In this document: one piece after another, positions 1-64,000 of the stretch
Layout of the letters: the number at the start of each line of letters is the position of its first letter
Numbering within the stretch: the stretch's first letter is position 1
DNA from: an uncultured Alphaproteobacteria bacterium
Lineage (GTDB): Bacteria > Pseudomonadota > Alphaproteobacteria > HIMB59 > GCA-002718135
Assembly (NCBI GenBank): GCA_902615625.1
Contig: CACMPM010000006.1
Coordinates: forward strand, 10,173-74,172
Length of the DNA stretch: 64,000 bases
Direction of reading: 5' to 3'
Translations under genes and position numbers: made by a program
The notes under the pieces: generated by a model
The model's input: only the letters and a program-made list of their open reading frames with translations
The model's database searches: none
Told to the model about the DNA's origin: nothing

Positions 1-1759
1 CATGATTGGTTAGAGTATTCATATGAACACCTCTAGAACCCATACTCACATCACCCTTATTGTTTAACCAGGCTAGAGAATGAACTAACCAATTATGATC
101 ATCTCTTTCTTTATAATCTTCTCTTGCATGTGCGCCTCTACTTTCAGTTCGATTCAATGCAGAATGAAGAGTGACTTTTGATTGTGCCATTAAATTGTGT
201 AACTCTAAAGCTTCGACCAAGTCTGTATTAAAAATTAATGATTTATCTTTAATATGTATATCATCCATAGAGCTTTCGACTTTTGAATATTCTTCAATAC
301 CTTTTGATATGAGATCATGCGTTCTAAATACTGCACATTTTTGCTGCATTATATGTTGCATGGAAGTGCGAAGTTCTCCAGTTGTTGAATTTCCTTTACT
401 GTTTCTAATCTTATCAAATCTCTCAATAATATTATCTGTTTTTGAATTACTAATTTCAATTTTTTTAGAATTTGGTTTTACTTTTTCTTTACATGTTAGA
501 CTAGCTGCTTTGCCAAAAACAACAAGATCAATTAATGAATTTGTTCCTAATCTATTAGCGCCGTGTACAGAAACACATGCAGCCTCACCAACAGCCATTA
601 AACCTTCGCACACATTATCTGGATTTTCATTTGTTGGTCTAAGAACTTCTGTTCTGTAATTTGTTGGTATACCACCCATATTGTAATGAACCGTTGGGAG
701 AACTGGTATTGGATCTTTAGTTAGATCAACTCCAGCAAATATTTTTGCAGTTTCTGAAATACCAGGCAATCTTTTATGTAGTGTATCAGCATCAATATGT
801 TCAAGATGAAGGAGCACGTGATCGGCATTATCTCCACAACCTCGATTTTCACTAATTTCAATTGTCATTGCTCGGCTTACCACATCTCTTGATGCTAGAT
901 CTTTTGCATTTGGAGCATATCTTTCCATAAATCTTTCACCATCACTATTGGTTAAATATCCACCTTCTCCTCTTGCTCCCTCAGTGATTAACACCCCTGC
1001 ACCGTAAACACCAGTTGGATGAAACTGAATAAATTCCATATCTGAAAGAGGTAAGTTCTGTCTTAAAGCCATTGCACTACCATCACCAGTACATATGTGA
1101 GCACTCGTAGATGAGAAGTAAGCTCTTCCATATCCACCAGTAGCTAAAATTGTTTGATGAGATAAAAATCGATGGATTGATCCGTCTTCTAAGCACCATG
1201 TTACCACACCAATACAATTACCTTGATCATCAGAAATTAAATCTAAAACAAAATATTCAATATAAAATTCTACATCATTTTTAAGTGATTGCTGATAGAG
1301 TGTATGAAGTAAAGCATGTCCCGTCCTATCAGCTGCCGCACAAGCTCTCATAGCAGGAGCTCCCTCGCCATTATTGGTTAAATGTCCGCCAAAAGGTCTT
1401 TGATAGATCTTGCCATCATCTGTTCTACTAAAGGGCATACCATATTCTTCAAGTTCGATTACTGCTTCAGGGGCTTTAGAACATAAGTATTCAATTGCAT
1501 CTTGATCACCAAGCCAGTCTGAACCCTTAACTGTATCATACATGTGCCACTTCCAATTATCTTCACCCATATTACCTAAAGCAGCTCCAATTCCACCTTG
1601 TGCTGCAACGGTATGACTTCTTGTTGGAAACACTTTTGATATACAGGCTGTTTTTAATCCAGCTTCAGCACATCCAAGCGTAGCTCTGAGTCCTGATCCT
1701 CCAGCTCCAACAACTACAACGTCGTAATGGTGATCAATAATTTTGTATGAATTAGTCAT
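1..1759 (-). CDS. sdhA: Succinate dehydrogenase flavoprotein subunit; about the first 586 codons, with the 3' end running off the left edge of the window
   Basis: Absent from the ORF track because there is no in-window stop. My reverse translation from ATG 1759-1757 gives [26 protein letters not shown] (FAD GxGxxG), then [13 protein letters not shown] (covalent-FAD His motif), then HYNMGGIPT. The start abuts the sdhD stop at 1760. Confidence 0.95.
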
Positions 1760-2089
1760 CTAAAACACTATTCTCACTAAATTTACAGTAATTAAAATCA
1801 TGATAAAATAAATAAGAAAATTAATTGATACTTTAATAAATTTGGCTGTCTTTTTCGATGTGACATAATCTTCAATAATTGTTTGCAATCCCAATTTTGA
1901 ATGCAGAAGCATAGATTGCATCATAACGAAAAATAAGAATGCATTAAAATAAGATTGAAAAAAAATTTCTATTTCAGAATAGGTCATCTTTGATAATGAT
2001 ATTGCAGAATATATAAACCAAAACGTCAAAGGTATTAAAATAGAAGCAGTGATTCTTTGAGTTAACCATTTAAGAGCATAATTTTTCAT
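1760..2089 (-). CDS. sdhD: Succinate dehydrogenase hydrophobic membrane anchor subunit
   Basis: 109 aa and hydrophobic (about 3 TM helices). It has an ATGA overlap with sdhC and lies directly upstream of sdhA, the canonical sdhCDA order. Confidence 0.8.
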   Translation of the reverse strand: MKNYALKWLTQRITASILIPLTFWFIYSAISLSKMTYSEIEIFFQSYFNAFLFFVMMQSMLLHSKLGLQTIIEDYVTSKKTAKFIKVSINFLIYFIMILITVNLVRIVF

Positions 2090-2466
2090 GCAAAATACCA
2101 GACAATTAAACTAGAAATTAAAGTTAAACATATAACAACGTAACCAGATTTATATACTTGAGATAATTCCATTCCAATACCGAATGACCAATATAATTTT
2201 CTACATCCATTAAATAGATGATAAAAAATACCAACAGTCCAGATCATTAGAACTATTTTAAACAAAATACTCTTAGAAAAACTTTCAAAATAAATATAAA
2301 ATTCAGGACCAAAACTAATCAAAAAAAACCAAATTGAAATTAATAGTGCTCCTACACTTAATCCTATTCCAGATATCCTGTGAAAAATTGAAAATACTGC
2401 TGTTAGTACTCTTTTATGAATAGATAGGTGAGGTGATAATGGTCTATTATCAGTCATTTTTTTCAT
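2086..2466 (-). CDS. sdhC: Succinate dehydrogenase cytochrome b556 subunit
   Basis: 126 aa with the RPLSPHLSIHK motif typical of SdhC, plus three hydrophobic helices. It is the first gene of the sdhCDA block. Confidence 0.85.
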   Translation of the reverse strand: MKKMTDNRPLSPHLSIHKRVLTAVFSIFHRISGIGLSVGALLISIWFFLISFGPEFYIYFESFSKSILFKIVLMIWTVGIFYHLFNGCRKLYWSFGIGMELSQVYKSGYVVICLTLISSLIVWYFA

Positions 2467-2574
2467 ATTTTTTATGCTTCATAAGTAAGTATTTTTCTTA
2501 AAATTTCAAAATATTAATGGTTTAGTTATATTTTCTTACTATCATGGAAGTTTGTAAAATGTTGATAAAAAGTG

Positions 2575-2617
2575 CCAAATTTTATGAAAATCAACCAAAT
2601 TTTATACCAAATTTAAC
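2575..2617. repeat. Three direct copies of CCAAATTT(T)A in the sdhC upstream spacer
   Basis: CCAAATTTTAT occurs at 2575-2585 and again at 2595-2605. A degenerate third copy, CCAAATTTAAC, is at 2607-2617. Read directly from the sequence. Confidence 0.8.
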
Positions 2618-2660
2618 TAAAAATCTTGAATTTTAAATAGATAGATATTACTCTTAATAA

Positions 2661-2796
2661 GCCGGATAATACTCGTTTCTTAGCTTCGGAGGAACGCCAA
2701 GAATTTTAATTATCTTACCCGCCGTTTGATAATTAGTTGAGTTTCTTATTCTAGAGAGGTGTCTGCCAAGGTACAAACTAGTTTTAGAGTCCGGCC
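2661..2796 (+). ncRNA. Candidate structured RNA of unknown family (G/C-enriched island in an AT-rich spacer)
   Basis: Hand fold. The closing helix is GCCGG(2661-65)/CCGGC(2791-95) plus ACUC(2671-74)/GAGU(2787-90). One hairpin, CGUUUC/GGAACG, carries a C(UUCG)G tetraloop at 2684-89. A 9-bp hairpin (2706-14/2728-36) presents a C-rich 13-nt loop. G-U pairs and the UUCG loop favour the + strand. No family match was recognised by eye. Confidence 0.3.
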
Positions 2797-3782
2797 TACT
2801 TTAAATTTTTATTAAAAAATTCCTCCATCTTTTTAGAATATACTTCTGGATATTTAAACATAGCATCTACATGATAAGAGTTTTCAACTAACCAAAACTC
2901 AGCATTAATTTTATTTTGATTTGTATAATCTTTAAAATAGTTAAAGTGTCTTGTTAAGATTCTTGTATCAGAATCGCCATGAGTAAAAAAATAGTATTGT
3001 TTATTTGATAATTTTTTAGCTGGAGATAATTCTCTTGGATCAGTTCCGGTTAAGATTCTTCCAGCTAAACTTACTACTGGCCCAAATTCTATAGTAAGAC
3101 CATATCTTGCTATTTCATCTTTTAAAATCATATTAAATTCAGCAAGTGAACTATCGGCCCACACTGCACGTATTTCCGGTTCAGCATGTGCTGCAAAAAT
3201 AGATGTGCTTGCTCCAAGAGATATTCCATGTAATCCAATGCTATTAGACTTGAAACCAATTTCCTTTAAAAAATCAAATGCACCAAGAATATCATTAAAT
3301 GACTTTAAACCTAAATCATCATAACTACTTACAGTATCACTTTGGCCGTAGTTTCTTAAATCTATCGTAAGAACATTAAATTTTTTATTAACTAAAAAAC
3401 TTGCAATAAGATTGGCTTCAGACTTACATTTACCGTTAGGACTTATACCATGAGTAACAATTATAATTGGTCTATTTGGAAAATAATTAAACAGCCATCC
3501 ATTAATCTTAATATCTGAGTCACGAGATTGAAAGTATACATCTTGCCATTCATCTAAATAATAATCTTTAAAGTTAAAATTTTCTCTTACTTTTTGTCGT
3601 GCAAGAATTGAGTATTCATGTGAATCAACTGTTGTACTCCATGTATTAGGAAGGGATCCTTCATGCAAACCACAAGTTGGATCTATTTTTAAAATTTGAA
3701 AAGCAACATAAAAACCTGCAGTAAAATAAACCACTATTAATAAAACTACTGTACTGACTAAAAATCTGATTATGTATTTCAT
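2796..3782 (-). CDS. Membrane-anchored alpha/beta-fold hydrolase
   Basis: N-terminal TM helix. Nucleophile elbow HGISLGAS (GxSxG), with later HGDSD and NSYHVD consistent with a Ser-Asp-His triad. I prefer ATG at 3782 (1-nt TGATG overlap with the zapE stop) over the TTG at 3785 used by the track. Confidence 0.75.
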   Translation of the reverse strand: MKYIIRFLVSTVVLLIVVYFTAGFYVAFQILKIDPTCGLHEGSLPNTWSTTVDSHEYSILARQKVRENFNFKDYYLDEWQDVYFQSRDSDIKINGWLFNYFPNRPIIIVTHGISPNGKCKSEANLIASFLVNKKFNVLTIDLRNYGQSDTVSSYDDLGLKSFNDILGAFDFLKEIGFKSNSIGLHGISLGASTSIFAAHAEPEIRAVWADSSLAEFNMILKDEIARYGLTIEFGPVVSLAGRILTGTDPRELSPAKKLSNKQYYFFTHGDSDTRILTRHFNYFKDYTNQNKINAEFWLVENSYHVDAMFKYPEVYSKKMEEFFNKNLK

Positions 3783-4816
3783 CAATCTGGTTTTACTATA
3801 GTCATTTCATATAATCTGCTAGCAGTTCTTTTAAATTCTTCCGCTAGAGTATTTATATTATTTAATGAATTTATAGGTTTTGATGCTAAAATTACAATTG
3901 AACAATTATTTTCATATAACATATCGATTAATCCAATAAATCTTCTGCACGAATCTTTTTTTTGATTATCAAATTCAGGAACATTTTTTAAAAATAACAA
4001 CTTAAATTTATCTGCAATACTTTTATAATCTTCATTACCAAAATTTACTTCACAAAGATTTTCAAAATTTATCATCATTAGATTTGATGTGCATTTATCA
4101 AACTCTAGTTCACGACTTTTAGATTTTATTTTTACAGTTGTTAAATGTGAGGGATCAACAAAGCGATTAAATAATTTTTCAAATTCATTTGACGTTTCAG
4201 TTGTTATAGGTGTGAAATATGTTTTTGATTGATTTAATGTTTGTCGGCGAAAATCTGTTTTAATACTAATATCATAAAGGAAGAAATTTTCTTTAATTAA
4301 ATCAATAAATGGTAGAAAATCGTTTCTCTGCAAACCATCTTTATATAAATCATCTGGATGAAAATTTGATGAAAGTAATATAAATATTTTATACTTTGAA
4401 AAATAATTAAATATTTTTTTAATGATCAATGCGTCAACAATATTAAAAATATGTAACTCATCAATAAATATTATTTTGAAATCTCTACTTAAATTCTTGA
4501 CATAATTTTCAATTGCAAGTTCTTTATTATCTGAGTTTTTTACTTGATCATGAATTTCATTCATCAAGTTATTAAAATGAATTTTTTTTCCAATTTTGCT
4601 ATTTTGATAAAACAAATTTAATAAAAATGTTTTTCCCGTTCCTACTTGACCATAAAGATAAATTCCTTCAAAAATTTTATCCTTAAAAAAAAGTTTAGTT
4701 TTACTATAAGAAGACCATACATTATTAGCTTGTTTTAAAAATTTAATTTGATCAACATTCTTTCTAATAAAATTATTTTCTACAAAACTATTGTACTGGT
4801 CGATAACATTAAACAT
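3782..4816 (-). CDS. zapE: AFG1-family ATPase (ZapE-like)
   Basis: 344 aa. Walker A is GQVGTGKTFL and Walker B-like is IIFIDELH. Overall AFG1/ZapE architecture. Confidence 0.85.
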   Translation of the reverse strand: MFNVIDQYNSFVENNFIRKNVDQIKFLKQANNVWSSYSKTKLFFKDKIFEGIYLYGQVGTGKTFLLNLFYQNSKIGKKIHFNNLMNEIHDQVKNSDNKELAIENYVKNLSRDFKIIFIDELHIFNIVDALIIKKIFNYFSKYKIFILLSSNFHPDDLYKDGLQRNDFLPFIDLIKENFFLYDISIKTDFRRQTLNQSKTYFTPITTETSNEFEKLFNRFVDPSHLTTVKIKSKSRELEFDKCTSNLMMINFENLCEVNFGNEDYKSIADKFKLLFLKNVPEFDNQKKDSCRRFIGLIDMLYENNCSIVILASKPINSLNNINTLAEEFKRTASRLYEMTIVKPD

Positions 4817-4941
4817 TATTTTTTACCTAAATATTGTTCTAACTTTTTGAATGTCTCAAGTTCACCACTTGTAAGTTTATTTTTTTCTTTTTTCTTTTTC
4901 AAACGCTTATATTCTTCTATAAGATAATTTAAACTTTCCAT
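4816..4941 (-). CDS. Small hypothetical protein, 41 aa, charged and helical (MESLNYLIEEYKRLKKKKEKNKLTSGELETFKKLEQYLGKK)
   Basis: Below the ORF-track size cut-off. It exactly fills the 132-nt gap between the MFS gene and zapE. Its ATG is 7 nt after the MFS stop and its TAA overlaps the zapE ATG by 1 nt (TAATG). Coding status rests on packing only. Confidence 0.35.
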   Translation of the reverse strand: MESLNYLIEEYKRLKKKKEKNKLTSGELETFKKLEQYLGKK

Positions 4942-4948
4942 TATTTTT

Positions 4949-6142
4949 TTACTCATGTTTATAAACTATAGGTAAAACTGCAGATACAATAATCATAATT
5001 GAGCTAATTAAAAAGATTGCTACGATTCCAAAACCCCAATCTATTGCATATCCAAAAATTACAGGAGATAACGCACTTGCAAATACTCCGACTCCATGAA
5101 GTAATGCCTTCGCAGTACCAATACTTTTTACTCCATAAATTTCTGCCCAAAGAGAGCCCATAAAGGGAGCAGATAAGCCAAGGTTAAAACCAAAAAGTGA
5201 CATATAAATTACAAATGCAAAATAATTATTAAAAAAGAAGAGAATAAAAACACTGATAAGTAAAGGTGCTAAAACAAATGGTATTGCTCTTTTAGTATTT
5301 ATTTTGTCAATCAAAGGACCACCAATTATCAATCCAATAATTGAACACAAACCAAATATTAAATATCCATCTCCAAGCATTTCAATTGACCATCCTTTAG
5401 AGTCAAAAATAAAAATCTGATGAAAAATTAAACCAGTTCCAATAAATGGGGAACTTAAAGCTAAAGGAAAATAAATGAAAAAAATTCTATCAGTGAGGAT
5501 TTGAGTAATAGTCCAGTGCTTGTGTACTTGTTGATTTTTTATTTTTTTTAGAAGAGTCAAATCTCTTTTCTTTTGATCAAAAAGTAAAATAGACATTAAA
5601 GGTATTAACAAAAGCAAGCTTAAAGCTGAATAAAACCATATACTTTTGAAATCTAAAAAAGTTTGTAAACTAACCACTAATTTAGGTATAAGCATTATTC
5701 CTAACATTCCCCCTAAAGTAGCTACAGATATTGCCTTACCCCTATCAACAGAAAAATATCTCGCCATAGATGTAGAACCTGCATGTGTCATTGCACCCTG
5801 CCCAAAAAATCTCAGTAAAAATAGAATTATAAAAAGATGAATAATATTATCAAAAATAAAATTAAAACCAATGCATGCTAATGCTAAACCAATTATTATT
5901 AAAGTGGAATAAATTCTTAATTCAATTTTATCTATTAGCTTAGCAAAATTAATAAATAAAAAGGAACTAACAAGTGTAGCTACGGCATATACAAATCCAA
6001 ATTGACCATCAGTTAAATTATAAAAATTACGAATATCTTCATTGAATAGCGCGATATAGAAAGTTTGCCCGTAACTTCCAAAAAATACTATTACAAAGCC
6101 ATAAATTAATAGATAAGGATCATGAAAAAAAAATCTTTTCAT
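4949..6142 (-). CDS. Major facilitator superfamily transporter
   Basis: 397 aa with about 12 hydrophobic helices and a basic central loop (QKKRDLTLLKKIKNQQVHKH). Confidence 0.8.
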   Translation of the reverse strand: MKRFFFHDPYLLIYGFVIVFFGSYGQTFYIALFNEDIRNFYNLTDGQFGFVYAVATLVSSFLFINFAKLIDKIELRIYSTLIIIGLALACIGFNFIFDNIIHLFIILFLLRFFGQGAMTHAGSTSMARYFSVDRGKAISVATLGGMLGIMLIPKLVVSLQTFLDFKSIWFYSALSLLLLIPLMSILLFDQKKRDLTLLKKIKNQQVHKHWTITQILTDRIFFIYFPLALSSPFIGTGLIFHQIFIFDSKGWSIEMLGDGYLIFGLCSIIGLIIGGPLIDKINTKRAIPFVLAPLLISVFILFFFNNYFAFVIYMSLFGFNLGLSAPFMGSLWAEIYGVKSIGTAKALLHGVGVFASALSPVIFGYAIDWGFGIVAIFLISSIMIIVSAVLPIVYKHE

Positions 6143-6148
6143 ATATAC

Positions 6149-6820
6149 TCAAAGGATTTCTTTTATACTATTTAAAAGTTTCACCATTTTATTTTGATTT
6201 ATTCTTCCTGTATTTACATTTCTTGGGCTTGGGTGATAACTGCCAATTAATAATTTATTATCTGGCAAGATATTTTTTGTGCCATGTGAAAAAATAAAGT
6301 CTTTATTTTTTATTTCATAGTATTGTTTATAATAATTTAAACACGCATCATAACCAATTTTTCCAAGGGCAACTATAATGCTTACATTTTTTAAATAACT
6401 TATTTCTTCGTTAAAGTAATTAAAACAAGTTTTTAATTCTTTAGAGGTAGGTTTATCTTCTGGTGGAACACACTTAAGGGCAGTAGTTAAATACATATTT
6501 TTTAATACTAAACCATCATTTTTGTTTGTAGAGTTAGGTTGATTTGCAAATCCAGTTTTATATAAACAAGAAAATAAAAAATCTGCAGATTTATCACCTG
6601 TAAAAACACGACCTGTTCTATTGCCACCGTGAGCAGCAGGTGCAAGACCTACCATTAATAATTTTGCTTTTTGATCACCATATCCAGTAATTGGCTTACC
6701 CCAATATATTTGATCGATGTATTGTTTTCTTTTTTCCTTTGCAATTTTTTCACGGAAATTAACTAAACGTTCACACTTAGTACAATGAGTTATAGTTTTA
6801 TTTAAATTACTTAATGTCAT
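6149..6820 (-). CDS. Uracil-DNA glycosylase superfamily protein (family 4/5 type)
   Basis: N-terminal CTKCERL and the motif GLAPAAHGGNRTGRVFTGD, characteristic of family-5 (UdgB-like) and family-4 UDGs. C-terminal HPSPRN motif. Confidence 0.85.
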   Translation of the reverse strand: MTLSNLNKTITHCTKCERLVNFREKIAKEKRKQYIDQIYWGKPITGYGDQKAKLLMVGLAPAAHGGNRTGRVFTGDKSADFLFSCLYKTGFANQPNSTNKNDGLVLKNMYLTTALKCVPPEDKPTSKELKTCFNYFNEEISYLKNVSIIVALGKIGYDACLNYYKQYYEIKNKDFIFSHGTKNILPDNKLLIGSYHPSPRNVNTGRINQNKMVKLLNSIKEIL

Positions 6821-6850
6821 TTGGAAGATATATATCTATATTACAGCTAA

Positions 6851-7414
6851 GTGATTAATGAAAGAGCTAAAGCGATCTTAGAATTTTGTTTTATCAAAAC
6901 TCAACTTGAACAATGGTTTCAAAAAAGTGAAAAATTTGACAAAATTTTGAAGAATAATTTTATGACTGATTATATGAAAGCGATAAATAATGAATATGAT
7001 AGTTGGTCTAATAATCCCGAAGAATGTGTTGCACTAATTATGTTGCTTGATCAATTATCAAGGAATTTTTTTAGAAATAGTTCAAAAGCGTATGGTCAAG
7101 ATGCTAAGTGCATATCAATAGTAAGAAATGCAATAAGTAAAAGATTTGTAGAAAAATTAAATGATGACAAAATTCATTTTTTATTATTACCTTTAATTCA
7201 TAGTGAAAATATGGATGATCATATTCTTGGACATAAACTAGTTGATCAATACTTAAATAAACATGCAGAATTCGATAATATAAAAAAAGTTTGGAATTAT
7301 CATACTGTAGCGATTAAAAAGTTTGGAAGATATCCTCATAGAAATAAGATATTAAAGAGAGAAAGCACAATAGAAGAAATAGATTTCTTAAAACAACCTA
7401 ATTCTTCTTGGTAG
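6851..7414 (+). CDS. DUF924 family protein
   Basis: 187 aa. The C-terminal FGRYPHRNKILKRESTIEEIDFL matches the hallmark (R/Y)PHRN..LGR.ST.EE..FL motif of DUF924. GTG start. Confidence 0.8.
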   Translation: MINERAKAILEFCFIKTQLEQWFQKSEKFDKILKNNFMTDYMKAINNEYDSWSNNPEECVALIMLLDQLSRNFFRNSSKAYGQDAKCISIVRNAISKRFVEKLNDDKIHFLLLPLIHSENMDDHILGHKLVDQYLNKHAEFDNIKKVWNYHTVAIKKFGRYPHRNKILKRESTIEEIDFLKQPNSSW

Positions 7415-7423
7415 TTGTTTAAA

Positions 7424-8263
7424 TTATTTTTGTTCTACTCCAGTTAGTGCACTAACAAATTGTTTCTGAAACATATAAATAAATACTAAGGGAAGAAATC
7501 CTGCAATTGAGGATGCAGCAAATTGCTGATTCCATATCATTTCATATTCAGTTGAAAATCTTCCAAGTGTAACTTGAATAAGATGGAGTTCAGGTGAAGG
7601 TGCTGCTATTAAGGGCCAAAGGTAAGATTCCCATTGAAAGACAAATAGAAGTAATCCAGCACCAAGAGTGACTGGTACTGAAAGAGGAAGACATATTCTC
7701 CAAAATACACCAAACCAACTTAATCCATCAACTCTTGCCGCCTCAATAAGCTCTTTTGGAATACCTAAAAAAAATTGTCGATATAAGAAAATAATTAATC
7801 CATTTGCTAACATAGGAATTATTAATGCATAGAAAGTATCAAACCATCCTATTTGCCTCATCATTTTAAACAAAGGAATTGCAATTGCATCCGCTGGTAC
7901 TGCAAAAGATAGAAGAACAAAGCCAAAAATTATATTATCACCTTTAAATCTAAATTGTGCGAATGCAAACCCGGCCATGGAGTTAATTAATAAACCACCA
8001 GCAACAGAGGTTATAGAAACAAAAAAAGTGTTTAACATAGATCGACCAAAATCATTTTCAAAAATTGCAAAATATGAATCTAATGAAAATCCTGGAAGGA
8101 ATGCTTTATGGCTTATAGGAGCAAGATCTCTAAAAATTTGAGAGTTACTTTTAAATGAAGCTGCTACTCCCCACCAAAAAGGGAGAATAGTTATAATTAA
8201 TCCAATAAATATAATTAAGTACCATAAATAAACAGACCATTGTCTTTTAAAATGCATTATCAT
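7424..8263 (-). CDS. Carbohydrate-type (CUT1) ABC transporter permease
   Basis: 279 aa, 6 TM helices, EAA loop EAARVDGLSWFGVFWRICLP. ATGA overlap with the upstream permease. Confidence 0.9.
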   Translation of the reverse strand: MIMHFKRQWSVYLWYLIIFIGLIITILPFWWGVAASFKSNSQIFRDLAPISHKAFLPGFSLDSYFAIFENDFGRSMLNTFFVSITSVAGGLLINSMAGFAFAQFRFKGDNIIFGFVLLSFAVPADAIAIPLFKMMRQIGWFDTFYALIIPMLANGLIIFLYRQFFLGIPKELIEAARVDGLSWFGVFWRICLPLSVPVTLGAGLLLFVFQWESYLWPLIAAPSPELHLIQVTLGRFSTEYEMIWNQQFAASSIAGFLPLVFIYMFQKQFVSALTGVEQK

Positions 8264-9153
8264 TTGACTTTTATTCCTTCATTTTTTTCACTTAAAAATA
8301 ATAGCTGAAGACCTATAACTATAAGAGTTATAACAGTTAGAATAGTTATGATTGAAAGAGATCTTCCCCAATCTTGATAATAAAATCCACTTCTGTAACC
8401 TTCATAAATTAAAACATTAGTTGATTGTAATGGACCACCTTTAGTTAAAATAATCATGGGCACCATTAAGACAAAATTTGCTGCTGTATCTGCTACGAAG
8501 ACAAAAAGTATTGTTCTTTTTAATTGTGGGATCGTAACATATCTAAATTTTTGAAAAGGTGTTGCACCATCAATCTCTGCAGCCTCGTAGTATTGTTTAG
8601 GAATGTCTTCCAGTCCTGCCAATAAGAACAGCATCCAAAACGCCACACCTTTCCAAGTAGCAATTGCAATTATGCACCATAAGGCTTGATTTTCACTAAC
8701 CAAGAAAGGTTGTGGAGGAATTCCAAAAACTCCAATTAGACCATTAATTAATCCTTGGTTTGGATCTAACATTAGACCCCAGATAATTGTAGCGATAGGA
8801 AGTGCTATCCCAATTGGTAATAGATAGAGTGATCTAATAATTCTAATAAATTTTGATTTCCTCATCAATAATAATGCTAATCCCAATGACATAGCTATTT
8901 GAAGAGGGTTAATAATAATTGTTAAAAAAGCAGTTATTTCTAGAGATTTCCAAAATATTTTATCGTCAAATAAATATTGATAATTTTCAAACCAAACAAA
9001 AATTCTTTTTTCAGCACCACCACTAAAGCTTGTGTAGATAAGGCTTTCCCAGAAGCCAATAAAAATAGGGTAAAGTTTAAAAGCAATAGTTCCAATAAGA
9101 GCTGGTGCTAAAAACAGGTATGGAACCATCCATTGTCTTTTAAAAAAATTCAT
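8260..9153 (-). CDS. Carbohydrate-type (CUT1) ABC transporter permease
   Basis: 297 aa with EAA loop YEAAEIDGATPFQKFRYVTIP. MalF/UgpA-like topology. Confidence 0.9.
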   Translation of the reverse strand: MNFFKRQWMVPYLFLAPALIGTIAFKLYPIFIGFWESLIYTSFSGGAEKRIFVWFENYQYLFDDKIFWKSLEITAFLTIIINPLQIAMSLGLALLLMRKSKFIRIIRSLYLLPIGIALPIATIIWGLMLDPNQGLINGLIGVFGIPPQPFLVSENQALWCIIAIATWKGVAFWMLFLLAGLEDIPKQYYEAAEIDGATPFQKFRYVTIPQLKRTILFVFVADTAANFVLMVPMIILTKGGPLQSTNVLIYEGYRSGFYYQDWGRSLSIITILTVITLIVIGLQLLFLSEKNEGIKVK

Positions 9154-9159
9154 ACTTTA

Positions 9160-9194
9160 AGATAAAAGAAATCACGCGGTAAAAACCGCGTGAT
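9160..9194 (-). terminator. Intercistronic hairpin plus U-rich tract between the binding-protein gene and the permease genes (attenuator / mRNA 3'-end stabiliser)
   Basis: The minus-strand RNA reads AUCACGCGG-UUUUUA-CCGCGUGAU (9-bp GC-rich stem, 9194-9171) followed by UUCUUUUAUCUU. Confidence 0.5.
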
Positions 9195-9204
9195 AAAATA
9201 TACA

Positions 9205-10464
9205 TTACTTATAACGTCTCATAGAAGATTCAATTCTAGATTCAGCATCTGCTAAAACAGAAGCTGGATCACCACCATTTCTTATATCTTCAAAACTAGT
9301 GTTAACTATTTCTTCAAACTCTAAGAAACCAGGTGTTCTTCCTCTAGTAGCGCAATGATTTGCTGACTCATATGTAGCTAAGTTCATAACAATTCCAGGG
9401 AAGTTGTTGAATTTTGGATCCTCAGCAACATGAAGTATTGCAGAGTTATGTGCTGGTAAAGAATTATGTTCTTCAACATAATGAATTGCTACTTCTGGGC
9501 TTGCAGTTAAATATCTAACAAGCTTAGCAGCATCATCTTTTTGTTTTGAATAATTCCAAACACCTATGTGCCAACTGTTACAGCCAGTAACAACTTTTCC
9601 GCCTTCAAAATAAGGATGTAGAGCTACACCATAATTAAGATCTGTATCAGCCCATCTTCCATTATTCCAAGATCCACCAACAAATATTCCAATTTTACCT
9701 AAACCAAATAACTCATGAGTTTGATCAGGTCCTACTCCTTTTGGTGAAATATTAGATGTGTTGTGAATGTCATAATAAAACTGACCAGCTTTCATCCATC
9801 CATCATTTGTTAAACATCCCTTAACAGATAGTCCACCCTCACAAACTCCAGATCCGCCACCAGCAGATTCAGGTAGTGCTTGTAACTGATAATATCTACT
9901 AATTTGATCAAAAATAAATCCATGGATACCATTTGCTTCATCAGTTATTTTTTTTGCACAATCAACTATTTCCTCCCAAGTTACTCTTTCTGCTTCAATC
10001 ATTGAAGGCTCAGCGCAACCTGCTTTAGCGAGTAAATCTTTATTATAATAAGTTAGCTGACCAGAGTTATTTAGAGGAGGAGCATACATTTCTCCATTCC
10101 ATGAAGCTGCAGCGATACCAGCAGGTGCAAATATTGCATTAACACTAGTGTCTGCAAAATATTGATCCATTGGACCTATCATACCTCTTACTGCATAAGA
10201 TGGAACTAAAGGTGCATCAACAAATATTACATCAACATCATCAGCTTGTGCATTGCCTCTTACTTCAATAGTTGCCAGTAAATCTCTAAATGGAAATGTT
10301 TGGATATTTACCTCAATGCCTGTTTCTTTTTCAAACGCTTCAACAAAAGGTGTAAGAGGTTCCTCTGCCCACGTTCCAATAAGAAAATTAATTTCAGCTT
10401 TTGCACTAGTAACTATGTTACTAAATAAAAATATAGTGCATAGGCTTGCTAATATTTTTTTCAT
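9205..10464 (-). CDS. ABC transporter periplasmic substrate-binding protein, family 1 (sugar-type)
   Basis: 419 aa. Signal peptide MKKILASLCTIFLFSNIVTSAKA. Family-1 SBP-like sequence. First gene of the SBP-permease-permease unit. Confidence 0.9.
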   Translation of the reverse strand: MKKILASLCTIFLFSNIVTSAKAEINFLIGTWAEEPLTPFVEAFEKETGIEVNIQTFPFRDLLATIEVRGNAQADDVDVIFVDAPLVPSYAVRGMIGPMDQYFADTSVNAIFAPAGIAAASWNGEMYAPPLNNSGQLTYYNKDLLAKAGCAEPSMIEAERVTWEEIVDCAKKITDEANGIHGFIFDQISRYYQLQALPESAGGGSGVCEGGLSVKGCLTNDGWMKAGQFYYDIHNTSNISPKGVGPDQTHELFGLGKIGIFVGGSWNNGRWADTDLNYGVALHPYFEGGKVVTGCNSWHIGVWNYSKQKDDAAKLVRYLTASPEVAIHYVEEHNSLPAHNSAILHVAEDPKFNNFPGIVMNLATYESANHCATRGRTPGFLEFEEIVNTSFEDIRNGGDPASVLADAESRIESSMRRYK

Positions 10465-10607
10465 TTTATCCTCCCAGATAATTTCTTAATAGATAACATC
10501 ATAAAACTGGGAATTTTAGAAGGAAAAAAGAAAAATATTAAGAATATTTTATAATTCTAGGAAAAATACTAATATTAATAATTAATAATTACTGATACAA
10601 ATTAAGT

Positions 10608-11552
10608 ATGGGGCATTTTGAAAAATCATTCTACCACGAAAGAGATGACACTAATATTTTGAAGTTACTTAAGCCAAGAAAAGGCAAAGTAAGAGCCGTT
10701 TTAGATACAGACACTTATAATGAAATAGACGATCAGTTTGCACTTGTGCAAATGATGCTTTCACCGGATAGAATTAAAGTTGAAGCTATATATCCAGCTC
10801 CCTTCTCAATGAATGATAGATCAGATCATCCAGGTAAAGGTATGGAATTAAGCTATGATGAAATACTAAGATGCCTTGAAAGAATTAATATATCACCGGA
10901 AGGATTAGTCCATAAAGGTGTAACGGGGTACATTGGTGCTAAAAAGGAATCCATAGATGCACCTGCGGTTGATGACTTAATCAATAAAGCTAATGCAGGT
11001 AGTAAAGAAGATCCACTCTATGTAATTGCCATAGGAGCAATTAGTAATGTGTCTTCAGCCCTATTAAAAGCTCCAGAGATAAAAGATAAAATTGTTGTTG
11101 TTTGGCTTGGTGGTAATGCTTTGTATTGGCCTCATTCCTATGATTATAATTTAAAACAAGATGTAGGTGGAACTCAAGTTTTATTTGATTGTGGTGTACC
11201 TCTTGTAATGGTTCCATGTGCAGGCGTTACTACACATCTAACTTCTACTGTACCAGAAGTTGAGAAGTATATTGAGCCTCATGGTGAAATAGGAAAGTTT
11301 TTAGCAATGCGATTTAAAGAGTATAGTGATGATCATAAATGTTGGTCAAAAGAATTATGGGATATGGCAGCAGTAGCTTGGGTTTTAGATGAAAAATTGA
11401 CTCCAACCAATCTAATTCCTTCTCCTGTGCTATCTGATAACATGACTTGGAGTGTTGATCAAAGAAGACATCCAATTAAAATTGTATCTATGTTAAACAG
11501 AGATGCAATTTTAAAAGATTTTGTGGAGAAGTTAGAAAAATTTAATAGCTAA
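10608..11552 (+). CDS. Nucleoside hydrolase-like protein (IUNH family, variant Asp cluster)
   Basis: 314 aa. The N-terminal Asp cluster VLDTDTYNEIDDQFAL resembles the DxDxxxDD Ca/ribose-binding motif of inosine-uridine-preferring nucleoside hydrolases, but with longer spacing. Confidence 0.75.
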   Translation: MGHFEKSFYHERDDTNILKLLKPRKGKVRAVLDTDTYNEIDDQFALVQMMLSPDRIKVEAIYPAPFSMNDRSDHPGKGMELSYDEILRCLERINISPEGLVHKGVTGYIGAKKESIDAPAVDDLINKANAGSKEDPLYVIAIGAISNVSSALLKAPEIKDKIVVVWLGGNALYWPHSYDYNLKQDVGGTQVLFDCGVPLVMVPCAGVTTHLTSTVPEVEKYIEPHGEIGKFLAMRFKEYSDDHKCWSKELWDMAAVAWVLDEKLTPTNLIPSPVLSDNMTWSVDQRRHPIKIVSMLNRDAILKDFVEKLEKFNS

Positions 11553-12827
11553 TTATAATTTTACTTTCATATTTTCATTGATCTTTGCTGCTTTTATTAA
11601 ATCATTAATAGATTTGAAAGAATTTGTGTTCTTCAGCATTTCAATTGCAAGACTAGATGCTTTATATTCACAGTTTGCTCTAACTTTTGTATTTTCTATC
11701 CATTCAAAATCTATGTTGTGAGCAAAACCATAGATTCTTCGAATTATTTTAGCGCCTGCGTATGAAATAGTTTCCTCAAAAAGATTTTGCATATATATTT
11801 TTTTTTCTAAAATCATTTTTTTGCTATTTTTTTTAAAAAGTACTTTGGGATATGCATCACCATAATTTTCAGTTTCCCACAATTTTAAAAATTTCTTCTC
11901 AAATTTAATCCAAATAGTTTTAATTATTTCAAGTAACCATTTCTTATATTTTTTTCTTTCTCCAAATTTTTTTTCGTGCCCAGTTTGGGAGAAAAAACTC
12001 ATTAATAGATTTGCAATTAGTGCACCAGTGTCAAATCCCATTGGACCATAAAAAGCAAATTCTGGATCAATTACCTTTGTGTCTTTTGTTGTAACCATAA
12101 TTGAACCCGTATGAAGATCTCCATGCAAAAGAGCATCAGTGTTTTTCATAAATTTCAATTTTAAATGACTTATAATAATCTTTAGTTTTTCATCTTTTTC
12201 TATCTTTTTTTTCATTTTATTTAAATAAGGCTTAGTCCATCTATTGTTCTTGTTTACAGCATATGGATCAGTAAATATCAAGTCCTCTGTAATTTTACAA
12301 AGTTCAGTATTTGAAATAAATTTTGAAATTAAATTTTTTTTTGATGCTGCTGTCAAATAAAGATCAGATGTGTAAAACAACGTTTTTGCTAAGTAGGTAG
12401 AAATAGACTCAGCAAAATTATTATATTTTATTCCCTTTATTAACCCATGTCTCATAATTATATGTGGAGATAGCTTTTCCATAGTTATAGAACGTAAAAC
12501 TTCGTCATAATCGTATATTTTTGGAAAATGATTTTTTACATATTTTTTATGAGTATTAAAATACTCATACTCATAATATGAGCGTTTTAGAGTAAGGGGC
12601 CAATCTTTTAAAACTCTCAAATAAGGTAGAGGTTGTTTTAAGCAAATTGAATTATGCTTATTTTCAATGAAAAAAACTAAATTCAAATTTCCATCACCTA
12701 CTTCTTTGACCTCTAAGTTTGAAGTATTCTTAAAAAGTTTTTTTAAATTCCTTTTAGAGATGATAAATTTTTTTAATTCATTTATTTTTAATGGTTTATA
12801 TTTATTTGGTTTGAATCTGGTTACCAT
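11553..12827 (-). CDS. mtnK: 5-methylthioribose kinase
   Basis: 424 aa. EVGDGNLNLVF and LLHGDLHTGSIMV match the MtnK signatures GDGNLN and HGDLHTGS. Confidence 0.85.
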   Translation of the reverse strand: MVTRFKPNKYKPLKINELKKFIISKRNLKKLFKNTSNLEVKEVGDGNLNLVFFIENKHNSICLKQPLPYLRVLKDWPLTLKRSYYEYEYFNTHKKYVKNHFPKIYDYDEVLRSITMEKLSPHIIMRHGLIKGIKYNNFAESISTYLAKTLFYTSDLYLTAASKKNLISKFISNTELCKITEDLIFTDPYAVNKNNRWTKPYLNKMKKKIEKDEKLKIIISHLKLKFMKNTDALLHGDLHTGSIMVTTKDTKVIDPEFAFYGPMGFDTGALIANLLMSFFSQTGHEKKFGERKKYKKWLLEIIKTIWIKFEKKFLKLWETENYGDAYPKVLFKKNSKKMILEKKIYMQNLFEETISYAGAKIIRRIYGFAHNIDFEWIENTKVRANCEYKASSLAIEMLKNTNSFKSINDLIKAAKINENMKVKL

Positions 12828-12880
12828 AGTGATTTATATCAACAAAAGACTTAAAATAGAATAAATAGTAAAAATTAATA

Positions 12881-12955
12881 GGTCTCGTGGTGAAATGGAT
12901 ATCACACGTGTCTTCGGAACATGGATTTGGGGTTCGAGTCCCTACGAGACCGCCA
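12881..12955 (+). tRNA. tRNA-Arg (anticodon UCG), CCA encoded
   Basis: Hand-folded cloverleaf. Acceptor is GGTCTCG/CGAGACC, D arm GTGA/TCAC, anticodon stem CGTGT/ACATG with loop CTTCGGA (U33, anticodon TCG). T arm is TGGGG/CCCTA with loop TTCGAGT, followed by discriminator G plus CCA. It ends 1 nt before the asd stop codon. Confidence 0.9.
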
Positions 12956-12956
12956 A

Positions 12957-14000
12957 TTAAATAGTTATTTTTTCAGAGTATTTAGAAATTACTAGCTCAG
13001 CAATTTGAACAGCATTAAGTGCTGCTCCTTTTCTCAAATTATCTGAAACCACCCATAGACTTAAACCATTATCTATAGATTGATCATTTCTTATTCTGCT
13101 AATATAAACTTTATCTTCTCCTGCAATTTCTACTGGAGTCACATAACCTTCATCTTTTCGGTGATCAATTACAGAAATACCTTCAGAGTTAGATAATATT
13201 TCATTAGCTTCTTTTTCATCTAATGGTGAGTCAAACTCTATATTTAATGCTTCTGAATGACCGATAAAAACAGCCGTTCTAACACAAGTTGCAGAAACAT
13301 TAATTCCTTCGTCTAGAATTTTTTTTGTTTCATCAATCATTTTTTGCTCTTCTTCTGTATTGCCATTTTCTAAAAAAGCTCCAATGTGTGGAATGGCATT
13401 AAAAGCAATTTGTTTTGTAAACTTTTCTTTTTTTAATTCTTGGTTTGCATAAACATTTTGAGTCTGATTAAACAATTCATCCATACCTGTTTTGCCTGCC
13501 CCTGATACAGCTTGGTATGTTGATACAACAACTCTGTTGATAATTGCTTTTTCATGAAGTGGTTTTAATGCAACAACCATTTGTATTGTTGAACAGTTAG
13601 GGTTTGAAATAATATTAGTTCTGTTTTCATCATCAAAAAATTCATCAAGTGCATTAGCGTTTACTTCAGGTACGATTAAAGGAATATTTTTATGCATTCG
13701 AAAATGAGAGGTATTGTCTATAACGATACATCCTGCTTTAGCTGCTTTTGGTGCATATTCCGCAGAAATTTTACCTCCGGGTGAAAATAAACCAATATGA
13801 GCTTTTGAAAAATCAAATTCTGATAAATCTTCTACAACAATTTCTTTATCTTTAAACTCTACTTTTTTGCCTTTTGATTTTGATGATGCGAGTAAATATA
13901 AATTGTCTATTGGAAAATCCCTTTGCTCTAATATTTGAACTATTTCTGTTCCTACCGCACCTGTTGCTCCTGCTACCGCTATATTATATTTTTGAGTCAT
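12957..14000 (-). CDS. asd: Aspartate-semialdehyde dehydrogenase
   Basis: 347 aa. NAD-binding N-terminus is VAGATGAVG. The active-site region SNPNCSTIQ carries the catalytic Cys. Confidence 0.95.
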   Translation of the reverse strand: MTQKYNIAVAGATGAVGTEIVQILEQRDFPIDNLYLLASSKSKGKKVEFKDKEIVVEDLSEFDFSKAHIGLFSPGGKISAEYAPKAAKAGCIVIDNTSHFRMHKNIPLIVPEVNANALDEFFDDENRTNIISNPNCSTIQMVVALKPLHEKAIINRVVVSTYQAVSGAGKTGMDELFNQTQNVYANQELKKEKFTKQIAFNAIPHIGAFLENGNTEEEQKMIDETKKILDEGINVSATCVRTAVFIGHSEALNIEFDSPLDEKEANEILSNSEGISVIDHRKDEGYVTPVEIAGEDKVYISRIRNDQSIDNGLSLWVVSDNLRKGAALNAVQIAELVISKYSEKITI

Positions 14001-15113
14001 TTAATTCCCAGATAGAATTTTTAATTCTTCAATAACAGCATTTCCCATTTCTTGAGTAGAAATAATTTTTTCTGCTCCATCTTTAATATCAGCTGTTCTT
14101 AAACCTTTTAGTAACACATTCTGTACTGCTTTCTCAATTATTTGACTATCTTCTTGCAGATCAAAACTATATTTCAACATCATAGCAAAGCTCATGATCA
14201 TTGCTAAAGGATTTGCTTTAGATTGACCAGCTATGTCTGGTGCACTACCATGAACTGGCTCATACATTGCCGCTCTAGTTCCATTTTCTTTCACTGGTCC
14301 AAGAGCTGCTGAAGGGAGCATTCCTAAAGATCCTGTTAGCATAGCTGCAGTATCACTTAAAAGATCACCAAATAAGTTATCTGTAAGTATGACATCAAAT
14401 TGTTTTGGATAACGAACTAATTGCATTGCACAATTATCTGCGAGCATATGTTCTAAATTAACATCAGAATATTCCTTTTTGTGCAAATCTGTTACAGTTT
14501 GTTTCCAAAATAAACCTGTTTCCATTACATTAGATTTTTCTACTGATGTAACTTTATTATTACGCAACTTTGCTAAATCAAATGCCACTCGTGAAACTCT
14601 ATTGACTTCTGATGTGGTATACAGTTGAGTATCAACTGCCTTACTTTCAGTCTCACTAATTTTTGATATACCTCTTGGTTGTCCAAAATATACACCGCTT
14701 GTTAATTCTCTTATTATCAAAATATCCAATCCTTTAACAAGATCAGATTTTAAAGATGATGAATCTGAAAGAGCATCTAAAACAACCGCTGGTCTTAGAT
14801 TAGCAAAGAGATCAAGGTCTTTTCTTAATCTTAATAAGGCTGCTTCAGGTCTTTTATCTCTTTCTACATTGTCCCATTTAGCACCTCCTACCGCACCAAA
14901 TAATACTGCATCACAATTCATAGCTACTTGCATTGTTTCATCACTTATAGAATTGCCTTCTTTATCGTATGCTGTACCCCCAACTAATCTTTCAGAAATA
15001 TCAAAAGATAAAGATTTAGTTTTTTCCATCCAATCAATTATTTTTAATACCTCAGCCATAACTTCATTGCCAATGCCGTCACCAGGTAAAATTAAAATTT
15101 TTTTATTACTCAT
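14001..15113 (-). CDS. leuB: 3-isopropylmalate dehydrogenase
   Basis: 370 aa with [11 protein letters not shown] and the NLFGDLLSD motif. Follows leuCD. Confidence 0.95.
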
Positions 15114-15119
15114 TTTTGA

Positions 15120-15722
15120 CTACACTATCCAAGGTTGGATACTGTGTATTTTTTCTTCGTGAACATCAATTTTTTTATTTTTTTGGAGCGTCAAACCAAT
15201 ATCGTCCAAACCCTCTAGCAAACATTTTTTTCGAAATGCATCAATTTCAAATTCTATTGTTTTATCATTTTGATAAGTGATTTTTTGATTTTCTAAATCA
15301 ACTGAAACATCATTTTTATTTTCTGCTTCGTTAATTAATATATCTACCTTTTGTTGATCTAACTTAATTGGCAGTATTCCATTTTTAAAACAATTATTAT
15401 AGAAAATATCTGCGAAGCTTGGTGCAATTATTGACTTAAAACCAAAATCTAAAAGTGACCATGGTGCATGCTCTCTACTTGATCCACAACCAAAATTTGC
15501 CCCAGCAATTAAAATTTTTGAAGTTTTATAAGGGTCCCAATTTAGAACAAAATCATTCTTTATGTTACCTTGAATATCGTATCTTAATTCATGAAATAAG
15601 TTTTTTCCTAAACCAGATCTCTTTATTGTTTTCAAAAATTGTTTTGGAATAATCATATCAGTATCGACATTAATCATTGGTAGTGGTGCAGGTATACTAA
15701 TTATTGTTTTAAATGATTCCAT
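15120..15722 (-). CDS. leuD: 3-isopropylmalate dehydratase small subunit
   Basis: 200 aa with GANFGCGSSREHAPW (aconitase swivel-domain motif). Confidence 0.95.
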   Translation of the reverse strand: MESFKTIISIPAPLPMINVDTDMIIPKQFLKTIKRSGLGKNLFHELRYDIQGNIKNDFVLNWDPYKTSKILIAGANFGCGSSREHAPWSLLDFGFKSIIAPSFADIFYNNCFKNGILPIKLDQQKVDILINEAENKNDVSVDLENQKITYQNDKTIEFEIDAFRKKCLLEGLDDIGLTLQKNKKIDVHEEKIHSIQPWIV

Positions 15723-17126
15723 TTATAAATCCTCTGCCGTTGCAAAAGAACCTTTGATCGCAGAGGCAGCAGCTATTGCGGGACTAACAAGATGTGTTCT
15801 ACCTTCTCTACCTTGTCTGCCTTCAAAATTTCTATTTGATGTTGATGCACATCTTTCTTGCGGTTTTAATTGATCTGGATTCATAGCTAAACACATGGAA
15901 CAACCTGGCTCTCTCCAATCAAATCCTGCTTCAATAAAAATTTTATCTAAACCTTCTTCTTCAGCCTGTTTTTTAACTAGACCTGAACCAGGAACGATCA
16001 TTGAGTCTACAGAAACTTTTTTGCCTTCTACAACTTTAGCAACTTCTCTTAAATCCTCAATTCTTCCATTAGTGCAAGAGCCAATAAACACTTTATCAAT
16101 TTTAATTTTTTGTATTTCTTGTTTGGGTTCTAAACCCATATATTCAAGAGAACGCTCCATAGCCTTTTTTCTATTTGGATTACTCTCTTCTTGAGGATTT
16201 GGTACTATACCATTTATAGCAACAACGTCTTGTGGGCTTGTGCCCCAAGTAATTTGTGGTGAAATATCTTCAGCATTAATTAAAATTTCTTCATCATATT
16301 TTGCACCCTCATCAGAAGGAAGAGATTTCCAAAATTCTACCGCTTTGTCCCAATTATCTCCTGATGGAGCGTACGGTCTACCTTTAATATATTCAAAAGT
16401 TTTTTCGTCAGGAGCGATTAAACCAGCTCTAGCACCTGCTTCAATACTCATATTACAGATTGTCATTCTTCCTTCCATAGAAAGAGAGGAAATTGCACTA
16501 CCACCATATTCAATAACATAACCAGTTCCACCAGCTGTTCCTATCTTTCCTATTATATGAAGGATAATATCTTTTGCTGTAACACCTAAGTTTAATTTAC
16601 CTTCAACAGAAATTTGCATATTCTTTGCAGGTTTTTGAATTAAGGTCTGAGTAGCTAATACATGTTCAACTTCACTTGTGCCAATACCAAAAGCTAAGGC
16701 ACCAAATGCTCCGTGTGTTGCTGTATGACTATCACCACAAACTATTGTCATACCTGGCTGAGTAATACCCTGTTCTGGTCCAACTATATGAACTATACCT
16801 TGTCTACTATCTAATAATGGAAAAAGTGTAACATCAAAATCTTTGCAATTTTTTTCTAGTGTTTCAACCTGAATTCTACTTTCTTTATTTTCTATACCTT
16901 TAGATCTATCTGAAGTTGGGACATTATGATCAGCTACAGCAAAAGTACTTTCGGGTCTTCTAACTTTACGATTATTATTTCTCAAACCTTCAAATGCTTG
17001 AGGACTTGTAACTTCATGAACAAGGTGTCTATCAATATATATAAGACAAGTTCCATCTTCTTGTCTATCGACAAGATGATGTTCCCAAATTTTATCAAAA
17101 AGAGTTTTAGGATTATTTATTGTCAT
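15723..17126 (-). CDS. leuC: 3-isopropylmalate dehydratase large subunit
   Basis: [12 protein letters not shown]-terminus and Fe-S cluster cysteines ([15 protein letters not shown]). I place the start at ATG 17126 ([14 protein letters not shown]) rather than the track's 17171. It still overlaps the end of rplS by 14 nt. Confidence 0.95.
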
Positions 17127-17718
17127 CCGATTTATTTTCGGCTGCTTTTTCCTCTTCTTTACTAGATTCATCTGCAGCTTCTGCTTTAGATTCTTCTGCT
17201 GGTTTGGCTTCTGCTTCTTCTGCTTTTGTCTCTGCTTGTTTTGCTTCTACCTCTTCAGCTTTTGGTTCCTCTGCAGCATTTGTATTAGTATCTTTAGTTT
17301 TTGTTTCTTCTACCGGAGGAGCCTCCTCTATATATTCATATTGATCAGCTTCATCGCCCCTATCTTTATCTGCGATCCTTGCTTTCTTTCCAGATAATTC
17401 TCTTAGATAATATAGCTTAGCTCTTCTTACATCACCTTTTCTAACAACTTCAATTTTTTCTACTAATGGACTGAATAAAGGGAATACTCTTTCAACACCC
17501 TCTCCATGAGATATTTTTCTCACAGTAAAGTTAGAGTTTACTGAATTATTTTTTCTTGCAATACAAATACCTTCAAATGCTTGAAGTCTCGACTTACTTC
17601 CCTCTGTAATTCTTACAGTAACTTTTAGAGTATCGCCTGGACGAAAAGCAGGAACTCTTTTTTTTAAAGTTAACTTTTCAATCTGTTGTTTTTCAAATGT
17701 CTCTAATAAATTACTCAT
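17113..17718 (-). CDS. rplS: 50S ribosomal protein L19 with an ~80-aa acidic Ala/Glu/Lys-rich C-terminal extension
   Basis: The core is RPGDTLKV...[10 protein letters not shown]...[18 protein letters not shown]. The tail is [52 protein letters not shown]. Confidence 0.95.
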
Positions 17719-17719
17719 T

Positions 17720-18418
17720 TTATATTTCCTTTTTATAAAGATCTGGTCTTAATTCTTTAGTTTTTTCAACCGATTTTTCTTTTCTCCATTTATAAATTTT
17801 TTCATGATGACCTGATGTTAAAACATCTGGAACTTCATGTTTATTTCCCTGAATATCTTCCCAGGTTTGTGGTCTGGTATAATGAGGATATTCAAGCAGA
17901 TTATTAGAAAAAGATTCTTCTAATAAACTTTGTGGCTGCCCTAATACTCCAGGAATGAGACGAATACAACCTTCAACTAACACCTGGGCAGCAATCTCAC
18001 CACCAGAAAGGACGTAATCACCGATACTTATTTCCTGAAAATCAAGAATTTCTATAGCTCTTTGGTCAACCCCTTCAAATCTACCGCATAAAATAAGCAT
18101 TTCATCATGTTTTGATAGATTATTAAGTTTGGCTTGAGATAATTTCTGACCTGACGGTGTTAGAAAAATTTTGCAGTAATTATCGGTTTTGAAAGTGATT
18201 GAATTTAATGCTTTTTCTATCACATCTGGACGAATAACCATTCCAGGGCCTCCCCCAAAAGGTTCATCATCAACACTTCCTCTTTTGTCAATTCCAAAAT
18301 TATGTAAATTGACTATCTCGAGAGAAAATTTTTTATTGTTTAATGCATTTCCGATTACAGAATATCCTAGTGAACCAGGGAACATCTCAGGATAACAAGT
18401 TAAAATTACTACTCTCAT
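17720..18418 (-). CDS. trmD: tRNA (guanine37-N1)-methyltransferase
   Basis: [16 protein letters not shown]-terminus and GRFEGVDQR / [11 protein letters not shown] motifs. I prefer ATG 18418, one nt after the rimM stop, over the upstream TTG at 18427. Confidence 0.95.
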
Positions 18419-18419
18419 T

Positions 18420-18926
18420 TTAATCAAGAATACCAGGTATTGGATCAGCTATAATTTCTTTTTTATTAATATTAACTGATAAAATATTTGTTTTATCAAA
18501 AGGTATAAGAATAAGTTTGGTATTATATTTGACTTCTAATAAATCACCTGCTCCAAAATTTTGAACACTTAAAACTTTTCCAACACTAGTATTGTCTTTC
18601 AAGAAAATCATGCATTCGATTAGATCGTTTATGTAAAACTCATTATCTTTTGTTTTTGGAAAAAATTTCTTATTTGAAAAAATTTTTTGACCTTTAAGCT
18701 CTAAAGCATCTTCTCTAGAAAAGTAATTTTCAACCTGAACAACACACTTATTATTTTTGAATAAAATATTTTTAAAATTCCAAGCAACTGAACCATCAAA
18801 ATTATAATAGTTTTTTAAATTTTTAAAAACTTCAAACGAGGTAGTCATCATATTTACTTTTATTTCACCTTTTAATCCTACAGGAGATCCAAACTGACCA
18901 ACAAGAATAATATCTTTATTACTCAA
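18420..18926 (-). CDS. rimM: 16S rRNA processing protein RimM
   Basis: 168 aa with GSPVGLKGEIKV N-terminus, positioned between rpsP and trmD. It appears to use a TTG start. Confidence 0.9.
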   Translation of the reverse strand: MSNKDIILVGQFGSPVGLKGEIKVNMMTTSFEVFKNLKNYYNFDGSVAWNFKNILFKNNKCVVQVENYFSREDALELKGQKIFSNKKFFPKTKDNEFYINDLIECMIFLKDNTSVGKVLSVQNFGAGDLLEVKYNTKLILIPFDKTNILSVNINKKEIIADPIPGILD

Positions 18927-18940
18927 AGCAAAAATTGATT

Positions 18941-19396
18941 TTATTCTTTTTTAGCTTCTGCTTCTTCTGCTTTTGGTTCTTCAGCAGGTTGTGCATCTTC
19001 AGCTGGCTTAGCTTCTGCTTCTTCTGCTTTTGGTTCTTCTGCTGCAGCTTTCGCAGCTTCTTCTTTTTCTTTAGCAGCAGCTAAACGTTCCTGAGCTTTT
19101 TTCTTAGGTAGATGTTTTTTTGTTTTTTCAGTAATAACTGGTTTTTCCATCACACCAAGATTGCTAAGAAAAATAGAAATTCTATCTGATGGTTTTGCTC
19201 CTTTTGCAATCCATTCCTTAGCTTTATCTAAATCCATTTTAACTCTATCAGCGCTATCCTTTGGAAGCATTGGGTTATAAGTTCCAATTTGATCTATAAA
19301 TTTTCCATCTCTAGCTCTTCTAGAATCAGCAACTACTATTCTATAAAATGGTCTTTTCTTTGCACCACCTCTTGATAATCTTATTCTTACTGGCAT
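18941..19396 (-). CDS. rpsP: 30S ribosomal protein S16 with an Ala/Glu/Lys/Pro-rich C-terminal extension
   Basis: The core is [26 protein letters not shown]. The tail contains [11 protein letters not shown] twice. Confidence 0.95.
18951..19039. repeat. 32-nt perfect direct repeat (period 57 nt) inside the rpsP tail; 22 nt of it recur in the rplS tail at 17207-17228
   Basis: TTAGCTTCTGCTTCTTCTGCTTTTGGTTCTTC occurs at about 18951-18982 and 19008-19039. GCTTCTGCTTCTTCTGCTTTTG also occurs at 17207-17228. Confidence 0.85.
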
Positions 19397-19408
19397 TTTA
19401 TTTCCTTT

Positions 19409-20773
19409 CTAATTTATGTTTGGAGGAAAATTTCCTTGTAATTTTTGCATTAAATCACTGGGAATTCCTCCTTTGCCCATTGATTTCATTCTCTTCATCA
19501 TTTTTTGTGATTGGAGAAACTGTTTTAATAACCTGTTAACGTCTTGAACTTTTGTTCCAGATCCTTTTGAAATTCTAATTTTACGTGAAGCCTTTATAAT
19601 ATCTGGATCAGCCCTTTCTTTTTTTGTCATTGAACTGATTATAGCTATTTGTTTATCAATCATTGAATTAGAAATTTTATTTTCTGCCATTAACTTCTGT
19701 GCCTTTGAAACACCTGGCATCATAGAAAGTAAACCGGAGACTCCACCCATTTTACCCATTTGCTTTAATTGATTGGCAAAATCTTCAAGGTCAAATTTTC
19801 CTTTAGCGATCTTTTTTGCCATATCTTCCATTTCTTCTTTATCAATATTTTCAGCAGCTTTTTCGACAAGAGATACAATATCTCCCATACCTAAAATTCT
19901 TTGTGCAATTCTTTCAGGATGGAAAGGTTCAAAATTTTCTACTTTTTCACCTAGTCCTATAAATTTTATAGGAGAGTTTGTTATCGATTTAATTGATAGT
20001 GCTGCACCACCTCTGCTATCACCATCTATTCGAGTTAAAATTGATCCAGTGATATTTATTGCATCACTAAAACTTTTAGCTACATTTGCTGCGTCTTGTC
20101 CTGTTAGAGCATCTGCTACTAATAATGTTTCGTCAGGTTTAAACTTATTTTCAATTTCAATTAATTCACTCATTAACTTTTTATCTACAACTTGTCGTCC
20201 AGCAGTATCTAAAATAAGAATATCAAATAAATTTTTTTGAGCATAGTCTATAGAATCATCAACAATCTTACTGGCTGATGATAGATTATGACTAAAGAAA
20301 TCTGAGCCGGTTTCTTCAGCTAATACTTTTAATTGTTCTTGTGCTGCTGGTCGATAAATGTCTGCTGATGCTAATAAAATTTTTTTCTTTGAAGACTTCT
20401 TTAACAAATAGGAAAGTTTGGCAATTGATGTTGTTTTCCCAGATCCTTGTAATCCACAAAATAATATTTTAGTTAATTGAGAAGAAGATAAATTTAGAGA
20501 TTTATTTTCTGATCCAAGAATTTTTACAAGCTCATCTTGCACAAGCTTTATGATCATTTGATCTGGCTTGACAGATTTGAGAATTTCTTTTCCCAAAATG
20601 TTTGACTTGATGGAATTTATAAATTCTTTTACTACAACTAAGGAAACATCTGCCTCTAAGAGAGCAATTCTAATTTCACGTAATGTAACTTCAAGATCTG
20701 TTTCTGATATAACAGCCTTACCCCGAATACTTTGAACAATTTTTTCAAATTTTGTGTTCAGTGTATCAAACAT
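19409..20773 (-). CDS. ffh: Signal recognition particle protein Ffh
   Basis: GLQGSGKTTS P-loop, DTAGR, the SRP54 G domain and a Met-rich M domain (MGKMGG...MMPG). I place the start at ATG 20773 (MFDTLNTKFEKI), preceded by GGAG. The track's upstream extension covers a leader hairpin. Confidence 0.95.
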   Translation of the reverse strand: MFDTLNTKFEKIVQSIRGKAVISETDLEVTLREIRIALLEADVSLVVVKEFINSIKSNILGKEILKSVKPDQMIIKLVQDELVKILGSENKSLNLSSSQLTKILFCGLQGSGKTTSIAKLSYLLKKSSKKKILLASADIYRPAAQEQLKVLAEETGSDFFSHNLSSASKIVDDSIDYAQKNLFDILILDTAGRQVVDKKLMSELIEIENKFKPDETLLVADALTGQDAANVAKSFSDAINITGSILTRIDGDSRGGAALSIKSITNSPIKFIGLGEKVENFEPFHPERIAQRILGMGDIVSLVEKAAENIDKEEMEDMAKKIAKGKFDLEDFANQLKQMGKMGGVSGLLSMMPGVSKAQKLMAENKISNSMIDKQIAIISSMTKKERADPDIIKASRKIRISKGSGTKVQDVNRLLKQFLQSQKMMKRMKSMGKGGIPSDLMQKLQGNFPPNIN

Positions 20774-20794
20774 AAATCTCCAATAGCCTTTTAA

Positions 20795-20823
20795 CTCCAG
20801 GGCACGAAACTCGTGGGCTAGAG
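20795..20823 (-). promoter_or_regulatory. 5'-leader stem-loop of ffh
   Basis: The minus-strand RNA reads CUCUAG-CC-CACGA-GUU-UCGUG-CC-CUGGAG. That is 6+5 bp with a symmetric CC/CC internal loop, ending about 22 nt upstream of the ffh ATG. Confidence 0.3.
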
Positions 20824-20970
20824 TACCTATCACAATTGTAACAAGCTCAATTCATTTACAAATATAGGATTTCTTCTTGACCCTCTATTAGCTGAATAAT
20901 TGAAAGTCAAGTATTCTTAAATTTCCTATATTTACTGAGATTTATTGATAAATTAGGTTATAAAACAAAT

Positions 20971-21789
20971 ATGCAAAAAGTAGACTTTATAAAGATGCAT
21001 GGGCTTGGGAACGATTTTGTTATCATAGATAAAAGGTCTAACAATATAGTAATTACTGAAGATATTATTAAAAGACTTAGTGACAGAAGAACTGGAGCAG
21101 GATGTGATCAATTAATCACAATTAATAATACAAGTAATCAAAGTGCTGATGCTGAAATTGAAATTTTTAATCCTGGTGGTGATAGAGCCGAAGCTTGTGG
21201 TAATGGAACACGCTGTGTGGCAAAAATACTATTTGATGAAGATTCAAATAAAGAGATTTTAAAAATTCAATCTGATGCAGGTATATTAGAATCAAAAAAA
21301 ATAGATAACAATATAAGTGTCAACATGGGTTCAATAAAAAATACTTGGGATAAAATTCCTTTAAGTAAAGAAGTCGATACAATGAATATACCAATTTCAA
21401 TTGATGGATATAGTAATGGGGTTGCTGTTAATGTAGGTAATCCACATGTAGTTTTTTTTGGGAAATCGATCAAAGATACAGATCTTGAAAGTATAGGTCC
21501 TAAAATAGAAACTCATGAGCTCTTTCCAAAAAAAACTAATGTTGAAATAGTTGAAGTTATTAATTCAAATTTAATTGAAATGAGAGTTTGGGAACGTGGA
21601 GTTGGAATCACGTTAGCTTGTGGTAGTGGTGCCTGTGCAGCTGTATATGCGGCGTGGAAAAAAGGATTAATTGAAAATAACGCTGAAGTGAAACTTGAAA
21701 AAGGATCACTGCACATAAATATAGTTAATAATGAATCTATTATGACAGGACCTGCAGAAATAAGTTATCGAGGTAGTTTAGAAATATAA
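20971..21789 (+). CDS. dapF: Diaminopimelate epimerase
   Basis: 272 aa. KMHGLGNDFVIID N-terminus and two catalytic Cys contexts (ACGNGTRC, LACGSGACA). Confidence 0.95.
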   Translation: MQKVDFIKMHGLGNDFVIIDKRSNNIVITEDIIKRLSDRRTGAGCDQLITINNTSNQSADAEIEIFNPGGDRAEACGNGTRCVAKILFDEDSNKEILKIQSDAGILESKKIDNNISVNMGSIKNTWDKIPLSKEVDTMNIPISIDGYSNGVAVNVGNPHVVFFGKSIKDTDLESIGPKIETHELFPKKTNVEIVEVINSNLIEMRVWERGVGITLACGSGACAAVYAAWKKGLIENNAEVKLEKGSLHINIVNNESIMTGPAEISYRGSLEI

Positions 21790-21792
21790 TTT

Positions 21793-23052
21793 ATGAAAAA
21801 TAAAAACTACGTAGTCAATCTAGGTTGTAGATTGAATATTTATGAAGGTGAAATTATTAAAAACCATCTTAAAACAAATAATTTAAATAATGTTACAGTC
21901 ATAAATTCATGTGCAGTAACTGAAGAAGCTGAGAAAAAAGTTTCTTATGAAATTAGAAAGGCAAAAAAAAATTTTCCTAATAATAAAATAGTAGTTACAG
22001 GATGTGCGGCTCAAATCAATCCATTAAAATATAAAGATTTAAAAGAAGTAGACTCAGTAATTGGTAACACAGAAAAATTAGAAACTTTAACATGGAAAAA
22101 TATCGATCAGTCTAAAAATCTTAAAGTAGGAAATATATTAGAAGAAAGTAAAACAGTACCTAATTCAATTGAAAAATTTGAAGGAAAATCGAGAGCTTAT
22201 ATTGAAATACAACAAGGTTGTAACCATCGCTGTACTTTTTGTATTATTCCATTTGGCAGGGGCAATAATAGAAGTGTACCTGCTGGAGAGATAGTAAATA
22301 GAATAAAAAAAATTGTTAGCAATGGATATAATGAAGTAGTCTTAACAGGAGTAGATATAACTGATTATGGAAAAGATCTTCCAGCAAAACCTACTTTTTC
22401 TAATTTAATTAAAAGAATTCTAAAATTAGTACCTGAGTTAAGACAGCTGCGTTTGTCTTCAATTGACTGCGCTGAAATAGACGAAGATTTTTGGAATATT
22501 TTAAAGGACGAAAGATTGATGCCTCATTTTCATATAAGTTTACAAGCTGGAAACAATTTAATTTTGAAAAGAATGAAAAGAAGACATTCAAGGGAAATGG
22601 CAATTAATTTTTGTAAGAAAGTTTTATCTATTAGGAAAGATGCAACATTTGGTGCTGATATAATTGCCGGTTTTCCAACAGAAACAGAAGCGATGTTTCA
22701 AGATTCAATTAAACTAGTTGATGAGTGTAATTTAACTCATCTTCATATTTTTCCTTATTCACCAAGAGAAAACACTCCTGCATCTAGAATGCCTCAAGTT
22801 CAAAAAAATATTATCAAAGATAGAGCAAGAAGACTTAGAGAAAGAGGTATGGAAAAATTAAAACAACATTTAAAAAAAAATATTGGAAACAAGGAACAAA
22901 TTTTAATTGAAAGTAGAAAAGAAAATTTTTCACTTGGAAAAGATCAGCATTTTTTAAAAGTAAAACTTGAAGAAGAGTTTAAAGAGGGAAATATAATTTC
23001 CTGTATATACACAGGCGTAGAAAATGATACGTTATTAGCAAGAATAGCATGA
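21793..23052 (+). CDS. mtaB: Radical-SAM methylthiotransferase, MtaB-like (MiaB/RimO family)
   Basis: 419 aa. N-terminal Cys triad region (NLGCRLN...SCAVT...TGCAAQ) and radical SAM CNHRCTFCIIP. dapF-mtaB-ftsY synteny. Confidence 0.8.
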   Translation: MKNKNYVVNLGCRLNIYEGEIIKNHLKTNNLNNVTVINSCAVTEEAEKKVSYEIRKAKKNFPNNKIVVTGCAAQINPLKYKDLKEVDSVIGNTEKLETLTWKNIDQSKNLKVGNILEESKTVPNSIEKFEGKSRAYIEIQQGCNHRCTFCIIPFGRGNNRSVPAGEIVNRIKKIVSNGYNEVVLTGVDITDYGKDLPAKPTFSNLIKRILKLVPELRQLRLSSIDCAEIDEDFWNILKDERLMPHFHISLQAGNNLILKRMKRRHSREMAINFCKKVLSIRKDATFGADIIAGFPTETEAMFQDSIKLVDECNLTHLHIFPYSPRENTPASRMPQVQKNIIKDRARRLRERGMEKLKQHLKKNIGNKEQILIESRKENFSLGKDQHFLKVKLEEEFKEGNIISCIYTGVENDTLLARIA

Positions 23053-23969
23053 GTTTGTTCTCAATTTTTAAAGATAAGTTAAGTAAAACTTCAAATATAC
23101 TTTCTTTTAATATTTTAGAGATTTTAAAAAACAAAAAAATAGACGATTTAACTTTAGAAGAATTAGAAAATGTTCTTATTTCATCTGATATTAGCTTGGA
23201 TGTTGTAAATCAGCTAATAGATTCTATAAAAAAAATAAAAATTTCAAATGATGATGGAATAAAAAATGTATTGGAAATCTTAGCTCAAAATATAGAAAAT
23301 ATATTACTTCCAAGAGAACATGTTCTGATAAATGAAAAAAATGATGAAAAAAAAATATTAATATTTGTTGGAGTAAACGGAAGTGGAAAGACAACCACTA
23401 TTGGTAAAATTGCAAATAAAATTTTATCAAATAAAAAAATTCTGATTGCGGCCTGTGATACATTTAGGGCAGCAGCTGTTGAGCAGTTGGAAAATTGGGC
23501 AAAAAAAAACAATAATGGTTTTATCGCTGGAAAAAGTAATCAAGATCCAGCAAGCGTAGCGTATCAGGCAACTGAAGAATTTGGAAAAGAAAATTATGAT
23601 TTTTTACTTATAGATACTGCTGGAAGATTATCAAATAATACCAACCTCATTAATCAGCTAATTAAATTGAAGAATGTTATCTCAAAAGTTAATTCCTCTT
23701 TTAATATTGAAACTGTGTTAGTTTTAGATGGAACAAATGGTTCGAACATGATTAAGCAAGTGGAAATCTTTGGAAATGAACTCAATGTATCAAGTCTTAT
23801 AATAACTAAATTGGATGGAACAGCAAAAGGCGGAGCATTAATTTCAATTGCAAATAAATTTGAAATCCCTATAAGTTATGTTGGTCTTGGAGAAAGTATT
23901 GAGGACCTTATAACCTTTAATTCTCAAAACTTTGCTAGGTCTATTTTAAATCTAGAAGAACAAAAATGA
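23049..23969 (+). CDS. ftsY: Signal recognition particle receptor FtsY
   Basis: 306 aa with GVNGSGKTTT, DTAGR and TKLDGTAKGG motifs. Confidence 0.95.
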   Translation: MSLFSIFKDKLSKTSNILSFNILEILKNKKIDDLTLEELENVLISSDISLDVVNQLIDSIKKIKISNDDGIKNVLEILAQNIENILLPREHVLINEKNDEKKILIFVGVNGSGKTTTIGKIANKILSNKKILIAACDTFRAAAVEQLENWAKKNNNGFIAGKSNQDPASVAYQATEEFGKENYDFLLIDTAGRLSNNTNLINQLIKLKNVISKVNSSFNIETVLVLDGTNGSNMIKQVEIFGNELNVSSLIITKLDGTAKGGALISIANKFEIPISYVGLGESIEDLITFNSQNFARSILNLEEQK

Positions 23970-24505
23970 AGTCAGTTTATAAATTATTAATTGATATAGG
24001 ACCGCTTGCAGTATTCTTTATTTTTTATACAAGAAGTGGTCTTCAAGAAGCAATACTTCCTCTTATGATTGCAACTGTAATTTCAGTAATCATTTCATAT
24101 ATACTTGAGAAAAAAATACCAATTATGCCAACTCTTGGGGCTGCGATTGTATTAATATTTGGAGGTCTAACAATTTATTTTGACAATGAAATTTTTATTA
24201 AAATGAAACCAACAATAATAAATATGGTCTTTGCATTAATTTTATATGGAGGAGTGATTGTTAAAAAACCTCTTTTAAAGTATCTTTTAGGTGCTGCACT
24301 TAAACTAGAAGAAGATGGATGGAAAATATTAACTCAAAGGTGGATTGCTTTTTTTGTTGCACTTGCTGTTTTAAATGAAATTGTTTGGAGAACACAAAGT
24401 ACTGATGTTTGGGTAAATTTTAAAGTTTTTGGTATCTTGCCAATTACGTTTATTTTTACGATGACACAATTCCCTTTAATAAAAAAATATCAAATTGAAG
24501 ATTAA
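23966..24505 (+). CDS. yciB: Intracellular septation protein A family membrane protein
   Basis: 179 aa, 5 TM helices, GPLAVFFIFY N-terminus. Its position after ftsY is as in other alphaproteobacteria. Confidence 0.8.
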   Translation: MKSVYKLLIDIGPLAVFFIFYTRSGLQEAILPLMIATVISVIISYILEKKIPIMPTLGAAIVLIFGGLTIYFDNEIFIKMKPTIINMVFALILYGGVIVKKPLLKYLLGAALKLEEDGWKILTQRWIAFFVALAVLNEIVWRTQSTDVWVNFKVFGILPITFIFTMTQFPLIKKYQIED

Positions 24506-24506
24506 G

Positions 24507-25703
24507 TTAAAAATTGTTTTCTCTTAATGCTATAAATCCTGGTGATTTATTTCCCTCAAGCCATTCTAAAAATGCGCCCCCAGCTGTAGATAAATATTTA
24601 AATGCGTCATTTGCTTTAGCTTTTTTTATTGCTGCGAGTGTATCTCCTCCTCCTGCTAGAGCATCTAATTGAGATTTACTTGAATAATTTTGTATAATAT
24701 TTGCAACTGAAATTGTACTTTTATCAAATGGACTATACTCAAATGCGCCTAAAGGTCCATTCCATAAAATTGATTTAGATTTTAATATTTTATCTGAAAT
24801 TAGTTTTGTTGTTTGCTCACCAACATCTAATATCATTTGGTCATTTGGAATATTATTAATTGAATAAGTCTTAACATTTACTCTATCTTTTATTGTTTTT
24901 GAGCAAACACCATCAATTGGTAAAAGTATTTTGCAATTTTTTGACTCTGCTTTTTTTTGTATTTTTTTTGACAGTTCAATAAAATCATTTTCTACTAAAG
25001 AAGAACCAACGTTATAATTATTTGATAGCAAAAAGGTATTAGCCATTGCACCACCAATCACTAAAGAGTCAAAAATTTCAACTATATTTTCTAAAACTTT
25101 TATTTTTGTTGAAACCTTTGAGCCGCCTATAATTGCTAAATTTGGTTTATTTGAATTTTCTAAAAATTTATCTAAATTTTCAATTTCTTTTGAGAAACTT
25201 AATCCAGCGTATGAAGGTAAGTATTTAGTAATACCTACTATAGATGCATGATTGCGATGAGATGCAGAAAACGCGTCATTAATATATATGTCAAAACTAG
25301 AAGCTAATACTTTTGAAAAATTAAGATCATTTTTTTCTTCTTCAGCATTAAAACGAATATTTTCTAATAGACAAATTTCCCCCATGTTCATTTCATCAAT
25401 TTTTGTCTCAACTATTTTTTTTTCACAGTTAGCTACAAAATGAATTGTGTTTAAATTTAAAAATTTTTTTAATTCTGAACATAAAAACTCAATGGAATAT
25501 GTTTTATTAACTTGACCTTTAGGTCGGCCAAAATGAGCAATTAAGAATATCTTATTTTTATTATTAATTAGTTTTTCTAGTGTTGGTAAAATAGCATGAA
25601 TTCTTGAATGATCTGTAATTTTCCCTTCCAAAACTGGTACGTTTAAATCTACTCGAACAATAATTTTTTTATTTTTACAGTCTAGATCTCTTAATTCTTT
25701 CAT
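24507..25703 (-). CDS. pgk: Phosphoglycerate kinase
   Basis: 398 aa with RVDLNVP, AHFGRPKG and GGGDT motifs. Confidence 0.95.
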   Translation of the reverse strand: MKELRDLDCKNKKIIVRVDLNVPVLEGKITDHSRIHAILPTLEKLINNKNKIFLIAHFGRPKGQVNKTYSIEFLCSELKKFLNLNTIHFVANCEKKIVETKIDEMNMGEICLLENIRFNAEEEKNDLNFSKVLASSFDIYINDAFSASHRNHASIVGITKYLPSYAGLSFSKEIENLDKFLENSNKPNLAIIGGSKVSTKIKVLENIVEIFDSLVIGGAMANTFLLSNNYNVGSSLVENDFIELSKKIQKKAESKNCKILLPIDGVCSKTIKDRVNVKTYSINNIPNDQMILDVGEQTTKLISDKILKSKSILWNGPLGAFEYSPFDKSTISVANIIQNYSSKSQLDALAGGGDTLAAIKKAKANDAFKYLSTAGGAFLEWLEGNKSPGFIALRENNF

Positions 25704-25841
25704 TTCTATTCACATGTATATAAAAAAAATGCTGGAAATCATTGATTTTTTTTAAAAATTTGCAGTTTTATCTTTTTTAATACATATATTTAGTATATTA
25801 AACCTTTTTTAAGCTACTAAATGTAGTAATGGAGTTTGATT

Positions 25842-26312
25842 ATGCCTTGGGATGATAATAATGTAGCAAAACTTAGAGATTTATGGGACCAAGGTCTACC
25901 AACAGCTCAAATTGGAAAATTATTAGGCTTCACCAAAAACGCAGTGGTTGGAAAAGCTCATAGAATTGGACTTGAAAGAAGACCATCACCTATAAGAAGA
26001 ACAGCTGTTAAGCCAGATCGAAAAAAAGCTAGATCTCCAGTGATGCCAAAATTAAATTTTGAAAGCACTAAAGAACCAGAGATTATCTCTACAGAGCCTG
26101 TTGTTTTCCAACCGGTTGTTAAAAATATATTCACTGCAGCTCAAAAGAGAGGTTGTGAATGGCCTGAAGGTCATCCTGATGAAGCTGACTTTCGTTTTTG
26201 TGGTAAAGATAGATTTGAAGATAAGCCTTATTGTTTAGATCATTGTGCTGTTGCATATGTTGTTCCTGAAAAAGAAGAAAACGAAAAGACAGAATTAAAT
26301 AACACGATTTAA
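25842..26312 (+). CDS. gcrA: GcrA-family cell-cycle regulator
   Basis: MPWDDNNVAKLRDLWDQGLPTAQIGKLLGFTKNAVVGKAHRIGL and the C-terminal YCLDHCAVAY are typical of GcrA. GGAG lies 8 nt upstream of ATG 25842. Confidence 0.85.
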   Translation: MPWDDNNVAKLRDLWDQGLPTAQIGKLLGFTKNAVVGKAHRIGLERRPSPIRRTAVKPDRKKARSPVMPKLNFESTKEPEIISTEPVVFQPVVKNIFTAAQKRGCEWPEGHPDEADFRFCGKDRFEDKPYCLDHCAVAYVVPEKEENEKTELNNTI

Positions 26313-26362
26313 TAATAATAAAAATTCTAGAAATAAAAATTCTTCCTGTTATCTAATAAAAT

Positions 26363-27616
26363 ATGAAAGATGAGAGAATTAATTCTGTATTTACTCCTAT
26401 TCTAATTGGTGGAAGCTTAATTCTTCTAATAAGTTTTGCAATTCGTTCTACATTTGGTCTATTTCAAATTCCTATTGCGTCTGATTTTTTATGGAACCGT
26501 TCAGAATTTTCTCTTGCCATTGCTATTCAAAATTTAGCTTGGGGTGTAGGCACTCCACTATTTAGTGCTTTTGCCGAAAAATATGGTGATAGAAAAGCAA
26601 TAGCGCTAGGCTTAATTCTTTATGCAATTGGAATTTTTATAAGTAGTACTGCTACAACTCCAGAGGCGCATCAAACTTTAAACCTATTAATTGGTTTTGG
26701 TATAGCTGGTAGTGGTTTTGGTCCAATTTTAGCAGTAGTTGGAAGAGCCACATCTCCAGAAAAAAGATCTTTAGCACTAGGTATTACAACTGCTGCAGGA
26801 TCGGCTGGACAAGTAGTTGGCCCGCCACTTGCTTCAATTTTATTATCTTTTTTGCCTTGGTCTTCAGTGTTTGAAATCTTTTCAATTATATTATTAATAA
26901 CACTGGTTCTTGTTCCAATTTTAAAAACAGAATTATCAAATACAAATTTTAATAATGAAAATGAAAAAATTACTGATGCTGTATTTGTTGCATTAAAAGA
27001 TCCAACATACTTAATGTTGTTTTTTGGTTTTTTTTCTTGCGGCTTTCAATTAGCATTTATTACTGCACATTTTCCAGCATTTATTGTTGAATCTAGTAGT
27101 CCAATTATAGAGGGAAGTTTAATAAGTTTGGTTTGCAGTTCTGTAGAAGGTTTAGGGGCATTATCTATGGCTCTTATAGGTTTGTTTAATATAATTGGTT
27201 GTTTGATTGCTGGAGCCTTAGGAAAGGGACATTATAAGAAATATCTTTTATCTTTAATTTATACTGGAAGAACTGTTGCAGCAATTTTATTTATTTTACT
27301 TCCTATTACACCAACTTCTATTGCTATATTTTCAATAGTTATGGGTGCTTTATGGTTAGCAACTGTTCCCTTAACTTCAGGAATTATAGGCCATATTTAT
27401 GGATTAAAATTTATGGGTACATTATATGGCATTGTATTTTTTTCTCATCAGCTAGGATCTTTTGTAGGTGTTTGGTTAGGTGGTCTATTTTATGATATCT
27501 ATGGAAGTTATGATATTGTATGGTGGGTTGGCATAGGGGTAGGTGCCTTTTCTGCAATAATCCATTTACCAATTAGAGAAAAACCATTATCTAATACAAA
27601 TATACAAACAGCGTAA
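26363..27616 (+). CDS. Major facilitator superfamily transporter
   Basis: 417 aa with about 12 TM helices. Confidence 0.8.
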   Translation: MKDERINSVFTPILIGGSLILLISFAIRSTFGLFQIPIASDFLWNRSEFSLAIAIQNLAWGVGTPLFSAFAEKYGDRKAIALGLILYAIGIFISSTATTPEAHQTLNLLIGFGIAGSGFGPILAVVGRATSPEKRSLALGITTAAGSAGQVVGPPLASILLSFLPWSSVFEIFSIILLITLVLVPILKTELSNTNFNNENEKITDAVFVALKDPTYLMLFFGFFSCGFQLAFITAHFPAFIVESSSPIIEGSLISLVCSSVEGLGALSMALIGLFNIIGCLIAGALGKGHYKKYLLSLIYTGRTVAAILFILLPITPTSIAIFSIVMGALWLATVPLTSGIIGHIYGLKFMGTLYGIVFFSHQLGSFVGVWLGGLFYDIYGSYDIVWWVGIGVGAFSAIIHLPIREKPLSNTNIQTA

Positions 27617-27620
27617 TTTT

Positions 27621-27743
27621 ATGGATGAAAAAAAGATTATACGAAACTTAATTATAGTAATTTTTTTCTTAGTTATTATTTATTCATTAGCTAGAGTTGG
27701 TGTAGGTTTAGATCTTAGCTTTGGACCTTATTTAAAAGAATAG
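27621..27743 (+). CDS. Possible 40-aa single-TM small protein (MDEKKIIRNLIIVIFFLVIIYSLARVGVGLDLSFGPYLKE)
   Basis: Below the track cut-off. It starts 4 nt after the MFS stop, fills the whole gap to the convergent aminopeptidase gene, and has one clear hydrophobic helix. There is no other support. Confidence 0.25.
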   Translation: MDEKKIIRNLIIVIFFLVIIYSLARVGVGLDLSFGPYLKE

Positions 27744-27748
27744 TAGAA

Positions 27749-28987
27749 TTAGTTACACCATTCTCCTTGTTTAAATATTGGCGTTACAACTCCATCCTTA
27801 TCAACACCGTCAACATCAATTTTGCCTGAACCAATCATCCAATCAATGTGTATCATACTTGAATTACCACCTCTTTGAGTAATTTCATCTTTCGACAAGT
27901 CTTTTTTGGATTTAAAACATTTTGAGTAACACTGTCCTAAAGCAATATGAGAGGCAGCATTTTCATCAAATAGAGTGTTATAAAAAGTTATTCCTAATTG
28001 CGAAATCGGTGAACTATTAGGAACTAAGGCTACTTCACCAAGTCTTCTTGAGCCTTCATCTGAATCAAGAACTTTTAATAAAACATCTTGTCCTTTAGAG
28101 GATTTTGCATCAATAATTTTACCATTTTCAAAGCGAACGTTGATATCTTCAATTAGTGTTCCTTGATAAGATAGAGGTTTAGTTGAACAAACTTCACCAC
28201 TTACACGAGAAGCGTGAGGGGTTGTGAATACTTCTTCAGATGGAATATTTGGATTACAAATAATACCATTTTGAGCTTCTGAAGCACCGCCCATCCACTC
28301 ATGATCATCAGCAAGACCCACGGTTAAGGATGTTCCAGGACCAGAGTATTTTAAAGAATGAAAATTTTTTGTATTTAGCCAATCTGTTTTATCTCTTAAA
28401 TTTTTATTATGTTGATCCCATTCAGCTACAGGATCATCATTGCTTACTCTAGAAGCATGAAATATTGCATCTCCTAATTTTTTAATTGCTTCACTATCAT
28501 TAAGATCTGGGAAGACTCTTTTTGCCCATGCTTTTCCTGGCCATGAAATTATATTCCAGTTAATTTTAAATTCAGTAATTCTTTCTCTAGCTGGTTTATA
28601 TGCAACAGCATTAGCTTTATTTGCACGCGAAACTTTATCAGGATCAATTTCAGATAATAGCATGGGATCATCACCAGCAATAGCCATTCTAGCTGTATTG
28701 TTATCAAAAGCTTCACCCATCCCATTATAAAGCCAATTTGCTGCAACATTGAAAGATTCATCATTTCCATATTTAAATCGAGATAATGTAATATCAGAAT
28801 CATTGAAAAGTGGGGTCACAAGTCCAGCTCCTTCTTTGTAAGCATATTCGGCTATTTTTCTAACTAAAGGTAAAGATTCTAACGGTGCTGTTAATAAAAG
28901 GTTTTGACCTTTTTGAAGTGCGACTCCTCTTTTAATGGATAGATATGCGAGTTTATCAAGATTATTTGAATCTACTTCGTAAAACAT
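27749..28987 (-). CDS. M29-family aminopeptidase (AmpS/PepS-like)
   Basis: 412 aa. The N-terminus LAYLSIKRGVALQKGQNLLL and overall length and pattern match thermophilic-metalloprotease M29 aminopeptidases. Confidence 0.8.
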   Translation of the reverse strand: MFYEVDSNNLDKLAYLSIKRGVALQKGQNLLLTAPLESLPLVRKIAEYAYKEGAGLVTPLFNDSDITLSRFKYGNDESFNVAANWLYNGMGEAFDNNTARMAIAGDDPMLLSEIDPDKVSRANKANAVAYKPARERITEFKINWNIISWPGKAWAKRVFPDLNDSEAIKKLGDAIFHASRVSNDDPVAEWDQHNKNLRDKTDWLNTKNFHSLKYSGPGTSLTVGLADDHEWMGGASEAQNGIICNPNIPSEEVFTTPHASRVSGEVCSTKPLSYQGTLIEDINVRFENGKIIDAKSSKGQDVLLKVLDSDEGSRRLGEVALVPNSSPISQLGITFYNTLFDENAASHIALGQCYSKCFKSKKDLSKDEITQRGGNSSMIHIDWMIGSGKIDVDGVDKDGVVTPIFKQGEWCN

Positions 28988-29139
28988 TAATGTTATAATT
29001 AGTTTTTATATTCTAAAAAGTCTAGGGATTTTGAATTTAAAATTTATCTTTAATAATTTTAGCGAAAATCTTTCCACAAACTCTTGTTTTTTTCTAGATA
29101 TAAAAATATCAAATCTAGTCAAAAATAGTAAACTAAATT

Positions 29140-31056
29140 ATGGATTATGAACTTTTAGATAAAATTAATTTTCCATCTGACTTAAGAGAATTTAAAAAGA
29201 AAGATCTAAAGCAAATCTCAGAAGAATTAAGAGCTAAAACAATTGAGACTGTTTCAAAAACTGGTGGTCATCTTGGTGCTGGATTAGGAGTTGTTGAATT
29301 AACTGTAGCAATTCACTATGTCTTTAACACTCCACACGACAAGTTAATTTGGGATGTAGGACATCAAGCGTATCCTCATAAAATCATAACGGGTAGAAAA
29401 AAAAATATTGAGACACTAAGAAAAAAAGATGGTATTTATGGCTTTGTTAGAAGATCAGAAAGTGAATATGATCCATTTGGTACAGCTCATAGTTCAACAG
29501 CAGTTTCAGCAGGTTTGGGAATAAAAGCTGCAAAAGATATAAATAAAGATAATTCAAAAGTTATATGTGTTGTTGGGGATGGGGCCTTAAGTGCTGGCTT
29601 GGCATTTGAGGGACTCAATAATGCCGGTGCTCAAAAAAAAGGTTTAATTGTTATCCTTAATGATAATAAAATGTCAATTGATAAGCCAGTTGGTGCTATG
29701 AGCACATACCTTACAAAGTTGCTATCATCTAAATCTTATTCAAGTTTAAGAAATATTATAAAAAAAATTAGTAAAACTTTTCCAAAAAATATTACAGAAA
29801 CTCTTTATCGAACTGAAGAATATTCTAAGGGACTTATTTCTGGTGGTACTTTATTTGAAGAATTAGGTTTTTATTATCTTGGTCCAATAGATGGGCATAA
29901 TGTTAATAACTTGGTAAATGTTTTAGAAAATATAAAAGATAATAAATTTGATAAACCAGTGTTTCTTCATTGCATAACTAGAAAGGGTAAAGGATACAGT
30001 CCAGCAGAAAAATCTGAAGATAAATTTCATGGTGTAGAAAAGTTTGATATTAATACTGGTAACTCAGTTAAAAAAACAAATTTAAAATCTTACTCAAATG
30101 TCTTTGGAGAAAAACTAGTAAAACTTGCCGAAAATGATGAAAAAATTGTAGCAATAACAGCTGCTATGATGTCTGGCACTGGCTTAAAATTATTCCAACA
30201 AAAATTTGAAAAAAGATTTTTCGATGTGGGTATTGCCGAACAACATGCTGTTACTATGGCAGCTGGATTGGCTACAGAGGGTTTTAAACCATTTGTTGCA
30301 ATTTATTCAACATTTCTACAAAGAGCATATGATCAAATCGTACATGATGTAGCTATTCAAAAATTGCCTGTTAGATTTGCAATTGATAGGGCGGGATTAG
30401 TTGGTTCAGATGGTCCGACTCATGCTGGCTCATTTGATATTACCTATTTAGCTACACTTCCAAATTTTATCGTTATGGCACCTAGCAATCAAAGAGAATT
30501 ATCAAAAATGATAGAGTTATCTTGTGCAATAAATGACACACCATCTGCTTTTAGATTTCCAAGAGGAACGGGATCAGATGAACTATTTAACAATCAACCC
30601 ACAGATATTGATATAGGTAAGGGATATGTTCTAATTGAAGGTAATGATGTTGCTATCTTAAATTTAGGAACGAGACTTGAAAAATGCATTGAAGCTAGTA
30701 AGTTTCTTAATCAAAATAATATTTATCCTACTATTGCAGATGCAAGATTTGCAAAACCATTAGACACACAATTAATAGATAACTTATTAAATAATCATAA
30801 GTATATTTTAACCATCGAAGAAGGTTCTATTGGTGGATTTTCATCACACTTTTTACATTATGTTCATAATATCAGATCAAAGAACAATGGTGTTGTGATA
30901 AAAAATTTAATTTTTCCAGACCGATTTGTAGAACATATGACCCCAGACGAACAATATGAAGATATTAAAATGAATACGGAATCAATAATCAGAAAAATTA
31001 ATAGTTTTTATGACAATAAAATTGTTGATATAAAAAATTTTAAATTAAAAGTTTAA
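29140..31056 (+). CDS. dxs: 1-deoxy-D-xylulose-5-phosphate synthase
   Basis: 638 aa with GGHLGAGLGVVEL, DVGHQAYPHKIITGR and the TPP-binding GDGALSAG. Confidence 0.95.
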   Translation: MDYELLDKINFPSDLREFKKKDLKQISEELRAKTIETVSKTGGHLGAGLGVVELTVAIHYVFNTPHDKLIWDVGHQAYPHKIITGRKKNIETLRKKDGIYGFVRRSESEYDPFGTAHSSTAVSAGLGIKAAKDINKDNSKVICVVGDGALSAGLAFEGLNNAGAQKKGLIVILNDNKMSIDKPVGAMSTYLTKLLSSKSYSSLRNIIKKISKTFPKNITETLYRTEEYSKGLISGGTLFEELGFYYLGPIDGHNVNNLVNVLENIKDNKFDKPVFLHCITRKGKGYSPAEKSEDKFHGVEKFDINTGNSVKKTNLKSYSNVFGEKLVKLAENDEKIVAITAAMMSGTGLKLFQQKFEKRFFDVGIAEQHAVTMAAGLATEGFKPFVAIYSTFLQRAYDQIVHDVAIQKLPVRFAIDRAGLVGSDGPTHAGSFDITYLATLPNFIVMAPSNQRELSKMIELSCAINDTPSAFRFPRGTGSDELFNNQPTDIDIGKGYVLIEGNDVAILNLGTRLEKCIEASKFLNQNNIYPTIADARFAKPLDTQLIDNLLNNHKYILTIEEGSIGGFSSHFLHYVHNIRSKNNGVVIKNLIFPDRFVEHMTPDEQYEDIKMNTESIIRKINSFYDNKIVDIKNFKLKV

Positions 31057-31074
31057 TTTTTATAAAATTTATTA

Positions 31075-31860
31075 ATGAAGAAATTAAATCTTTTACATAA
31101 AAGTTTTTCCAAACCGATAAGCTGTTTAACTGCGTATTCTCCATCAATTGCAAAGATTTTAGATGGAAAAATTGATTTAATTCTAGTTGGAGATTCTCTA
31201 GGTTCAACACTCTATGGGATGAAGAATACTCAAGGAGTAACTATAGAAATGATGAAAAATCATGGTGCAGCTGTTAATAAGGAAATTAAGAGAAGTTTAA
31301 AAGTTTTAGATATGCCTTATAAAACATATGATAACAAAATTGATGCATATAAAAATGCTAAATTACTTTTAAATCACTGTAAACCTGATTTACTAAAAAT
31401 AGAAATTAGTAAAAAAAAATTAGTTGTTTTGAAACATTTAGTGGATAAAAAAATAAATGTCATTTCTCATATTGGAGTAACACCACAAAGTTATAAAAAT
31501 TTTAATAAAATTAAAGTTTTGGGAAAAACTAATAAAGAAAAACAAAAATTATTAAAGTTAGCAAAAGAATCTGAAACTCTTGGAGCAAAAGCTGTATTGT
31601 TAGAATGTATAACAGCCGATACAGCTAAACTAATTACAGAAAATATTTCGATACCTACAATAGGTATAGGTGCTTCAAGATATTGTGATGGTCAAGTTTT
31701 AGTATTTGATGATTTAATAAATCTAAGTACAAATGATAAAAAACCAAGATTTGTAAAAAATTTTTTTAATTTTAAAAAAATTGCCAGTAATGTGGTCAAG
31801 AATTATAATCGAGAAGTTAAGCTTAAAAAATTTCCTAGTACTAAATTTACATATAATTAA
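31075..31860 (+). CDS. panB: 3-methyl-2-oxobutanoate hydroxymethyltransferase
   Basis: 261 aa with CLTAYS...LVGDSLG and HIGVTPQS motifs. Confidence 0.9.
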   Translation: MKKLNLLHKSFSKPISCLTAYSPSIAKILDGKIDLILVGDSLGSTLYGMKNTQGVTIEMMKNHGAAVNKEIKRSLKVLDMPYKTYDNKIDAYKNAKLLLNHCKPDLLKIEISKKKLVVLKHLVDKKINVISHIGVTPQSYKNFNKIKVLGKTNKEKQKLLKLAKESETLGAKAVLLECITADTAKLITENISIPTIGIGASRYCDGQVLVFDDLINLSTNDKKPRFVKNFFNFKKIASNVVKNYNREVKLKKFPSTKFTYN

Positions 31861-32489
31861 TCTAAATCTATAAAATTATTATTATTATCTAGAAACTTGA
31901 TTAAACCGGAATTTATTTGATACCACAAACCAATTACATTAAGTTTATTTTCTTTAATTAATTTATCTATAAAATTATATTCACGTAAATTTTTTATTGA
32001 TTGTTTTATATTTTCCTGCTCAAAAAAAGTTATTTTTTCAGTTTCTGTAAAATTATCAGGGATATTGTTATAAGAATTTTGTAAACAACTTACCCATTGA
32101 TTTATGTACTCAAAATCATTTATATTTTTTTTATCTAATAATGTTTTGTAAGAATAGGCAACTCCACCACAATTTGAGTGACCTAAAATAATTAAGTTTG
32201 GAATTTTTAGAACTTTTAATGCGTATTCTATAGCAGATAATGTTTGTATATTTTGATCCTTATCATTTTTGGAAGGTACAATATTAGCAATATTTCTATG
32301 TATAAAATAATCTCCAACACTTCCACCAAATATCGTATTTTCAAGAATTCTAGAATCACAACAAGTAATAATCATAGCAATTGGTTTTTGTGGAGTTTGA
32401 GAAGCTTGCAGGTATATTTCTTTAAAATCTTCAAAGGTATTCTTTTTCCAGAATTGATATCTTTCAGTTAAAAATTTTGGTATTTCCAT
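31857..32489 (-). CDS. Beta-class carbonic anhydrase
   Basis: 210 aa. CCDSR and GHSNCGG are the zinc-ligand motifs. Confidence 0.9.
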   Translation of the reverse strand: MEIPKFLTERYQFWKKNTFEDFKEIYLQASQTPQKPIAMIITCCDSRILENTIFGGSVGDYFIHRNIANIVPSKNDKDQNIQTLSAIEYALKVLKIPNLIILGHSNCGGVAYSYKTLLDKKNINDFEYINQWVSCLQNSYNNIPDNFTETEKITFFEQENIKQSIKNLREYNFIDKLIKENKLNVIGLWYQINSGLIKFLDNNNNFIDLD

Positions 32490-32529
32490 AATATTATTTA
32501 TTTAGAAATTATTTATATAACAAAATTTA

Positions 32530-33504
32530 ATGAAAAAGGAAATTAGTAGAAAATTCTGTGTAGCTCCAATGATGGGGTATACAACACCATATGCAAGGAA
32601 ACTTTATAGAATTTTATCAAAAAATAGTTTTTTATTTAGTGAAATGATAGCAACAAAATCTCTGATTTATTCAAAGAGTAAAGATAATATTATTGATAAT
32701 GACTTTAACAACCCTGTTGCTCTTCAGGTAGGTGGTTCTGAAATAGACGAATTAACAAAAGCATCAAAAATAGCAGTAGATTACAATTATGATGAAATTA
32801 ATTTAAACGTTGGATGTCCTAGCAAAGCAGTACAAAAGGGAAGTTTTGGTGCATGTCTTATGAGAGATAAAATTCTTGTTAGAAATTGTATTGAAGCTTT
32901 ACAAAATGATAAAATTGAAGCAACATTAAAATGTAGATTGGGACTAGGTAAAGAATTAAATTATGAATTCTTTGAAGAGTTTATTGATGAAATATCAAAA
33001 ACTGGAATTAAATTTATTTATGTACATGCAAGAAATGCGATTCTAAGCGGTATTAGTCCGCAAGGTAATAGAACAATACCTCCCCTTAATTATAATTTTG
33101 TAAAAGAAATCAAAAATAAATACCCCAGTATAACATTTATTCTCAACGGAGGTATAAATGATCTTGATGAAGCAGAGAATCTATTAAAAGAATTTGATGG
33201 TATAATGCTTGGAAGATTAATTAAAAACAATCCTTTCATATTAAAAGAGGTTGATAAAAAAATTTTTAAAGAAAAAGATAAATTAATTGATGAATCAATA
33301 ATTGTTAATTATTTTGAGTATATAAAACCTAAATTAGGTTTTGAGTCAATATTTAGGTTATTAAGCCCTCTACTTAGTATTTTTTTTTCAGTTCCTCATA
33401 GCAAGTCTTATAAATCTAAAATAAATGATTACATGAAAGATCAAAGGATTCATTTAATTGAGGACTTATTAATAAAATTTGTTAGTGAAAGAAATCTTAG
33501 TTAA
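32530..33504 (+). CDS. dusA: tRNA-dihydrouridine synthase A
   Basis: 324 aa with VAPMMGYTTPYAR, INLNVGCPS and the DusA-type C-terminal region. Confidence 0.9.
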   Translation: MKKEISRKFCVAPMMGYTTPYARKLYRILSKNSFLFSEMIATKSLIYSKSKDNIIDNDFNNPVALQVGGSEIDELTKASKIAVDYNYDEINLNVGCPSKAVQKGSFGACLMRDKILVRNCIEALQNDKIEATLKCRLGLGKELNYEFFEEFIDEISKTGIKFIYVHARNAILSGISPQGNRTIPPLNYNFVKEIKNKYPSITFILNGGINDLDEAENLLKEFDGIMLGRLIKNNPFILKEVDKKIFKEKDKLIDESIIVNYFEYIKPKLGFESIFRLLSPLLSIFFSVPHSKSYKSKINDYMKDQRIHLIEDLLIKFVSERNLS

Positions 33505-33508
33505 ATTT

Positions 33509-34039
33509 TTAATAAGGTATATGGTAAGAAAAACTTAAAATTTCAACTCCTGGATTTTTATCAGCTAAATTAGCATTTGAAATGTGACTAAATGAAATAC
33601 CAATTCTATTTTTATTCTTTAATTCATAGCTTAATTCAAGTGAAGTTCTAAACTGCAGATCGTTTCCTAATTTTTTTCCAGAACCATCATCATAAATACC
33701 TGCTCCAAAACTTGGTGTAAAAAAAAATTTACTTTCATCTCCTTCAAATAATTCACCTAGGTTATCCTCTAAATAAATTCCGGTTAAAAAATAAGATGCG
33801 GAGTCGTTAGTAAATTCAACACCAAAGAAAGGTTTTAAGAAAAAAAAATTATCTTCTTCTGGTCCAATATCTAGTAAAGATTTATCACTTCTATATTCAT
33901 ATCTAAAATCTGTAGCTTGATTTTTTTCAGAACCATCAAATTTTATATCATAAATTCCTAAACCAAAAACATTAGTCCCTTTACTAGCTATAGAATTTGA
34001 GAAAAAAATAATTGATGCTAAGATAAATATTCTGATCAC
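33509..34039 (-). CDS. Small outer-membrane beta-barrel protein, PagL/acyloxyacyl-hydrolase-like
   Basis: 176 aa with a signal peptide and an alternating beta-strand pattern. The SFSHISNA motif (His/Ser spacing as in the lipid A deacylase family) is present, and the C-terminus is aromatic (...HIPY). GTG start. Confidence 0.5.
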   Translation of the reverse strand: MIRIFILASIIFFSNSIASKGTNVFGLGIYDIKFDGSEKNQATDFRYEYRSDKSLLDIGPEEDNFFFLKPFFGVEFTNDSASYFLTGIYLEDNLGELFEGDESKFFFTPSFGAGIYDDGSGKKLGNDLQFRTSLELSYELKNKNRIGISFSHISNANLADKNPGVEILSFSYHIPY

Positions 34040-34070
34040 GATATTATCTTATAATTATTTGGCTAAGCTA

Positions 34071-34937
34071 TCAAATAAAAAATTCTTTATTTTGTTGAGA
34101 TATATCTAATATAGCTTTTCTTAATTTATCTAATGCTTTAGTTTCTATTTGCCTTACTCTTTCTTTGCTTATTTTTAATTTTTGTCCTAGCTCATCTAAG
34201 GTTATGCTTTTTTCTCGAAATTTTCTAAGATGAATAATCGTTTTCTCTCTCTCATTTAAAGTATCAATAGCTTTATTGATATAATCTTTTTTTATATTTT
34301 TATCATTAAAATCTTCATATGTTTCTTCAGGGTTTTGACGTTCATCTGCTAGAAGGCTCATGAGATCATTTTCAGTTTCGTTATCAACTTTTTGATTAAG
34401 ATGTAAATCGCCTCCAGTAAGTCTTGACTCCATGTTTTGAACTTCTATAGATTTAACATTGAGCATATTTGATACTTTATTAAGCTCTTCCTGACCCATA
34501 AATTCCCTTGAAACATCATTTATTTGTTGTTTAATCTTTTTAAGATTGAAAAATAAAGCTTTCTGAGAGGCGGTGGAACCAGTTCTTACTACTGACCAGT
34601 TTTTTAAGATATAATCCTGAATTGAAGCTCTAATCCACCATGAGGCATAAGTTGAAAGTCTAAAATCTTTAGAGGTATCAAATTTTTCTAAAGCATGCAT
34701 AATTCCTAAAACACCTTCGTGTATTAAATCATCAATTGGTAATCCGTAACTAGAATATTTTCTTGCATATGAAACAGCTAGCCGTAGATAAGAGTTAAGG
34801 ATTTTTTGAAGTGATTTTGGGGTTTTGTTATCTCTCCAATCATTAATTAAATAAAATTCTTCATCTTTTTCGAGAATAGCTGCTTTCTTTGAAAGCTCTA
34901 TAAGATTATTGGAAAAGAAAAAATTTTTAGCAACCAT
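34071..34937 (-). CDS. rpoH: RNA polymerase sigma-32 (heat-shock sigma factor)
   Basis: 288 aa. It has sigma-70 regions 2-4 and an RpoH-box-like SQKALFFNLKKIK. Confidence 0.9.
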   Translation of the reverse strand: MVAKNFFFSNNLIELSKKAAILEKDEEFYLINDWRDNKTPKSLQKILNSYLRLAVSYARKYSSYGLPIDDLIHEGVLGIMHALEKFDTSKDFRLSTYASWWIRASIQDYILKNWSVVRTGSTASQKALFFNLKKIKQQINDVSREFMGQEELNKVSNMLNVKSIEVQNMESRLTGGDLHLNQKVDNETENDLMSLLADERQNPEETYEDFNDKNIKKDYINKAIDTLNEREKTIIHLRKFREKSITLDELGQKLKISKERVRQIETKALDKLRKAILDISQQNKEFFI

Positions 34938-34968
34938 ACAATATTATACGTAGCATATCTAAATTGGA

Positions 34969-35781
34969 TCATTTATTTTCAAATAAATCTAAAATTTCCC
35001 CATTTTCTGAAAAAATACCGCACAAAACACTATTATTGGACAAAGGTTGTTTGAATAAAGTACAAACAATATCATTTTTTGAAATTTCCTTTTGATTTAA
35101 GTGCTCAGATTCATAACCTCTTACAATTCTTGAAAATGTTTTGTATGGTCTGTCTATTGAAGAAAAATTTTGAAAACCCCACCAAAAACAATCATTTTGT
35201 GCAGATAAAGGTCTAGTTATATCTACACCTCTATTAACAAATAATATTTTTTTTGTATTTGAATAAGCAGCGTGTTTCAAACTTAAAAAGTATTGTGTAT
35301 GGCCTAAATTGTTCTGAAGAGTTTTATTAAGATTTGTCGTCCATTTTGATATATTCATGGTTCCTGATGAGGCTATGCGTCTGACTTCACTCTCAGAAAA
35401 ACCATATGATTTTATTGTTTCATTTACACCGTGATCAAACATCCATTCAATTATCTCAGTCGGGTTGGGAGCAATTTGAAGTTGTAATAATTTACTAAAC
35501 ATTTCTTCTTGCGCTCCTCTTAAAAATACTATGGACTCAGGCTTTAATTTAAACTTTGCCATCAATTTAAATCTTAAATCTATAACGCTACTGAGAGTTT
35601 CTTTCGAGTTATTACCTAGTCCAATAACGTTACCAAGAAAGATTAATTTATCAAATGCTGCAAAATTATTTAATAGGAATTTTTTTATAGAAGTAAAAGA
35701 TTTTAGATTTGAATGAATAGAGCCTATTGCCCATATTTTATTGGTTTTTTTTAATTCTACAAAGTTACTTTTTTTATCCAA
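34969..35781 (-). CDS. Calcineurin-like metallophosphoesterase homolog with all metal-binding motifs substituted (probable pseudo-enzyme)
   Basis: 270 aa. It aligns by eye to the ApaH/PrpE/lambda-phosphatase layout. GDxHG becomes GSIHS, GDxxDRG becomes GNVIGLG, GNHE becomes GAQE and HxG becomes NRG. TTG start 4 nt after the carD stop. Confidence 0.6.
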   Translation of the reverse strand: MDKKSNFVELKKTNKIWAIGSIHSNLKSFTSIKKFLLNNFAAFDKLIFLGNVIGLGNNSKETLSSVIDLRFKLMAKFKLKPESIVFLRGAQEEMFSKLLQLQIAPNPTEIIEWMFDHGVNETIKSYGFSESEVRRIASSGTMNISKWTTNLNKTLQNNLGHTQYFLSLKHAAYSNTKKILFVNRGVDITRPLSAQNDCFWWGFQNFSSIDRPYKTFSRIVRGYESEHLNQKEISKNDIVCTLFKQPLSNNSVLCGIFSENGEILDLFENK

Positions 35782-35785
35782 AATA

Positions 35786-36289
35786 TTATTTGTTAATCAA
35801 AATTTGTTCTATTTTTTCTGTCGTTTGAAAATAATCAGTTTTTTCAACTGCAGCAACTTCTCTTGCTAAACGCTCAATTGCAACTTGAAACATCTGTCTT
35901 TCACTGTAAGATTGTTCAGCTTGACTGCTTTTTCTGAATAAGTCTCTAACTACTTCGGAGATTTTTATAGGATCACCTGAAAAAATCTTTGTTTCATATT
36001 CTTGAGCTCTTCTGCTCCACATAATTCTTCTAATTCTTGGTTTAAGTTTTAATGTAGAATAAACCTCGTCTATAGTTTTTTTTGAGGAAATTTTTCTGAG
36101 ACCAACCTCATCTTTTTTATCAAGAGGTACTCTTATTATAAGTTTAGACTGCTCCATTTTGACAACATAAAAATTCGTTTTGATATTGGTCACTTCCATG
36201 TTTTCTATTTTTATGATTTCACCTACTCCATGTTTAGGGTAAACTACAATCTCACCAATTTTAAATTCAGAACTTTTTTTTGTTTTCAT
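35786..36289 (-). CDS. carD: CarD/CdnL-family transcriptional regulator
   Basis: 167 aa with FKIGEIVVYPKHGVGEI (the RNAP-interacting Tudor-like N-terminus). Confidence 0.9.
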   Translation of the reverse strand: MKTKKSSEFKIGEIVVYPKHGVGEIIKIENMEVTNIKTNFYVVKMEQSKLIIRVPLDKKDEVGLRKISSKKTIDEVYSTLKLKPRIRRIMWSRRAQEYETKIFSGDPIKISEVVRDLFRKSSQAEQSYSERQMFQVAIERLAREVAAVEKTDYFQTTEKIEQILINK

Positions 36290-36622
36290 TTACCTTCCTG
36301 GTTTTTCACTAAAGTGCTTATTAAACTTATCATCAATATTTTGCCACTTTTCTGCATCAACTGGAGGTTCTTTTTTTTCAGAAATATTAGGCCAAATTTC
36401 AGAGTATTTTCTATTAATTTCTGCCCATTTTTCTATACCATCTTCTGTATCTGATAAAATTGCCTCAACAGGACATTCTGGTTCACAAACACCGCAATCT
36501 ATACATTCATCTGGATGTATAACTAGCATATTTTCCCCTTCATAGAAACAATCTACAGGGCAAACTTCTACACAATCCATATGCTTACATTTAATACATT
36601 TTTCATCAACAACGTATGTCAT
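36290..36622 (-). CDS. fdxA: 7Fe ferredoxin (FdxA type)
   Basis: 110 aa with [18 protein letters not shown] and [12 protein letters not shown] cluster motifs. Confidence 0.9.
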
Positions 36623-36623
36623 A

Positions 36624-37070
36624 TTACTTATAATTTTTATCTAGAGCTCTTTTCTTTGCATTTCCAGAGTCTACATCAGAAATGTAAAGTAATCCAGCAA
36701 GTCTTCTTATAAGATTTGATTCAAAATCATGAATCTCTCCATCAGATAATACAATTTCCCATAAAATTTCGATCAAAAGAATTTTCTTTTTATCGTCAAA
36801 ATTTTTATTAATAAAGGAAGTATAATGATGAAGGGATCTAGAATTATTTTTATTTTCCTTTGCTTTTTCAAGAACTAAATCAACTTCTTTTGGATCCTCA
36901 GAAAAAATATTAATTAAACTTAGTTTTATTTTATTTAATTCACTTGCATCGATTTGACCATCTGTATATGCAGCTTCGATCATTAATCCACAAAGTAATT
37001 CTAAATCTTTGTTATTATTATCTTCTTTAGAATTTTGACTATTTAAAATATTTTTTAATAAGTTTAGCAA
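36624..37070 (-). CDS. TerB-like / DjlA N-terminal-domain-like protein
   Basis: 148 aa. Two DG(Q/E)I repeats ([20 protein letters not shown]) match the TerB fold family. TTG start. Confidence 0.55.
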
Positions 37071-37090
37071 TTTATACCTATAATATATAT

Positions 37091-39640
37091 TTAAAGAAGT
37101 TTTTCCAAAACTGCAAAAGGAGAATTAGGGTCTCTCTTAATTTTATCTTTTTTAATTGTTTTGTTTATTTTTTTATTAGGTTTATTGTTTACTACCTGTT
37201 TTCTATACTTTTTTTTATTGGAAAGAAAGAATAGTTTCTTCTCATCAGAAATAGTTACATATTGATATCCACAAAAAATCATTATGTCTTTTAGTTGATT
37301 ACTATTACAGCCTATTGGGTTCATAAGATCAGATGATTCTAAAAATGGACCTTTTTTTAATTTTTGTCTTGCAATAAAAAAAACTTTTTCAAAAACATCT
37401 ATTCTGAATATAAAATTTTTTATATTTATGTAACCAATGGATTGCCAATAATTGTCAGGCATTTTGGTTTCAGATGTAAAAGACACTCTGCCATTTAATG
37501 GTAGCGGTAAAAATTCATCATCACTATTTTGATAATATGTTTTCCATAATATCGCACTAAGCTCTAAAGGTTTTTTCTTTAATAAATTTGGCATGAAAAA
37601 ATACTTTGCACCAATTCTTATACCTAACTTTGAAAGTTGGGTTTTGCTTTCTTGAGAAATTGTCTTTAGGGTATCTTTAAATTTTTCAATTGGGTAATTT
37701 CCAAAATTTTCAAAGCAATTAAATGCAATTGCTCTTACTTCTGAATTTATATTTTCATCTAATTTTTTGCTAAGAGGATGAAGGGTATCATTTATTTCTT
37801 TATCTAGCCATTTCTGAAGTTTTGCAGAAACCAATAATTTATTTTCTGACGATAAATATTCAGAATTTAAAGCATCAGCAATTGGCTTGTATATTGAATT
37901 GCCTTTTTTAAATTTTCCTATCGGCTCATCACCCCAGTAAATAAAAGTATCGTCTTTTATTTTAGAATTACTAATGTCACTAAGATTTATTGATTCAAAA
38001 GGTGAGTTCAAAAAATTTTCTACTTTATCATTAATCATATTTCTTACTGATTTTTTTATATTACTAATCGAAAAAAAAGATTGTGAATATATATTTTTAT
38101 CTTCAATTAGATCAAAACCTTTAATAATTCCATATTTATTCTTGTCTAGAAATATTTCATTGTTATTTTTTACAAAATTATCTTCAATATTTAGAAATTC
38201 TTTTTCTCCAATAAAAATTTTTGAGGAATAATCTATAAATTTATTTGTAAGACTTTTATGTAATTGATCAGATAATTCATTTTCTATTTTCTGTGTTATT
38301 TCTTGCCAATAGTATGTATTTTTAAGCCAGCTGTGATTATTTGAAATATATGTCCAAGTTCTGATTTGGGAAATTTTAATTGAAAGCTCAGGTATACCCC
38401 CTCCAAAGTTGTTAAGCTTACTTATCTTAGTGTTGATCCATTCTTCAGGTATAAGGTAATTATTTTTGATTAAGACTAAATAAATTTCTTTTAATAGTAA
38501 TAAGTAATTATCATTAAATAGTTTTTCAAAATCTGGAATTTGGCAAATATCCCACAGTAACTTTAAATTTTTTTTTGATTTAAGAAATTTTTGAATATCA
38601 TTGTCGTTAATTAAATTACGAAAATTAATTTCATCCAAAGCATTTTTTTTATGAATGAAATAATTATTAATTGGATATTTTTTTAATGAAGATAATAATG
38701 TTTCCGTAGAATTGAAATCTAAATCGCTATTTCTCCAATAAAATTTCTGAATATTATCAAAGTTATGGCTCTCTATTTGTTGAATGATTAATGGATCTAA
38801 ATTACCTGCTTCTTTTGTATGACTAAATGTGCCATCCTGTGTATATCTACCTGCTCTTCCAGCAATTTGACCTAATTCATTAGGAGCTAGATTTCGATTA
38901 TATCTACCATCAAATTTCTCTAGCGAAGAGAAACTCACATGATTAATATTTAAATTTAGACCCATCCCAATGGCATCTGTAGCTACAAGATAATCAACAT
39001 TTTTATTTTCATATACCTCAACTTGTGCATTTCTAGTTCTTGGACTAAGTGATCCTAATACAACCGCAGTACCACCCTTATAAGTTCTTATATTTTCTGC
39101 AATTTCATAAACTTTATTAATATTAAATGCTATTATTGCGGATCTAGGTTCAAGTTTTGAAAAATTCTGTTTCTTTAAAAAAGTAAGTTGAGAAAATCTA
39201 TTTTTTTTTTCAATAATAATATTTGGGTAAATTTTTTTTAGTATATTTTCAACATTCATTGATCCTAAAAAAATGGTTTGAAAGTTACCTTTTGAATTTA
39301 GAATTCTATCTGTAAAAATATGCCCACGTTCATAATCAGCAGCTAATTGAATTTCATCAATAATGACACAATCTACGGGAATATCATTTGGCATTGACTC
39401 AACAGTGCAGAAAAAATATTTGGCTTCTTTGGGTAATATTTTTTCCTCTCCAGTAACTAAAGCTACTTTACTTAGTCCAATTCTTTTTACTGCTTTGTCG
39501 TAATTTTCTCTGGCAAGTAACCTTAAGGGAAAACCAAATATTCCAGAAGAGTAAGAAAGTAATTTTTCAAATGCTGCATAGGTTTTACCTGTATTTGTAG
39601 GCCCAAGTATGGCTAATAGGTTTTCATCTGTATTAGACAT
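37091..39640 (-). CDS. Suv3-like superfamily-2 helicase with a long uncharacterised C-terminal region
   Basis: 849 aa. ILGPTNTGKTY (Walker A, as in SUV3 GPTNSGKTY), IIDEIQ (motif II) and the QIAGRAGR motif define a helicase core of about 330 aa. About 500 further residues have no motif I recognise. Confidence 0.8.
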   Translation of the reverse strand: MSNTDENLLAILGPTNTGKTYAAFEKLLSYSSGIFGFPLRLLARENYDKAVKRIGLSKVALVTGEEKILPKEAKYFFCTVESMPNDIPVDCVIIDEIQLAADYERGHIFTDRILNSKGNFQTIFLGSMNVENILKKIYPNIIIEKKNRFSQLTFLKKQNFSKLEPRSAIIAFNINKVYEIAENIRTYKGGTAVVLGSLSPRTRNAQVEVYENKNVDYLVATDAIGMGLNLNINHVSFSSLEKFDGRYNRNLAPNELGQIAGRAGRYTQDGTFSHTKEAGNLDPLIIQQIESHNFDNIQKFYWRNSDLDFNSTETLLSSLKKYPINNYFIHKKNALDEINFRNLINDNDIQKFLKSKKNLKLLWDICQIPDFEKLFNDNYLLLLKEIYLVLIKNNYLIPEEWINTKISKLNNFGGGIPELSIKISQIRTWTYISNNHSWLKNTYYWQEITQKIENELSDQLHKSLTNKFIDYSSKIFIGEKEFLNIEDNFVKNNNEIFLDKNKYGIIKGFDLIEDKNIYSQSFFSISNIKKSVRNMINDKVENFLNSPFESINLSDISNSKIKDDTFIYWGDEPIGKFKKGNSIYKPIADALNSEYLSSENKLLVSAKLQKWLDKEINDTLHPLSKKLDENINSEVRAIAFNCFENFGNYPIEKFKDTLKTISQESKTQLSKLGIRIGAKYFFMPNLLKKKPLELSAILWKTYYQNSDDEFLPLPLNGRVSFTSETKMPDNYWQSIGYINIKNFIFRIDVFEKVFFIARQKLKKGPFLESSDLMNPIGCNSNQLKDIMIFCGYQYVTISDEKKLFFLSNKKKYRKQVVNNKPNKKINKTIKKDKIKRDPNSPFAVLEKLL

Positions 39641-39644
39641 TGAT

Positions 39645-42287
39645 TTAAGCAGCTTCTGAAATTATTTCATTTAATACGTAATTTAAAATTCCTCCTGCTT
39701 TGTAATATTCTAGTTCTTTATTTGTATCTATTCTGCACTTTAATTTTATATCGTTAATTTCTTTAGAATTTATTTTACAATTAAGTGCGATACCTGGTTT
39801 TAAATCTGACAAACCAGTTATGGATATAAATTCTTCACCTTTAATATTGAGGTTTATTCTGTTTTCATTATTCATAAATTCAAGAGGCAAAACACCCATT
39901 CCAATTAAATTAGATCTATGAATCCTCTCAAAGCTTTCAGCAATAACTGCTCTAACTCCTAAAAGTCTTGTTCCTTTTGCCGCCCAATCTCTTGATGAAC
40001 CTGTACCATATTCTTTTCCAGCAATTATTACAGTATCAATATTGCTTTTTATATATTCTTGAGCAGCATCATAAATTGACATTTGTTTATTAGAGAGAAA
40101 AGATTTCGTGTACCCTCCTTCTACATTATCTAAGATCTGATTCTTGATTCTTATATTTGCAAAAGTTCCTCTCATCATAATTTCATGATTGCCTCTTCTA
40201 GATCCATAGGAATTAAAGTTTCTAGAATTAATCTGTCTGTCTGTTAAATAGAGACCTGCGGGACTATCTTCTTTAATATTTCCCGCAGGTGAAATATGGT
40301 CAGTTGTAACGCTATCACCAAGTAATGCTAGTATTCTTGCATTTTCTATATCTCTTAGTTCAAATTTATTTTTTATATCAAAAAAAGGTGGGTGCTTTAT
40401 GTAAGTACTAGTATCGTTCCAATCATAAGTTGTGTTTTTAGAATTGTTAATTGATTTCCAGTTATCATCTCCTTTGTAAATTTCTTTGTATCTTTCTTTA
40501 AACATCTCTGGAGTTAAACACAAACTAAGTGTCTCATTAATTTCTTTATTTGATGGCCATAAATCTTTTAGATATATTTTTTTTCCAGATTTAGATTTAC
40601 CTATAGATTCAGTTGTAAGGTTAACATTAATATTTCCTGCAATAGCATAAGCGACAACAAGAGGGGGTGAGGCAAGAAAATTCGCTTTTACTTCTTGATG
40701 AACTCTACCCTCGAAGTTTCTATTTCCAGATAAAACTGAACAAACAGTTAAATTATTTTTTTTGATTTCATTAGACACCCATTCATCTAAGGGTCCAGAA
40801 TTACCGATACAGGTTGTACATCCATAGCCAACGGTATTGAAACCTAAAAGATCAAGATATTCTGTTAATCCGGCTTTATCAAGATAATCACTAACTACTT
40901 TACTGCCTGGTGCTAAACTTGTCTTCACCCAAGGCTTTACTTCTAAACCTAAACTAATTGCCTTTTTTGCAACTAACCCTGCTGCGATCATAACATTAGG
41001 ATTGGATGTATTTGTACAACTAGTAATGGCTGCGATTACAACATCACCTGTATTTAATCTGTTTTTATTTGTAATTTTTTTGTTGTCCATCTTACTAAAT
41101 TCATTTGGTACTTCTTTTAAAAGAATTTTGTCTTGAGGTCTTTTTGGGCCTGCGAGAGTAGGTTCGACTGTTTCTAAATCTAATAATATTTTGTCAGAAA
41201 AATCTGGTGAATAATTATCGTCTGCCCAAAGTGTTTGTTTTTTTGAATATTCTTTGACTATATTTAAGTGCTCAGTTTGTTTGCCAGTTAATTTAAGATA
41301 ATTAATTGTTTCTTCATCTGTTGGAAAAAATCCACAAGTTGCTCCGTACTCTGGAGCCATGTTAGAAATTGTTGCTCTGTCAGCTAATGATAAATTGTTT
41401 AAGCCTTTACCATAAAATTCTACAAACTTTCCGACAACGCCTTTTTCTCTCAGCATTTTAGTAATAGATAAAACTAAATCAGTAGCTGTTATACCTTCCT
41501 TCAAAGATCCTTTAAGTTCGAAACCAATGACCTCTGGAATATTCATGGAAATTGCTTGTCCTAACATCGCAGCTTCAGCTTCTATTCCTCCAACTCCCCA
41601 TCCTAAAACAGAAAGAGAGTTCACCATTGTAGTATGGCTGTCTGTTCCTACAACAGAATCTGGGAATAAATAATTTTGATTATTGATTTCCTTTAACCAT
41701 ATAGTCTTGGCTATGTTTTCTAAATTTACTTGATGACAAATTCCTGCTCCTGGGGGCACAAGATAAAAGTTATCGAATGAGTTTTGTCCCCATTTAAGAA
41801 ATTCATATCTTTCTTTATTTCTATCAAATTCTTTTCTAACATTTTCTTTCAAAGCATTATTATCTTTATATTTATCAACCATAACAGAGTGGTCTATAAC
41901 AAGATCTACTCTTGATAACGGGTTTATTTTTTTTGGCTCAATGCCTTTTGATTTCAATGCATTTCGCATTGCGGCAAGATCGGCAACAGCAGGTACTCCT
42001 GTAAAATCCTGCATTAAAACTCTCGTAGGGAAAAAGGCTATTTCAATTTTTTCATCTTTCTTATTAATTTCTTTTAAAGAATTGAAAACTTTAAAGAGCA
42101 TATCTTTATTAATATTCTCACCATCCTCGTTTCTAAGTAAATTTTCAATTATTATTTTTATAGTAATTGGGATTTTACTTAGATCAGTATCAAAATATTC
42201 AGCTGCTTTATTTAAATTAAAATACTTGAATTTTTGATCGTTTATTTCAATTGTATCTTCTGAATTGAAGGAATTTCTATTTTTCAT
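39645..42287 (-). CDS. acnA: Aconitate hydratase A
   Basis: 880 aa with MQDFTGVPAVADLAAMR, TDSHTTM, Fe-S Cys motifs (ITSCTN, GCTTCIGNSG) and GSSRDWAAKG. Confidence 0.95.
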   Translation of the reverse strand: MKNRNSFNSEDTIEINDQKFKYFNLNKAAEYFDTDLSKIPITIKIIIENLLRNEDGENINKDMLFKVFNSLKEINKKDEKIEIAFFPTRVLMQDFTGVPAVADLAAMRNALKSKGIEPKKINPLSRVDLVIDHSVMVDKYKDNNALKENVRKEFDRNKERYEFLKWGQNSFDNFYLVPPGAGICHQVNLENIAKTIWLKEINNQNYLFPDSVVGTDSHTTMVNSLSVLGWGVGGIEAEAAMLGQAISMNIPEVIGFELKGSLKEGITATDLVLSITKMLREKGVVGKFVEFYGKGLNNLSLADRATISNMAPEYGATCGFFPTDEETINYLKLTGKQTEHLNIVKEYSKKQTLWADDNYSPDFSDKILLDLETVEPTLAGPKRPQDKILLKEVPNEFSKMDNKKITNKNRLNTGDVVIAAITSCTNTSNPNVMIAAGLVAKKAISLGLEVKPWVKTSLAPGSKVVSDYLDKAGLTEYLDLLGFNTVGYGCTTCIGNSGPLDEWVSNEIKKNNLTVCSVLSGNRNFEGRVHQEVKANFLASPPLVVAYAIAGNINVNLTTESIGKSKSGKKIYLKDLWPSNKEINETLSLCLTPEMFKERYKEIYKGDDNWKSINNSKNTTYDWNDTSTYIKHPPFFDIKNKFELRDIENARILALLGDSVTTDHISPAGNIKEDSPAGLYLTDRQINSRNFNSYGSRRGNHEIMMRGTFANIRIKNQILDNVEGGYTKSFLSNKQMSIYDAAQEYIKSNIDTVIIAGKEYGTGSSRDWAAKGTRLLGVRAVIAESFERIHRSNLIGMGVLPLEFMNNENRINLNIKGEEFISITGLSDLKPGIALNCKINSKEINDIKLKCRIDTNKELEYYKAGGILNYVLNEIISEAA

Positions 42288-42492
42288 GCTAAAGTTGATA
42301 AATAATTATAATAATTAAATAGTATGAAGATAAATTTTTGTATAGCAAAATGTTTATTTATTATAAGTTTTCTGCGAAAAATAAAAAGTAAAGTTGGTTT
42401 TTTTATATTAAGTTTTTGTAAAAATAATAATTTGAATCAATAATAAGATAAATTTTAAAATACTGGTATATTGTTGACTTTAATCGTAAGTT

Positions 42493-42521
42493 TTGGGAAT
42501 AAATGCTTAGCCTTTTATAAT
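42493..42521 (+). promoter_or_regulatory. Putative sigma-70 promoter of the poly-Lys gene (TTGGGA-17 nt-TATAAT)
   Basis: TTGGGA is at 42493-98 and a perfect TATAAT is at 42516-21. This predicts a leader of about 55 nt. Confidence 0.4.
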
Positions 42522-42582
42522 TATCACTACTTTGATAATGGAGGGAGGTTCCTCCGGGGTAACAAAATACAAGGAGTATTTT

Positions 42583-42759
42583 ATGGCTAAGAAGAAAAAG
42601 AAAGCTGCTCCAAAGAAAAAGAAAAAAGCAGCTCCTAAGAAAAAGAAAAAAGCAGCTCCTAAGAAGAAAAAGAAAAAAGCTGCTCCTAAGAAAAAGAAAA
42701 AAGCAGCTCCTAAGAAGAAAAAGAAAAAAGCTGCTAAAAAGAAGAAAAAGAGAAGATAG
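42583..42759 (+). CDS. 58-aa poly-lysine tandem-repeat protein, (K5-6 A A P)x6, histone-H1-tail-like
   Basis: MAKKKKKAAPKKKKKAAPKKKKKAAPKKKKKKAAPKKKKKAAPKKKKKKAAKKKKKRR. It has 37 K plus 2 R out of 58 residues and no acidic residues. The AAGGAG SD at 42571-76 lies 6 nt before the ATG. It has its own promoter-like boxes and a canonical terminator. Confidence 0.7.
   Translation: MAKKKKKAAPKKKKKAAPKKKKKAAPKKKKKKAAPKKKKKAAPKKKKKKAAKKKKKRR
42589..42753 (+). repeat. In-frame 24/27-nt tandem DNA repeat encoding the KKKKK(K)AAP units
   Basis: Unit AAGAAAAAGAAAAAAGCAGCTCCT occurs three times identically and alternates with the 27-nt unit AAGAAGAAAAAGAAAAAAGCTGCTCC(T). Confidence 0.9.
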
Positions 42760-42777
42760 TTATACTTCTATTTCTCG

Positions 42778-42828
42778 AGAAAACTTTAATTTAAAGTTTT
42801 CTTTTTCTTATCTTTTTCAAAAAGATAA
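42778..42828. repeat. Two adjacent perfect A/T-rich palindromes
   Basis: AGAAAACTTTAA-T-TTAAAGTTTTCT is at 42778-42802. TTATCTTTTT-C-AAAAAGATAA is at 42808-42828. Confidence 0.85.
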
Positions 42829-42853
42829 AACGGGGTTCTGCCCCGTTTTTTTT
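42827..42853 (+). terminator. Rho-independent terminator of the poly-Lys gene
   Basis: ACGGGG-UUCUG-CCCCGU stem-loop followed by a run of 8 U. Confidence 0.85.
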
Positions 42854-42888
42854 ATTGTTTTATATCAAAAAGTAATTAGGTTTTAATA

Positions 42889-43494
42889 ATGTTAATTGTT
42901 AAGGATTTGTCGGTACAAAGATTAGATAAAGCAATATTTGAAAATATTAGCTTATCTCTTTCACCTAGAAATATTACAATTTTAAAAGGGAAAAATGGAT
43001 CAGGCAAAACTACCTTACTAAAAGCAATTTTGAATATTATAGAGCCCTCTTTTGGATCAATATATTGGAAAGGAAAATTGTTAAAAAAAAATCTATATGA
43101 TTTCTATAATCATGTTACTTATATTCCTGACACAACAACAAGTTTAAAAAAATTAACCATCAGAGATAATATAAATATTTGGAAAAAATTTTTTATTTCA
43201 GATATTAATAATGCACAAATTGAAACAGCATTAAAAACCTTAAAACTGGATAATAATTTAAATAAAAAAGTTGGAACATTATCTTTTGGTGAAACAAAAA
43301 AATTAGAATTTTTAAGATTAATTATAGAAAACAAAAATGTTTGGATTTTAGATGAGCCTTTTTCAAATCTGGATGACGATTCAATTGAATTGATGAAACA
43401 AACTTTTGAAGATCATTGTGCTAATGAAGGTTCTATAATTTTTAGCTCACATCAAAATCCAGGAATTTATGTAACAGAAGAAATGGAATTATAA
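42889..43494 (+). CDS. ccmA: Heme exporter ATP-binding protein CcmA
   Basis: 201 aa with GKNGSGKTTL Walker A, the LSFGETKK signature and ILDEP Walker B. First gene of the ccm cluster. Confidence 0.9.
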   Translation: MLIVKDLSVQRLDKAIFENISLSLSPRNITILKGKNGSGKTTLLKAILNIIEPSFGSIYWKGKLLKKNLYDFYNHVTYIPDTTTSLKKLTIRDNINIWKKFFISDINNAQIETALKTLKLDNNLNKKVGTLSFGETKKLEFLRLIIENKNVWILDEPFSNLDDDSIELMKQTFEDHCANEGSIIFSSHQNPGIYVTEEMEL

Positions 43495-43499
43495 AAATA

Positions 43500-44171
43500 A
43501 TGAAATTTTTAAATAAAATAATTTTCTTTTATTTTAGAGAATACAAATTAAATATGAGTGGTGTTCAAGATATTTTAACAAATATTATTTTCTTTTTCGT
43601 ATCAATATTTATATTTATTTTCTCTATTGGACCAGATAAGGAAACAATTTCTTTGATAGGAGTGGGTATAGTGTGGACACTATTATTATTAAGTTCAACT
43701 TTGTCTCTAAGAAAATTTTATCAAGATGATTTTGAGAATGGCAATCTATTGATTATACATTTAAATGGGTTGAGTTTTGGTTTTATTGCTATTTTAAAAA
43801 CTTTTTCACATTTTTTATTCGTACAAGTACCTTTTCTATTATCAATACCAATCGCTTGTGTATTACTAAATATTGCAAATGATAAACTCTTCTACCTCCT
43901 TACAAGTTTTGGCATAGCATCACTTACACTATCATGTTTAGGTTCAATTTCATCTTCAATGAACCTTATGAATCAAAGAAACTATCTTCTGGGTAGTGTC
44001 ATAGTTATGATATTTAGTGTTCCAATAATTATTTTTTCAGTAAGTATTATAAATATGGAAGAAAACTTTAATTCTCTTATAAATATATTATTTGGAATAT
44101 TATTAATAGTTTTTGCCATAAACCCCTGGGCAAGTGGGTTATGCCTCAAACTTTCATTAGAAAATAATTAA
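43500..44171 (+). CDS. ccmB: Heme exporter membrane protein CcmB
   Basis: 223 aa, 6 TM helices, positioned between ccmA and ccmC. Confidence 0.85.
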   Translation: MKFLNKIIFFYFREYKLNMSGVQDILTNIIFFFVSIFIFIFSIGPDKETISLIGVGIVWTLLLLSSTLSLRKFYQDDFENGNLLIIHLNGLSFGFIAILKTFSHFLFVQVPFLLSIPIACVLLNIANDKLFYLLTSFGIASLTLSCLGSISSSMNLMNQRNYLLGSVIVMIFSVPIIIFSVSIINMEENFNSLINILFGILLIVFAINPWASGLCLKLSLENN

Positions 44172-44172
44172 A

Positions 44173-44871
44173 ATGAAGTTCTTAGTTAATCCTGGTAAAT
44201 TTAATGAGATAGCTGATTATATATTTAAACCATTACTGTTCTTATCATTCATATTCTTTGCTTTAGGATTATTGTTTTCTTTTTATCTATCGCCAGATGA
44301 TTATCAGCAAGGATCTACGGTAAGAATAATGTATGTACATGTTCCAAGTGCATGGTTAGCTTTACTAACTTATGCAATAATGACTTTTTATAGCATTATG
44401 GCACTTGCTTTTAGAATACCCTTCGGCTTTATTTTTAATACAGCAGTTGCTCCAATAGGCGCAGTTTTTACTTTGATATGTATAATAAGTGGATCTTTAT
44501 GGGGAAAACCAATGTGGGGCACTTGGTGGGTGTGGGATGCTCGTCTAACTTCAGTTGCAATACTTTTTATTATTTATCTAATTATTATTTTTATGAATTA
44601 TTCTTTTGAAAATAGGATTGTAAGAGAAAAAGTTATTGCTATCTTTATTCTTGTAGGATCAGTAAATCTACCAATAGTGAAATTTTCTGTAGATTGGTGG
44701 AATACCCTACATCAACCTGCAACAATTAGTAAATTATCAAAACCAAGCATTGATTCTTCAATGATGACACCTTTAATAATTATGACACTAGCTTTTATAA
44801 TGATTGGAATAGCAATAGCTATTTTAAGAATAAAAACAGAGATCATTTCAAGAAAGTCAAATCTAAGTTAA
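44173..44871 (+). CDS. ccmC: Heme exporter protein CcmC
   Basis: 232 aa with the Trp-rich motif WGTWWVWDARLTS. Confidence 0.95.
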   Translation: MKFLVNPGKFNEIADYIFKPLLFLSFIFFALGLLFSFYLSPDDYQQGSTVRIMYVHVPSAWLALLTYAIMTFYSIMALAFRIPFGFIFNTAVAPIGAVFTLICIISGSLWGKPMWGTWWVWDARLTSVAILFIIYLIIIFMNYSFENRIVREKVIAIFILVGSVNLPIVKFSVDWWNTLHQPATISKLSKPSIDSSMMTPLIIMTLAFIMIGIAIAILRIKTEIISRKSNLS

Positions 44872-44932
44872 TTTGTGACTTTTAGTCCATTGGATTAAGT
44901 TTCAATCCTAATTATTTTTGTTATTAGATATT

Positions 44933-45037
44933 ATGTATTTTTGGTATATTTTAGGTTCTTATATTACAGCATTTCTTTTAATATTTTTATTATTATTTTT
45001 TAGTTACTTAAAATTTAGAAGAATTAGAAATAAATGA
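44933..45037 (+). CDS. ccmD: Heme exporter protein CcmD (minimal, 34 aa)
   Basis: Not in the ORF track. The sequence MYFWYILGSYITAFLLIFLLLFFSYLKFRRIRNK has one TM helix and a basic tail. Its stop overlaps the ccmE start (ATGA), and it occupies the canonical ccmC-ccmD-ccmE position. Confidence 0.6.
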   Translation: MYFWYILGSYITAFLLIFLLLFFSYLKFRRIRNK

Positions 45038-45474
45038 GTTTACGCTTTCAAAGACTACTTCTTATAATGCTTACGTTGGTAATAATACTAAGTGCTGTTT
45101 TGCTAATTTTATATAATGCCAGAGAAAATGTATCATATTTTTATACACCATCTGAAATTGATAAATCAGAAATTACAATTAATAAAATAATTAGGATAGG
45201 AGGTTTCGTAGAAAATGATAGTTTTAATAAGATCTCGTCAAGTAAATTTAAATTTAGAATTACAGATGAAAAAGCATCAATACTTGTTACGTTTAATGGA
45301 ATTCTTCCTGATTTATTTAGAGAAGGACAAGGTGCTGTGATAGAGGGTGCTTTTGTTGATAATGATATTTTTAATGCAACTAATGTTTTTGCAAAACATG
45401 ATGAAAATTATATGCCAGCATCAATTAAAGAAGATCTAAAAGGTACAGGTTATTGGAATAAAAAATATAAATGA
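45034..45474 (+). CDS. ccmE: Cytochrome c-type biogenesis heme chaperone CcmE
   Basis: 146 aa with an N-terminal anchor and the heme-binding FAKHDENYMP motif. Confidence 0.95.
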   Translation: MSLRFQRLLLIMLTLVIILSAVLLILYNARENVSYFYTPSEIDKSEITINKIIRIGGFVENDSFNKISSSKFKFRITDEKASILVTFNGILPDLFREGQGAVIEGAFVDNDIFNATNVFAKHDENYMPASIKEDLKGTGYWNKKYK

Positions 45475-47333
45475 GTTCATTAGTTGGTTTTTTAAGCTTA
45501 GTTTTTGCCATAGGTATTAATTTTTACTTATTTTTATCTAGATACATATTTAAATTTCAAAAACATAAATTTAATTTATTTGTCCGTTTTTCATCATTAT
45601 TAACTTTGTTATCTTTTTTTTCATTAATGTATGCCTATGTGGTATCCGATTTCTCAAATTATAATGTCTTTCAAAACTCTCACTCAAATAAACCATTAAT
45701 ATATAAAATTTCAGGTACTTGGGGAAATCATGAAGGTTCGATGCTTTTGTGGCTAAGTATTTTATCTATTTTTAGTTTCTTTTTTTCTTTTACAAAAAAT
45801 ATAGAAGAAAGCTTTCAAAGATTAACTTTAATTATCCAATCTTTACTTCATATTTTATTTGGTCTCTTTATCGTGTTTACATCTAATCCATTTCTAGTTA
45901 ATTCAATTTTAGTAAATGAAGGTTTGGGTTTAAATCCAATTTTACAAGATCCAGGTTTAGCTGTACACCCTCCAATCTTATATGGAGGCTATGTTGGCTA
46001 TTCCATAGTTTTCAGTATTGCTATTGCAGGATTATTTCAAGATAGAGATGATGAATGGCTTTATGTTGCAAAGAAATGGTCATTGATTAGTTGGACTTTT
46101 TTAACTGGGGGAATAGCTCTGGGTTCATATTGGGCATATTATGAATTAGGATGGGGTGGTTGGTGGTTTTGGGATCCAGTCGAAAATATTTCACTGATGC
46201 CTTGGATTGCTGGGCTTGCGTTAGTTCATTCTCTCATGATGGTAAGAGGTGAGCAAGCTATTAAAAAGTGGATAGTGTTTTTATCAATTCTATGCTTTTC
46301 ATTAAGTGTTTTTGGAACATTTTTGGTAAGATCTGGAATTTTAACAAGTGTGCATTCATTTGCAGCAGATGCATCTAGAGGCATATTTATATTACTAATT
46401 TTTTTTATTGTAACTGGATTTGGTTTTTTAGTTTTCTTATTAAAAGAGCCAAAAAAATCAAATACTTTAAACTTGTTATTTATCAATAAGGTTTCAGCAA
46501 TTGTAATAAATAATATTTTGATGATTATAGCAACCTTAACTATCCTTTTAGGAACTATATACCCAATTATTATTGAGGTTTTATATAATAAGAGAATATC
46601 AGTTGGGGGCCCTTATTTTAATGCAACAGTAATTCCTATAATGATCCCTGGTTTTTTATTAATGAGCATTGCACCAATTTTATCCTGGCAGACAAACAAA
46701 ATACAAAATTCAAAAAAATATGTAATAGGTTTTTTTATCTTAAGTATTATGGTTCTGATTCAATCATATTTTTTAGATTTTAATACATGGGGCTTTATTG
46801 GAATACTACTTGGTTTTTGGATAATATTCGCCTCAATTATTGCAATCTTTTCTTCATACAAAGTTAAATTTACGATTAAGTTTTTCCAAATAGTTAATCC
46901 TCATATAGCTCATATTGGAGTTGGTATTGCCATAATTGGTATCACTTGTTCTAGTGTTTTTCAAAATGAACTAGATTTTAATATTAATGAAGGAGATAAA
47001 TTTAATGTAAATGGAAAAACAGTTTTGTTTGAAAAAATAGAAACAACTAATCAAATTAACTTCCAAGCTTTGAGAGCAAAATTTTTGTTTGATATTGAAA
47101 AAAATCAATCAAAAAAAATAGAGGCTGGAAAAAATTATTATCCTGTTTCTAAGATGATTACGTCTGAAGCTGGTATTTTACATCAGTGGAATAAAGATAT
47201 ATATTTTATACTTGGTGATCAAAAAAATGATGAGTGGTTTGTAAAAGTTTTAATTAATCCATTTGTTAGTTTTATATGGCTTGGAGTGATAATAATGATG
47301 TATTCAGGTTTAATAGCAGTTACAAGAAGATGA
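45471..47333 (+). CDS. ccmF: Cytochrome c heme lyase subunit CcmF
   Basis: 620 aa, polytopic, with the WGGWWFWDPVEN Trp-rich motif. Confidence 0.95.
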   Translation: MSSLVGFLSLVFAIGINFYLFLSRYIFKFQKHKFNLFVRFSSLLTLLSFFSLMYAYVVSDFSNYNVFQNSHSNKPLIYKISGTWGNHEGSMLLWLSILSIFSFFFSFTKNIEESFQRLTLIIQSLLHILFGLFIVFTSNPFLVNSILVNEGLGLNPILQDPGLAVHPPILYGGYVGYSIVFSIAIAGLFQDRDDEWLYVAKKWSLISWTFLTGGIALGSYWAYYELGWGGWWFWDPVENISLMPWIAGLALVHSLMMVRGEQAIKKWIVFLSILCFSLSVFGTFLVRSGILTSVHSFAADASRGIFILLIFFIVTGFGFLVFLLKEPKKSNTLNLLFINKVSAIVINNILMIIATLTILLGTIYPIIIEVLYNKRISVGGPYFNATVIPIMIPGFLLMSIAPILSWQTNKIQNSKKYVIGFFILSIMVLIQSYFLDFNTWGFIGILLGFWIIFASIIAIFSSYKVKFTIKFFQIVNPHIAHIGVGIAIIGITCSSVFQNELDFNINEGDKFNVNGKTVLFEKIETTNQINFQALRAKFLFDIEKNQSKKIEAGKNYYPVSKMITSEAGILHQWNKDIYFILGDQKNDEWFVKVLINPFVSFIWLGVIIMMYSGLIAVTRR

Positions 47334-47854
47334 GAAGAATATTTATTTTAACACCACTAATAGTACTTTTAATAATATGTACTTTTTTACTAACTTATTT
47401 ATTAAGCGGTAAAGATCCAAATAAACCACCAAGTGCACTCTTAAATAAAGATGTTCCTATTTTTGAAAGCAGTTCTTTGTACAATTCTATGGAGATAATT
47501 AAAACAATAGACATAAAAAATAAAAAAACCTTGATTAATTTTTTTGCTTCTTGGTGTAGTCCTTGTAAAATAGAGCATCCACTTTTTTTTGAAATTCGGA
47601 AAAAATACCCAGAATTATATTTGCTGGGATTTAATCATAAAGATCCAACTGCAGACGCCAAAGAATATTTGGAAAACGATGGAAATCCATATGATTTTGT
47701 TGGTGTAGATGCAGATGGATTAATTGCTTTAGAATTTGGTGTTTTTGGACTGCCAGAGACGTATTTAATTAATGATGATGGTAAGATTATCTTTAAATTT
47801 ATGGGTCCAATAACGAAGGATGTTTTAAAAAATGAAATCGAGCCACTTCTTTAG
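47330..47854 (+). CDS. ccmG: Thiol:disulfide oxidoreductase CcmG/DsbE
   Basis: WCSPC active site and a GVFGLPETYLI motif. I place the start at ATG 47330 (MRRIFILTPL), overlapping the ccmF stop, rather than the track's 47276. Confidence 0.9.
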   Translation: MRRIFILTPLIVLLIICTFLLTYLLSGKDPNKPPSALLNKDVPIFESSSLYNSMEIIKTIDIKNKKTLINFFASWCSPCKIEHPLFFEIRKKYPELYLLGFNHKDPTADAKEYLENDGNPYDFVGVDADGLIALEFGVFGLPETYLINDDGKIIFKFMGPITKDVLKNEIEPLL

Positions 47855-48218
47855 AAACTTACAAATAATAATTTTAAGTTGTATGTTTTTTTGTTTTAAA
47901 ACTTTTGCAAATGAAAATATTGATGAAAGAGTAAAAAGTTTAACCTTAGAGTTGCGATGTATGACTTGTCAAAACCAAAGTATTTATGATTCTGATGCTG
48001 AATTCTCGAATGATATTAAAAAAATAGTTAAACAAAAATTACAGAAAGGTGAAAGTGATAGAGATATCAAGAAATTTTTAGTTGAAAGATATGGTGAATA
48101 CATTCTTTTTCGACCACTTGTAAATTATAATAATATTTTCCTGTGGAGTTTTCCTTTTATATTATTGATATTTGGCGTATTTTTCATATTAATTAAGATT
48201 AAAAGAAAGAAGGTTTAA
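47832..48218 (+). CDS. ccmH: Cytochrome c-type biogenesis protein CcmH (CycL-type)
   Basis: 128 aa with a signal peptide, the LRCMTCQNQSI (LRCxxCQ) motif and a C-terminal TM helix. Confidence 0.85.
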   Translation: MKSSHFFRNLQIIILSCMFFCFKTFANENIDERVKSLTLELRCMTCQNQSIYDSDAEFSNDIKKIVKQKLQKGESDRDIKKFLVERYGEYILFRPLVNYNNIFLWSFPFILLIFGVFFILIKIKRKKV

Positions 48219-48294
48219 ACAATTTATTTTGTTTTTTTTTATTTAGCTTATATTATTCAACTATAATTTAGAATTACTTCTTTAAGGAGGAAAT

Positions 48295-49128
48295 GTGAAA
48301 AAAATTTTAATATACTTATTATCAATTGGTGTTTTTGGATTTGCTTCAATTGCAAATTCACAAAAAATTAGAATTGGTACAGAAGGTGCTTATCCACCAT
48401 GGAATAATCTCAATTCTGCAGGTGAACTAGAAGGCGCTGAAATAGATTTTGGAAATGAAGCTTGTAAGCGCATGGGAGTTACTTGTGAATGGGTAACTCA
48501 AGATTGGGATGGAATAATACCTGCTCTTCTTCAAGGCAAATATGACATTATTATTGCTGGAATGTCTATTACTGAAGAAAGAAAAGAAAAAGTTAACTTT
48601 ACTAATGGATATATGACCGATGGTGCAAGATTTGCTGTTTTAAAAAATAGTGGTTTAGCAAATTTAAATATTGCTGGTATGGCTAAAGTTAATCTTAATA
48701 ATGCAGGCGGAAAAGAACAGGCTGCAATAGGTCAACTAATTGCTTCAATGGACGGTAAAACTGTATGTGTGCAATCTTCTACAATTCATCAGAATTTTTT
48801 AGAAAAACACATGTCTGGTGCAGTAGAGGTAAAACTTTATCAAGCGGTTGACGATCATAATTTAGATTTAGCTGCTGGAAGATGTGATGCAGTTCTTGCT
48901 GATGTTGGTTCAATCATTGATTTTATGGAATCTGATGGTGGTATTGATGTTGCATTTACTGGCCCAACATTTTCTGGTGGAGTCTTCGGTGATGGTGTTG
49001 GTGGAGCAGTTAGAAAAGAAGATACAGATATCTTAAAGATGTGGAATGCGGCTATTGCAGAAATGTCAAAAGATGGAACAACTGCTGAAATTACTAAAGA
49101 GTGGTTTGGTAGAGACATTTCTATGTAA
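48295..49128 (+). CDS. Polar amino acid / opine-type ABC transporter substrate-binding protein (orphan)
   Basis: 277 aa with a signal peptide and a family-3 SBP pattern (IRIGTEGAYPPWN..., IIAGMSITEERK). GTG start after AAGGAGG. No permease or ATPase gene is adjacent. Confidence 0.85.
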   Translation: MKKILIYLLSIGVFGFASIANSQKIRIGTEGAYPPWNNLNSAGELEGAEIDFGNEACKRMGVTCEWVTQDWDGIIPALLQGKYDIIIAGMSITEERKEKVNFTNGYMTDGARFAVLKNSGLANLNIAGMAKVNLNNAGGKEQAAIGQLIASMDGKTVCVQSSTIHQNFLEKHMSGAVEVKLYQAVDDHNLDLAAGRCDAVLADVGSIIDFMESDGGIDVAFTGPTFSGGVFGDGVGGAVRKEDTDILKMWNAAIAEMSKDGTTAEITKEWFGRDISM

Positions 49129-49147
49129 ATACATCGCATATTAGTTG

Positions 49148-49176
49148 AAAAGCGGTCTACAAGACCGCTTTTTTTT
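49148..49176 (+). terminator. Rho-independent terminator after the orphan binding-protein gene
   Basis: AAGCGGUCU-ACA-AGACCGCUU 9-bp stem followed by a U run. Confidence 0.85.
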
Positions 49177-49224
49177 AATAAAATTATAGTAATAATGATT
49201 AAATAAAATTAAACAAAAATTATA

Positions 49225-49506
49225 ATGAATTCTCTTTTGTATTTAATCATCCAAATAATAAACCTATTTCAATTTGTTCTCATAATTTACATAATTCTAA
49301 CATGGTTAGTAAACTTTAATATAATTAATACAGGTAATAGATTAGTTTATAGCATCCTCGATGCTTTATATCGATTATGTGAACCAAGCTTAAATTTTGT
49401 TAGAAGATACTTACCTAATTTTGGATCTATAGATTTGTCTCCTATAGTTGTTTATCTAGGTTTGTGGTTTATTAAAAGTTTATTAATTGAGTATTGGCCT
49501 AGATAG
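49225..49506 (+). CDS. yggT: YggT family membrane protein
   Basis: 93 aa with two TM helices and YggT-like sequence (ILTWLV...FN..N...). Confidence 0.75.
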   Translation: MNSLLYLIIQIINLFQFVLIIYIILTWLVNFNIINTGNRLVYSILDALYRLCEPSLNFVRRYLPNFGSIDLSPIVVYLGLWFIKSLLIEYWPR

Positions 49507-49508
49507 TT

Positions 49509-50387
49509 ATGCCACAAATCTTAGATGGAAAAAAAGTAGCGCAAAAATTGAAAGATGAGCTAAAAATAGAAATTGATAATTTAAAGTCAAAATTTAATTG
49601 TGTTCCAGGATTAGCTGTAATTCAAGTAGGAAATGTTTCTGCAAGTAGTGTGTATGTTAAAGCTAAAACAAAAGCTGCTAAAGAAGTTGGGATTAATGTT
49701 TTTGATCATCATCTAGAGGAGACAACTAACCAAGATAAGTTAATCAATTTAATTAATCAGTTAAATATTGATAAAAATATAAATGGCATACTTGTACAAT
49801 TACCTCTCCCAAAAACTATAAATGAAGAGATTGTCCTAAATAGTATAATTCCAGAAAAAGATGCAGATGGCTTTCATCCGTTAAATGTTGGCAAACTTTC
49901 TATCAGCCAAAAAAATGATGAAAAATTATTGATTCCATGCACTCCTTATGGTTGTCTTTTACTTTTAAGAGAACTTAATATTAATTTAGCTGGTAAAAAT
50001 GCTGTGGTGATTGGAAGATCAAATATAGTTGGAAAACCTATGTCTCAATTATTACTCAAGGAATCTTGTACTATAACAACAGTTCATTCAAAAACTGTAA
50101 ATATTGAAAGTATTTGTAAAAATGCTGATATTTTAGTAGCTGCTATAGGTAAGCCTGAGTTTGTAAAAAAAAACTGGGTAAAAGAGGGCGCAATTGTTAT
50201 TGATGTAGGTATAAATAGAATCAAAATAAATGAAGAGAAATCTAAATTAGTTGGTGATGTTCTATTTAGTGAAGTGGAAAATATTGTAAGTGCAATAACT
50301 CCGGTTCCTGGAGGAGTAGGGCCAATGACTATTGCTTGTCTTCTAAGAAACACGACTATAGCCTTTAAAAATTCAAATAACGTATGA
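49509..50387 (+). CDS. folD: Bifunctional methylenetetrahydrofolate dehydrogenase/cyclohydrolase
   Basis: 292 aa with ILDGKKVA, VGNVSASSVYVKAK, ILVQLPLP and PVPGGVGPMT motifs. Confidence 0.95.
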   Translation: MPQILDGKKVAQKLKDELKIEIDNLKSKFNCVPGLAVIQVGNVSASSVYVKAKTKAAKEVGINVFDHHLEETTNQDKLINLINQLNIDKNINGILVQLPLPKTINEEIVLNSIIPEKDADGFHPLNVGKLSISQKNDEKLLIPCTPYGCLLLLRELNINLAGKNAVVIGRSNIVGKPMSQLLLKESCTITTVHSKTVNIESICKNADILVAAIGKPEFVKKNWVKEGAIVIDVGINRIKINEEKSKLVGDVLFSEVENIVSAITPVPGGVGPMTIACLLRNTTIAFKNSNNV

Positions 50388-50476
50388 AAATTAGCTATAA
50401 AGCAAAAGAGATTTAAAAAATAAAAATAGAAAAAAATTGAAATTAAAGATTTAAGGTTGTTAACTAACTAAATTTT

Positions 50477-51220
50477 TTATTTGTTCCCTTTTTTATGCTT
50501 TATATATTTGTTAATAAAGTTATCATGATCCATTACGTCTAAATCTTGTTTTATTGACCAATTACCAAGTATTTTTTCTTCATAATTGGAATGCTCTTGA
50601 GTATAATTTTTTAAAAACATAAACCGTGATCTAGTTGCATCAAGAGCATGACAATCAGTAAATGCAGGTAAACTATATATTAAGTCGTAAATATAATAGC
50701 TAGTATATTGAGTAAAAAAAATATCTAATAATTTTTGGTTTTTTTTATTTAGAAGAAGATTATTAAAACCAATAAACCCCGATTCTGTATAATAGCCAAT
50801 CCTATCATAAATTGATAACAAAGTATTTTCAGGTAAACATTTATTAAACCATGTATTAGGAATCTTACTAAGAAATTCAGTATCTGCATCAATATAGAAA
50901 AATTGTTCGGAGTATTTTCTTGCATCACTCTGAGCAAAAACCTTATAAGAAAATCTTACAGGATCTAATAAATAAGATACTTTTGAATTAATTTTAGACT
51001 TTTCTTTATTTCTCTCAATAAATTTGTAACATAAAGGCTGTTCTGTAAATAAGTTTAGATAAACTATATTTTTATTTTTAGGATATAAGTCTACATTATC
51101 TTCTACATAACAATAAAGTTTGAGACTTTGATCTGTTTTTATAAAACTATCAATAAGTTTGTTTGCGTATTTTTCAAATAGTGAAAAATTAAAAGTTGTA
51201 ACAAAAATTTTTTTAATCAT
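50477..51220 (-). CDS. Hypothetical protein, possibly a GT-A-fold (DxD) glycosyltransferase
   Basis: 247 aa. The only recognisable feature is YIDADTEF (DxD-like) after a Rossmann-like N-terminus. The functional call is weak. Confidence 0.4.
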   Translation of the reverse strand: MIKKIFVTTFNFSLFEKYANKLIDSFIKTDQSLKLYCYVEDNVDLYPKNKNIVYLNLFTEQPLCYKFIERNKEKSKINSKVSYLLDPVRFSYKVFAQSDARKYSEQFFYIDADTEFLSKIPNTWFNKCLPENTLLSIYDRIGYYTESGFIGFNNLLLNKKNQKLLDIFFTQYTSYYIYDLIYSLPAFTDCHALDATRSRFMFLKNYTQEHSNYEEKILGNWSIKQDLDVMDHDNFINKYIKHKKGNK

Positions 51221-51232
51221 TTAATATTAAGT

Positions 51233-52414
51233 CTAATTTTTTAATCTTAATGAAGAAATCTTTATAAAACCTTCTGCATCTTTTTGATTATAATCTCCTA
51301 CTTCATCAAATGATACCAAAGATAATTTATATTTGCTTAAAGGAGATTTACGTCCACTTATAATTATGTTTCCTTTATAAAGTTTTAATTTGACGTCACC
51401 AGTTACATTTTTTTGGGTTGAATCTATTAAATTTTGCATAGCAATTCTTTCTGAAGAAAACCAAAAACCGTTATATATAGTTTCAGCATACTTTGGCATA
51501 ATTTCATCTTTTAAATGAGCTTCCCCTCTATCAAGAGTTATACTTTCAATGGCTCTATGAGCTTTTAGTAATATTGATCCACCAGGAGTTTCATAAATAC
51601 CTCTAGACTTCATTCCTACAAATCGATTCTCTACAATATCCTCTCTTCCTATTCCGTGTTCAAAGCCATATTTATTTAATTCAGTAAGTATTTCATGAGG
51701 TTTTAATTCTTTTTGATTGATAGCCACTACATCTCCACCTTTAAAACTTAAAATAATTTCATCAGGTGAATTTTTAGAATCGTCTATTGATTTAGTTCTT
51801 GAAAAAACATACTCGGGCGCTTCTATCCATGGGTCCTCTAAAATCTTACCCTCAGAAGATGTATGCAGTAAGTTAGCATCAGTACTGAATGGCGCCTCTC
51901 CTCTTTTGTCTTTTGGAATAGAAATTTGGTTTTTTTCTGCAAAATTAATTAGATCTTTTCTTGAATTCAAATCCCATTCTCTCCATGGAGATATTACGTT
52001 TATTTTTGAATTATTTGCATAGTAGCCTAATTCAAATCTAACTTGATCATTCCCTTTACCTGTTGCTCCATGAGCTACAGTATCTGCACCTACTTCTTCA
52101 GCAATTTCAATTTGTCTTTTAGCTATTAAAGGTCGTGCTATTGCAGTTCCTAAGTAATAGGATCCCTCATAAATAGCGTTTGCTCTAAACATAGGAAATA
52201 CATAATTTTTAACAAATTCTTCTTTTAAGTCTTCTATAAAAATTTCTTTCACCCCTAGAGACTCTGCTTTTTTTCTTACTGGAGATAACTCTTCACCTTG
52301 ACCAAGATCTGCTGTGAATGTAACAACAGGACATTCATATTTATTTTGGAGCCACTTTAGTATAACACTAGTATCAAGTCCGCCAGAGTAAGCTAAAACA
52401 ATTTTTTTAGGCAT
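51233..52414 (-). CDS. argG: Argininosuccinate synthase
   Basis: 393 aa with AYSGGLDTS and the [13 protein letters not shown] motif. Confidence 0.95.
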
Positions 52415-52885
52415 TTAACACTCTTCAGTTAATTTATTATAAGCTGCAGTGAATCCATTAAGTGTATATGTATCAACAGTAACTGTACCTCTAGAAGACT
52501 CGCCTGTAACTTTAAGTTCAAGCCCTTTTTTCATAGCAAAAATTACTTTAGCATCTTCTTCTGTCCAAGCGGCGGTTGGCAAATCTTCGGTTGTATAAAA
52601 TTTGTATTCTCCTTTATCTATACTTATAATAATGTCAGAAGGAACTTTGTAACTATAACCAGCCTCTATTTGAACTACAGTGTCTGGGTTGCCTATATTT
52701 TTATAGACTAAAACGTAGAAGTCTCCTCTTTTCTTATCACTTGGTAAATCTGTTTCTGTTGCTAAACTACCAATGTAGCAATACTCATCAGCTTTCTCAA
52801 AAGACCATTTACCTTCTTCCAAAGCAATTAGAGTACTAGGAAGTGCTACATATAGTACAAGTAATAACTTAAGAATAATTTTCAT
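52415..52885 (-). CDS. Exported hypothetical protein (possibly IalB-like)
   Basis: About 156 aa with a signal peptide. Cys residues lie near the N-terminus of the mature part and at the extreme C-terminus, and the end ...LNGFTAAYNKL resembles IalB-family C-termini (weak). The stop abuts the argG start. Confidence 0.5.
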   Translation of the reverse strand: MKIILKLLLVLYVALPSTLIALEEGKWSFEKADEYCYIGSLATETDLPSDKKRGDFYVLVYKNIGNPDTVVQIEAGYSYKVPSDIIISIDKGEYKFYTTEDLPTAAWTEEDAKVIFAMKKGLELKVTGESSRGTVTVDTYTLNGFTAAYNKLTEEC

Positions 52886-52957
52886 CAATTGCTTCTTTTA
52901 GTATATCTTATGCAATTAGTTAAGAGTGATTAACCAATGTTAGAGTCTTTTTAAAAT

Positions 52958-53494
52958 ATGGAAAAAACAAGCCTAAATAACTTGATGAAAAAGATTCAAA
53001 AAGACCGCGACGAAATGGCTTTTTCTCAAATATTCGATTTTTTTGCCCCAAAAATAAATGCTTATTTTATTCAAAATAGAATCAAAATTGAGAGTTCTGA
53101 GGAATTAACTCAAGAGGTTTTAAGTACTGTTTGGGTAAAATCAAACCTGTATAACTCAAAAAAATCAGCTCTTTCAACGTGGATATTTACTATTGCCAGA
53201 AACAAAAAAATAGACTTTTTCAGGAAAAATTCCAAAACAAATTTCAAAGAAGAGGATATACGAGAATTTTTATACCAAGATAGAGAAGTTGATTTAATTG
53301 AAGAAAATGAGGCAAAAAAACAAATAGAAAGAATAAATAATGAGCTCGATGAACAGCAAAAAATAATGATAAAAATGAACTTTTTTGAAAATAAAAGTCA
53401 TAAAAAAATTGCGGATGAACTTGAAATTCCTTTGGGGACAGTTAAATCAAGAATAAGGCATATTTTAACTAAAATGCAGGGATTTTTAAGATGA
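52958..53494 (+). CDS. ECF-type RNA polymerase sigma factor (RpoE of the RpoE-ChrR type)
   Basis: 178 aa. Region 2 is STWIFTIARNKKIDFFRK and region 4 is HKKIADELEIPLGTVKSRI. ATGA-coupled to the anti-sigma gene. Confidence 0.9.
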   Translation: MEKTSLNNLMKKIQKDRDEMAFSQIFDFFAPKINAYFIQNRIKIESSEELTQEVLSTVWVKSNLYNSKKSALSTWIFTIARNKKIDFFRKNSKTNFKEEDIREFLYQDREVDLIEENEAKKQIERINNELDEQQKIMIKMNFFENKSHKKIADELEIPLGTVKSRIRHILTKMQGFLR

Positions 53495-54120
53495 ATGGAA
53501 CAGTAGTAAAAAACCAGCTTATATTTGATTTTGCATCAGGAATATTAGGTCCAGCAAAGTCTTTATTTGCTTCAACATACTTACAATTAAATTCTAATGC
53601 TTCTAAAATTGGAAGCACATTTGAAAATTTGTTGGGTGAAAATCTAATGGATAACGAAAACATTCATCCTAAAAATTTGAAGTATACAGACTGCATTGAT
53701 AGTGAAAATAGTAAACCTACTTCGAATATTAATGATCCATTAACTAGCTTCTTTGGAAACCTTAATAATTTAAATTGGAAACAAGTTTATAAAGGTTTCA
53801 AAGAGTATACAGCATCGATTGATGATAAAGATGAATTAAAATTAATACAAATGGACCCCGGAGTTTCCGTCCCACTTCACTCCCATGGTGGAAAAGAGTA
53901 TATATTAGTTTTAGAAGGCAGTTTCTGCGATGAATATGGTGAATATTCTAAAGGGGATATTCAGATAAATGATCAGAAAATAAAACATACTCCAATCGCG
54001 TCAAGAGATACTGGCTGTATATGTTTAAGTATTACTGAAAAAGATGTGATTTTCTTTGGTAAATATGGATCTTTCTTAAATTTATTTACATTTATTAAAT
54101 CTTTTTTTAAGCCAAAATAA
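53491..54120 (+). CDS. ChrR-like anti-sigma factor with a C-terminal cupin domain; the N-terminal domain lacks the zinc (HxxxCxxC) motif
   Basis: 209 aa. The cupin is HSHGGKEYILVLEGSF.DEYGEY..GD...KH. There is no His or Cys in the first ~57 residues. Confidence 0.7.
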   Translation: MNGTVVKNQLIFDFASGILGPAKSLFASTYLQLNSNASKIGSTFENLLGENLMDNENIHPKNLKYTDCIDSENSKPTSNINDPLTSFFGNLNNLNWKQVYKGFKEYTASIDDKDELKLIQMDPGVSVPLHSHGGKEYILVLEGSFCDEYGEYSKGDIQINDQKIKHTPIASRDTGCICLSITEKDVIFFGKYGSFLNLFTFIKSFFKPK

Positions 54121-54144
54121 ATTCATTATTGTATAACTCTAAGA

Positions 54145-55140
54145 GTGACCAAAATTCACGTCGATTTTATTAGAGGTAAAGAAATTGAAAGCACTCATCA
54201 AGTTAAAGCATTGGTAACAAATATTGATGGTAGAATTTTGTTATCTACAAATAATGATGATGATTTTTTTTTCCCTCGATCTTCAATTAAAGTATTTCAA
54301 GCAATTCCTTTCGTAATTTCAGGTGCAATCAAAAAATATAAGTTAAACGGTAAACACGTAGCTTTAGCTTGTGCTTCGCACAAAGGAGAGGGGTTTCATA
54401 TAAGTGAACTAAAAAAATGGATTTCAAAAATAAAATTAAAAACAAAAAATTTACAATGTGGTATTCATGGACCATTAGATAAAACAGCTTCAGAAAAAAT
54501 AATATATTCTAGAAATAAATTTAACGAGTTGCATAACAATTGTGCTGGTAAACACTTAGCTATGTTAACAAGCTGTCTATGTAATAACCATAGCATTACA
54601 AATTATTTAGATTTCAATCATCCACATCAAAAAAATATTAGAACAGTTTTCAATAAGTTCACAGAGACAAAATTATCAAAAAAAAATTTCTCTTTAGATG
54701 GTTGTAGCGCTCCACAATATTCATTCCGAATAAAATCAATATCTAAAGCCTTAAATAATTTAATTAAATGCTATAATAGTAATCTTGAATATTCAATAGC
54801 AGCAAGAATACTAATTGATTCAACTTTAAAATATCCAAAATATATTGGAGGAACAAAAAGCTTTGATACAAAAGTAATTGATTCTTCAAAAAGTAAAATA
54901 TTTTGTAAACATGGGGCAGAAGGTGTTTTTTTGTTTGCTCATTTGAAAAAGGGAATAAGTGGAGTAATTAAAGTAAAAGATGGTAATGAAAGAGCGATAC
55001 CAATCACCATAATGAATATTTTTAAAAAATTAAAAATTATGAATAAAAGTGAATTAAGAAACTTACAAAGAAAGGAAGAGTTTTATCTTAAGAACCATGC
55101 AGAAAAGAAGATTGGGTATATTAACTTTAAGATAATATAA
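54145..55140 (+). CDS. Asparaginase II family protein (Rhizobium-type L-asparaginase fold)
   Basis: 331 aa with PRSSIKVFQA, ACASHKGE and NNCAGKH motifs. GTG start. Confidence 0.75.
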   Translation: MTKIHVDFIRGKEIESTHQVKALVTNIDGRILLSTNNDDDFFFPRSSIKVFQAIPFVISGAIKKYKLNGKHVALACASHKGEGFHISELKKWISKIKLKTKNLQCGIHGPLDKTASEKIIYSRNKFNELHNNCAGKHLAMLTSCLCNNHSITNYLDFNHPHQKNIRTVFNKFTETKLSKKNFSLDGCSAPQYSFRIKSISKALNNLIKCYNSNLEYSIAARILIDSTLKYPKYIGGTKSFDTKVIDSSKSKIFCKHGAEGVFLFAHLKKGISGVIKVKDGNERAIPITIMNIFKKLKIMNKSELRNLQRKEEFYLKNHAEKKIGYINFKII

Positions 55141-55558
55141 TTAACATAAATATACCAATCAATATTGTTAATGGCAATCTTAGAAAATAAAAGGCGCTTT
55201 TATTTAATTCGTTAGAAAATATAATAATGTAGTCAAAAAATAATTGTGTTAACAAAAGCAGGATTATTAAGATAAAAATTATTAAAATATTAATATTATA
55301 AAGATTTAATATTATAATAATAACTGAGAACAGGCTTGGTAGAAAACCATAAATTACAATATGTATAGGTGGATTATTTTTTAAATTCCAGTTAATTGAT
55401 CCGATAAAAACTATAATTATTAAACTGTAATAAGTGATAAAATTTAATAAAATCTCTTCTTTAATTTTCAAAAAATAATATTTATCTAAAAATACTATAG
55501 CGTATGGTATTAATCCAAAATATGAAATTAGGAATTGTATATTAATTTTTTTGAACAT
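55127..55558 (-). CDS. Small polytopic membrane protein (DUF3429-like)
   Basis: 143 aa with 4 hydrophobic helices. The family assignment is tentative. Confidence 0.55.
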   Translation of the reverse strand: MFKKINIQFLISYFGLIPYAIVFLDKYYFLKIKEEILLNFITYYSLIIIVFIGSINWNLKNNPPIHIVIYGFLPSLFSVIIIILNLYNINILIIFILIILLLLTQLFFDYIIIFSNELNKSAFYFLRLPLTILIGIFMLIILS

Positions 55559-55563
55559 TTATT

Positions 55564-56439
55564 ATGGTTAAAAATAGTATCATTTTAGAAATAGAGAAAC
55601 TTTTAGATAATAAAAAAATTTTAGATTACAACATTTTATCTAACTCTTTTGGAATAAATTGTTTGAAAATTGATACAGACAATAAAGAAAGATACATTGT
55701 AAAATATTATTACAAAAAACAGGGTAGATTCAATGCAATAAAATCTGAAGCTGATAATATTCATTTTTTAAATAGTCATAAGTTCAATTTTTTTCCAAAA
55801 ATCATTAAAAATAATAATAAATTTCTTATAATGTCATTCATAGATAACAATAATAATCTGCCAATTAAGACTGATGATGATTTAATAGGTGCTATAATTT
55901 CACTTCATTCTAAAAGGAGTGATAATTATGGATTTAATTTTGATACTCAAATTGGTGGATTAAAGCAGTCAAATTCTACCTCAAAAAATTGGGTAGAATT
56001 CTACAGAGACAAAAGATTGCATTACATATTTGATTTAATTAATAAAAATCAACCAATGGATAAAACTATAAATACTAAAATTGAACTATTATTAAAAAAA
56101 ATAGATAATTTCATTCCCGACAAACCAAAACCATCACTGCTACATGGTGATTTATGGGAAGGAAATATGCTTTTCAAAAATAAAAAGTTTTCAGGTTTTA
56201 TTGACCCAGGATCTTTTTATGGTCATAATGAGTTAGAAGTATCCTATTTGAGATGGTTTAATCCTAAATTTATTGATAGGAATTTTTTAGATAAATATAA
56301 TGATCATATTAGTATTGATAAGTATTACGTAAATTATGAACCAATTTATCAATTGTATTATTCATTATTAAACGTCTATTTATGGGACAGAAGCTATATT
56401 GAAAATGTTCGAGGGTTATTAGATAAAATTAAAATATAA
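55564..56439 (+). CDS. Fructosamine/ketosamine-3-kinase family protein
   Basis: 291 aa with LLHGDLWEGNM and the DPGSFYGHNE motif of the fructosamine kinase family. Confidence 0.85.
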   Translation: MVKNSIILEIEKLLDNKKILDYNILSNSFGINCLKIDTDNKERYIVKYYYKKQGRFNAIKSEADNIHFLNSHKFNFFPKIIKNNNKFLIMSFIDNNNNLPIKTDDDLIGAIISLHSKRSDNYGFNFDTQIGGLKQSNSTSKNWVEFYRDKRLHYIFDLINKNQPMDKTINTKIELLLKKIDNFIPDKPKPSLLHGDLWEGNMLFKNKKFSGFIDPGSFYGHNELEVSYLRWFNPKFIDRNFLDKYNDHISIDKYYVNYEPIYQLYYSLLNVYLWDRSYIENVRGLLDKIKI

Positions 56440-56443
56440 AAGA

Positions 56444-57496
56444 TTACACACAAGGGTTGGGATCAGATAAGTGTATGTCTTCAATTTCTTTTAATAATTC
56501 ATTTGACAGTGAAATATCGATGCTATCTATATTCTCTTTAAGTTGATCCATTGTTGTAGCGCCAATTATATTACTCGTAACAAATGGACGATCATTCACA
56601 AAAGCATTCGCGAAAGTGGAAGGGGCGATATTATGTTTTTGAGCAAGTTTAAAATATTTTACAATTGCTCTTTCTCCTCTTTCGGTATGATGTCTAGAAA
56701 ATCTTCGTGGCCAAAGGGTGTATCTAGCTTTTTGAGGATTTTTTCCGCCAATATATTTACCGCTTAATCTACCGCCTGCTAAAGGTGAGTAAGCAAGTAA
56801 ACCACAACATTCTCGGATAGAAACTTCCGAATTATGAATATCAAATACACGGTTAACCAGACTATAAACATTCTGTATTGACACCATACGAGGAAGATTT
56901 TTTTCCTTAGAAATTTGGAGATATTTCATAACACCCCAAGGCGTTTCGTTTGACAAGCCGGCGTATCTAATCTTACCTGCCTTAACAAGCTGATCTAGAT
57001 TATATAAAACCTCTTCTACTGTAGTCCAATCATTATCACTAGCATCATACTCAAAGTCTAAAACTCCAAACTTTGGTACTTTTCTTTCAGGCCAATGAAG
57101 TTGGTATAAATCAATATAATCAGTCTTTAATCTTTTAAGACTTTCATCCACTGCAGCACTCATATTCTTTTTATCAAAACCAAGATTTTTAGCTCCTTCT
57201 CTAATCCACTCTAGACCATCTGATTTTGATGCGATTTTTGATGCTAAAATTATTTTATCTCTATTTTTTTTTTCATGAAACCAGTTGCCAACTATTTCTT
57301 CAGTTTTTCCATAAGTTTCTTTGCGGGGCATTACAGCATACAATTCTGCGGTGTCAAAAAAATTTACTCCTCTTTCAACAGCATAATTCATTTGATCAAA
57401 ACCATCTTGTTGGCTATTTTGTTCACCAAATGTCATGGTGCCTAAACAAATCACGCTTACATCAATATCTGTATTTCCTAGTTTTCTATATTTCAT
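56444..57496 (-). CDS. Aldo/keto reductase (Tas-like, NADP-dependent)
   Basis: 350 aa with LGTMTFG, FDTAELY and IDLYQLHWP motifs. Confidence 0.9.
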   Translation of the reverse strand: MKYRKLGNTDIDVSVICLGTMTFGEQNSQQDGFDQMNYAVERGVNFFDTAELYAVMPRKETYGKTEEIVGNWFHEKKNRDKIILASKIASKSDGLEWIREGAKNLGFDKKNMSAAVDESLKRLKTDYIDLYQLHWPERKVPKFGVLDFEYDASDNDWTTVEEVLYNLDQLVKAGKIRYAGLSNETPWGVMKYLQISKEKNLPRMVSIQNVYSLVNRVFDIHNSEVSIRECCGLLAYSPLAGGRLSGKYIGGKNPQKARYTLWPRRFSRHHTERGERAIVKYFKLAQKHNIAPSTFANAFVNDRPFVTSNIIGATTMDQLKENIDSIDISLSNELLKEIEDIHLSDPNPCV

Positions 57497-57566
57497 ACTA
57501 TTTTTATAAAATGCCTTGAAATTGTCGGATTTATAGCGATATTAATAATAATTAAAAGGAGAAATT

Positions 57567-58319
57567 ATGGCTTTAGACTTTAATCAACGATCTTATACTA
57601 AATCAGTAGATCAAGCGGCAATTGATGAAGGCTTGAGAGCGTATATGCTTAAAGTTTACAATTATATGACAATTGGCTTATTGCTTACTGGTTTTATTGC
57701 TTACTTTTTTGGAAAAGCATCAATAGTTACTAATGAGATGGGGCAAATTGTTGGAGTAACTCAGGTAGGAGCATTACTTTTTGGGTCTCCTCTTAAATGG
57801 GTGGTTATGCTAGCACCTTTAGGATTCGTTTTTTATTTAAGTGCGAGAATTAACAAAATGTCAGTTTCAGCCGCACAAATTACTTTTTGGCTTTTTGCAA
57901 GTATAATGGGTTTATCTCTTGCATCAGTATTTATAGAATTTACTCAAACTTCTATAGCAAGAGTGTTTTTCATTACTGCAAGTACTTTCGGAGCAATGAG
58001 CTTATACGGCTATACTACAAAAAGAGATCTAACAAAACTTGGGGGTTTTTTGTTCATGGGTCTAATTGGTATTATTATAGCAAGTGTAGTAAATATTTTC
58101 GTTGGATCAACAGCCTTACAATTTGCAATCTCAGTTATTGGTGTTTTAGTATTTGTTGGTTTAACAGCCTACGATACTCAAAATATCAAAAATATGTATT
58201 ATGGTGGTGATAGCGAGGAAATAGGTTCTAAAAAAGCATTAATGGGTGCCTTAAAGTTATACCTAGATTTCATTAATCTATTCATTTTATTGCTACAATT
58301 ATTTGGCCAAAGAAGATAA
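57567..58319 (+). CDS. Bax inhibitor-1 / YccA family membrane protein
   Basis: 250 aa with 7 TM helices. It has an LRAYMLKVYNYM N-terminal motif and the C-terminal LYLDFINLF. Confidence 0.9.
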   Translation: MALDFNQRSYTKSVDQAAIDEGLRAYMLKVYNYMTIGLLLTGFIAYFFGKASIVTNEMGQIVGVTQVGALLFGSPLKWVVMLAPLGFVFYLSARINKMSVSAAQITFWLFASIMGLSLASVFIEFTQTSIARVFFITASTFGAMSLYGYTTKRDLTKLGGFLFMGLIGIIIASVVNIFVGSTALQFAISVIGVLVFVGLTAYDTQNIKNMYYGGDSEEIGSKKALMGALKLYLDFINLFILLLQLFGQRR

Positions 58320-58350
58320 TTCTTTTAAATCCAAAATATCTTTTTATTAT

Positions 58351-58379
58351 ACCCAGTCTATAAAAGACTGGGTTTTTTT
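58351..58379 (+). terminator. Rho-independent terminator-like hairpin whose U tract runs directly into the next start codon
   Basis: ACCCAGUCU-AUAAA-AGACUGGGU followed by U7, then A of the ATG at 58380. Confidence 0.75.
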
Positions 58380-60185
58380 ATGTCTAACTTAGAAAATAAA
58401 CTTAAGAAAGTAGTTAACACCTTTAACAACATAAATAAGGAACAAGGCTATAGAGATATAAAAAAATTATCTGAAAAATATAAGAAGAATATAAAAGTTC
58501 TAAATGTATTATCACAGATATCCCAAAAGATGGGTGATATAGATACAGCATTAAATTCTTTAAAAAAAATTTTATTAATTGAAAATGATAATGTCGCTTT
58601 TCTTTCTAAAATTTATAAATTATTTTTAATCAAATCTTCATGGAATGAAGCTTTAGACTATATTGATACAATTTTAAGAATAGATAAGGAACATTATGAA
58701 GCAATGCGCGATAAAGCTTATATTTATTTTTTAAAAAATGATTTTGTTAATGCAAAAAAATACATAGATGAAATTTCAAAAATAAAAAATGATGATTTCT
58801 TTGCCTATAATATTAAAGGGTTAATATATTTAAAAAATAATATTTTGTATGAAGCAAAAGATTATTTTGAGCACGCAATTGAAATAAATAATAAACATGT
58901 TGATAGTTACAATAATTTAGGTGTTTGTTTGCTCGAATCAGAGAAATTAAATGAAGCGTACAAAATATTTAAAGACGCTTATGAAATAGACCCCAATAAT
59001 ACTAAAACTCTTTTAAATTTAGGTAATGTTTTAAGTCTTCAAGATAATATTTTAGAAGCTATAGAAATTTACAGTAATGCTTTAAATTTGTCTCCTAATA
59101 ATCAAGAAATTTTATCTAATATAGCAATATGTTATTGCAGAGAAAATAAAGAAAAAGAAGCTAAAATTTACTATGATAAAGCTATAAAAATTAATCCATA
59201 TGATTATAAATTAAAATATGCCTATTGTACTTTACAGTTAAAAATAAATAATTTTACCAGATCATGGGACTTGTTTGATTCAAGATTATTGATTGAAAAA
59301 AATAAGGCTAAATTAAATAATTTTGAATTAGTTAAGAATAATCTATTTGAGAATTTAAAAATTAATCCAGAAAATAAAATACTAATTTTAAGAGAGCAAG
59401 GAATTGGTGAAGAAATTTTATTTAGCTCTGTGTATCAAGAGTCCATCGATAAATTTAAAGATATTAAAATTGAAGCTGATAAAAGACTGGTATCGGTATT
59501 TAATCGATCATTTAAAAAAAATATATTTGTTGAAGATGGATATTATTCAAAAAATTCAAAGATATCTGAATTTGATAATGTAGTATATGCTGGAAGTATA
59601 ATCAAATTTTTTAGAAAAAGAAAAAGTGATTTTACTAATAGTAATTATTTAATAGCTAGAGATGATATTATTGATAAATACAAAGAAAAATTATCTAATT
59701 ACAAAGAAAAACTAAAAGTAGGTATTTCATGGAAAAGTATAATAAATATTTATGGAAATTTAAAATCATTATCTATCAAAGATTTTGAGCCATTATTTAC
59801 TAGTGACAGACTTATTATAAACTTACAATATGGAAATGTTGAAAAAGACAAAGAATATTTATCAAGTCAGAATAAAAATTTGAAAATTTTTAATGAATTA
59901 GACTTATACAATGATATTGAGGCTTGTATGGGTTTACTAAAAAACTTAGATTTATTTATAACAGTTAGTAACTCTACAGCTCATTTTGCTGGAGCTCTAG
60001 GCGTACCCACGATATTAATATGTCCTAAAAAATCATCTACGTATTACTATTGGAATACTAATAGTGGATCATCAATATGGTATAAAAATATAAAAGTTTT
60101 AGGAGTAGATAGTTCAATAAATAAAACTGTAGAGCAAATAAACAACATTGTAGAAAAGAATGATGAATTTAATTTCTCAAATTAA
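58380..60185 (+). CDS. TPR-repeat / GT9-like (heptosyltransferase-fold) glycosyltransferase fusion protein, paralog 1
   Basis: 601 aa. The N-terminal ~290 aa are TPR repeats. The C-terminal half carries ILREQGIGEEILFSS and VSNSTAHFAGALGVPT, which resemble GT9 signatures. Confidence 0.7.
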   Translation: MSNLENKLKKVVNTFNNINKEQGYRDIKKLSEKYKKNIKVLNVLSQISQKMGDIDTALNSLKKILLIENDNVAFLSKIYKLFLIKSSWNEALDYIDTILRIDKEHYEAMRDKAYIYFLKNDFVNAKKYIDEISKIKNDDFFAYNIKGLIYLKNNILYEAKDYFEHAIEINNKHVDSYNNLGVCLLESEKLNEAYKIFKDAYEIDPNNTKTLLNLGNVLSLQDNILEAIEIYSNALNLSPNNQEILSNIAICYCRENKEKEAKIYYDKAIKINPYDYKLKYAYCTLQLKINNFTRSWDLFDSRLLIEKNKAKLNNFELVKNNLFENLKINPENKILILREQGIGEEILFSSVYQESIDKFKDIKIEADKRLVSVFNRSFKKNIFVEDGYYSKNSKISEFDNVVYAGSIIKFFRKRKSDFTNSNYLIARDDIIDKYKEKLSNYKEKLKVGISWKSIINIYGNLKSLSIKDFEPLFTSDRLIINLQYGNVEKDKEYLSSQNKNLKIFNELDLYNDIEACMGLLKNLDLFITVSNSTAHFAGALGVPTILICPKKSSTYYYWNTNSGSSIWYKNIKVLGVDSSINKTVEQINNIVEKNDEFNFSN

Positions 60186-61950
60186 TGTTATACTTAAAAA
60201 ATTTGAAACTGGTGATAAATTAGAAAGTTATAAAGAGCTTCACAAAATTTTTAAAAAAAACAAAGATAATAATTTATTACGATATAACCTAGCAGTTATT
60301 CAACAAAGTCTAAACATGAATAAAGAGGCTAGAATAAATTATAACCATCTAATAAAAAATGAAAAGAATCTGAAAGCAATGATTAATCTTTATAATTTGG
60401 ATATTACAGAAGCAAATTATTATGAAGCATTTAATACAATAGAAAGTATTTTAAAAATAAAGACAATTGAAAACGTAGTTAAAGATAAAGCTTTTGTTCT
60501 TTATAAATTAAATAGAATTGAAGAAGCAAAAGAAATTTGCATATTTTACCTAAATAAAAATAATAAAGATTTAGGTTTTCTTACTGTAATAGGTCAGTGC
60601 TTATTCCATGAAAGAAAATATGATGAAGCAATTAAAATATTTGAAAATATACTACAAATAGACTCAAAGAATCTCTCAGCATTAAACTCTTTAGCAAGAA
60701 CATATAATGAAAAAAACGAAAAAGGAAAAGCAGAAGAATACTATCTAAAAGCTCTAAAGATTGACGGTTCATCTTTTTATTTATTAAATAATATTGCAGG
60801 TTTTTATCGAGAGAATTCATCTTACGATAAAGCTATTGATTATTACAAACAAGCACTTTTAGTAAATCCAAATAATCCGTATATCTATAATAATTTGGGT
60901 AAAATCTATTTCGATTTAAACAATCATAAAAAAGCTATGGAAAATAGTTTTAAAGCTTTGAAAATGAGAAGGAATGATGGTGATATTCAAAAAACTATTT
61001 CCTTCATATATCTAAAAGATTATGATTTTGAAAATGGTTGGAGCTACTATGATGGAAGATTGGATATAGAGGATTTTAAAGAGAAAAATAATTTCATAAA
61101 GAAATTAAATAAAAAATTATACAGATCACGTAGTCTTAATAATAAAAAAGGTAAATTTCTAATTGTACGTGAACAGGGTGTAGGAGATGAAATACTATAT
61201 AGTTCTATGTATGAAGATTTTTTAAGTGATTTTGATAATACAATTATAGAGTGCGATCCTCGTTTATTAAATTTCTACAAAAGATCATTCCCAAAATATA
61301 GTACAAAATTTGTTAGACTTGGAACTATTACAAATGATGATGATGAGTTTAAAAAAATTGACAATGTAATTTATGCTGGAAGCCTAGGAAGATATTACCG
61401 TAATGATATTAAAGATTTTAAAAATAATTCTTATTTAAAAGTAGACGAAAAAAAATTAGAAGAAATGAAAAGACAATTGTCAATTTATAAGAAAAAATAC
61501 AAGATTGGACTATCATGGAAAAGTTTTAGTGATAAATTTGCCACAGATAAATCTTTAAACCTTAAAGATCTTAAAAAAATTTTTAGTCTTACTAACTGTG
61601 ATATTTTTAATTTACAATATGGTGTTCTTGAGGATGAAATAAATAGTTTCAATAATACAACTAAAAATAAACTACTTAGTATAGAGGGTTTGGATTTGAA
61701 AAATGATTTTGAAGGTATTGCTTCATTATTAAAGTCACTTGATGTTTTTATATCTGTTAGTAACAGTACTGCCCATCTTGCAGGAGCATTGGGTGTGAAA
61801 ACAATTTTGATTAAGCCAGAAAATTTTGCTGTTTTTCATTACTGGAATCAAAAAACAGAGAATACTCCATGGTATCCTTCAGTTAGACTGATTAACAAAA
61901 AAAAATTTTTAATTGATTCTAAATTTTTAAAAAATATTTTAGATACTTGA
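60160..61950 (+). CDS. TPR-repeat / GT9-like glycosyltransferase fusion protein, paralog 2
   Basis: 596 aa with the same architecture (IVREQGVGDEILYSS, VSNSTAHLAGALGVKT). It overlaps paralog 1 by 26 nt. Confidence 0.7.
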   Translation: MMNLISQINVILKKFETGDKLESYKELHKIFKKNKDNNLLRYNLAVIQQSLNMNKEARINYNHLIKNEKNLKAMINLYNLDITEANYYEAFNTIESILKIKTIENVVKDKAFVLYKLNRIEEAKEICIFYLNKNNKDLGFLTVIGQCLFHERKYDEAIKIFENILQIDSKNLSALNSLARTYNEKNEKGKAEEYYLKALKIDGSSFYLLNNIAGFYRENSSYDKAIDYYKQALLVNPNNPYIYNNLGKIYFDLNNHKKAMENSFKALKMRRNDGDIQKTISFIYLKDYDFENGWSYYDGRLDIEDFKEKNNFIKKLNKKLYRSRSLNNKKGKFLIVREQGVGDEILYSSMYEDFLSDFDNTIIECDPRLLNFYKRSFPKYSTKFVRLGTITNDDDEFKKIDNVIYAGSLGRYYRNDIKDFKNNSYLKVDEKKLEEMKRQLSIYKKKYKIGLSWKSFSDKFATDKSLNLKDLKKIFSLTNCDIFNLQYGVLEDEINSFNNTTKNKLLSIEGLDLKNDFEGIASLLKSLDVFISVSNSTAHLAGALGVKTILIKPENFAVFHYWNQKTENTPWYPSVRLINKKKFLIDSKFLKNILDT

Positions 61951-62640
61951 GTTAAATTTATTTGAAAGATATTCATCTCTTTCCAATATCCATTCTTTTG
62001 CAAATTCAACATCTTGCCATTCAGAAAACCAGGGTCCGCCTCGTGTATAATGGACTGCATAGGGCTTTTTATTATTGTGATCTGAGGTCCAACCCTCCAA
62101 CCAGTTCCATCTTTCATCTAGTGAGCCAATCTCATCATCTTGACACCATTTGAATTGATGAAGATATGCACCAGTTTCATTATTTACTTTCTCAACTGTA
62201 AGATTCTTTGTGCTTGGATGAGAACAATTGTATAGAATAAAACTAGACCAATTTTTTCTTGGATAGATTGTTTGTTTTTGTCCATCCATCTTATGTTTTT
62301 CTTTAGGGGTATAATCATGTTGAACACAATAAGCAGCTTTAGTTTCGTCAAGATTGTTTAGCAAATTTGCAACATCTCCTAAAAAAATAAAATCACAATC
62401 ACAAAAAACTGCCCACCCTTCATAATTCATAAGTTTAGGAACTAAAAATCTAGAATAGGTAAATTCTGTAGAAGCTAATGGGTCGACATTTCTAGTATAT
62501 AATTTTTTAGCTATAAGCTCCTCAAGCTTTAAAGACACAACATTTACTTTAATGCTAGATTGTTTTAAAAGTGAATGTTTACATACTCTATAGGCAATAT
62601 CTTCTTTAGAATCATACCCTATGAAGAAATTTAGTTTCAT
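61939..62640 (-). CDS. GT8-like (retaining, DxD) glycosyltransferase
   Basis: 233 aa with VFCDCDFIFLGD (DxD) and HYTRGGPWF (GT8-like H..G..KPW region). It has a convergent 12-nt overlap with TPR-GT paralog 2. Confidence 0.6.
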   Translation of the reverse strand: MKLNFFIGYDSKEDIAYRVCKHSLLKQSSIKVNVVSLKLEELIAKKLYTRNVDPLASTEFTYSRFLVPKLMNYEGWAVFCDCDFIFLGDVANLLNNLDETKAAYCVQHDYTPKEKHKMDGQKQTIYPRKNWSSFILYNCSHPSTKNLTVEKVNNETGAYLHQFKWCQDDEIGSLDERWNWLEGWTSDHNNKKPYAVHYTRGGPWFSEWQDVEFAKEWILERDEYLSNKFNSSI

Positions 62641-62641
62641 A

Positions 62642-63943
62642 TTAATAATTACTATTTCTTAACATTTTATGTGATGCCCAAACAAGCGAATTATAATTTC
62701 CAGAATTAGATAAACTACTCCACTCATCTTGAGTTTGATTAGTAATTCTGCAAATCCATGTATCTTCCACATTTGCATTTTCAGCTCTCATAATCCATGC
62801 ATCACTTTTCTGTTTATCATTATTTTCTCCAAGTTCTATCTCTGACATAAAGAAACAGATTTCTTTTGATGGATTAGCTCCAATCATACCTGAAATATTT
62901 TCCCTGGCCAAATCCCAATTTAGATTTTTTATAGCAAAATACACTAAAAGTTTTTTAGACTCCTCTGAGTTTAAATTGTTTTTAACCAAATCATTTATAA
63001 ATTTTATATCACTTAGATCATTCTGAATTAATATTTTTGTTATAATAGATCTCAGTAAAGAACTTTGATTTAAGTGCCAATACTTCTTAATTTGTTTACT
63101 TAAATTTCTTTTATCATTTAAATTTGCAAGGATCTCTAAGTGTAATTTTATATATGGAGCAAAGCTTTTCTTTAATTCAATTGCTTTAAGAATATTTTTT
63201 AAAGCATCATTTATTTCACTGTCAGATTTAATTTTTGCTATCTCGTAATATCCAATTGATTTATTTTCATTAAGATCATTTTTATTTATAATTTTATTTG
63301 AGAAGGCTTTATCTGATAATGAAATTAGTTGATTCCAATTCTTTGTTTTGGCAGCAATAAATATTAATGTTTCATAAAGCTTTTCAATATTAGGATTTAA
63401 AGAGAATAATTTTTCTCCATATAAAAAAGCATGGTGATAATCATGGTTTTTTAAGTTTTGTTCCATTAAACCCCTATAACCTAGTGTTTCTGTCTTTTTT
63501 GATTTAATCATATCTTCATAGACATTGTTAAGTTCTGGAAATTTTTTCTCTATCTTTAATACCTCAGATTTTAATAAAAGAGATAAAGACGGGTCATCTT
63601 TTAAATAAGAAGTCATTTTTTTATGGAATTTTATTGCAGATTTATTATCTTTATTCGCTACAGCAATCATTGCGTCAACAAAATGTAAGTAACCCTTTTC
63701 AATTTTATTATATTTATTTTTTAAGAAATATTTACCGATTGAAAGTCTTGATCGGAAAAATAAATAAAGCGCCAAATATAATAAAAAAACAAAAGATATA
63801 AAAACAACGGCAAATAAATTTGAAGAAAAAGAATATTTTAAATTTCCTATATCTAAGGATACAATAAATGGATTGGTAAAAATAAAAGTGAGCGCTATGA
63901 TTAATAGTAAAAACTGCAATATAAAAATTGAAAATCTATACAT
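62642..63943 (-). CDS. HemY-like (HemY N-terminal domain) membrane protein with TPR-like helical repeats
   Basis: 433 aa with two N-terminal TM helices, a long helical-repeat region and a W-rich C-terminus (WICRITNQTQDEW...LVW), as in alphaproteobacterial hemY-like genes. Confidence 0.7.
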   Translation of the reverse strand: MYRFSIFILQFLLLIIALTFIFTNPFIVSLDIGNLKYSFSSNLFAVVFISFVFLLYLALYLFFRSRLSIGKYFLKNKYNKIEKGYLHFVDAMIAVANKDNKSAIKFHKKMTSYLKDDPSLSLLLKSEVLKIEKKFPELNNVYEDMIKSKKTETLGYRGLMEQNLKNHDYHHAFLYGEKLFSLNPNIEKLYETLIFIAAKTKNWNQLISLSDKAFSNKIINKNDLNENKSIGYYEIAKIKSDSEINDALKNILKAIELKKSFAPYIKLHLEILANLNDKRNLSKQIKKYWHLNQSSLLRSIITKILIQNDLSDIKFINDLVKNNLNSEESKKLLVYFAIKNLNWDLARENISGMIGANPSKEICFFMSEIELGENNDKQKSDAWIMRAENANVEDTWICRITNQTQDEWSSLSNSGNYNSLVWASHKMLRNSNY

Positions 63944-64000
63944 TATTTAATTTTGATATTTCTGTTATAAAATTATTATAGTTATTCATTTCATTTAAAG
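63936..64000 (-). CDS. 3' end of an upstream gene (last ~20 codons only), unidentified
   Basis: The only open minus-strand frame is ...LNEMNNYNNFITEISKLNNV*, whose stop overlaps the hemY-like start by 8 nt. It is too short to identify. Confidence 0.2.
   Translation of the reverse strand, partial: LNEMNNYNNFITEISKLNNV

Follow-up and report, generated by a model that had tools for sequence, protein, structure and literature searches.

The DNA that we analysed, hereafter the window, is a 64-kb (64,000-nucleotide) stretch from an uncultured alphaproteobacterium. On its minus strand lie sdhC (2086-2466), followed by sdhD and sdhA, and an alpha/beta-hydrolase ORF (2796-3785). Between the sdhC start (2466) and the hydrolase stop (2796-98), the spacer measures 330 nt, as the earlier note had estimated. 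Within it, the candidate RNA gene that we describe here, hereafter the sdhC RNA, occupies 2661-2795 of the plus strand, about 135 nt measured between the outermost bases of its closing helix P1, with a predicted start at A2660 or G2661. It is divergent from sdhC, running away from sdhCDAB, and convergent with the hydrolase gene, whose stop codon abuts P1.

At the level of base composition, the region had been described as a G/C-enriched island, and the values agreed: over the island, 100-nt windows had 36-38% G+C, and the RNA alone had about 41%, compared with 19-21% in the adjoining spacer and 29% in the whole window. The listed sdhC ORF begins with MKKMTDNRPL, and many relatives begin at the methionine of MTDNRPLSPH; the true sdhC start may be the second ATG (2455-2457), which would lengthen the spacer by 9 nt. 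Nearly all genes in 1-20833 of the window are on the minus strand, and the local GC skew across the window just tracks gene strand.

To look at conservation, we used the SdhC protein as anchor and obtained 77 loci from single-cell and metagenome-assembled genomes, labelled HIMB59, MarineAlpha5, Pelagibacterales, or plain 'uncultured Alphaproteobacteria'. With nhmmer, the RNA element was detected in 74 of these loci, in every case on the strand opposite to sdhC and 190-230 nt upstream of it. The other three are contigs that start inside sdhC; thus, all the loci with upstream sequence (74/74) carry the element. It was present as a single copy per locus, and also in the window. Loci with SdhC only 68-75% identical still had a near-identical RNA element. 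The island is better conserved than the adjoining SdhC, and therefore a stronger constraint acts on this non-coding sequence. Three blocks were invariant in the protein-anchored set: UUUCUUWGCUUCGGAGGAACG, CCCGCCG, and GUGUCUGCCAAGGU.

We also searched metagenomes with a pattern built from the three invariant blocks, which matched at least 120 marine metagenome contigs and none of the viral contigs. Among the metagenome contigs listed with enough flank, sdhC was 200-260 nt away and divergent in every one, and among those listed SdhC identity went down to 34-42%. Since the search pattern used the same blocks, it partly imposes their invariance on the metagenome contigs; this invariance counts as independent evidence only in the 74 protein-anchored loci. 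The RNA gene adjoins the sdh operon in many marine HIMB59/SAR11-like bacteria.

On its 3′ side, the neighbour of the RNA is usually the convergent hydrolase gene, and in several loci an AFG1-type ATPase gene, a UDG-like gene, or others take this place; the sdhC side is constant while the gene on the 3′ side changes between loci. Several lineages lack the hydrolase gene, which separates the RNA from the AFG1-type ATPase gene, or have it replaced, with the RNA-sdhC pair intact (L060, 3252-3649; L106, L171, L186, L113, L146, L196, and L197). In L113 and L146, at least 0.5 kb past the RNA contains no ORF of 70 aa or more. Two protein-homology searches aimed at cultured strains retrieved uncultured relatives only; one of these searches, with the most distant SdhC type as query, yielded a relative labelled MarineAlpha5_Bin8. 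As judged from these labels, the distribution fits HIMB59/AEGEAN-169-like lineages rather than Pelagibacter ubique or HIMB5.

For the structural analysis, we aligned 114 non-redundant sequences with MAFFT only (A1), built a covariance model from them (R1), and used it to re-align 90 sequences with <96% mutual identity (A2); A1 agreed with A2 on the structure. R1 matched the window at 2659-2797 on the plus strand with 127.8 bits (E = 1e-33), the sole real match in the window. Standard pairs filled 92.6% of the cells in A2, against 28-44% when the partners were slid by 1-3 columns, and none of 500 shuffles of A2 matched any of the observed pairing measures. The earlier note had proposed to align the homologous spacer and test it for covariation, and this returned a conserved element with compensatory double changes at 21 pairs (A2). 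An element more conserved than SdhC and with such strong covariation is therefore far beyond chance.

The comparative analysis gave a double three-way junction with helices P1 to P5a as the consensus. P1 pairs GCCGGA (2661-2666) with UCCGGC (2790-2795) and has 8-10 bp in relatives. The closing helix drawn in the earlier note on the terminal inverted repeat GCCGG (2661-65)/CCGGC (2791-95) was confirmed as P1 by swaps between C-G and U-A (64 vs. 19 sequences); its extension pairs alternate between A-U and U-A (34/26) and among G-C, A-U, and U-A. P2 (ACUC 2671-2674/GAGU 2739-2742) encloses P3 and P4 at the first three-way junction. All three P2 core pairs were doubly changed (CG 74, UA 11, AU 2; UA 69, CG 12, AU 3; CG 65, UG 8, AU 6, UA 4), and relatives show, for example, AACCU/AGGUU and AAUAAUAU/AUAUUAUU pairings. 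The same ACUC (2671-74) had been stacked on the closing helix by pairing with GAGU (2787-90); both sequences are present, but CUC 2672-74 pairs with the internal GAG 2739-41 instead.

P3 (UUCU 2677-80/AGAA 2700-03) was 98.3% paired, and P3a joins GCUUC (2683-87) to GAA (2692-94) and GC (2696-97), with a GGAG loop (2688-91) and C2695 bulged. P3 and P3a (2677-2703) constitute invariant block 1: P3 changes only from U-A to U-G (28, 16, and 6 sequences), consistent with the plus strand, and P3a presents no variation at all. A hairpin of CGUUUC (2674-79) and GGAACG (2691-96) capped by a C(UUCG)G tetraloop (2684-89) had been suggested here, and it has to be redrawn, with the UUCG segment as part of the GCUUC/GAA-GC hairpin and its GGAG loop.

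The 9-bp hairpin seen by eye (2706-14/2728-36, loop UUACCCGCCGUUU) stood as P4 (2706-2736), with 10 of its 11 pairs doubly changed. In its apical part, A2717-U2725 and C2718-G2724 close the invariant loop CCGCC (2719-23), and the U-U mismatches 2715/2727 and 2716/2726 are A-U and U-A in other clades. The remaining hairpin of the earlier note, AGUUU (2740-44)/AAACU (2775-79), was superseded, as 2743-2789 makes one long arm, the P5 arm, with invariant block 3. The arm has four parts: P5-lower (UUCU 2743-46/AGAG 2786-89); P5 (CUAG 2751-54/CUAG 2778-81), 97.8% paired and with A-U to G-U and U-A to U-G changes; an internal loop (AGAG 2755-58/AAA 2775-77) whose 3′ side is variable; and P5a (GUGUCU 2759-64/AGGUAC 2769-74) with the loop GCCA (2765-68), invariant save U-A to U-G in 19 sequences. 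P5-lower was tested separately by duplex energy because its register differs between clades: cognate duplexes had a mean of -2.5 kcal/mol, non-cognate ones -1.5, and shuffled partners -1.2. The compensatory changes were located in P1, P2, and P4, and P3, P5, and P5a vary solely by U-A to U-G or A-U to G-U. As plain sequence, every feature listed in the earlier note is present with coordinates within 1 nt, including the two copies of GCCAAG (2696-2701 and 2765-70).

About 40 positions of the RNA are invariant. In both three-way junctions, the strands differ among members in sequence as well as in length, and the conservation sits in the apical hairpins; no convincing extra tertiary or pseudoknot pairs emerged from covariation. 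The unconstrained minimum-energy fold equals the consensus in many members (e.g., L053, L055, and L196), and that of many members reproduces the whole P5 arm. The window copy departs from this: at its energy minimum, blocks 1 and 3 pair with each other in a rod-like fold, around 5 kcal/mol more stable than the consensus. We rejected this rod as the family fold, since it was favoured in only two of the 90 members and was on average 2 kcal/mol worse. Single-sequence folding was only mildly better than shuffles (z = -2.2 on the plus strand and -2.4 on the minus strand) and therefore decides neither structure nor strand.

The strand was settled by the wobble pairs: G-U or U-G occupied 432 helix cells (252 in variable pairs), and A-C or C-A only 22. 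This ratio inverts on the minus strand, and the RNA is therefore placed on the plus strand, antisense to both neighbours. Directly upstream, the promoter pattern TTGWWW-N17-TAnnnT-N6-7-P1 was present in 71 of 88 members, 70 of them with the 17-nt spacer, compared with 7/1760 random 50-mers from the same loci (0.4%). Its copy in the window consists of a predicted -35 element TTGAAT (2626..2631, plus strand) and a predicted -10 element TACTCT (2649..2654, plus strand), the latter of the form TAnnnT and 6 nt before the first P1 base. We recognised this promoter through the alignment of relatives; a generic promoter scan missed the -10 element because it requires at least 4/6 matches per hexamer.

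At the other end, P1 runs directly into a U-tract in 78/90 members, with at least 5 T among the first 7 nt. The window tail (2796..2812, plus strand; CUACUUUAAAUUUUUAU) is degenerate because the reverse complement of the hydrolase stop TAG abuts P1, and a generic terminator scan of the window copy detected no terminator. Promoter and U-tract together bracket the fold exactly. The 432:22 asymmetry, the sigma-70-type promoter at P1, and the U-tract are in line with the earlier view of an independent plus-strand RNA, rather than a 5′ UTR of sdh. From these comparative data, we consider that 2661-2795 on the plus strand is very probably an independent structured RNA gene.

Regarding known RNA classes, Rfam 15 (4227 covariance models) at the gathering threshold retrieved only the tRNA at 12881 in the whole window, and ARAGORN only tRNA-Arg 12881-12955, with no tRNA or tmRNA at the RNA site. 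At E ≤ 10, scans of 2400-2900 in the window, 3600-3820 in L053, and 4260-4480 in L196 yielded noise at 11-16 bits (nse_sRNA, snoRNAs, lncRNAs, and Histone3). The earlier note had read the region as neither tRNA, tmRNA, nor SRP RNA, and both programs concurred; no Rfam family was assigned, even at E ≤ 10. We also discarded a small protein: the 40-aa ORF at 2654-2776 (minus strand) is not conserved, the longest open frame switches strand and frame between members, and the elements have lengths not divisible by 3.

Searching the literature for SAR11 small RNAs, sdhC, and 6S RNA gave no relevant results. The main texts and accessible supplements of Meyer et al. 2009 (PMC2704228) and Stav et al. 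2019 (PMC6429828) contain neither 'sdh' nor the invariant-block strings, and 'sdh' does not appear in the main texts of PMC8632094 and PMC11109978. A HIMB59/AEGEAN-169-like distribution would explain why the SAR11 studies missed this RNA. On the model searches, the predicted RNA is an uncatalogued family outside Rfam.

Similar cases are the orphan structured RNA candidates of SAR11 from GC-rich intergenic regions, e.g., the SAR11_0636 element (PMC2704228) and HRC-1/HRC-2 (PMC6429828). Like the sdhC RNA, they are G/C-enriched islands within a spacer of unusual length in a very A/T-rich, streamlined marine alphaproteobacterium, with a multi-stem junction and highly conserved stems, probably separate transcription, and no assigned function. 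However, their sequence blocks and genomic context are different, and they come from P. ubique or HIMB5, whereas the sdhC RNA comes from HIMB59/MarineAlpha5-labelled genomes. New structured RNAs turn up regularly, and we regard the sdhC RNA as an orphan structured small RNA gene. It would be an uncatalogued family with unusually clean comparative support, ready for RNA family databases and genome annotation.

For the mode of action, we suggest the following. The sigma-70-type promoter TTGAAT-N17-TACTCT would start transcription at the first P1 base, and the transcript would end at the U-tract just after P1 in most relatives. In the consensus fold, two arms leave the three-way junction that P1 closes: P2 (arm A), which splits again into the hairpins P3/P3a and P4, and the long P5 hairpin (arm B). 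These would display the apical modules: the GCUUC-GGAG-GAACGC hairpin, the C-CCGCC-G loop, and the AGAR loop with the GUGUCU-GCCA-AGGUAC hairpin. The RNA could then act in trans as a scaffold showing sequence-specific binding sites, most likely for one or more proteins, forming a ribonucleoprotein or a sequestering RNA. The three modules are frozen, including their base pairs, on covarying helices and with variable junctions, from which we infer a protein-binding scaffold in trans and not a riboswitch. Frozen base pairs would fit sequence-specific recognition, because compensatory swaps would satisfy structure alone. No known protein-binding motif was recognised by eye in the RNA. We propose a trans-acting scaffold with protein partner(s) tentatively, with somewhat under an even chance of being right, and we consider the explanation as a whole, an independent structured RNA gene working as a scaffold in trans, moderately probable.

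Independent genes of the abundant type with their own promoter and terminator, and with invariant hairpin modules on variable helices, are also seen in CsrB/RsmZ, 6S RNA, and Y RNA. The sdhC RNA also has a GGA in a hairpin loop (GGAG), but in one hairpin, not many. It lacks a rod-and-bubble shape and a tRNA-like domain, csrA and rsr are not found nearby, and the Rfam models for all of these families failed to match it. The resemblance to protein-sequestering or scaffold RNAs is a functional analogy only.

The sdhC linkage survives the change of the other neighbour and hints at a common control region or a coupling to complex II. Together with the common divergent promoter region, it suggests co-regulation with respiratory complex II. 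However, this hint is weak and the linkage possibly passive, because gene order is generally stable in these streamlined genomes.

The sdhC RNA could also be a base-pairing small RNA with the C-rich P4 loop (CCCGCC) or another invariant block as seed, which we find unlikely, although it is the main alternative. An independent predicted transcript with a U-tail and an invariant apical loop CCGCC atop a covarying stem agree with such a role, and C-rich loops act as seeds in several alphaproteobacterial small RNAs. The AbcR and CcsR 'cuckoo' families are alike in being small independent transcripts (predicted here) with a C-rich apical loop and a U-tail. However, they carry CUCCCA or CCUCCUCCC anti-SD motifs where the sdhC RNA has CCGCC in its loop, and the sdhC RNA is far more structured, without an Rfam match and without a complementary initiation region in the window. 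The earlier note took the C-rich loop as typical of RNAs that pair with SD regions, and we saw no support for this in the window: CCCGCC is not an anti-SD sequence and is not complementary to a GGAGG-type ribosome-binding site. Outside the element, GGCGGG/CGGCGG occurs only three times in the 64 kb and never near a start codon. Each loop was also compared to the initiation regions of ORFs of at least 100 aa in the 64-kb window, a few percent of the genome, and the duplex scores were no better than those of shuffled loops. Besides, the RNA is almost wholly helical, and its invariant blocks of 15-24 nt, paired bases included, exceed typical seeds.

The other possible function would be ligand sensing, either riboswitch-like, with P1 stabilised beside the U-tract and a choice between termination and antisense read-through into the convergent gene, or as a ligand-gated small RNA. 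We judge it improbable. Its basis would be the complex multi-junction fold with ~40 invariant positions, the U-tract immediately 3′ of P1, and the alternative pairing of blocks 1 and 3 that is the minimum-energy fold of the window copy. Nonetheless, that fold is preferred in only 2/90 members (mean 2 kcal/mol worse), and no co-directional gene was found within ~1 kb downstream at any locus examined. Any gene close to the RNA 3′ end is convergent, with none called for >0.5 kb in L113 and L146, and the convergent gene differs between loci. Moreover, the strands of both junctions are variable, unlike known aptamer pockets. Among three-way-junction aptamers, purine riboswitches and single glycine aptamers also have a closing helix and two hairpin arms with invariant loops, and in the sdhC RNA a loop-loop contact is conceivable between GGAGG and CCGCC, although with a central A-G mismatch. 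They differ from the sdhC RNA in its unconserved junction strands, the lack of a same-strand downstream gene, and the lack of an Rfam match.

We consider it very improbable that the element belongs to a minus-strand transcript, be it as a long sdhCDAB 5′ leader or as the hydrolase 3′ UTR or terminator. In favour of this, the element adjoins the hydrolase stop codon, it precedes sdhC on that strand, and the minus strand also folds (z = -2.4). But the 432 G-U cells would turn into A-C mismatches, the one-sided changes are nearly all U-A to U-G on the plus strand, promoter and U-tail are both on the plus strand, the element is kept where the hydrolase gene is absent, and no terminator-like T-run follows it on the minus strand.

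Housekeeping-level conservation, a single copy, and an own promoter could also point to a divergent housekeeping RNA (6S, SRP, or similar) that Rfam models missed in an A/T-rich lineage, and we give this just as little credence. 6S RNA is a rod of ~150-200 nt in which a large central bubble separates the long closing stem from a terminal stem-loop. In bacterial SRP RNA, a GNRA tetraloop caps the helix 8 hairpin, whose symmetric and asymmetric internal loops are conserved. In three divergent members, neither RF00013 (6S RNA), the SRP models, nor any other Rfam model gave a match at E ≤ 10, and the fold is branched, neither a 6S rod with a central bubble nor an SRP single hairpin. We rejected 6S RNA on the two three-way junctions, the ~135-nt length, and the lack of an RF00013 match, and SRP RNA on the GCCA loop of the P5 arm, the variable 3′ side of its internal loop, and the lack of a model match.

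A DNA-level element (a repeat or miniature transposon, or a replication origin or DnaA-controlled region) is scarcely credible despite the terminal inverted repeats GCCGG/CCGGC and a conserved DnaA-box-like motif 100-130 nt off, given the single copy in the window and each locus, the fixed position in all relatives, the wobble-type asymmetry that is an RNA signature, and a GC skew without an origin-like switch, with the same gene orientation on both sides.

A DnaA-box-like 9-mer, TTATCAACA, is found at 2560..2568 on the minus strand, between the RNA gene and sdhC, and we mention it as context only. Of the 84 family loci, 58 have the motif TGTGGATA and another 13 have TGTTGATAA, 100-130 nt upstream from where the RNA starts; in the window alone, the frequency of the DnaA-box-like 9-mer is not above chance. 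TGTGGATA(A/G) is the complement of TTATCCACA, and some loci have 2-3 boxes in tandem. L053, L129, L130, L191, and others have a DnaA-like box at the equivalent position. A replication origin was discarded here, with no GC-skew switch and no divergence of gene orientation.

As a broader and rather doubtful extension, the sdhC RNA might be a sensing RNA, or a housekeeping ribonucleoprotein of a new class, specific to HIMB59/AEGEAN-169-type marine alphaproteobacteria and co-controlled with complex II through a common divergent promoter region that bears a DnaA box. If true, central energy metabolism, and possibly replication status, would be tied to an RNA regulator in highly streamlined ocean cells. 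Should the RNA be coupled to DnaA or to the expression of succinate dehydrogenase, respiratory control in these abundant marine bacteria would gain an RNA layer. Protein regulators and non-coding DNA are both very scarce in streamlined marine alphaproteobacteria, and an RNA that has ~40 invariant positions and its own promoter, and that keeps a constant position next to sdhCDAB, is therefore very likely to have an important role.

Nearer to sdhC, at ~2495-2520, there is a conserved A/T-rich block, GCAGAAATTCAAAAAAAA (RNA strand), present likewise in L053-type loci. Its core AAWTWCAAAA was found in 70/84 loci; 41/84 have CAGAAWTWCAAAA in full. This block, which reads TTGAAT on the sdhC strand, may be the -35 element of sdhCDAB. 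Finally, three direct copies of CCAAATTT(T)A are located at 2576-2620, with the DnaA-like box on one side and the RNA promoter on the other. As judged by eye, only close relatives of the window have these copies, which could be a protein-binding array.

Follow-up and report, generated by a model that had tools for sequence, protein, structure and literature searches.

The window is a 64-kb stretch (64,000 nucleotides) of DNA from an uncultured alphaproteobacterium, a marine bacterium of the SAR11 type. Between a DUF924 gene and a tRNA gene it carries an islet of five open reading frames, encoding a binding protein, two permeases, a hydrolase, and a kinase, for all of which the coordinates given in an earlier note on this DNA proved correct. 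The features of the region are:

6851..7414, plus strand: DUF924 gene (PF06041)
7424..8263, minus strand: ABC permease 2, UgpE/MalG/GlcU-like (PF00528, BPD_transp_1; best partial matches GlcU/UgpE)
8260..9153, minus strand: ABC permease 1, UgpA/MalF-like (PF00528, BPD_transp_1; partial UgpA match, 126 bits)
9171..9194, minus strand: candidate hairpin, GC-rich, with a 10-bp stem; terminator-like match ATCACGCGGTTTTTACCGCGTGAT
9205..10464, minus strand: periplasmic family-1 (CUT1-type) solute-binding protein (PF13416/PF01547, SBP_bac_8/SBP_bac_1, plus an N-terminal signal peptide)
10465..10607, no strand: divergent AT-rich intergenic region of 143 bp, the gap between importer operon and hydrolase gene
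10608..11552, plus strand: N-ribohydrolase-fold enzyme (PF01156, IU_nuc_hydro; weak PF07632)
11553..12827, minus strand: MtnK (TIGR01767, 477 bits against a cut-off of 275)
12881..12955, plus strand: tRNA-Arg(TCG) (ARAGORN and Rfam)

Profile matches and translations agree with the earlier description of a family-1 binding protein and two EAA-loop permeases with no ATPase gene alongside. The EAA loops, read from the translations, are IEAARVDGLSWFGVFWRICLP in the permease at 7424-8263 and YEAAEIDGATPFQKFRYVTIP in the permease at 8260-9153; the two genes overlap by 4 nt, and the permease 2 gene ends the importer operon in the window strain. The binding protein reaches the cut-off of no NCBIfam equivalog, and its closest PDB relatives are remote sugar binders only. 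No MalK/UgpC-type ATPase is encoded in the whole 64 kb, where the sole ABC ATPase is CcmA (42889-43494). The hairpin, between the binding-protein and first permease genes, is a possible attenuator or mRNA stabiliser raising binding-protein output. The intergenic region, conserved in the closest strains only and matching no Rfam family, is probably a promoter region common to the importer operon and the hydrolase gene. The kinase, already called a clear MtnK, has both GDGNLN and HGDLHTGS, and matches PDB entry 2pyw (deposited as 'Uncharacterized protein') with E = 5e-110 and Bacillus subtilis MtnK (2olc) with E = 4e-67. Judged by its sequence, its identity is unambiguous.

The hydrolase and its O5' ligand positions

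The hydrolase, divergent from the importer, is of the IUNH type as the note had it, scoring 61.7 bits against IU_nuc_hydro (cut-off 34.2) in a match that covers residues 112-274 only; the DTDTYNEIDD cluster occupies residues 33-42. An AlphaFold2 model (pLDDT 86.5) superposes in Foldseek on RihA/IU-NH with a TM-score of about 0.72. With the Ca2+-dependent N-ribohydrolases (IU-NH, RihA/B/C, IAG-NH; PF01156) the protein shares its fold, the Ca-binding aspartates (D33, D42, D252), the catalytic-water Asn (N181, equivalent to RihA Asn166), and a cytoplasmic location, there being a signal peptide on the binding protein but not on the hydrolase. Identity to those enzymes is just 16-21%, however, and several positions differ. 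Their DxDxxxDD motif is longer by two residues here (DxDxxxxxDD), Trp replaces the His of the 'HD' motif, and Tyr173 and Asp179 align with RihA Asn158 and Glu164, in a loop (residues 173-180) that AlphaFold models poorly, with pLDDT below 50. RihA Asn158 and Glu164 are the two O5' ligands (PMC2898832), and all characterised N-ribohydrolases require the 5'-OH (PMC8910321).

Residue 179 follows the gene context. All 16 loci having mtnK and/or mtnA show Asp there, and all 20 loci that lack both show Glu. In a neighbour-joining tree, a Glu-type SAR11 hydrolase lineage nests within the Asp types (88% bootstrap), and the state of the residue has therefore changed at least twice, each time with gene context. 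The change from Glu to Asp is itself a conservative one and falls in the poorly modelled loop, points that count against a 5'-deoxynucleoside substrate.

We propose that the hydrolase, a cytoplasmic protein of an uncharacterised clade, may be a 5'-methylthioadenosine (MTA)/5'-deoxyadenosine nucleosidase. The earlier idea that it stands in for MtnN is plausible in that both 5'-OH ligands of the classical enzymes are replaced. Activity on 5'-deoxy substrates, if true, would be a first for the N-ribohydrolase fold.

Gene order in SAR11 relatives and beyond

Twelve other SAR11-type loci show the order mtnK, hydrolase, binding protein-permease-permease, and four more have the hydrolase with the importer only or with mtnK only. 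The hydrolase gene adjoins in 13 of 13 loci that have sufficient flanking DNA and whose binding protein shows 49% identity or more. In three SAR11 sub-lineages, with hydrolases 79-100% identical, mtnK lies immediately next to the hydrolase gene. Chance does not explain this arrangement. A loss of synteny among relatives, which would speak against the functional link drawn in the earlier note between the three units, is not what we find, because many SAR11 relatives keep the gene order and three bacterial phyla keep the importer-hydrolase pair.

Outside SAR11, uncharacterised putative riboside uptake operons in Paracoccaceae, Rhizobiaceae, Limnohabitans, and Bacillales have an orthologous binding protein (35-69% identity), permeases, and hydrolase (44-68%) in the same order. 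Binding protein-permease-permease-hydrolase-ATPase forms a single operon in Paracoccaceae, Albidovulum, Rhizobiaceae, and metagenome contig L014 (binding proteins 61-69% identical), with a MalK-type ATPase gene directly after the hydrolase gene in the first three. In Limnohabitans the order is binding protein-permease-permease-LacI-ATPase-hydrolase-PfkB kinase, in Neobacillus binding protein-permease-permease-ribokinase-hydrolase, and in Paenibacillus and Scopulibacillus binding protein-permease-permease-hydrolase. By this conserved order, importer and hydrolase are a functional pair. The MalK-type ATPases of Paracoccaceae, Albidovulum, Rhizobiaceae, and Limnohabitans favor the earlier suggestion that the SAR11 importer borrows an ATPase encoded elsewhere. 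Unlike the SAR11 islet, four of these operons have an ATPase gene, two have a ribokinase or ribokinase-like kinase and a LacI regulator, and none has mtnK, mtnA, or an aldolase gene; their hydrolases retain Glu at the O5' position where the window hydrolase has Asp. MtnK takes the slot held in two of them by the ribokinase or ribokinase-like kinase, and no SAR11 version of the islet has a ribokinase.

Sister strains with binding proteins 99-100% identical carry a longer form, in which the permease operon has two further genes, mtnA and one for a fusion of a class-II aldolase with a short-chain dehydrogenase (SDR). The mtnA gene starts 0-3 nt after permease 2 in L015, L016, L020, L095, and L097; in these loci and in L096, mtnA and the fusion gene come after the last permease gene, with gaps or overlaps of 0-9 nt. 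Two MtnA copies, from L009 and L015, score 393-407 bits against TIGR00512 (cut-off 279). Searches with two SAR11-like MtnA queries both ended in a long-form cluster, and mtnA copies in loci retrieved through the binding protein likewise sit within it. In the window strain, mtnA and the aldolase are absent from the locus and from the 64 kb; they are absent from the locus also in 5 of 9 species-level representatives whose sequence past the last permease gene is readable, so that in short-form strains the MtnK product has no visible fate. The short form occurs in at least six species-level representatives (L018, L021, L022, L023, L025, L028) at two divergence levels, and the five intact reading frames of the window are 92-100% identical to their long-form counterparts.

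The tRNA-Arg(TCG) gene is a conserved landmark at one edge of this variable islet, adjoining the hydrolase gene in strains without mtnK and lying beyond mtnK where it is present. The DUF924 gene bounds the other edge, the long form having mtnA and the fusion gene between it and permease 2. The DUF924 genes of the short and the long form share just 71-73% identity, against mostly 93-100% for the flanking genes (83-97% in L020). The hydrolase is a backbone gene, which some SAR11 lineages have at the same chromosomal site without importer and without mtnK, and which stands alone in Bradyrhizobium as well. Content at the site varies in GNAT, YccF, DUF218, MacAB, and DUF924 genes; it is a hot spot beside a tRNA gene, and some adjacency could therefore be incidental.

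A proposed scavenging route and its rivals

We give about even chances to the reading that the window holds the short form of a SAR11 islet for scavenging 5'-deoxy-ribonucleosides, chiefly MTA and/or 5'-deoxyadenosine, which are by-products of S-adenosylmethionine use. The nucleoside would be captured by the periplasmic binding protein, a proposed receptor for a 5'-modified riboside, and imported through the two permeases with power from a MalK/UgpC-type ATPase whose gene would lie elsewhere in the genome. In the cytoplasm the hydrolase, with Tyr/Asp for the 5'-OH-binding Asn/Glu, would yield adenine and 5-methylthioribose (MTR) or 5-deoxyribose, filling the MtnN/Pfs role of other bacteria, and MtnK would phosphorylate C1 of the sugar. 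In the long form only, MtnA would isomerise that product and the fusion protein would cleave it to DHAP and a C2 aldehyde, converted by analogy with RhaEW to acetate or (methylthio)acetate; we infer the direction of this dehydrogenase step. The long form would amount to a DHAP shunt giving carbon, energy, and purine, while in the window strain the route past the 1-phosphate would be encoded elsewhere or missing.

MtnK, MtnA, and a class-II aldolase make up the DHAP shunt, alias 5-deoxyribose disposal (PMC6079011, PMC10986504, PMC12632272). In the known system (MtnN or MtnP, MtnK/DrdK, MtnA/DrdI, Ald2/DrdA; E. coli ATCC 25922, B. thuringiensis, R. rubrum), the kinase and isomerase families are those of the SAR11 islet, a class-II aldolase comes next as in the long form, and transporters cluster with the enzymes, as in the E. 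coli operon mtnK-mtnA-ald2-permease and in some drd clusters with sugar transporters (PMC6079011). Like the proposed route, the known system draws on external MTA, 5'-deoxyadenosine, and 5-deoxyribose; for the islet we infer all substrates. MTA is released by Prochlorococcus (PMC11698098). The islet differs in its proposed nucleosidase (N-ribohydrolase-fold rather than MtnN/Pfs or MtnP), in its binding-protein-dependent CUT1-type ABC transporter without an ATPase gene of its own, in the fusion of the long-form aldolase to a short-chain dehydrogenase, and, in the window strain, in having the kinase step only. The fusion, long-form only and absent from the window, has the two-domain architecture of RhaEW, the bifunctional L-rhamnulose-1-phosphate aldolase/L-lactaldehyde dehydrogenase, whose chemistry is analogous (deoxy-ketose 1-phosphate to DHAP and an aldehyde that is then oxidised; PMC3870299). 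It falls below the TIGR02632 cut-off, however (390-412 bits against 568), and fits the sister model NF006192 (786-822 bits against 639), which has no assigned specificity.

The earlier note suggested salvage of reduced sulfur as the purpose. On such a reading, imported MTA or MTR would be cleaved, phosphorylated, and led to methionine through MtnA-B-C-D encoded elsewhere, or would give methanethiol from the DHAP-shunt by-product. SAR11 needs reduced sulfur, methionine salvage begins with MtnK, and nothing in the short form of the window fixes what happens downstream. We nevertheless hold this account unlikely. The complete sister clusters add MtnA and the aldolase/SDR fusion, not MtnB/C/D, and no mtnB/C/D was found in any fetched locus or in the searched part of the window. 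The DHAP shunt puts the methylthio group into the C2 by-product, which counts against a sulfur purpose. R. rubrum and R. palustris are able to recover sulfur through the shunt, but in E. coli it supplies carbon, not sulfur, and cells do not grow with MTA as their source of sulfur (PMC10986504); moreover, methanethiol release from 2-methylthioethanol is described for anaerobic growth. Sulfur salvage by the islet is possible but unsupported; carbon and adenine are its most likely purpose.

It is similarly improbable that importer and hydrolase serve ordinary ribosides or nucleosides while MtnK (with MtnA and aldolase where present) recycles the cell's own MTR or 5-deoxyribose, the insertion hot spot explaining their placement. 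Orthologous hydrolases (63-68% identity) are paired with ribokinase, so ordinary ribosides are probably the family default; coupling to ribokinase or a MalK-type ATPase extends to binding proteins of 49-69% identity, and the solitary hydrolases and changing gene content of the site fit as well. Against it stand mtnA and the fusion gene, which tightly extend the permease operon rather than just lying near it, the abutting mtnK, the lack of ribokinase in SAR11, and the O5'-ligand residue that changes with gene context.

We doubt still more that the importer takes up free MTR or 5-deoxyribose from other microbes as direct MtnK substrates, with the hydrolase separately recycling endogenous nucleosides. 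Many bacteria do excrete both sugars (PMC10986504, PMC3228920), sugar transporters occur in known 5-deoxyribose clusters (PMC6079011), and the MTR transporter MtrABC, predicted in Bacillus cereus and Enterobacteria, likewise ties an ABC importer genomically to mtnK and methionine-salvage genes (PMC3228920). MtrABC, however, is listed with only one permease gene and with an ATPase gene of its own, and its presumed cargo is the free sugar, with no associated hydrolase (PMC3228920). A hydrolase gene inside the transporter operon, as in several phyla, is sensible only if the cargo needs hydrolysis, which argues for a riboside rather than a free sugar. Family-1 binding proteins, moreover, usually bind disaccharide-sized ligands.

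That the islet is a decaying remnant, its importer, hydrolase, and kinase left non-functional by loss of mtnA and aldolase, is very improbable, since for all the missing mtnA, aldolase, and MalK-type ATPase genes in the 64 kb, and the long-form outcome of both MtnA queries, the five reading frames are intact and the short form recurs at two divergence levels, which points to maintenance by selection.

Gene content of the importer and kinase locus

All five open reading frames that the earlier note had described at 7424-12827 are intact, and the motifs it had picked out (EAA loops, DTDTYNEIDD, GDGNLN, and HGDLHTGS) are all found in the translations, the EAA loops in both permeases. The locus, called the islet below, consists of the following genes.

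7424-8263, minus strand: permease 2; BPD_transp_1 (PF00528), best partial matches GlcU/UgpE
8260-9153, minus strand: permease 1; BPD_transp_1 (PF00528), best partial match UgpA
9205-10464, minus strand: family-1 solute-binding protein with a signal peptide; PF13416, 107.9 bits, and PF01547, 104.4 bits
10608-11552, plus strand: hydrolase, divergent; IU_nuc_hydro (PF01156) over residues 112-274 only, with a weak Sde182_NH-like match
11553-12827, minus strand: MtnK, convergent; equivalog TIGR01767, 477 bits against a cut-off of 275

MtnK, a kinase acting on position 1 of 5-methylthioribose (MTR) or 5-deoxyribose, also matches PDB entries 2pyw and 2olc. Core genes flank the locus, with sdhCD, zapE, an MFS gene, a UDG gene, and DUF924 on one side and tRNA-Arg(TCG), asd, leuBDC, rplS, trmD, and ffh on the mtnK side. 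The closest database relatives are labelled Pelagibacteraceae or are marine single-cell genomes, so that attribution to SAR11 is reasonable. Taken gene by gene, GC content (0.36 for the binding protein, 0.35 for the hydrolase, 0.32 for the permeases, and 0.26 for MtnK, against 0.29 for the window) does not clearly point to a recent foreign origin.

A search of positions 6000-14500 against Rfam at a permissive threshold found no SAM/SAH or other riboswitch, the sole match being a tRNA. Sigma-70-like promoter matches numbered 19, against 28 expected by chance, and no promoter was therefore assigned. Conservation of the divergent intergenic region is limited to the closest strains, and comparison among strains found no common operator motif in it. 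The gap between the binding-protein and permease 1 genes contains a strong GC-rich hairpin with a 10-bp stem (9171-9194, minus strand), in a genome otherwise of 29% GC; this hairpin may govern how much binding protein is made relative to permease.

Importer-hydrolase operons beyond SAR11

The binding-protein alignment was scanned against one genome per species, which yielded 80 loci. The clustering of importer and hydrolase noted earlier holds both in relatives and well beyond SAR11: an orthologous hydrolase gene is adjacent in all 13 loci with sufficient flank in which the binding protein is at least 49% identical. Gene orders outside SAR11 are listed here.

Orthologous operons outside SAR11
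Paracoccaceae, Albidovulum, Rhizobiaceae, and metagenome contig L014: binding protein-permease-permease-hydrolase-ATPase, as one operon
Limnohabitans: binding protein-permease-permease-LacI-ATPase-hydrolase-PfkB kinase
Neobacillus: binding protein-permease-permease-ribokinase-hydrolase
Several Paenibacillus genomes and Scopulibacillus: binding protein-permease-permease-hydrolase

The Neobacillus kinase scores 335 bits against a cut-off of 300 for TIGR02152, and the best match of the Limnohabitans PfkB kinase is also ribokinase (251 bits, under the cut-off). A hydrolase encoded inside a transporter operon and followed by a ribokinase is the hallmark of a system that imports a riboside, cleaves it, and phosphorylates the sugar. 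The earlier proposal of an uptake, hydrolysis, and kinase sequence is supported, with putative substrates.

These operons also show the place of the ATPase gene that SAR11 lacks. A MalK-type ATPase is present in five fetched operons (L013, L014, L027, L029, and L030), and its ABC_tran, OB_MalK, and TOBE_2 domains are seen in L013 and L014, where Pfam annotation exists. No MalK/UgpC-type ATPase with a regulatory C-terminal domain was found by tblastn with a MalK-type query in the 64-kb window, where the sole ABC ATPase is CcmA, beside ccmB/ccmC and weakly matched by the query; none occurs in any SAR11 version of the locus. The SAR11 importer would accordingly borrow a shared ATPase, as the earlier note had supposed. 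Compared by sequence with PDB entries, the binding protein matched remote sugar binders only (best E = 2e-23), which is uninformative as to ligand.

Three other arrangements were seen. In the Limnohabitans metagenome-assembled genome (L029, 12698-18077), a sulfatase-family gene lies directly downstream, besides the LacI and ribokinase-like PfkB kinase genes, a hint that the substrates of some family members may be ribosides bearing sulfate or other decorations. Bradyrhizobium arachidis (L001, 9320-10927) encodes a hydrolase of the same clade, at 67% identity, directly after a HAD-family phosphatase gene and with no transporter; this arrangement would suit a route from nucleotide to nucleoside to base. 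An alphaproteobacterial metagenome-assembled genome (L068, 6432-12971) has the order RpiR-MtnA-classical IU_nuc_hydro-binding protein-permease-permease, with a distant family-1 binding protein (38% identity) and neither mtnK nor aldolase within 10 kb; the association lends weak independent support to the link.

Strain forms of the locus and a proposed DHAP shunt

Lookups by hydrolase, binding protein, and MtnA were used to compile the forms of the locus in SAR11, over the span from tRNA-Arg/asd to the UDG gene.

Forms of the locus in SAR11 (L-numbers are loci fetched from other genomes)
No islet: DUF924, hydrolase, tRNA-Arg, then a GNAT or DUF218 gene, without importer or mtnK; L004-L008, L098
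Short form: mtnK, hydrolase, binding protein-permease-permease, then DUF924; window, L018, L021, L022, L023, L028 (L012, L017, and L025 fit it but run off their contigs)
Long form: short-form genes plus mtnA and an aldolase-dehydrogenase fusion after permease 2; L015, L016, L020, L095, L097 (also L024 and L096, within the limits of their contigs)
Long form without adjacent mtnK: a MacAB-like efflux system on the far side of the hydrolase gene; L009-L011

In the long form, mtnA and the fusion gene trail the permease 2 gene with gaps or overlaps of 0-9 nt. The two MtnA copies scored (L009 and L015) reach 393-407 bits against a cut-off of 279 for equivalog TIGR00512. The fusion, of 669-673 residues, joins Aldolase_II to a short-chain dehydrogenase and scores 786-822 bits against 639 for NF006192 (bifunctional aldolase/short-chain dehydrogenase). 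When two SAR11-like MtnA proteins were looked up, they led to two distinct loci, both inside this cluster.

On gene content, the long form, with MtnK, MtnA, and a class-II aldolase, has the parts list of the DHAP shunt, or 5-deoxyribose disposal pathway, by which 5'-methylthioadenosine (MTA) as well as 5'-deoxyadenosine yields adenine, DHAP, and a C2 aldehyde (PMC6079011, PMC10986504, PMC12632272). In the window the MtnK/DrdK kinase is present, whereas the MtnA/DrdI isomerase and the class-II aldolase occur only in sister strains; tblastn found neither mtnA nor the aldolase-dehydrogenase fusion in the 64-kb window, and their absence is the main weakness of functional readings for it. Simple decay of the short form is argued against by its recurrence, with intact genes, in at least six species-level representatives. 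Binding proteins of long- and short-form strains can be 99-100% identical. The DUF924 gene (window 6851-7414, plus strand; 16132-16692 in both L016 and L020) is only 71-73% identical between short and long forms, whereas its neighbours in the window and in L016/L020 are more similar (permease 2, 97%; UDG, 93% and 86%; MFS, 97% and 83%), which points to block replacement by recombination and suggests that mtnA, the aldolase gene, and DUF924 may be exchanged as a cassette.

The tRNA-Arg(TCG) gene between mtnK and asd (12881-12955, plus strand) is kept in every SAR11 version checked except L009 and L024, whose contigs leave its position uncovered. On one side it bounds a site with strain-variable content (GNAT, YccF, DUF218, MacAB, and mtnK).

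Sulfur salvage, the purpose suggested earlier for the cluster, is not supported, since the genes that complete the cluster are those of the DHAP shunt and not MtnB-D. Neither in the window nor in any SAR11 locus did family searches identify MtnB, MtnC (or MtnW/X), or MtnD beside the cluster. The E. coli DHAP shunt gives no usable sulfur, whereas that of R. rubrum and R. palustris does so via further steps (PMC10986504).

The dehydrogenase part of the fusion resembles RhaW. The fusion falls below both RhaEW models, however (390-412 bits against 567.75 for TIGR02632; 367-401 against 634 for NF006189), and its genomic context is mtn genes, where RhaEW would be expected in a rha locus. The dehydrogenase domain of RhaEW oxidises the aldehyde freed by its aldolase domain (PMC3870299), and by analogy the fusion would produce NADH together with acetate or (methylthio)acetate.

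The hydrolase and a possible role for the islet

An N-ribohydrolase-fold gene occupies the place expected for a nucleosidase. No MtnN/Pfs or MtnP was found in the annotations of the fetched loci or by Pfam and NCBIfam among the 43 of the window's ORFs that were scanned. The hydrolase scores 61.7 bits against PF01156 (gathering cut-off 34.2); it corresponds to no equivalog in NCBIfam and lacks a close relative in the PDB. Its AlphaFold2 model (pLDDT 86.5, pTM 0.89) is confident except at residues 1-10 and loop 173-180, and Foldseek places it in the N-ribohydrolase fold with probability 1.00 and a TM-score of 0.72 to 3g5i, 1yoe, and 2mas; the structural matches include RihA, YeiK, and IU-NH, with identities of 16-21% and TM-scores of about 0.72. 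The hydrolase belongs to a very large clade: 7,998 of 8,000 candidates scored at E <= 0.001, and the best 120 matches, Bradyrhizobium and Rhizobium proteins among them, are at least 64% identical.

Where N-ribohydrolases have the fingerprint DxDxxxDD, this hydrolase has DTDTYNEIDD, with two extra residues; D33, D35, D41, D42, and D252 are invariant across the clade. HMMER alignment to RihA (PMC2898832) shows that the Ca ligands Asp10, Asp15, and Asp241 are kept as D33, D42, and D252, the putative ligands here, and the water-holding Asn166 as N181. Asn158 and Glu164, which in RihA hydrogen-bond the ribose 5'-OH (PMC2898832), are replaced by Tyr173 and Asp179. All N-ribohydrolases characterised so far require the 5'-OH (PMC8910321).

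We surveyed residue 179 in 36 loci of known gene context. It is Asp in all 16 loci with mtnK and/or mtnA, and Glu in all 20 without either (islet-free SAR11, Bradyrhizobium, and every ATPase- or ribokinase-linked operon), a conservative exchange at a site within the poorly modelled loop 173-180. A single origin of Asp179, apparently allowed by a first tree, was rejected, as one Asp clade has 10% bootstrap support. In the bootstrapped neighbour-joining tree the Glu-type SAR11 lineage groups with the window-type Asp lineage at 88%, and by these two values residue 179 changed at least twice, each time along with gene context.

Ribokinase phosphorylates C5 of the sugar. SAR11 has MtnK in place of the ribokinase of the linked operons, and MtnK phosphorylates C1 of MTR and 5-deoxyribose, the related DrdK being inactive on ribose (PMC6079011). 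We propose that the binding protein captures a 5'-modified riboside in the periplasm, most likely MTA and/or 5'-deoxyadenosine; that the permeases, powered by a shared MalK-type ATPase, would import it; that the hydrolase would split it to the base and MTR or 5-deoxyribose; and that MtnK would convert the sugar to its 1-phosphate, after which long-form strains could finish the DHAP shunt. The analysis establishes the gene identities, the synteny, the pattern at residue 179, and the fold, whereas the substrates, the sharing of an ATPase, and the direction of the dehydrogenase step are inferred. We regard the chances that the islet serves 5'-deoxynucleosides as about even.

No bacterial group in the surface ocean is more abundant than SAR11, whose growth hinges on which small molecules it can import. 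Every cell makes MTA and 5'-deoxyadenosine, and picocyanobacteria release them. The ecology is plausible, in that MTA is released by Prochlorococcus (PMC11698098) and such compounds support the growth of E. coli strains whose DHAP shunt is linked to a transporter (PMC10986504). A broader account, which we hold only tentatively, is that a recruited MTA/5'-deoxyadenosine nucleosidase of the N-ribohydrolase fold and a CUT1-type nucleoside importer feed part of SAR11 on the S-adenosylmethionine by-products of plankton, with short and long forms representing different niches. Releases from cyanobacteria and other plankton would then provide adenine, DHAP, reducing power via the fusion, and perhaps reduced sulfur.

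A transporter-equipped DHAP shunt is of a kind already known, as are predicted MTR transporters (PMC3228920). The new parts are a putative nucleosidase of the N-ribohydrolase fold that would stand in for MtnN, an importer of CUT1 type that uses a binding protein and lacks its own ATPase gene, and the aldolase-dehydrogenase fusion. The purine ABC transporter that Braakman et al. described is distinct from this one and comes with an ATPase of its own. A term search of the Clifton et al. 2024 survey of SAR11 binding proteins found no description of this cluster, and no account was found in the searchable literature, although one may still be published. To our knowledge, the importer would be the first of CUT1 type to carry nucleosides. 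If the proposal is correct, the hydrolase would be the first N-ribohydrolase-fold member to accept 5'-deoxy ribosides, both the fold and CUT1 transporters would be extended to a new substrate class, and a large uncharacterised clade of thousands of sequences would gain a function. High-affinity uptake joined to a DHAP-shunt islet would form a new cross-feeding link for carbon, purine nitrogen, and possibly sulfur, and the polymorphism of no islet, short form, and long form among near-identical strains provides a natural experiment on niche partitioning.

Elsewhere in the window, a 247-residue ORF between folD and argG (50477-51220, minus strand) has no Pfam match at E <= 1e-5. An 849-residue protein (37091-39640, minus strand) has its Suv3-type DEXQ-box helicase and Helicase_C domains confined to the first 270 or so residues, the remaining 580 or so having no Pfam match. 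Ribosomal protein L19 (17113-17718, minus strand; 201 residues) has its L19 domain at residues 3-117 and, after it, some 85 tail residues in which Glu, Lys, and Ala abound, and L19 is equally long (197-201 residues) in related SAR11 loci.

Follow-up and report, generated by a model that had tools for sequence, protein, structure and literature searches.

We analysed a 64,000-nucleotide stretch of alphaproteobacterial DNA (the window) around a gene, here called X, that lies between carD and rpoH. The features of the locus, in the order in which they are read, are as follows:

37091-39640, minus strand: Suv3-type helicase gene at the head of the conserved string (ORF; Pfam DEXQc_Suv3 and Helicase_C on the ortholog at locus L163)
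36624-37070, minus strand: terB-like gene (TerB, Pfam)
36290-36622, minus strand: fdxA, encoding a DUF3470 ferredoxin (Pfam)
35786-36289, minus strand: carD/cdnL, upstream neighbour of X (Pfam CarD_TRCF_RID and CarD_C)
34969-35781, minus strand: gene X, TTG start, encoding a predicted PPP/ApaH-like pseudo-phosphatase of 270 amino acids (ORF list, orthologs, AlphaFold2 model, Foldseek and dN/dS)
34943-34950, minus strand: conserved CGTATAAT box in the X-rpoH spacer, 5 nt 5' of the rpoH ATG (junction alignment)
34071-34937, minus strand: rpoH (sigma-32), downstream neighbour of X (NCBIfam NF005143, 272.8 bits against a cutoff of 241)

The stop codon of carD (35786-35788) and the TTG of X are 4 nt apart, and a 31-nt spacer separates the stop codon of X (34969-34971) from the ATG of rpoH at 34937. 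These coordinates agree with the ORF of the original prediction in its length, its start codon and both of its gaps, and the Pfam domains (TerB, DUF3470 ferredoxin, CarD) together with NF005143 (sigma-32) establish the terB-like, fdxA, carD and rpoH neighbours that it had named.

A non-ATG start and the lack of a Pfam match to the single sequence could mean that X is a pseudogene in decay or an ORF that arose by chance in an AT-rich genome. Close orthologs, with 79-90% identity to X, were collected from 80 marine metagenome contigs; all close relatives of X come from marine metagenomes, and the nearest cluster, at 93% identity, includes a hypothetical protein of a Pelagibacteraceae bacterium, so that the window belongs to a SAR11-type genome. 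An intact ORF of the same length was present in 79 of these 80 orthologs, and the TTG start was likewise kept in 79/80. The median pairwise dN/dS of X was about 0.09 (Nei-Gojobori), compared with 0.036 for carD and 0.037 for rpoH from the same contigs. The database holds 1146 homologs (the 120 listed are all 270 amino acids long), relatives of X occur in at least 590 genomes, and the predicted fold is confident. X is under purifying selection and is not decaying; a decaying pseudogene, an outcome that the original prediction had named as counting against it, is refuted, and it and a chance ORF can be set aside with near certainty.

As a single sequence, X gives little indication of its ancestry. 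A Pfam search returned no family, and the ApaH model NF001204 matched X alone with 13.4 bits (E 0.035) over the N-terminal 55 residues only, against a cutoff of 176 bits, so that X falls far below the curated score for an ApaH equivalog. A phmmer search of the PDB with X alone gave chance matches only. Its top match, ToxR (7nmb, E 0.03), was one of these and vanished when profiles were used. A profile built from 27 close SAR11 sequences was too shallow: it had no PDB match, and the AlphaFold2 model made from it was poor (pLDDT 55).

The wider family is large, with 443 representatives at the 50% identity level in an exhaustive HMM search, 106 of them with E <1e-30. We built a family profile from 66 diverse full-length members that are 23-36% identical to X. 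Against the PDB, this profile matched the Trypanosoma brucei ApaH-like phosphatase 2qjc (E 2.4e-7), with four of the blocks (I, II, IV and V) in register; the same profile matched RLPH2 (Rhizobiales-like phosphatase 2) at 3.7e-5 and ApaH at 5e-4. Alignment of the family to reference proteins with hhalign gave E 6.6e-5 over 191 columns for lambda phosphatase and E 8.6e-5 for E. coli ApaH, both references being genuine sequences taken from annotated records. Phage Ser/Thr phosphatases in a viral library scored down to 4e-12. The gathering score of PF00149 was not reached by X, and 2 of the 66 family members matched it weakly (best E 2.8e-4); NF001204 matched Rhodospirillales members of the family with a best E of 2.9e-5.

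We then predicted the structure of X with AlphaFold2 from a 136-sequence alignment and obtained a confident model (pLDDT 91.1, pTM 0.91). Foldseek returned 163 PDB matches below 1e-3 for this model, and the best 50, those listed, belonged without exception to the PPP-family phosphatases or to the phosphatase domain of PnkP. The top match was lambda phosphatase 1g5b (E 6e-9, TM 0.57/0.68), and the Foldseek probability was 1.00 for lambda phosphatase, PP5, PP1, PP2A, PnkP and RLPH2. The model has the alpha/beta sandwich of the metallophosphoesterase (calcineurin-like) fold, with five motif blocks at strand ends in the expected order. X is homologous to metallophosphoesterases and has a PPP/ApaH-like fold; profile similarity and fold similarity are both significant and indicate common descent. 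Its closest active relatives are ApaH, the ApaH-like enzymes, RLPH and the lambda/PrpA group. The relation claimed in the original prediction was thus recovered by profile and structure searches, but not by single-sequence searches, and the ApaH/PrpE/lambda blueprint and the motif equivalences that it had drawn were upheld by the 2qjc profile match and the lambda hhalign alignment.

With the register of the alignments settled, the five motif blocks and the insert between blocks III and IV were located as follows:

35710-35724, minus strand: degenerate motif I, GDxHG changed to G20-S-I-H-S24, with the metal-ligand Asp gone and the His retained (2qjc and lambda register)
35614-35634, minus strand: degenerate motif II, GDxxDRG changed to G50-N-V-I-G-L-G56 (2qjc and lambda register)
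35503-35520, minus strand: degenerate motif III, RGNHE changed to R88-G-A-Q-E-E93, containing G89-A-Q-E92 (lambda hhalign)
35272-35502, minus strand: helical insert, residues 94-170, between motifs III and IV in the place of the ApaH-type cap (six helices in the AlphaFold2 model)
35221-35241, minus strand: degenerate motif IV, VHAG changed to F-V-N183-R-G-V-D187 (aligned to AHAGL of 2qjc)
35107-35127, minus strand: degenerate motif V, GH changed to I-V-R221-G-Y223-E-S (aligned to VVFGHD of 2qjc)

The register of motif III was set by the lambda alignment, in which VRGNHEQM is paired with LRGAQEEM of X. For motif V the lambda alignment was unreliable, and the register was taken from the 2qjc alignment and the strand positions in the model, where residues 218-221 form a strand that precedes the motif.

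Metallophosphoesterases bind their dinuclear metal centre through the Asp and His of motif I, the Asp of motif II, the Asn of motif III, and the His residues of motifs IV and V. In X, the positions of these ligands are occupied by S21, H23, N51, A90, N183 and Y223, an incomplete set. Read against lambda phosphatase, D20 is replaced by S21 while H22 corresponds to H23 in motif I; D49, D52 and R53 become N51, G54 and L55 in motif II; N75 and H76 become A90 and Q91, with E77 kept as E92, in motif III; H139 becomes N183; and the motif V His becomes Y223. D20, D49, D52, R53, N75, H76 and H139 of this enzyme, the best solved-structure match to X, are therefore all replaced, and the same alignment pairs W..NGG with W..xHG. 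The PPP/ApaH signatures GDxHG, GDxx(D)RG and GNH(E/D) are absent from X. The degenerate motifs quoted in the original prediction are all present, GSIHS at residues 20-24, GNVIGLG at 50-56, GAQE at 89-92 and NRG at 183-185. Its statement that every metal or catalytic motif is replaced holds for the Asp and Asn losses and for the change of His to Gln, but not for H23 of motif I and E92 of motif III, which are retained.

Next, we examined the same positions in the 66 diverse family representatives. At the motif I Asp position, Asp was never found (0/66); Ala (39/66) and Ser (20/66) were the usual residues. The first Asp of motif II (position 51) was Asn in 53 and Asp in 8 of the 66, the second (position 54) was Gly in 63/66, and the Arg position of this motif was variable. 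None of the representatives had the motif III Asn, and the catalytic His of this motif was Gln in 49/66 and His in 1/66; in the 136 sequences of alignment A4, it was Gln in every one (136/136). The motif V His was retained in 7/66. The scaffold glycines G50 and G89, together with E92, were invariant. Orthologs do not keep the canonical motifs, and the loss of catalytic residues, as read across the 66 representatives, is a trait of the entire family and not of this copy alone. X is predicted to be unable to assemble a canonical two-metal centre and is probably catalytically inactive. It combines homology to an enzyme family, missing catalytic residues and purifying selection, the combination expected of a pseudoenzyme; residue loss and selection favour the pseudo-enzyme interpretation of the original prediction, in which "dead" is a reading of the sequence.

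The pattern of conservation indicates where the family is constrained. In the diverse family, the motif blocks had conservation scores of 0.54-0.71, compared with 0.32-0.42 for peripheral helices and termini, and motif III was the best-conserved block (0.71). SAR11 and Rhodospirillales X sequences share 31 invariant columns, and the X proteins of the lineages compared are only about 30-35% identical. Replacement residues are fixed at the old active-site face: Q91, E92-E93, Q195, D197, W200-W201 and R221-G222. Since this face is the most constrained and its new residues are fixed, the pocket does not appear to have been simply abandoned; a new specific use, most simply binding, is suggested.

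The same fixed residues could instead belong to a rebuilt active site, with X working as a hydrolase or transferase that needs one metal or none and relies on Q91, E92, E93, D197, H161 and H23. The replacements do not drift but are strongly fixed, no other region is as constrained as the former active-site face, and the motif I and motif IV His residues are retained in 31/66 and 28/66 representatives, respectively. However, these His residues are not kept family-wide, the motif IV His being Asn in all 27 SAR11-type sequences examined, and E92 is the sole invariant candidate metal ligand. Active metallophosphoesterases keep the motif I Asp, the bridging Asp of motif II and the motif III Asn, and our searches turned up no exception. 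We consider a rebuilt enzyme unlikely.

Compared with the ApaH/ALPH/RLPH enzymes (T. brucei 2qjc, Arabidopsis RLPH2 5vjv and E. coli ApaH), which are its best sequence-profile matches, X shares the fold, the order of the five motif blocks, a block IV-type sequence HAGLxPxRPxxxQ and the helical insert between motifs III and IV. It differs from them in lacking the Asp of motif I, both the Asn and the His of motif III, and the His of motif V, in the bridging Asp being mostly missing from the family, and in having the family-specific fixed sequences QEEM, FWWG and VRG. The helical insert is well conserved, with K97, W113, G118, Y126, W147 and G160-H161 kept. An insert at the ApaH-type cap position, pocket-forming blocks that are the most conserved, active relatives that include ApaH and ApaH-like enzymes, and the presence of rpoH or htpG beside X in several lineages are all consistent with a non-catalytic sensor, in which an ApaH-derived pocket and helical cap would hold Ap4A or another Np4N, (p)ppGpp or polyphosphate uncleaved and relay its presence to transcription or the heat-shock response. 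The original prediction had suggested such sensing of Ap4A or ppGpp, or else an interaction with RpoH or CarD. Phosphate binding in canonical enzymes depends mostly on the metals and on the Arg of motif II, and X has lost both; we regard such a sensor as unlikely. The sensor idea overlaps with an accessory role in the CarD/CdnL pathway rather than excluding it.

A generic nucleic-acid-binding role was considered and is unlikely: the pI of the family is not consistently basic (median 6.6), and the value of 9.45 is reached only in the Lys-rich SAR11 copy. The longer family members (304-449 amino acids) carried no fused domain that would hint at function.

To compare genomic contexts, we examined the 80 SAR11 contigs and, for distant relatives, a scan of one genome per species with a 15-member subset of the family alignment. 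The scan found relatives of X in at least 590 genomes, and the best 80 of these, all Rhodospirillales in the broad sense, were taken as distant loci; they include Magnetospirillum, Phaeospirillum, Dongia, Inquilinus, Stellaceae and Aliidongia. All named members of the family, the most divergent included, belong to Alphaproteobacteria. The order helicase-terB-fdxA-carD-X-rpoH fits all 80 SAR11 contigs. There, carD lies 5' of X in every locus that reaches upstream (the gap is 4 nt in 57 of 63), and rpoH lies 3' of X in every locus that reaches downstream (the gap is 31 nt in 47 of 54). In 77 of the 80 distant loci, carD immediately preceded X on the same strand; fdxA (67/80) and terB (38/80) were also present, and a Suv3-type helicase lay within the flank examined in 26/80. 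The gap between carD and X in these loci is mostly 50-150 nt. Downstream, rpoH followed X in only 13/80, and this side was otherwise variable, with rpoH or htpG adjoining X in several lineages. The same synteny occurs under a few MAG labels from other phyla, probably through binning errors.

It is the link between carD and X that is deep and selected, held across two deeply separated alphaproteobacterial groups, whereas the link to rpoH is lineage-specific or only partly retained. The carD-X-rpoH synteny of the original prediction is accordingly conserved at depth on its carD side, and on its rpoH side only in SAR11 and in those 13 distant loci.

It could be argued that the adjacency to carD is historical, that X serves some unrelated process, perhaps as a scaffold or a chaperone-like factor, and that the link to carD and rpoH has no functional meaning. 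Helicase-terB-fdxA-carD is a conserved alphaproteobacterial string of functionally unrelated genes, terminator-like hairpins with a T-run lie in the gap between carD and X in 18 of 70 Rhodospirillales loci, and detachment from carD has left X intact in M. fulvum and P. tilakii, where it lies beside an ABC transporter gene. Against this, carD and X have stayed together in 77/80 loci in which X itself has diverged to about 30-35% identity and the downstream side is freely rearranged, which argues for selection on the carD-X pair itself. We give a purely historical adjacency only a small chance.

In SAR11, the arrangement also bears on expression. No SD-like sequence was found before the SAR11 X start, and X is encoded directly 3' of carD in what is probably a translationally coupled arrangement (4-nt gap, TTG start, no SD-like sequence), like that of the CarG gene discussed below. 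This suggests that X is translated by termination-reinitiation from the carD message, and the weak TTG start would probably keep the level of X below that of CarD. At the other end of the gene, the CGTATA of the CGTATAAT box was at least 90% conserved across 76 aligned junctions (75 orthologous loci and the window), and synonymous-site entropy, which averages 0.87 over the gene, fell to 0.41 in the final 12 codons of X. Because this conserved, -10-like box lies 5 nt before the rpoH ATG, co-transcription of rpoH with X is not certain. The original prediction had called the whole string almost certainly co-transcribed; for the rpoH end of the string this is in doubt.

CarD/CdnL regulates transcription initiation globally, and the alphaproteobacterial protein is regarded as acting alone on RNA polymerase. 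We propose that X is a pseudo-phosphatase whose old active-site face binds something and that it most likely serves as an accessory of the CarD/CdnL-RNA polymerase initiation pathway, because it has been kept directly 3' of carD across two deeply separated groups; we put the chance of this proposal at about even. In such a scheme, X would descend from an ApaH/lambda-type (PPP family) metallophosphatase, whose fold it keeps together with the scaffold glycines of the five blocks, and its former active-site face would be used for binding rather than hydrolysis. X might bind CdnL itself, as CarG binds Myxococcus CarD, or it might bind a phosphorylated ligand that informs the CarD/CdnL pathway. In SAR11, it would be made by translational coupling from the carD message, in smaller amounts than CarD.

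The Myxococcus system offers the nearest parallel in arrangement. In Myxococcus, carD is translationally coupled to the downstream gene carG (PMC8156234, PMC4374960). The metzincin-like motif of CarG has Gln in place of the catalytic Glu, and the protein shows neither protease activity nor DNA binding (PMC8156234, PMC4374960); it forms a tight functional complex with CarD (PMC8156234), and the interaction has been mapped (PMC4374960). CarG of Myxococcus xanthus is, as X probably is, an inactivated metalloenzyme homolog encoded directly 3' of carD and coupled to it. Unlike X, it is a zinc-binding protein of 170 amino acids with an unrelated, metzincin-like fold, is restricted to myxobacteria, and binds CarD, not CdnL. 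The likeness is one of arrangement only, an analogy that we do not count as evidence.

Several observations weigh against an accessory role in the CdnL pathway. Myxococcus CdnL, to which alphaproteobacterial CarD is more closely related, does not bind CarG (PMC4374960), and work on Caulobacter CdnL has reported no such partner (PMC5324124, PMC10769358). The terminator-like hairpins in 18/70 Rhodospirillales loci stand between the two genes, and the intact but detached copies in M. fulvum and P. tilakii indicate that a strict stoichiometric partnership is not required. Moreover, a new catalytic chemistry could make use of the polar and acidic residues that are fixed at the old active site, and conserved adjacency can persist without physical interaction.

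A more specific version of the accessory proposal would make X a dedicated CdnL cofactor. Its remodelled face would bind CdnL or RNA polymerase and might read a dinucleoside polyphosphate or another phosphorylated stress signal, tuning open-complex stabilisation at sigma-70 and/or sigma-32 promoters. We regard this version as tentative and rather doubtful. If true, the most abundant marine bacteria would possess, through X, an equivalent of the Myxococcus CarD-CarG pair that evolved independently.

PPP-type pseudophosphatases exist in eukaryotes, for example Plasmodium PfPPP8 and the kinetoplastid pseudo-PPPs (PMC10317984, PMC2175518). These and other pseudoenzymes of the metallophosphoesterase fold resemble X in keeping the PPP fold, losing metal and catalytic residues and, as proposed for X, having a non-catalytic role (PMC10317984, PMC2175518). 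They differ in their independent origin and in having no link to a transcription factor; X represents a bacterial family with a fixed genomic partner. In the literature, we found no description of the X family or of a gene between carD and rpoH, no bacterial PPP-type pseudophosphatase or pseudo-metallophosphoesterase, and no partner of alphaproteobacterial CdnL. The X family would exemplify bacterial PPP-type pseudophosphatases. A pseudo-phosphatase that is selectively kept behind carD, even in a streamlined SAR11 genome, points to an unrecognised component of, or input into, the CarD/CdnL pathway, and its importance would rise considerably if an interaction with CdnL or RNA polymerase, or a specific ligand, were demonstrated.

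Finally, the analysis corrects the database annotation of the family. Pfam and NCBIfam contain no family covering X proteins, which NCBI lists as hypothetical and IMG and UniRef as "serine/threonine protein phosphatase 1" (PrpA/PrpB); judged from the residues lost, this transferred name is probably wrong for the X family.

The junctions on either side of gene X, the 270-aa predicted pseudo-phosphatase, were compared between the window and its SAR11-type orthologs from marine metagenome contigs. The features concerned, together with the ORF that follows rpoH, were as follows:

35782-35800, minus strand: carD-X junction, consensus AAATAAtAt.TTG
34938-34968, minus strand: X-rpoH spacer, with the CGTATAAT box at 34943-34950 (junction alignment)
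33509-34039, minus strand: 176-aa ORF directly downstream of rpoH; the ortholog on L163, a contig with the orthologous gene string, matches PagL

At the carD-X junction, the gap between the two genes was 4 nt in 57 of 63 orthologs, and an SD-like sequence was not found upstream of the TTG start. Synonymous variability was lowered on both sides of the junction, to 0.65 over the final carD codons and to 0.45 over the first 12 codons of gene X. These junction features are consistent with translational coupling of gene X to carD.

In the X-rpoH spacer, the CGTATA sequence was conserved at 90% or more across the 76 aligned junctions, and in the window the CGTATAAT box ends 5 nt before the rpoH ATG on the minus strand. 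No SD-like sequence was found in this spacer, and synonymous-site variability fell to 0.41 in the last 12 codons of gene X, compared with a mean of 0.87. Taken together, the conserved box, the lack of an SD-like sequence and the reduced synonymous variability suggest that rpoH, instead of being expressed by simple read-through from gene X, may be transcribed from a promoter of its own into a near-leaderless mRNA, or may use an AU-rich translation signal. Further downstream, the 176-aa ORF of the window gave no match to NCBIfam; its L163 ortholog matched PagL (lipid A deacylase, PF09411).

Among Rhodospirillales loci, 18 of 70 had a strong hairpin, GC-rich and with a T-run after it, between carD and gene X:

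Hairpin and T-run between carD and gene X: L009, L011, L012, L013, L018, L032, L044, L052, L058 and others

Such an element might act as a terminator or attenuator, reducing expression of gene X relative to carD. In two species, gene X lies away from carD:

L001 (2052-4834), Magnetospirillum fulvum, and L002, Phaeospirillum tilakii

In both, the detached gene is still intact and stands head to head with a gene for an ABC-transporter substrate-binding protein. Heat-shock genes recur beside gene X across lineages of differing arrangement: htpG (Hsp90) adjoins it, downstream on the opposite strand, in four Magnetospirillum-type loci (L012, L017, L018 and L032), and rpoH lies downstream in 13 others.

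The fdxA-carD-X synteny was also present on L007, L036 and L066, from MAGs labelled Actinomycetota, Sulfotelmatobacter and Anaerolineae. Their X proteins share 53-72% identity with that of Magnetospirillum fulvum, and the non-alphaproteobacterial labels probably reflect binning contamination.

In a Foldseek comparison with the viral structure library BFVD, A0A6G6XWX3 and A0A516LNJ3, both unnamed phage proteins some 238 aa long, matched the predicted structure of the X protein (TM 0.64-0.73, E 4e-12 to 7e-11). They are structurally nearer to it than any solved structure.

Follow-up and report, generated by a model that had tools for sequence, protein, structure and literature searches.

A strongly selected gene for a disordered lysine-repeat polycation upstream of ccmA in SAR11-type bacteria

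A lysine-repeat open reading frame that lies directly upstream of the cytochrome c maturation gene ccmA, in a 64,000-nt stretch of alphaproteobacterial DNA (the window), is a genuine and strongly selected protein-coding gene. Its product and the homologues of that product, which range from 37 to 92 aa, are intrinsically disordered polycations. A preliminary description of this DNA had proposed a lysine-repeat frame equipped with a promoter-like hexamer pair, a strong Shine–Dalgarno (SD) sequence and a terminator, all of which our analysis confirmed. By analogy with known basic proteins, we judge the chances to be about even that this lineage-specific gene makes a polycation that acts by charge, with the chromosome as its likeliest target, in the manner of a histone H1 tail or a protamine.

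The frame translates to MAKKKKKAAPKKKKKAAPKKKKKAAPKKKKKKAAPKKKKKAAPKKKKKKAAKKKKKRR, a 6.6-kDa protein (computed pI of about 12) made of 37 lysines, 2 arginines, 13 alanines, 5 prolines and 1 methionine, with no acidic residue. Tandem Repeats Finder reported periods of 24 and 51 nt in the coding sequence, which divides into units of 24, 24, 24, 27, 24, 24 and 21 nt. Three identical 24-nt units, with the common sequence AAGAAAAAGAAAAAAGCAGCTCCT, are present as the preliminary description had it, but the strict alternation of 24- and 27-nt units that it reported does not hold, there being a single 27-nt unit; likewise, the repeat that it read as six Ala-Ala-Pro units is real but consists of five AAP spacers and one AA without proline. 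AlphaFold 2 returned no secondary structure for the protein (pTM of 0.17). Throughout the homologues, (K/R)3–6 blocks, most commonly of four or five residues, are parted by AAP or AA, and both ends are fixed, with MAKKKKKAA at the N terminus and an arginine-rich AAKKRRR at the C terminus. A gene on the minus strand of the locus was ruled out, as that strand carries no open reading frame of at least 30 aa.

Owing to its composition, the peptide gave no match in any homology search. For the 58-aa protein, hmmscan found no Pfam-A family at E values up to 10, HMMER's composition correction penalizing such sequences, and NCBIfam gave no match; phmmer against 5.8 billion proteins found none, and a PDB sequence search at E values up to 10 yielded no match and so no solved ribosome chain. 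An exact look-up of the peptide in a 15-billion-protein collection also gave no match, although a gene-position index places the identical protein on contigs in 948 blocks of public assemblies. Using the invariant leader hairpin pattern of the 5′ untranslated region (UTR) as the query, we scanned metagenomes for homologues and obtained 120 further loci, every match standing in front of a poly-lysine frame, with about 100 distinct in-frame variants; at all loci with flanks present, the gene lies between the housekeeping genes acnA and ccmA. Viral contigs scanned with the same pattern gave zero matches. The 111 unique homologues are all in frame, with 54–67% lysine plus arginine, zero aspartate or glutamate and 6–14 basic blocks per protein. 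Their pooled composition (6,596 residues) is 49.5% K, 27.1% A, 12.1% R and 9.5% P, and the arginine content of the protein is 3–12%. Repeat copy number changes by whole codons, in line with the frame conservation that the preliminary description had anticipated in relatives, and we rejected a phase-variable contingency locus because every indel is made of whole codons.

Selection on the protein is evident at two depths of comparison. In 12 close relatives (L001–L012), the coding sequence has 20 variable sites, of which 19 are synonymous third positions and 1 is nonsynonymous, a third-position bias with a binomial probability of 1.2 × 10−8. Nonsynonymous differences amount to 0.003 per codon, compared with 0.24 in the neighbouring ccmA, and synonymous variation to 0.08 per codon compared with 0.21 (2.6-fold less). 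Among the wider set of homologues, purine-only codons comprise AAA (2,028), AAG (1,615), AGA (788), AGG (25) and GGA (1), with no GAA or GAG. As G is allowed at codon positions 2 and 3 and practically never at position 1, the constraint operates at the protein level rather than the RNA level. This pattern led us to reject a purely non-coding purine tract, and the synonymous bias, together with A-run statistics, led us to reject a chance A-rich frame.

Codon choice in the gene is selected against long A-runs. The longest run in the coding sequence is 6, and runs stay at or below 8 across homologues. AAG accounts for 49% of lysine codons in the gene and 44% over 101 homologues, a threefold enrichment over the 14.6% seen in the long open reading frames of the window. 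When the lysine codons were redrawn at their genomic frequency, the median longest A-run rose to 18 and a longest run of 6 or less appeared in 0 of 10,000 draws; when AAA and AAG were shuffled among the lysine positions of the gene, it appeared with P = 0.0001. The preliminary description, which had held that the frame was no A-rich noise and that it avoided poly(A), with no run above 6, was thus right on statistical grounds as well. Long A-runs would cause transcriptional or ribosomal slippage. A different regularity, the alternation of alanine codons (GCT or GCA, then GCT), was rejected as a selected hairpin because synonymous variants such as GCTGCA and GCTGCG occur.

We infer from the sequence that the gene is transcribed from its own conserved promoter, with two 5′ UTR hairpins and a very strong ribosome-binding site (Table 1). 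Both promoter hexamers are kept across clades, the −10 hexamer reading TATGTT in the deeper ones. The 24-nt upstream block is nearly invariant in L001–L012 and has no second copy in the window; in 89 unique upstream sequences from deep clades, most of its columns are at least 90% conserved, and it is a candidate UP element or activator site. RNAalifold missed the 5′-proximal hairpin, the variable loop length of which breaks the alignment, and we folded each sequence separately: the hairpin, usually (T)(A/G)TCACTT-loop-AAGTGAT(G) with a loop of 3–7 nt, forms in almost every one of 82 distinct variants, with a few compensatory changes (CAC/GTG to CGC/GCG, and GCTACT/AGTAGT). The second hairpin, GGAGGG-AGGT-TCCTCC, is invariant in L001–L012 and can show no covariation because its sequence never varies. 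A 6-mer SD occurs in just 3 of 67 genes of the window, among which the SD duplex energy of the poly-lysine gene ranks fifth.

Table 1. Features of the poly-lysine gene and its flanks, in window coordinates
Feature	Position	Strand	Remarks
24-nt upstream block ATATTGTTGACTTTAATCGTAAGT	42469..42492	+	directly 5′ of the −35 hexamer
Promoter-like pair TTGGGA-17-TATAAT	42493..42521	+	10/12 consensus positions match
5′-proximal hairpin ATCA...TGAT	42523..42536	+	begins no more than a few nt from the predicted transcription start
5′ UTR hairpin GGAGGG-AGGT-TCCTCC	42540..42555	+	SD-like arm pairs with anti-SD-like arm
Shine–Dalgarno AAGGAG	42571..42576	+	6 nt before the ATG; kept in all relatives
Poly-Lys/Ala/Pro repeat coding sequence	42583..42759	+	58 aa, net charge about +39
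3′ UTR hairpin 1, GAGAAAACTTTA / TAAAGTTTTCTT	42777..42803	+	35 different 5′ arms
Pyrimidine motif TTTTCTTTTTCTTA	42797..42810	+	conserved 14-mer in the 3′ UTR
3′ UTR hairpin 2, TATCTTTTT / AAAAAGATA	42808..42828	+	varies between clades; missing in some
Intrinsic terminator AAAACGGGG-TTC-TGCCCCGTTTT and T-run	42827..42853	+	stem-loop 42827–42849, then 8 T

The 3′ UTR is structured as well. Of 70 motif-bearing UTRs, 63 form hairpin 1 with 8 bp or more, using 35 different 5′ arms. The pyrimidine motif, exact in 66 of 79 unique 3′ UTRs, is exactly complementary to positions 42636–42649 and 42687–42700 of the coding sequence, that is, to the gene's own lysine codons, and its reverse complement lies inside the coding sequence of the same gene in 74 of 90 loci (rank 1 of 78 control 14-mers). 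The motif is therefore able to pair within hairpin 1 or with the coding sequence. Every one of 103 loci carries a GC-rich hairpin with a T-run behind it, 79–104 nt past the stop codon. The start of ccmA is at 42889, and in 89 loci its ATG follows 25–43 nt beyond the terminator, with no promoter-like site between the two in our promoter scan. The preliminary description had named neither the structured UTRs, nor the complementarity between motif and coding sequence, nor the narrow spacing to ccmA.

The proximity of ccmA raises the alternative of a cis-regulatory leader frame, in which translation of the lysine codons controls terminator read-through into ccmABC and the peptide is a by-product; hairpin 1 competing with the duplex between coding sequence and 3′ UTR could be the route. 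The unvarying place of the gene directly upstream of ccmA, the short spacer with no promoter-like site found in it and the two partners of the motif all fit this explanation, which we nevertheless consider improbable. Whereas the motif has a second pairing, no other partner was seen for the GC-rich terminator, which is invariant, and the stop codon falls 79–104 nt short of the terminator's end, probably beyond the reach of a ribosome halted there. Known leader peptides are far shorter than this frame, the length of which varies besides. Pathway-matched codons of the kind found in attenuators are lacking, as lysine codons here precede cytochrome c maturation genes, to which lysine supply has no known tie, and the peptide is not the otherwise unconserved sequence of an attenuator: it is itself selected, in its composition (Glu and Asn absent, Gly practically absent) and strongly at both termini. 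In relatives lacking the frame, ccmA expression is driven from a spacer of about 60 nt.

The same elements can be read as belonging to an RNA-level device, either a sponge for Hfq-type or other RNA-binding proteins or a source of a 3′ UTR-derived small RNA, with translation incidental. The transcript contains some 40 A-R-N triplets as well as a U-rich tract, and its terminator hairpin carries a poly(U) tail. The order of hairpin, U-rich tract, hairpin and terminator resembles described Hfq-binding modules. Both UTRs are more strongly conserved than the flanking proteins, the complementarity of 3′ UTR and coding sequence is itself conserved, and the 2.6-fold deficit of synonymous variation relative to ccmA points the same way. 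However, selection at the protein level is proved by where G falls within codons and by the 19:1 synonymous bias, and no Rfam family matches, so that we regard translation as very unlikely to be incidental. The gene region belongs to no Rfam 15 family, the sole match at gathering score in the window being a tRNA; between 42280 and 42900, matches were far under threshold and centred on the terminator, and these (leu/phe leader, L20 leader, CrcZ) were rejected as terminator or A-rich artefacts.

Clades in which CcmA is just 41–54% identical share a conserved promoter, conserved hairpins in both UTRs and a conserved terminator. Because these signals are better conserved than the protein sequences of the neighbours, we argue that the product is important. 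The conservation of promoter, SD and terminator agrees with what the preliminary description had expected, as does its view of a monocistronic-looking gene in use, which is here selected, strictly in frame and furnished with its own conserved signals. None of the refuting conditions that the preliminary description had set told against the gene.

The distribution of the gene points to a single lineage. We drew outgroup loci from a contig search for CcmC by its universal WGTWWVWD motif, which listed 80 matches, 2 of them SAR11-type and 78 others; a divergent acnA/ccmA pair is found in 35 of the 80 loci among the matches listed and, by this comparison, appears to be ancestral in Alphaproteobacteria. 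A CcmA protein search added no diversity, all listed matches being at least 88% identical. L015 and L020, both AT-rich relatives, retain the suv3–acnA–ccmA order with a gap of about 60–70 nt and no poly-lysine frame. As the same synteny is found there without the gene, we take the gene to be a lineage-specific insertion, apparently confined to SAR11-type (Pelagibacteraceae) bacteria. It occupies the largest local intergenic space of a streamlined genome of 29% GC. In literature on histone-like, nucleoid-associated or lysine-rich proteins of SAR11 and Pelagibacter we did not find the gene described, and a 2009 screen of all intergenic regions of P. ubique lists no coding region attributable to it.

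The preliminary description had likened the protein to bacterial H1-like proteins, a likeness that stands for the Lys/Ala/Pro composition and the variable repeat number but not for a family match to Hc1 or Hc2, nor for the folded domains of AlgP and H1. Eukaryotic H1 tails are, like this protein, dominated by lysine, alanine and proline, disordered and supplied with (S/A)PKK-type turns. In AT-rich DNA, such turns bind preferentially in the minor groove. The H1 tail neutralizes DNA charge, and the poly-lysine protein may by analogy do the same; unlike H1, it lacks a winged-helix globular domain (no Pfam match), and whereas the H1 tail has serine and threonine phosphorylation sites and is about twice as long, the bacterial protein stands alone without such sites.

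The protein also has the hallmarks of the protamine-like class, being below 100 aa, more than 50% basic, with clustered basic runs, no acidic residue and no fold. Protamines likewise are fold-less proteins of 30–100 aa in which runs of 4–7 basic residues alternate with short neutral spacers, and their function depends on charge rather than on specific sequence, as we propose by analogy for the poly-lysine protein. They are, however, arginine-based, eukaryotic and germ-line specific, whereas this protein is lysine-based and bacterial, and the resemblance is convergent, not homologous. Among bacteria, Coxiella burnetii ScvA/Hq1 and Bordetella BpH1 are similarly small and very basic, with a presumed role in DNA condensation, and the repeat number of BpH1 is polymorphic. 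These proteins differ in composition (ScvA is rich in arginine and glutamine) and in repeat unit, and come from host-associated bacteria; no kinship in sequence with the poly-lysine protein is to be expected.

The Chlamydia proteins Hc1 (HctA) and Hc2 (HctB), which are small, rich in lysine and alanine and condense DNA, share with the poly-lysine protein Lys/Ala-rich repeats that vary in number (111 unique alleles of 37–92 aa here), although neither Pfam nor NCBIfam gave a match to it, the Hc1 and Hc2 profiles (PF07432 and PF07382) included. Hc2, a DNA-binding protein, ranges from 165 to 237 aa through differing numbers of lysine-rich repeat units (PMC2848022); it is 3–4 times longer than the poly-lysine protein and of lower charge density. 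Translation of HctA is reported to be under tight RNA control (PMC3469542), which parallels the elaborate UTRs of the poly-lysine gene. Both chlamydial proteins are linked to a developmental cycle that has no counterpart in free-living SAR11-type cells.

The KPAA domains of AlgP and PhaF share with the protein low-complexity repeats of only lysine, alanine and proline, predicted disorder, high positive charge and variable copy number. AlgP has 352 aa, with a folded N-terminal domain of 124 aa, a K/P/A repeat tail and a net charge of +55; its repeat peptides bind DNA, and its repeat number differs between isolates (PMC9239181). In contrast to AlgP and PhaF, the poly-lysine protein is repeat throughout, without an N-terminal domain, and has runs of 3–6 lysines or arginines where the AlgP unit K-P-A-A has one lysine per four residues; no sequence-family link to AlgP is detectable. 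AlgP is also the standout protein of polyphosphate granules, which depend on its tail for their spacing (PMC9239181). A tail of similar composition thus acts on granules, and by this analogy the poly-lysine protein might bind polyphosphate or another non-nucleic polyanion, organizing granules or tethering them to DNA, or might bind acidic lipids. We think this unlikely, as the protein has no N-terminal domain for a second interaction and no polyphosphate-related gene lies in the locus or its neighbourhood.

A further candidate is RNA, the most abundant polyanion of the cell. The protein may coat rRNA, ribosomes or mRNA rather than the chromosome, serving as an accessory basic peptide of the ribosome, as an RNA chaperone or as a macromolecular counter-ion in place of Mg2+ or polyamines. 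The evidence for coding and selection serves this possibility exactly as it serves a DNA coat, and the strong SD, the structured UTRs and the SD/anti-SD-like hairpin recall the leaders of autoregulated ribosomal proteins. The protein does not fall among the small basic ribosomal proteins (bS22, bL37, bTHX and similar), with no match in the corresponding NCBIfam and Pfam families or in ribosome chains of the PDB, and a 2.5-fold range of repeat number would be unusual at a defined ribosomal site; we hold an RNA or ribosome target to be possible but doubtful.

In the explanation that we prefer, a charge-acting polycation directed at the chromosome, the protein would act purely by charge, binding cellular polyanions and neutralizing their phosphate. 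The likeliest target would be the AT-rich chromosome, the minor groove of which P-K-K-K turns would suit, and repeat number would drift freely by in-frame slippage because the function needs total charge and not a fold. The choice of DNA comes by analogy, and rRNA, mRNA and polyphosphate are equally compatible with the sequence. Against this explanation stand the very strong conservation of both UTRs and the 3′ UTR motif that matches the lysine codons, which suggest further RNA-level functions, and the constant position just 5′ of ccmA, which may indicate a cis role in ccm expression. The nitrogen cost of lysine and arginine (1.74 N per residue), in an organism of nitrogen-poor water, also weighs against this explanation.

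In a bolder and rather speculative form, the protein would be a 'bacterial protamine', a fold-less, tail-only counter-ion born de novo through expansion of the A-rich acnA–ccmA spacer and dosed by an RNA device, which would be a major counter-ion of the nucleoid or of nucleic acids in the smallest free-living cells. The device would consist of the SD/anti-SD-like leader hairpin and the 3′ UTR tract pairing with the lysine codons, a pairing that would also account for the fixed codon pattern CCT-AAG-AAA-AAG-AAA.

Cells of the SAR11 type, very small and with very compact genomes, rank with the most abundant in the ocean. A lineage-specific, low-complexity gene of this kind is missed by homology searches, by tryptic proteomics and probably by early annotation. 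Its natural allelic series, from 37 to 92 aa, offers a comparison of charge dose with function. If the protein is a counter-ion of chromatin or nucleic acid, it would be a missing part in models of DNA packing, charge, nitrogen cost and polyamine/Mg2+ balance in these cells; and if the function holds, it would be the simplest natural bacterial protein of the H1-tail or protamine type.

The product of the poly-Lys gene contains 37 Lys, 2 Arg, 13 Ala, 5 Pro, 1 Met and no other residue (6.6 kDa, pI ~12), in agreement with a preliminary description of a 58-aa ORF of Lys, Ala and Pro repeats lacking acidic residues. AlphaFold2 predicts zero secondary structure for it (pTM 0.17). The repeat had been written as six K5-6-A-A-P units; AAP spacers exist, but there are five, plus one AA. 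Tandem Repeats Finder detects two periods, 24 and 51 nt, and cutting the coding sequence by hand yields units of 24, 24, 24, 27, 24, 24 and 21 nt. Both described unit lengths are thus present, but they do not alternate, as the 27-nt unit occurs once only. As had been noted, three 24-nt units share one sequence, and A-runs reach 6 at most.

Features of the poly-Lys expression unit and its surroundings in the window
Feature	Position	Strand	Detail
Conserved block AAATAGTATGAAGATAA.TTTTTGTATAGCAAAATGTT.ATTTATTAT.AG...TCTGC.AAAAAAT	42320-42400	+	between acnA start (42287) and poly-Lys promoter
Promoter-like pair TTGGGA-17-TATAAT	42493-42521	+	consensus scan
Leader hairpin GGAGGG-AGGT-TCCTCC	42540-42555		5′UTR
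SD AAGGAG	6 nt upstream of ATG	+	sequence
Poly-Lys ORF, ATG to TAG	42583-42759	+	product MAKKKKKAAPKKKKKAAPKKKKKAAPKKKKKKAAPKKKKKAAPKKKKKKAAKKKKKRR
Sites of TAAGAAAAAGAAAA	42636-42649; 42687-42700		within the ORF
Pyrimidine 14-mer TTTTCTTTTTCTTA	42797-42810		3′UTR
Terminator, then eight T	42827-42849	+	consensus scan

Gene calls on contigs in 948 blocks of public assemblies include this exact 58-aa product, and ten single-cell or metagenome-assembled genomes share one gene order: a suv3-like helicase and acnA (both minus strand), the poly-Lys ORF, then ccmA-ccmB-ccmC-ccmE-ccmF onward. Across the window and 11 close relatives the coding sequence has 20 variable sites, 19 of them synonymous third positions and the remaining one Pro-to-Thr (P = 1.2e-8 for the third-position bias, assuming equal codon positions). 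Nonsynonymous differences per codon amount to 0.003, against 0.24 for ccmA in the same genomes. Scanning metagenomes with the 5′ leader as the pattern, with the window's own variant deliberately left out, returned at least 120 loci, and in every one of those listed the leader is followed by an ATG that begins an ORF of Lys/Arg-Ala-Ala-Pro repeats. Combined with the alleles of the close relatives, these give 111 unique alleles, all in frame, of 37-92 aa (median 65), with 54-67% Lys+Arg and a net charge of +22 to +52; the frame and copy-number comparison proposed earlier thus favours a coding sequence. Spacers read AAP in 671 cases and AA in 199, and the most frequent termini are MAKKKKKAA (N-terminal) and AAKKRRR (C-terminal). 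Asp, Glu, Asn and Gln do not occur among the 6,596 residues.

Purine-only codons in the alleles comprise 2028 AAA, 1615 AAG, 788 AGA, 25 AGG, 1 GGA and 0 GAA/GAG, so that G is common at positions 2 and 3 and absent at position 1. An RNA element made of a purine tract would be blind to codon position; the bar on G at the first position alone argues for a constraint at the level of the protein (no Glu or Gly) and against such an element. A-rich noise is ruled out by the synonymous bias, the in-frame alleles and the positional pattern of G. We regard an element acting purely as RNA as the least probable reading. These patterns show that the poly-Lys gene is protein-coding and under selection. Its codon choice avoids slippery poly(A), as had been claimed: in the family 44% of Lys is encoded by AAG, compared with 14.6% in the window's long ORFs, and when the AAA and AAG codons of the gene itself were shuffled, the longest run stayed at ≤6 in 1 of 10,000 trials. 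Of 101 alleles, 100 have no A-run above 8; when Lys codons are redrawn at genomic frequency, the median longest run is 18.

The window is 29% GC with tightly packed genes, and the 601-nt acnA-ccmA spacer that holds the ORF is the largest gap between its long ORFs. Few genes of the window have a strong SD: a 6-mer occurs in just 3 of 67, and the poly-Lys gene ranks 5 of 67 in anti-SD duplex energy. The promoter pair and terminator of the preliminary description were located by the consensus scan and its well-spaced SD in the sequence itself, and promoter and SD are kept in clades whose CcmA is only 41-54% identical to that of the window (AcnA, 65-72%). The metagenome loci come from deep branches, in which the unit's non-coding parts are conserved all the same. 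Conservation covers a 24-nt block directly 5′ of the -35 hexamer, the hexamers themselves (TTGGGA; TATAAT or TATGTT), a first 5′UTR hairpin, typically (A/G)TCACTT-loop-AAGTGAT with variable loop length and a few compensatory changes, and the invariant leader hairpin, whose SD-like arm pairs with an anti-SD-like arm; the genuine SD is likewise conserved. The window has a single copy of the leader pattern, and its listed metagenome matches all precede a poly-Lys gene. Rfam contains no family matching the unit. Downstream, a first hairpin of at least 8 bp (63 of 70 UTRs; 35 distinct 5′ arms) is followed by the pyrimidine motif (exact in 66 of 79 unique 3′UTRs), usually a second hairpin, and a GC-rich intrinsic terminator in each of 103 loci, where the T-run ends 79-104 nt past the stop.

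Several further observations concern these loci. The 42320-42400 block, probably an acnA promoter, leader or operator, is common to the close relatives L001-L011 between variable flanks, and holds the ATG of a tiny plus-strand ORF, MKI[N/I]FCIAKC..., whose stop varies by genome. In L146 (marine metagenome contig UPTF01022767.1, coverage ~1.9), the leader and three poly-Lys repeats run in frame, ~50 nt past the leader match, into a 564-aa solute-binding-protein-like ORF of 42% GC, between flanks of 18-35% and with no ccmA downstream; the contig may be chimeric through misassembly, or the gene fusion or insertion may be real. Many contigs of other metagenome loci (L098, L103, L161, L164, L173, L209 and others) stop 7-31 nt short of the leader hairpin on its upstream side or within the repeats, probably assembly breaks at a conserved/variable boundary and in repeats.

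The 3′UTR motif is the exact reverse complement of TAAGAAAAAGAAAA, the codon pattern ..CCT-AAG-AAA-AAG-AAA-A.. of the repeats. An exact complement lies within the locus's own coding sequence in 74 of 90 unique motif-bearing loci, and in 90 of 90 at ≤1 mismatch; among 78 control T/C 14-mers matched in composition, the real motif comes first (74 versus 22 for the next best). Since its first 7 nt double as the 3′ arm of hairpin 1, local and long-range pairing would compete. Synonymous sites of the gene vary 2.6-fold less than those of ccmA. For proline, the gene and its homologues use CCT 566 times and CCA 56 times, where the window's genes slightly favour CCA (248 versus 203), and the CCT-AAG junction belongs to the complementary 14-mer. 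The complementarity may explain both the low synonymous variation and the CCT preference.

The ORF might instead serve as a leader ORF for ccm, a reading we retain, as highly improbable, because ccmA starts 25-43 nt past the terminator in each of the 89 loci measured and the consensus scan of the window found no promoter-like site in between; selection on the peptide itself and the distance between stop and terminator speak against it. ATTGT follows the T-run in nearly all 89 loci (window 42854-42888), and an A/T-rich -10-like TAAAAT or TAAATT, often ~20 nt upstream of the ccmA ATG, may mark a compact ccmA promoter overlapping the terminator.

The composition matches the tails of histone H1 and AlgP; the AlgP KPAA tail is disordered and also found at polyphosphate granules, its peptides bind DNA, and its repeat number varies from clone to clone (PMC9239181). 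Repeat-based size variation recalls the DNA-binding Chlamydia Hc2, whose size varies through lysine-rich repeats (PMC2848022). The poly-Lys protein is denser in charge (blocks of 4-5 basic residues, 62% basic), closer to protamine, and it lacks the globular domain of H1 and the N-terminal domain and KPAA unit of AlgP. Searches of Pfam, NCBIfam and PDB gave zero matches. We infer an H1-tail- or protamine-like action for a protein outside every defined family. There is about an even chance that it serves as a DNA or nucleoid polycation, acting through total charge rather than fold, which would fit the free variation in repeat number and the absolute ban on acidic residues. An RNA or ribosome polycation is unlikely, and a binder of polyphosphate or another polyanion quite improbable. 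The preliminary observation is confirmed, and its interpretation is supported in part: as to the gene and its kind, but not as to the target.

A divergent acnA/ccmA pair occurs in 35 of 80 alphaproteobacterial loci among the CcmC matches listed, and this arrangement is old. It reaches far beyond SAR11-type genomes (L013-L090, including Rhizobiales and Rhodospirillales), with spacers of ~60 to ~340 nt. The non-SAR11 loci listed with CcmC have no Lys-rich ORF in the spacer. Two AT-rich marine genomes labelled Rickettsiales (L015, L020) keep suv3-acnA-ccmA with a gap of only ~60-70 nt, which argues that the gene was inserted or expanded de novo in the window's lineage. That lineage includes L012 (Pelagibacteraceae), and from these records and the window's own composition we infer that the window is SAR11-type.

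We found no description of the gene in the literature on SAR11/Pelagibacter lysine-rich or histone-like proteins, and a 2009 survey of P. ubique intergenic regions flagged no coding region attributable to it. Its general kind is known; what appears new is that a Lys/Ala/Pro polycation of such high charge density stands alone as a bare tail, with a conserved expression cassette of its own. Conservation of the gene is robust in its very abundant lineage; the gene escapes routine annotation and tryptic proteomics, and carries a testable RNA feature in the complementarity between its coding sequence and 3′UTR.
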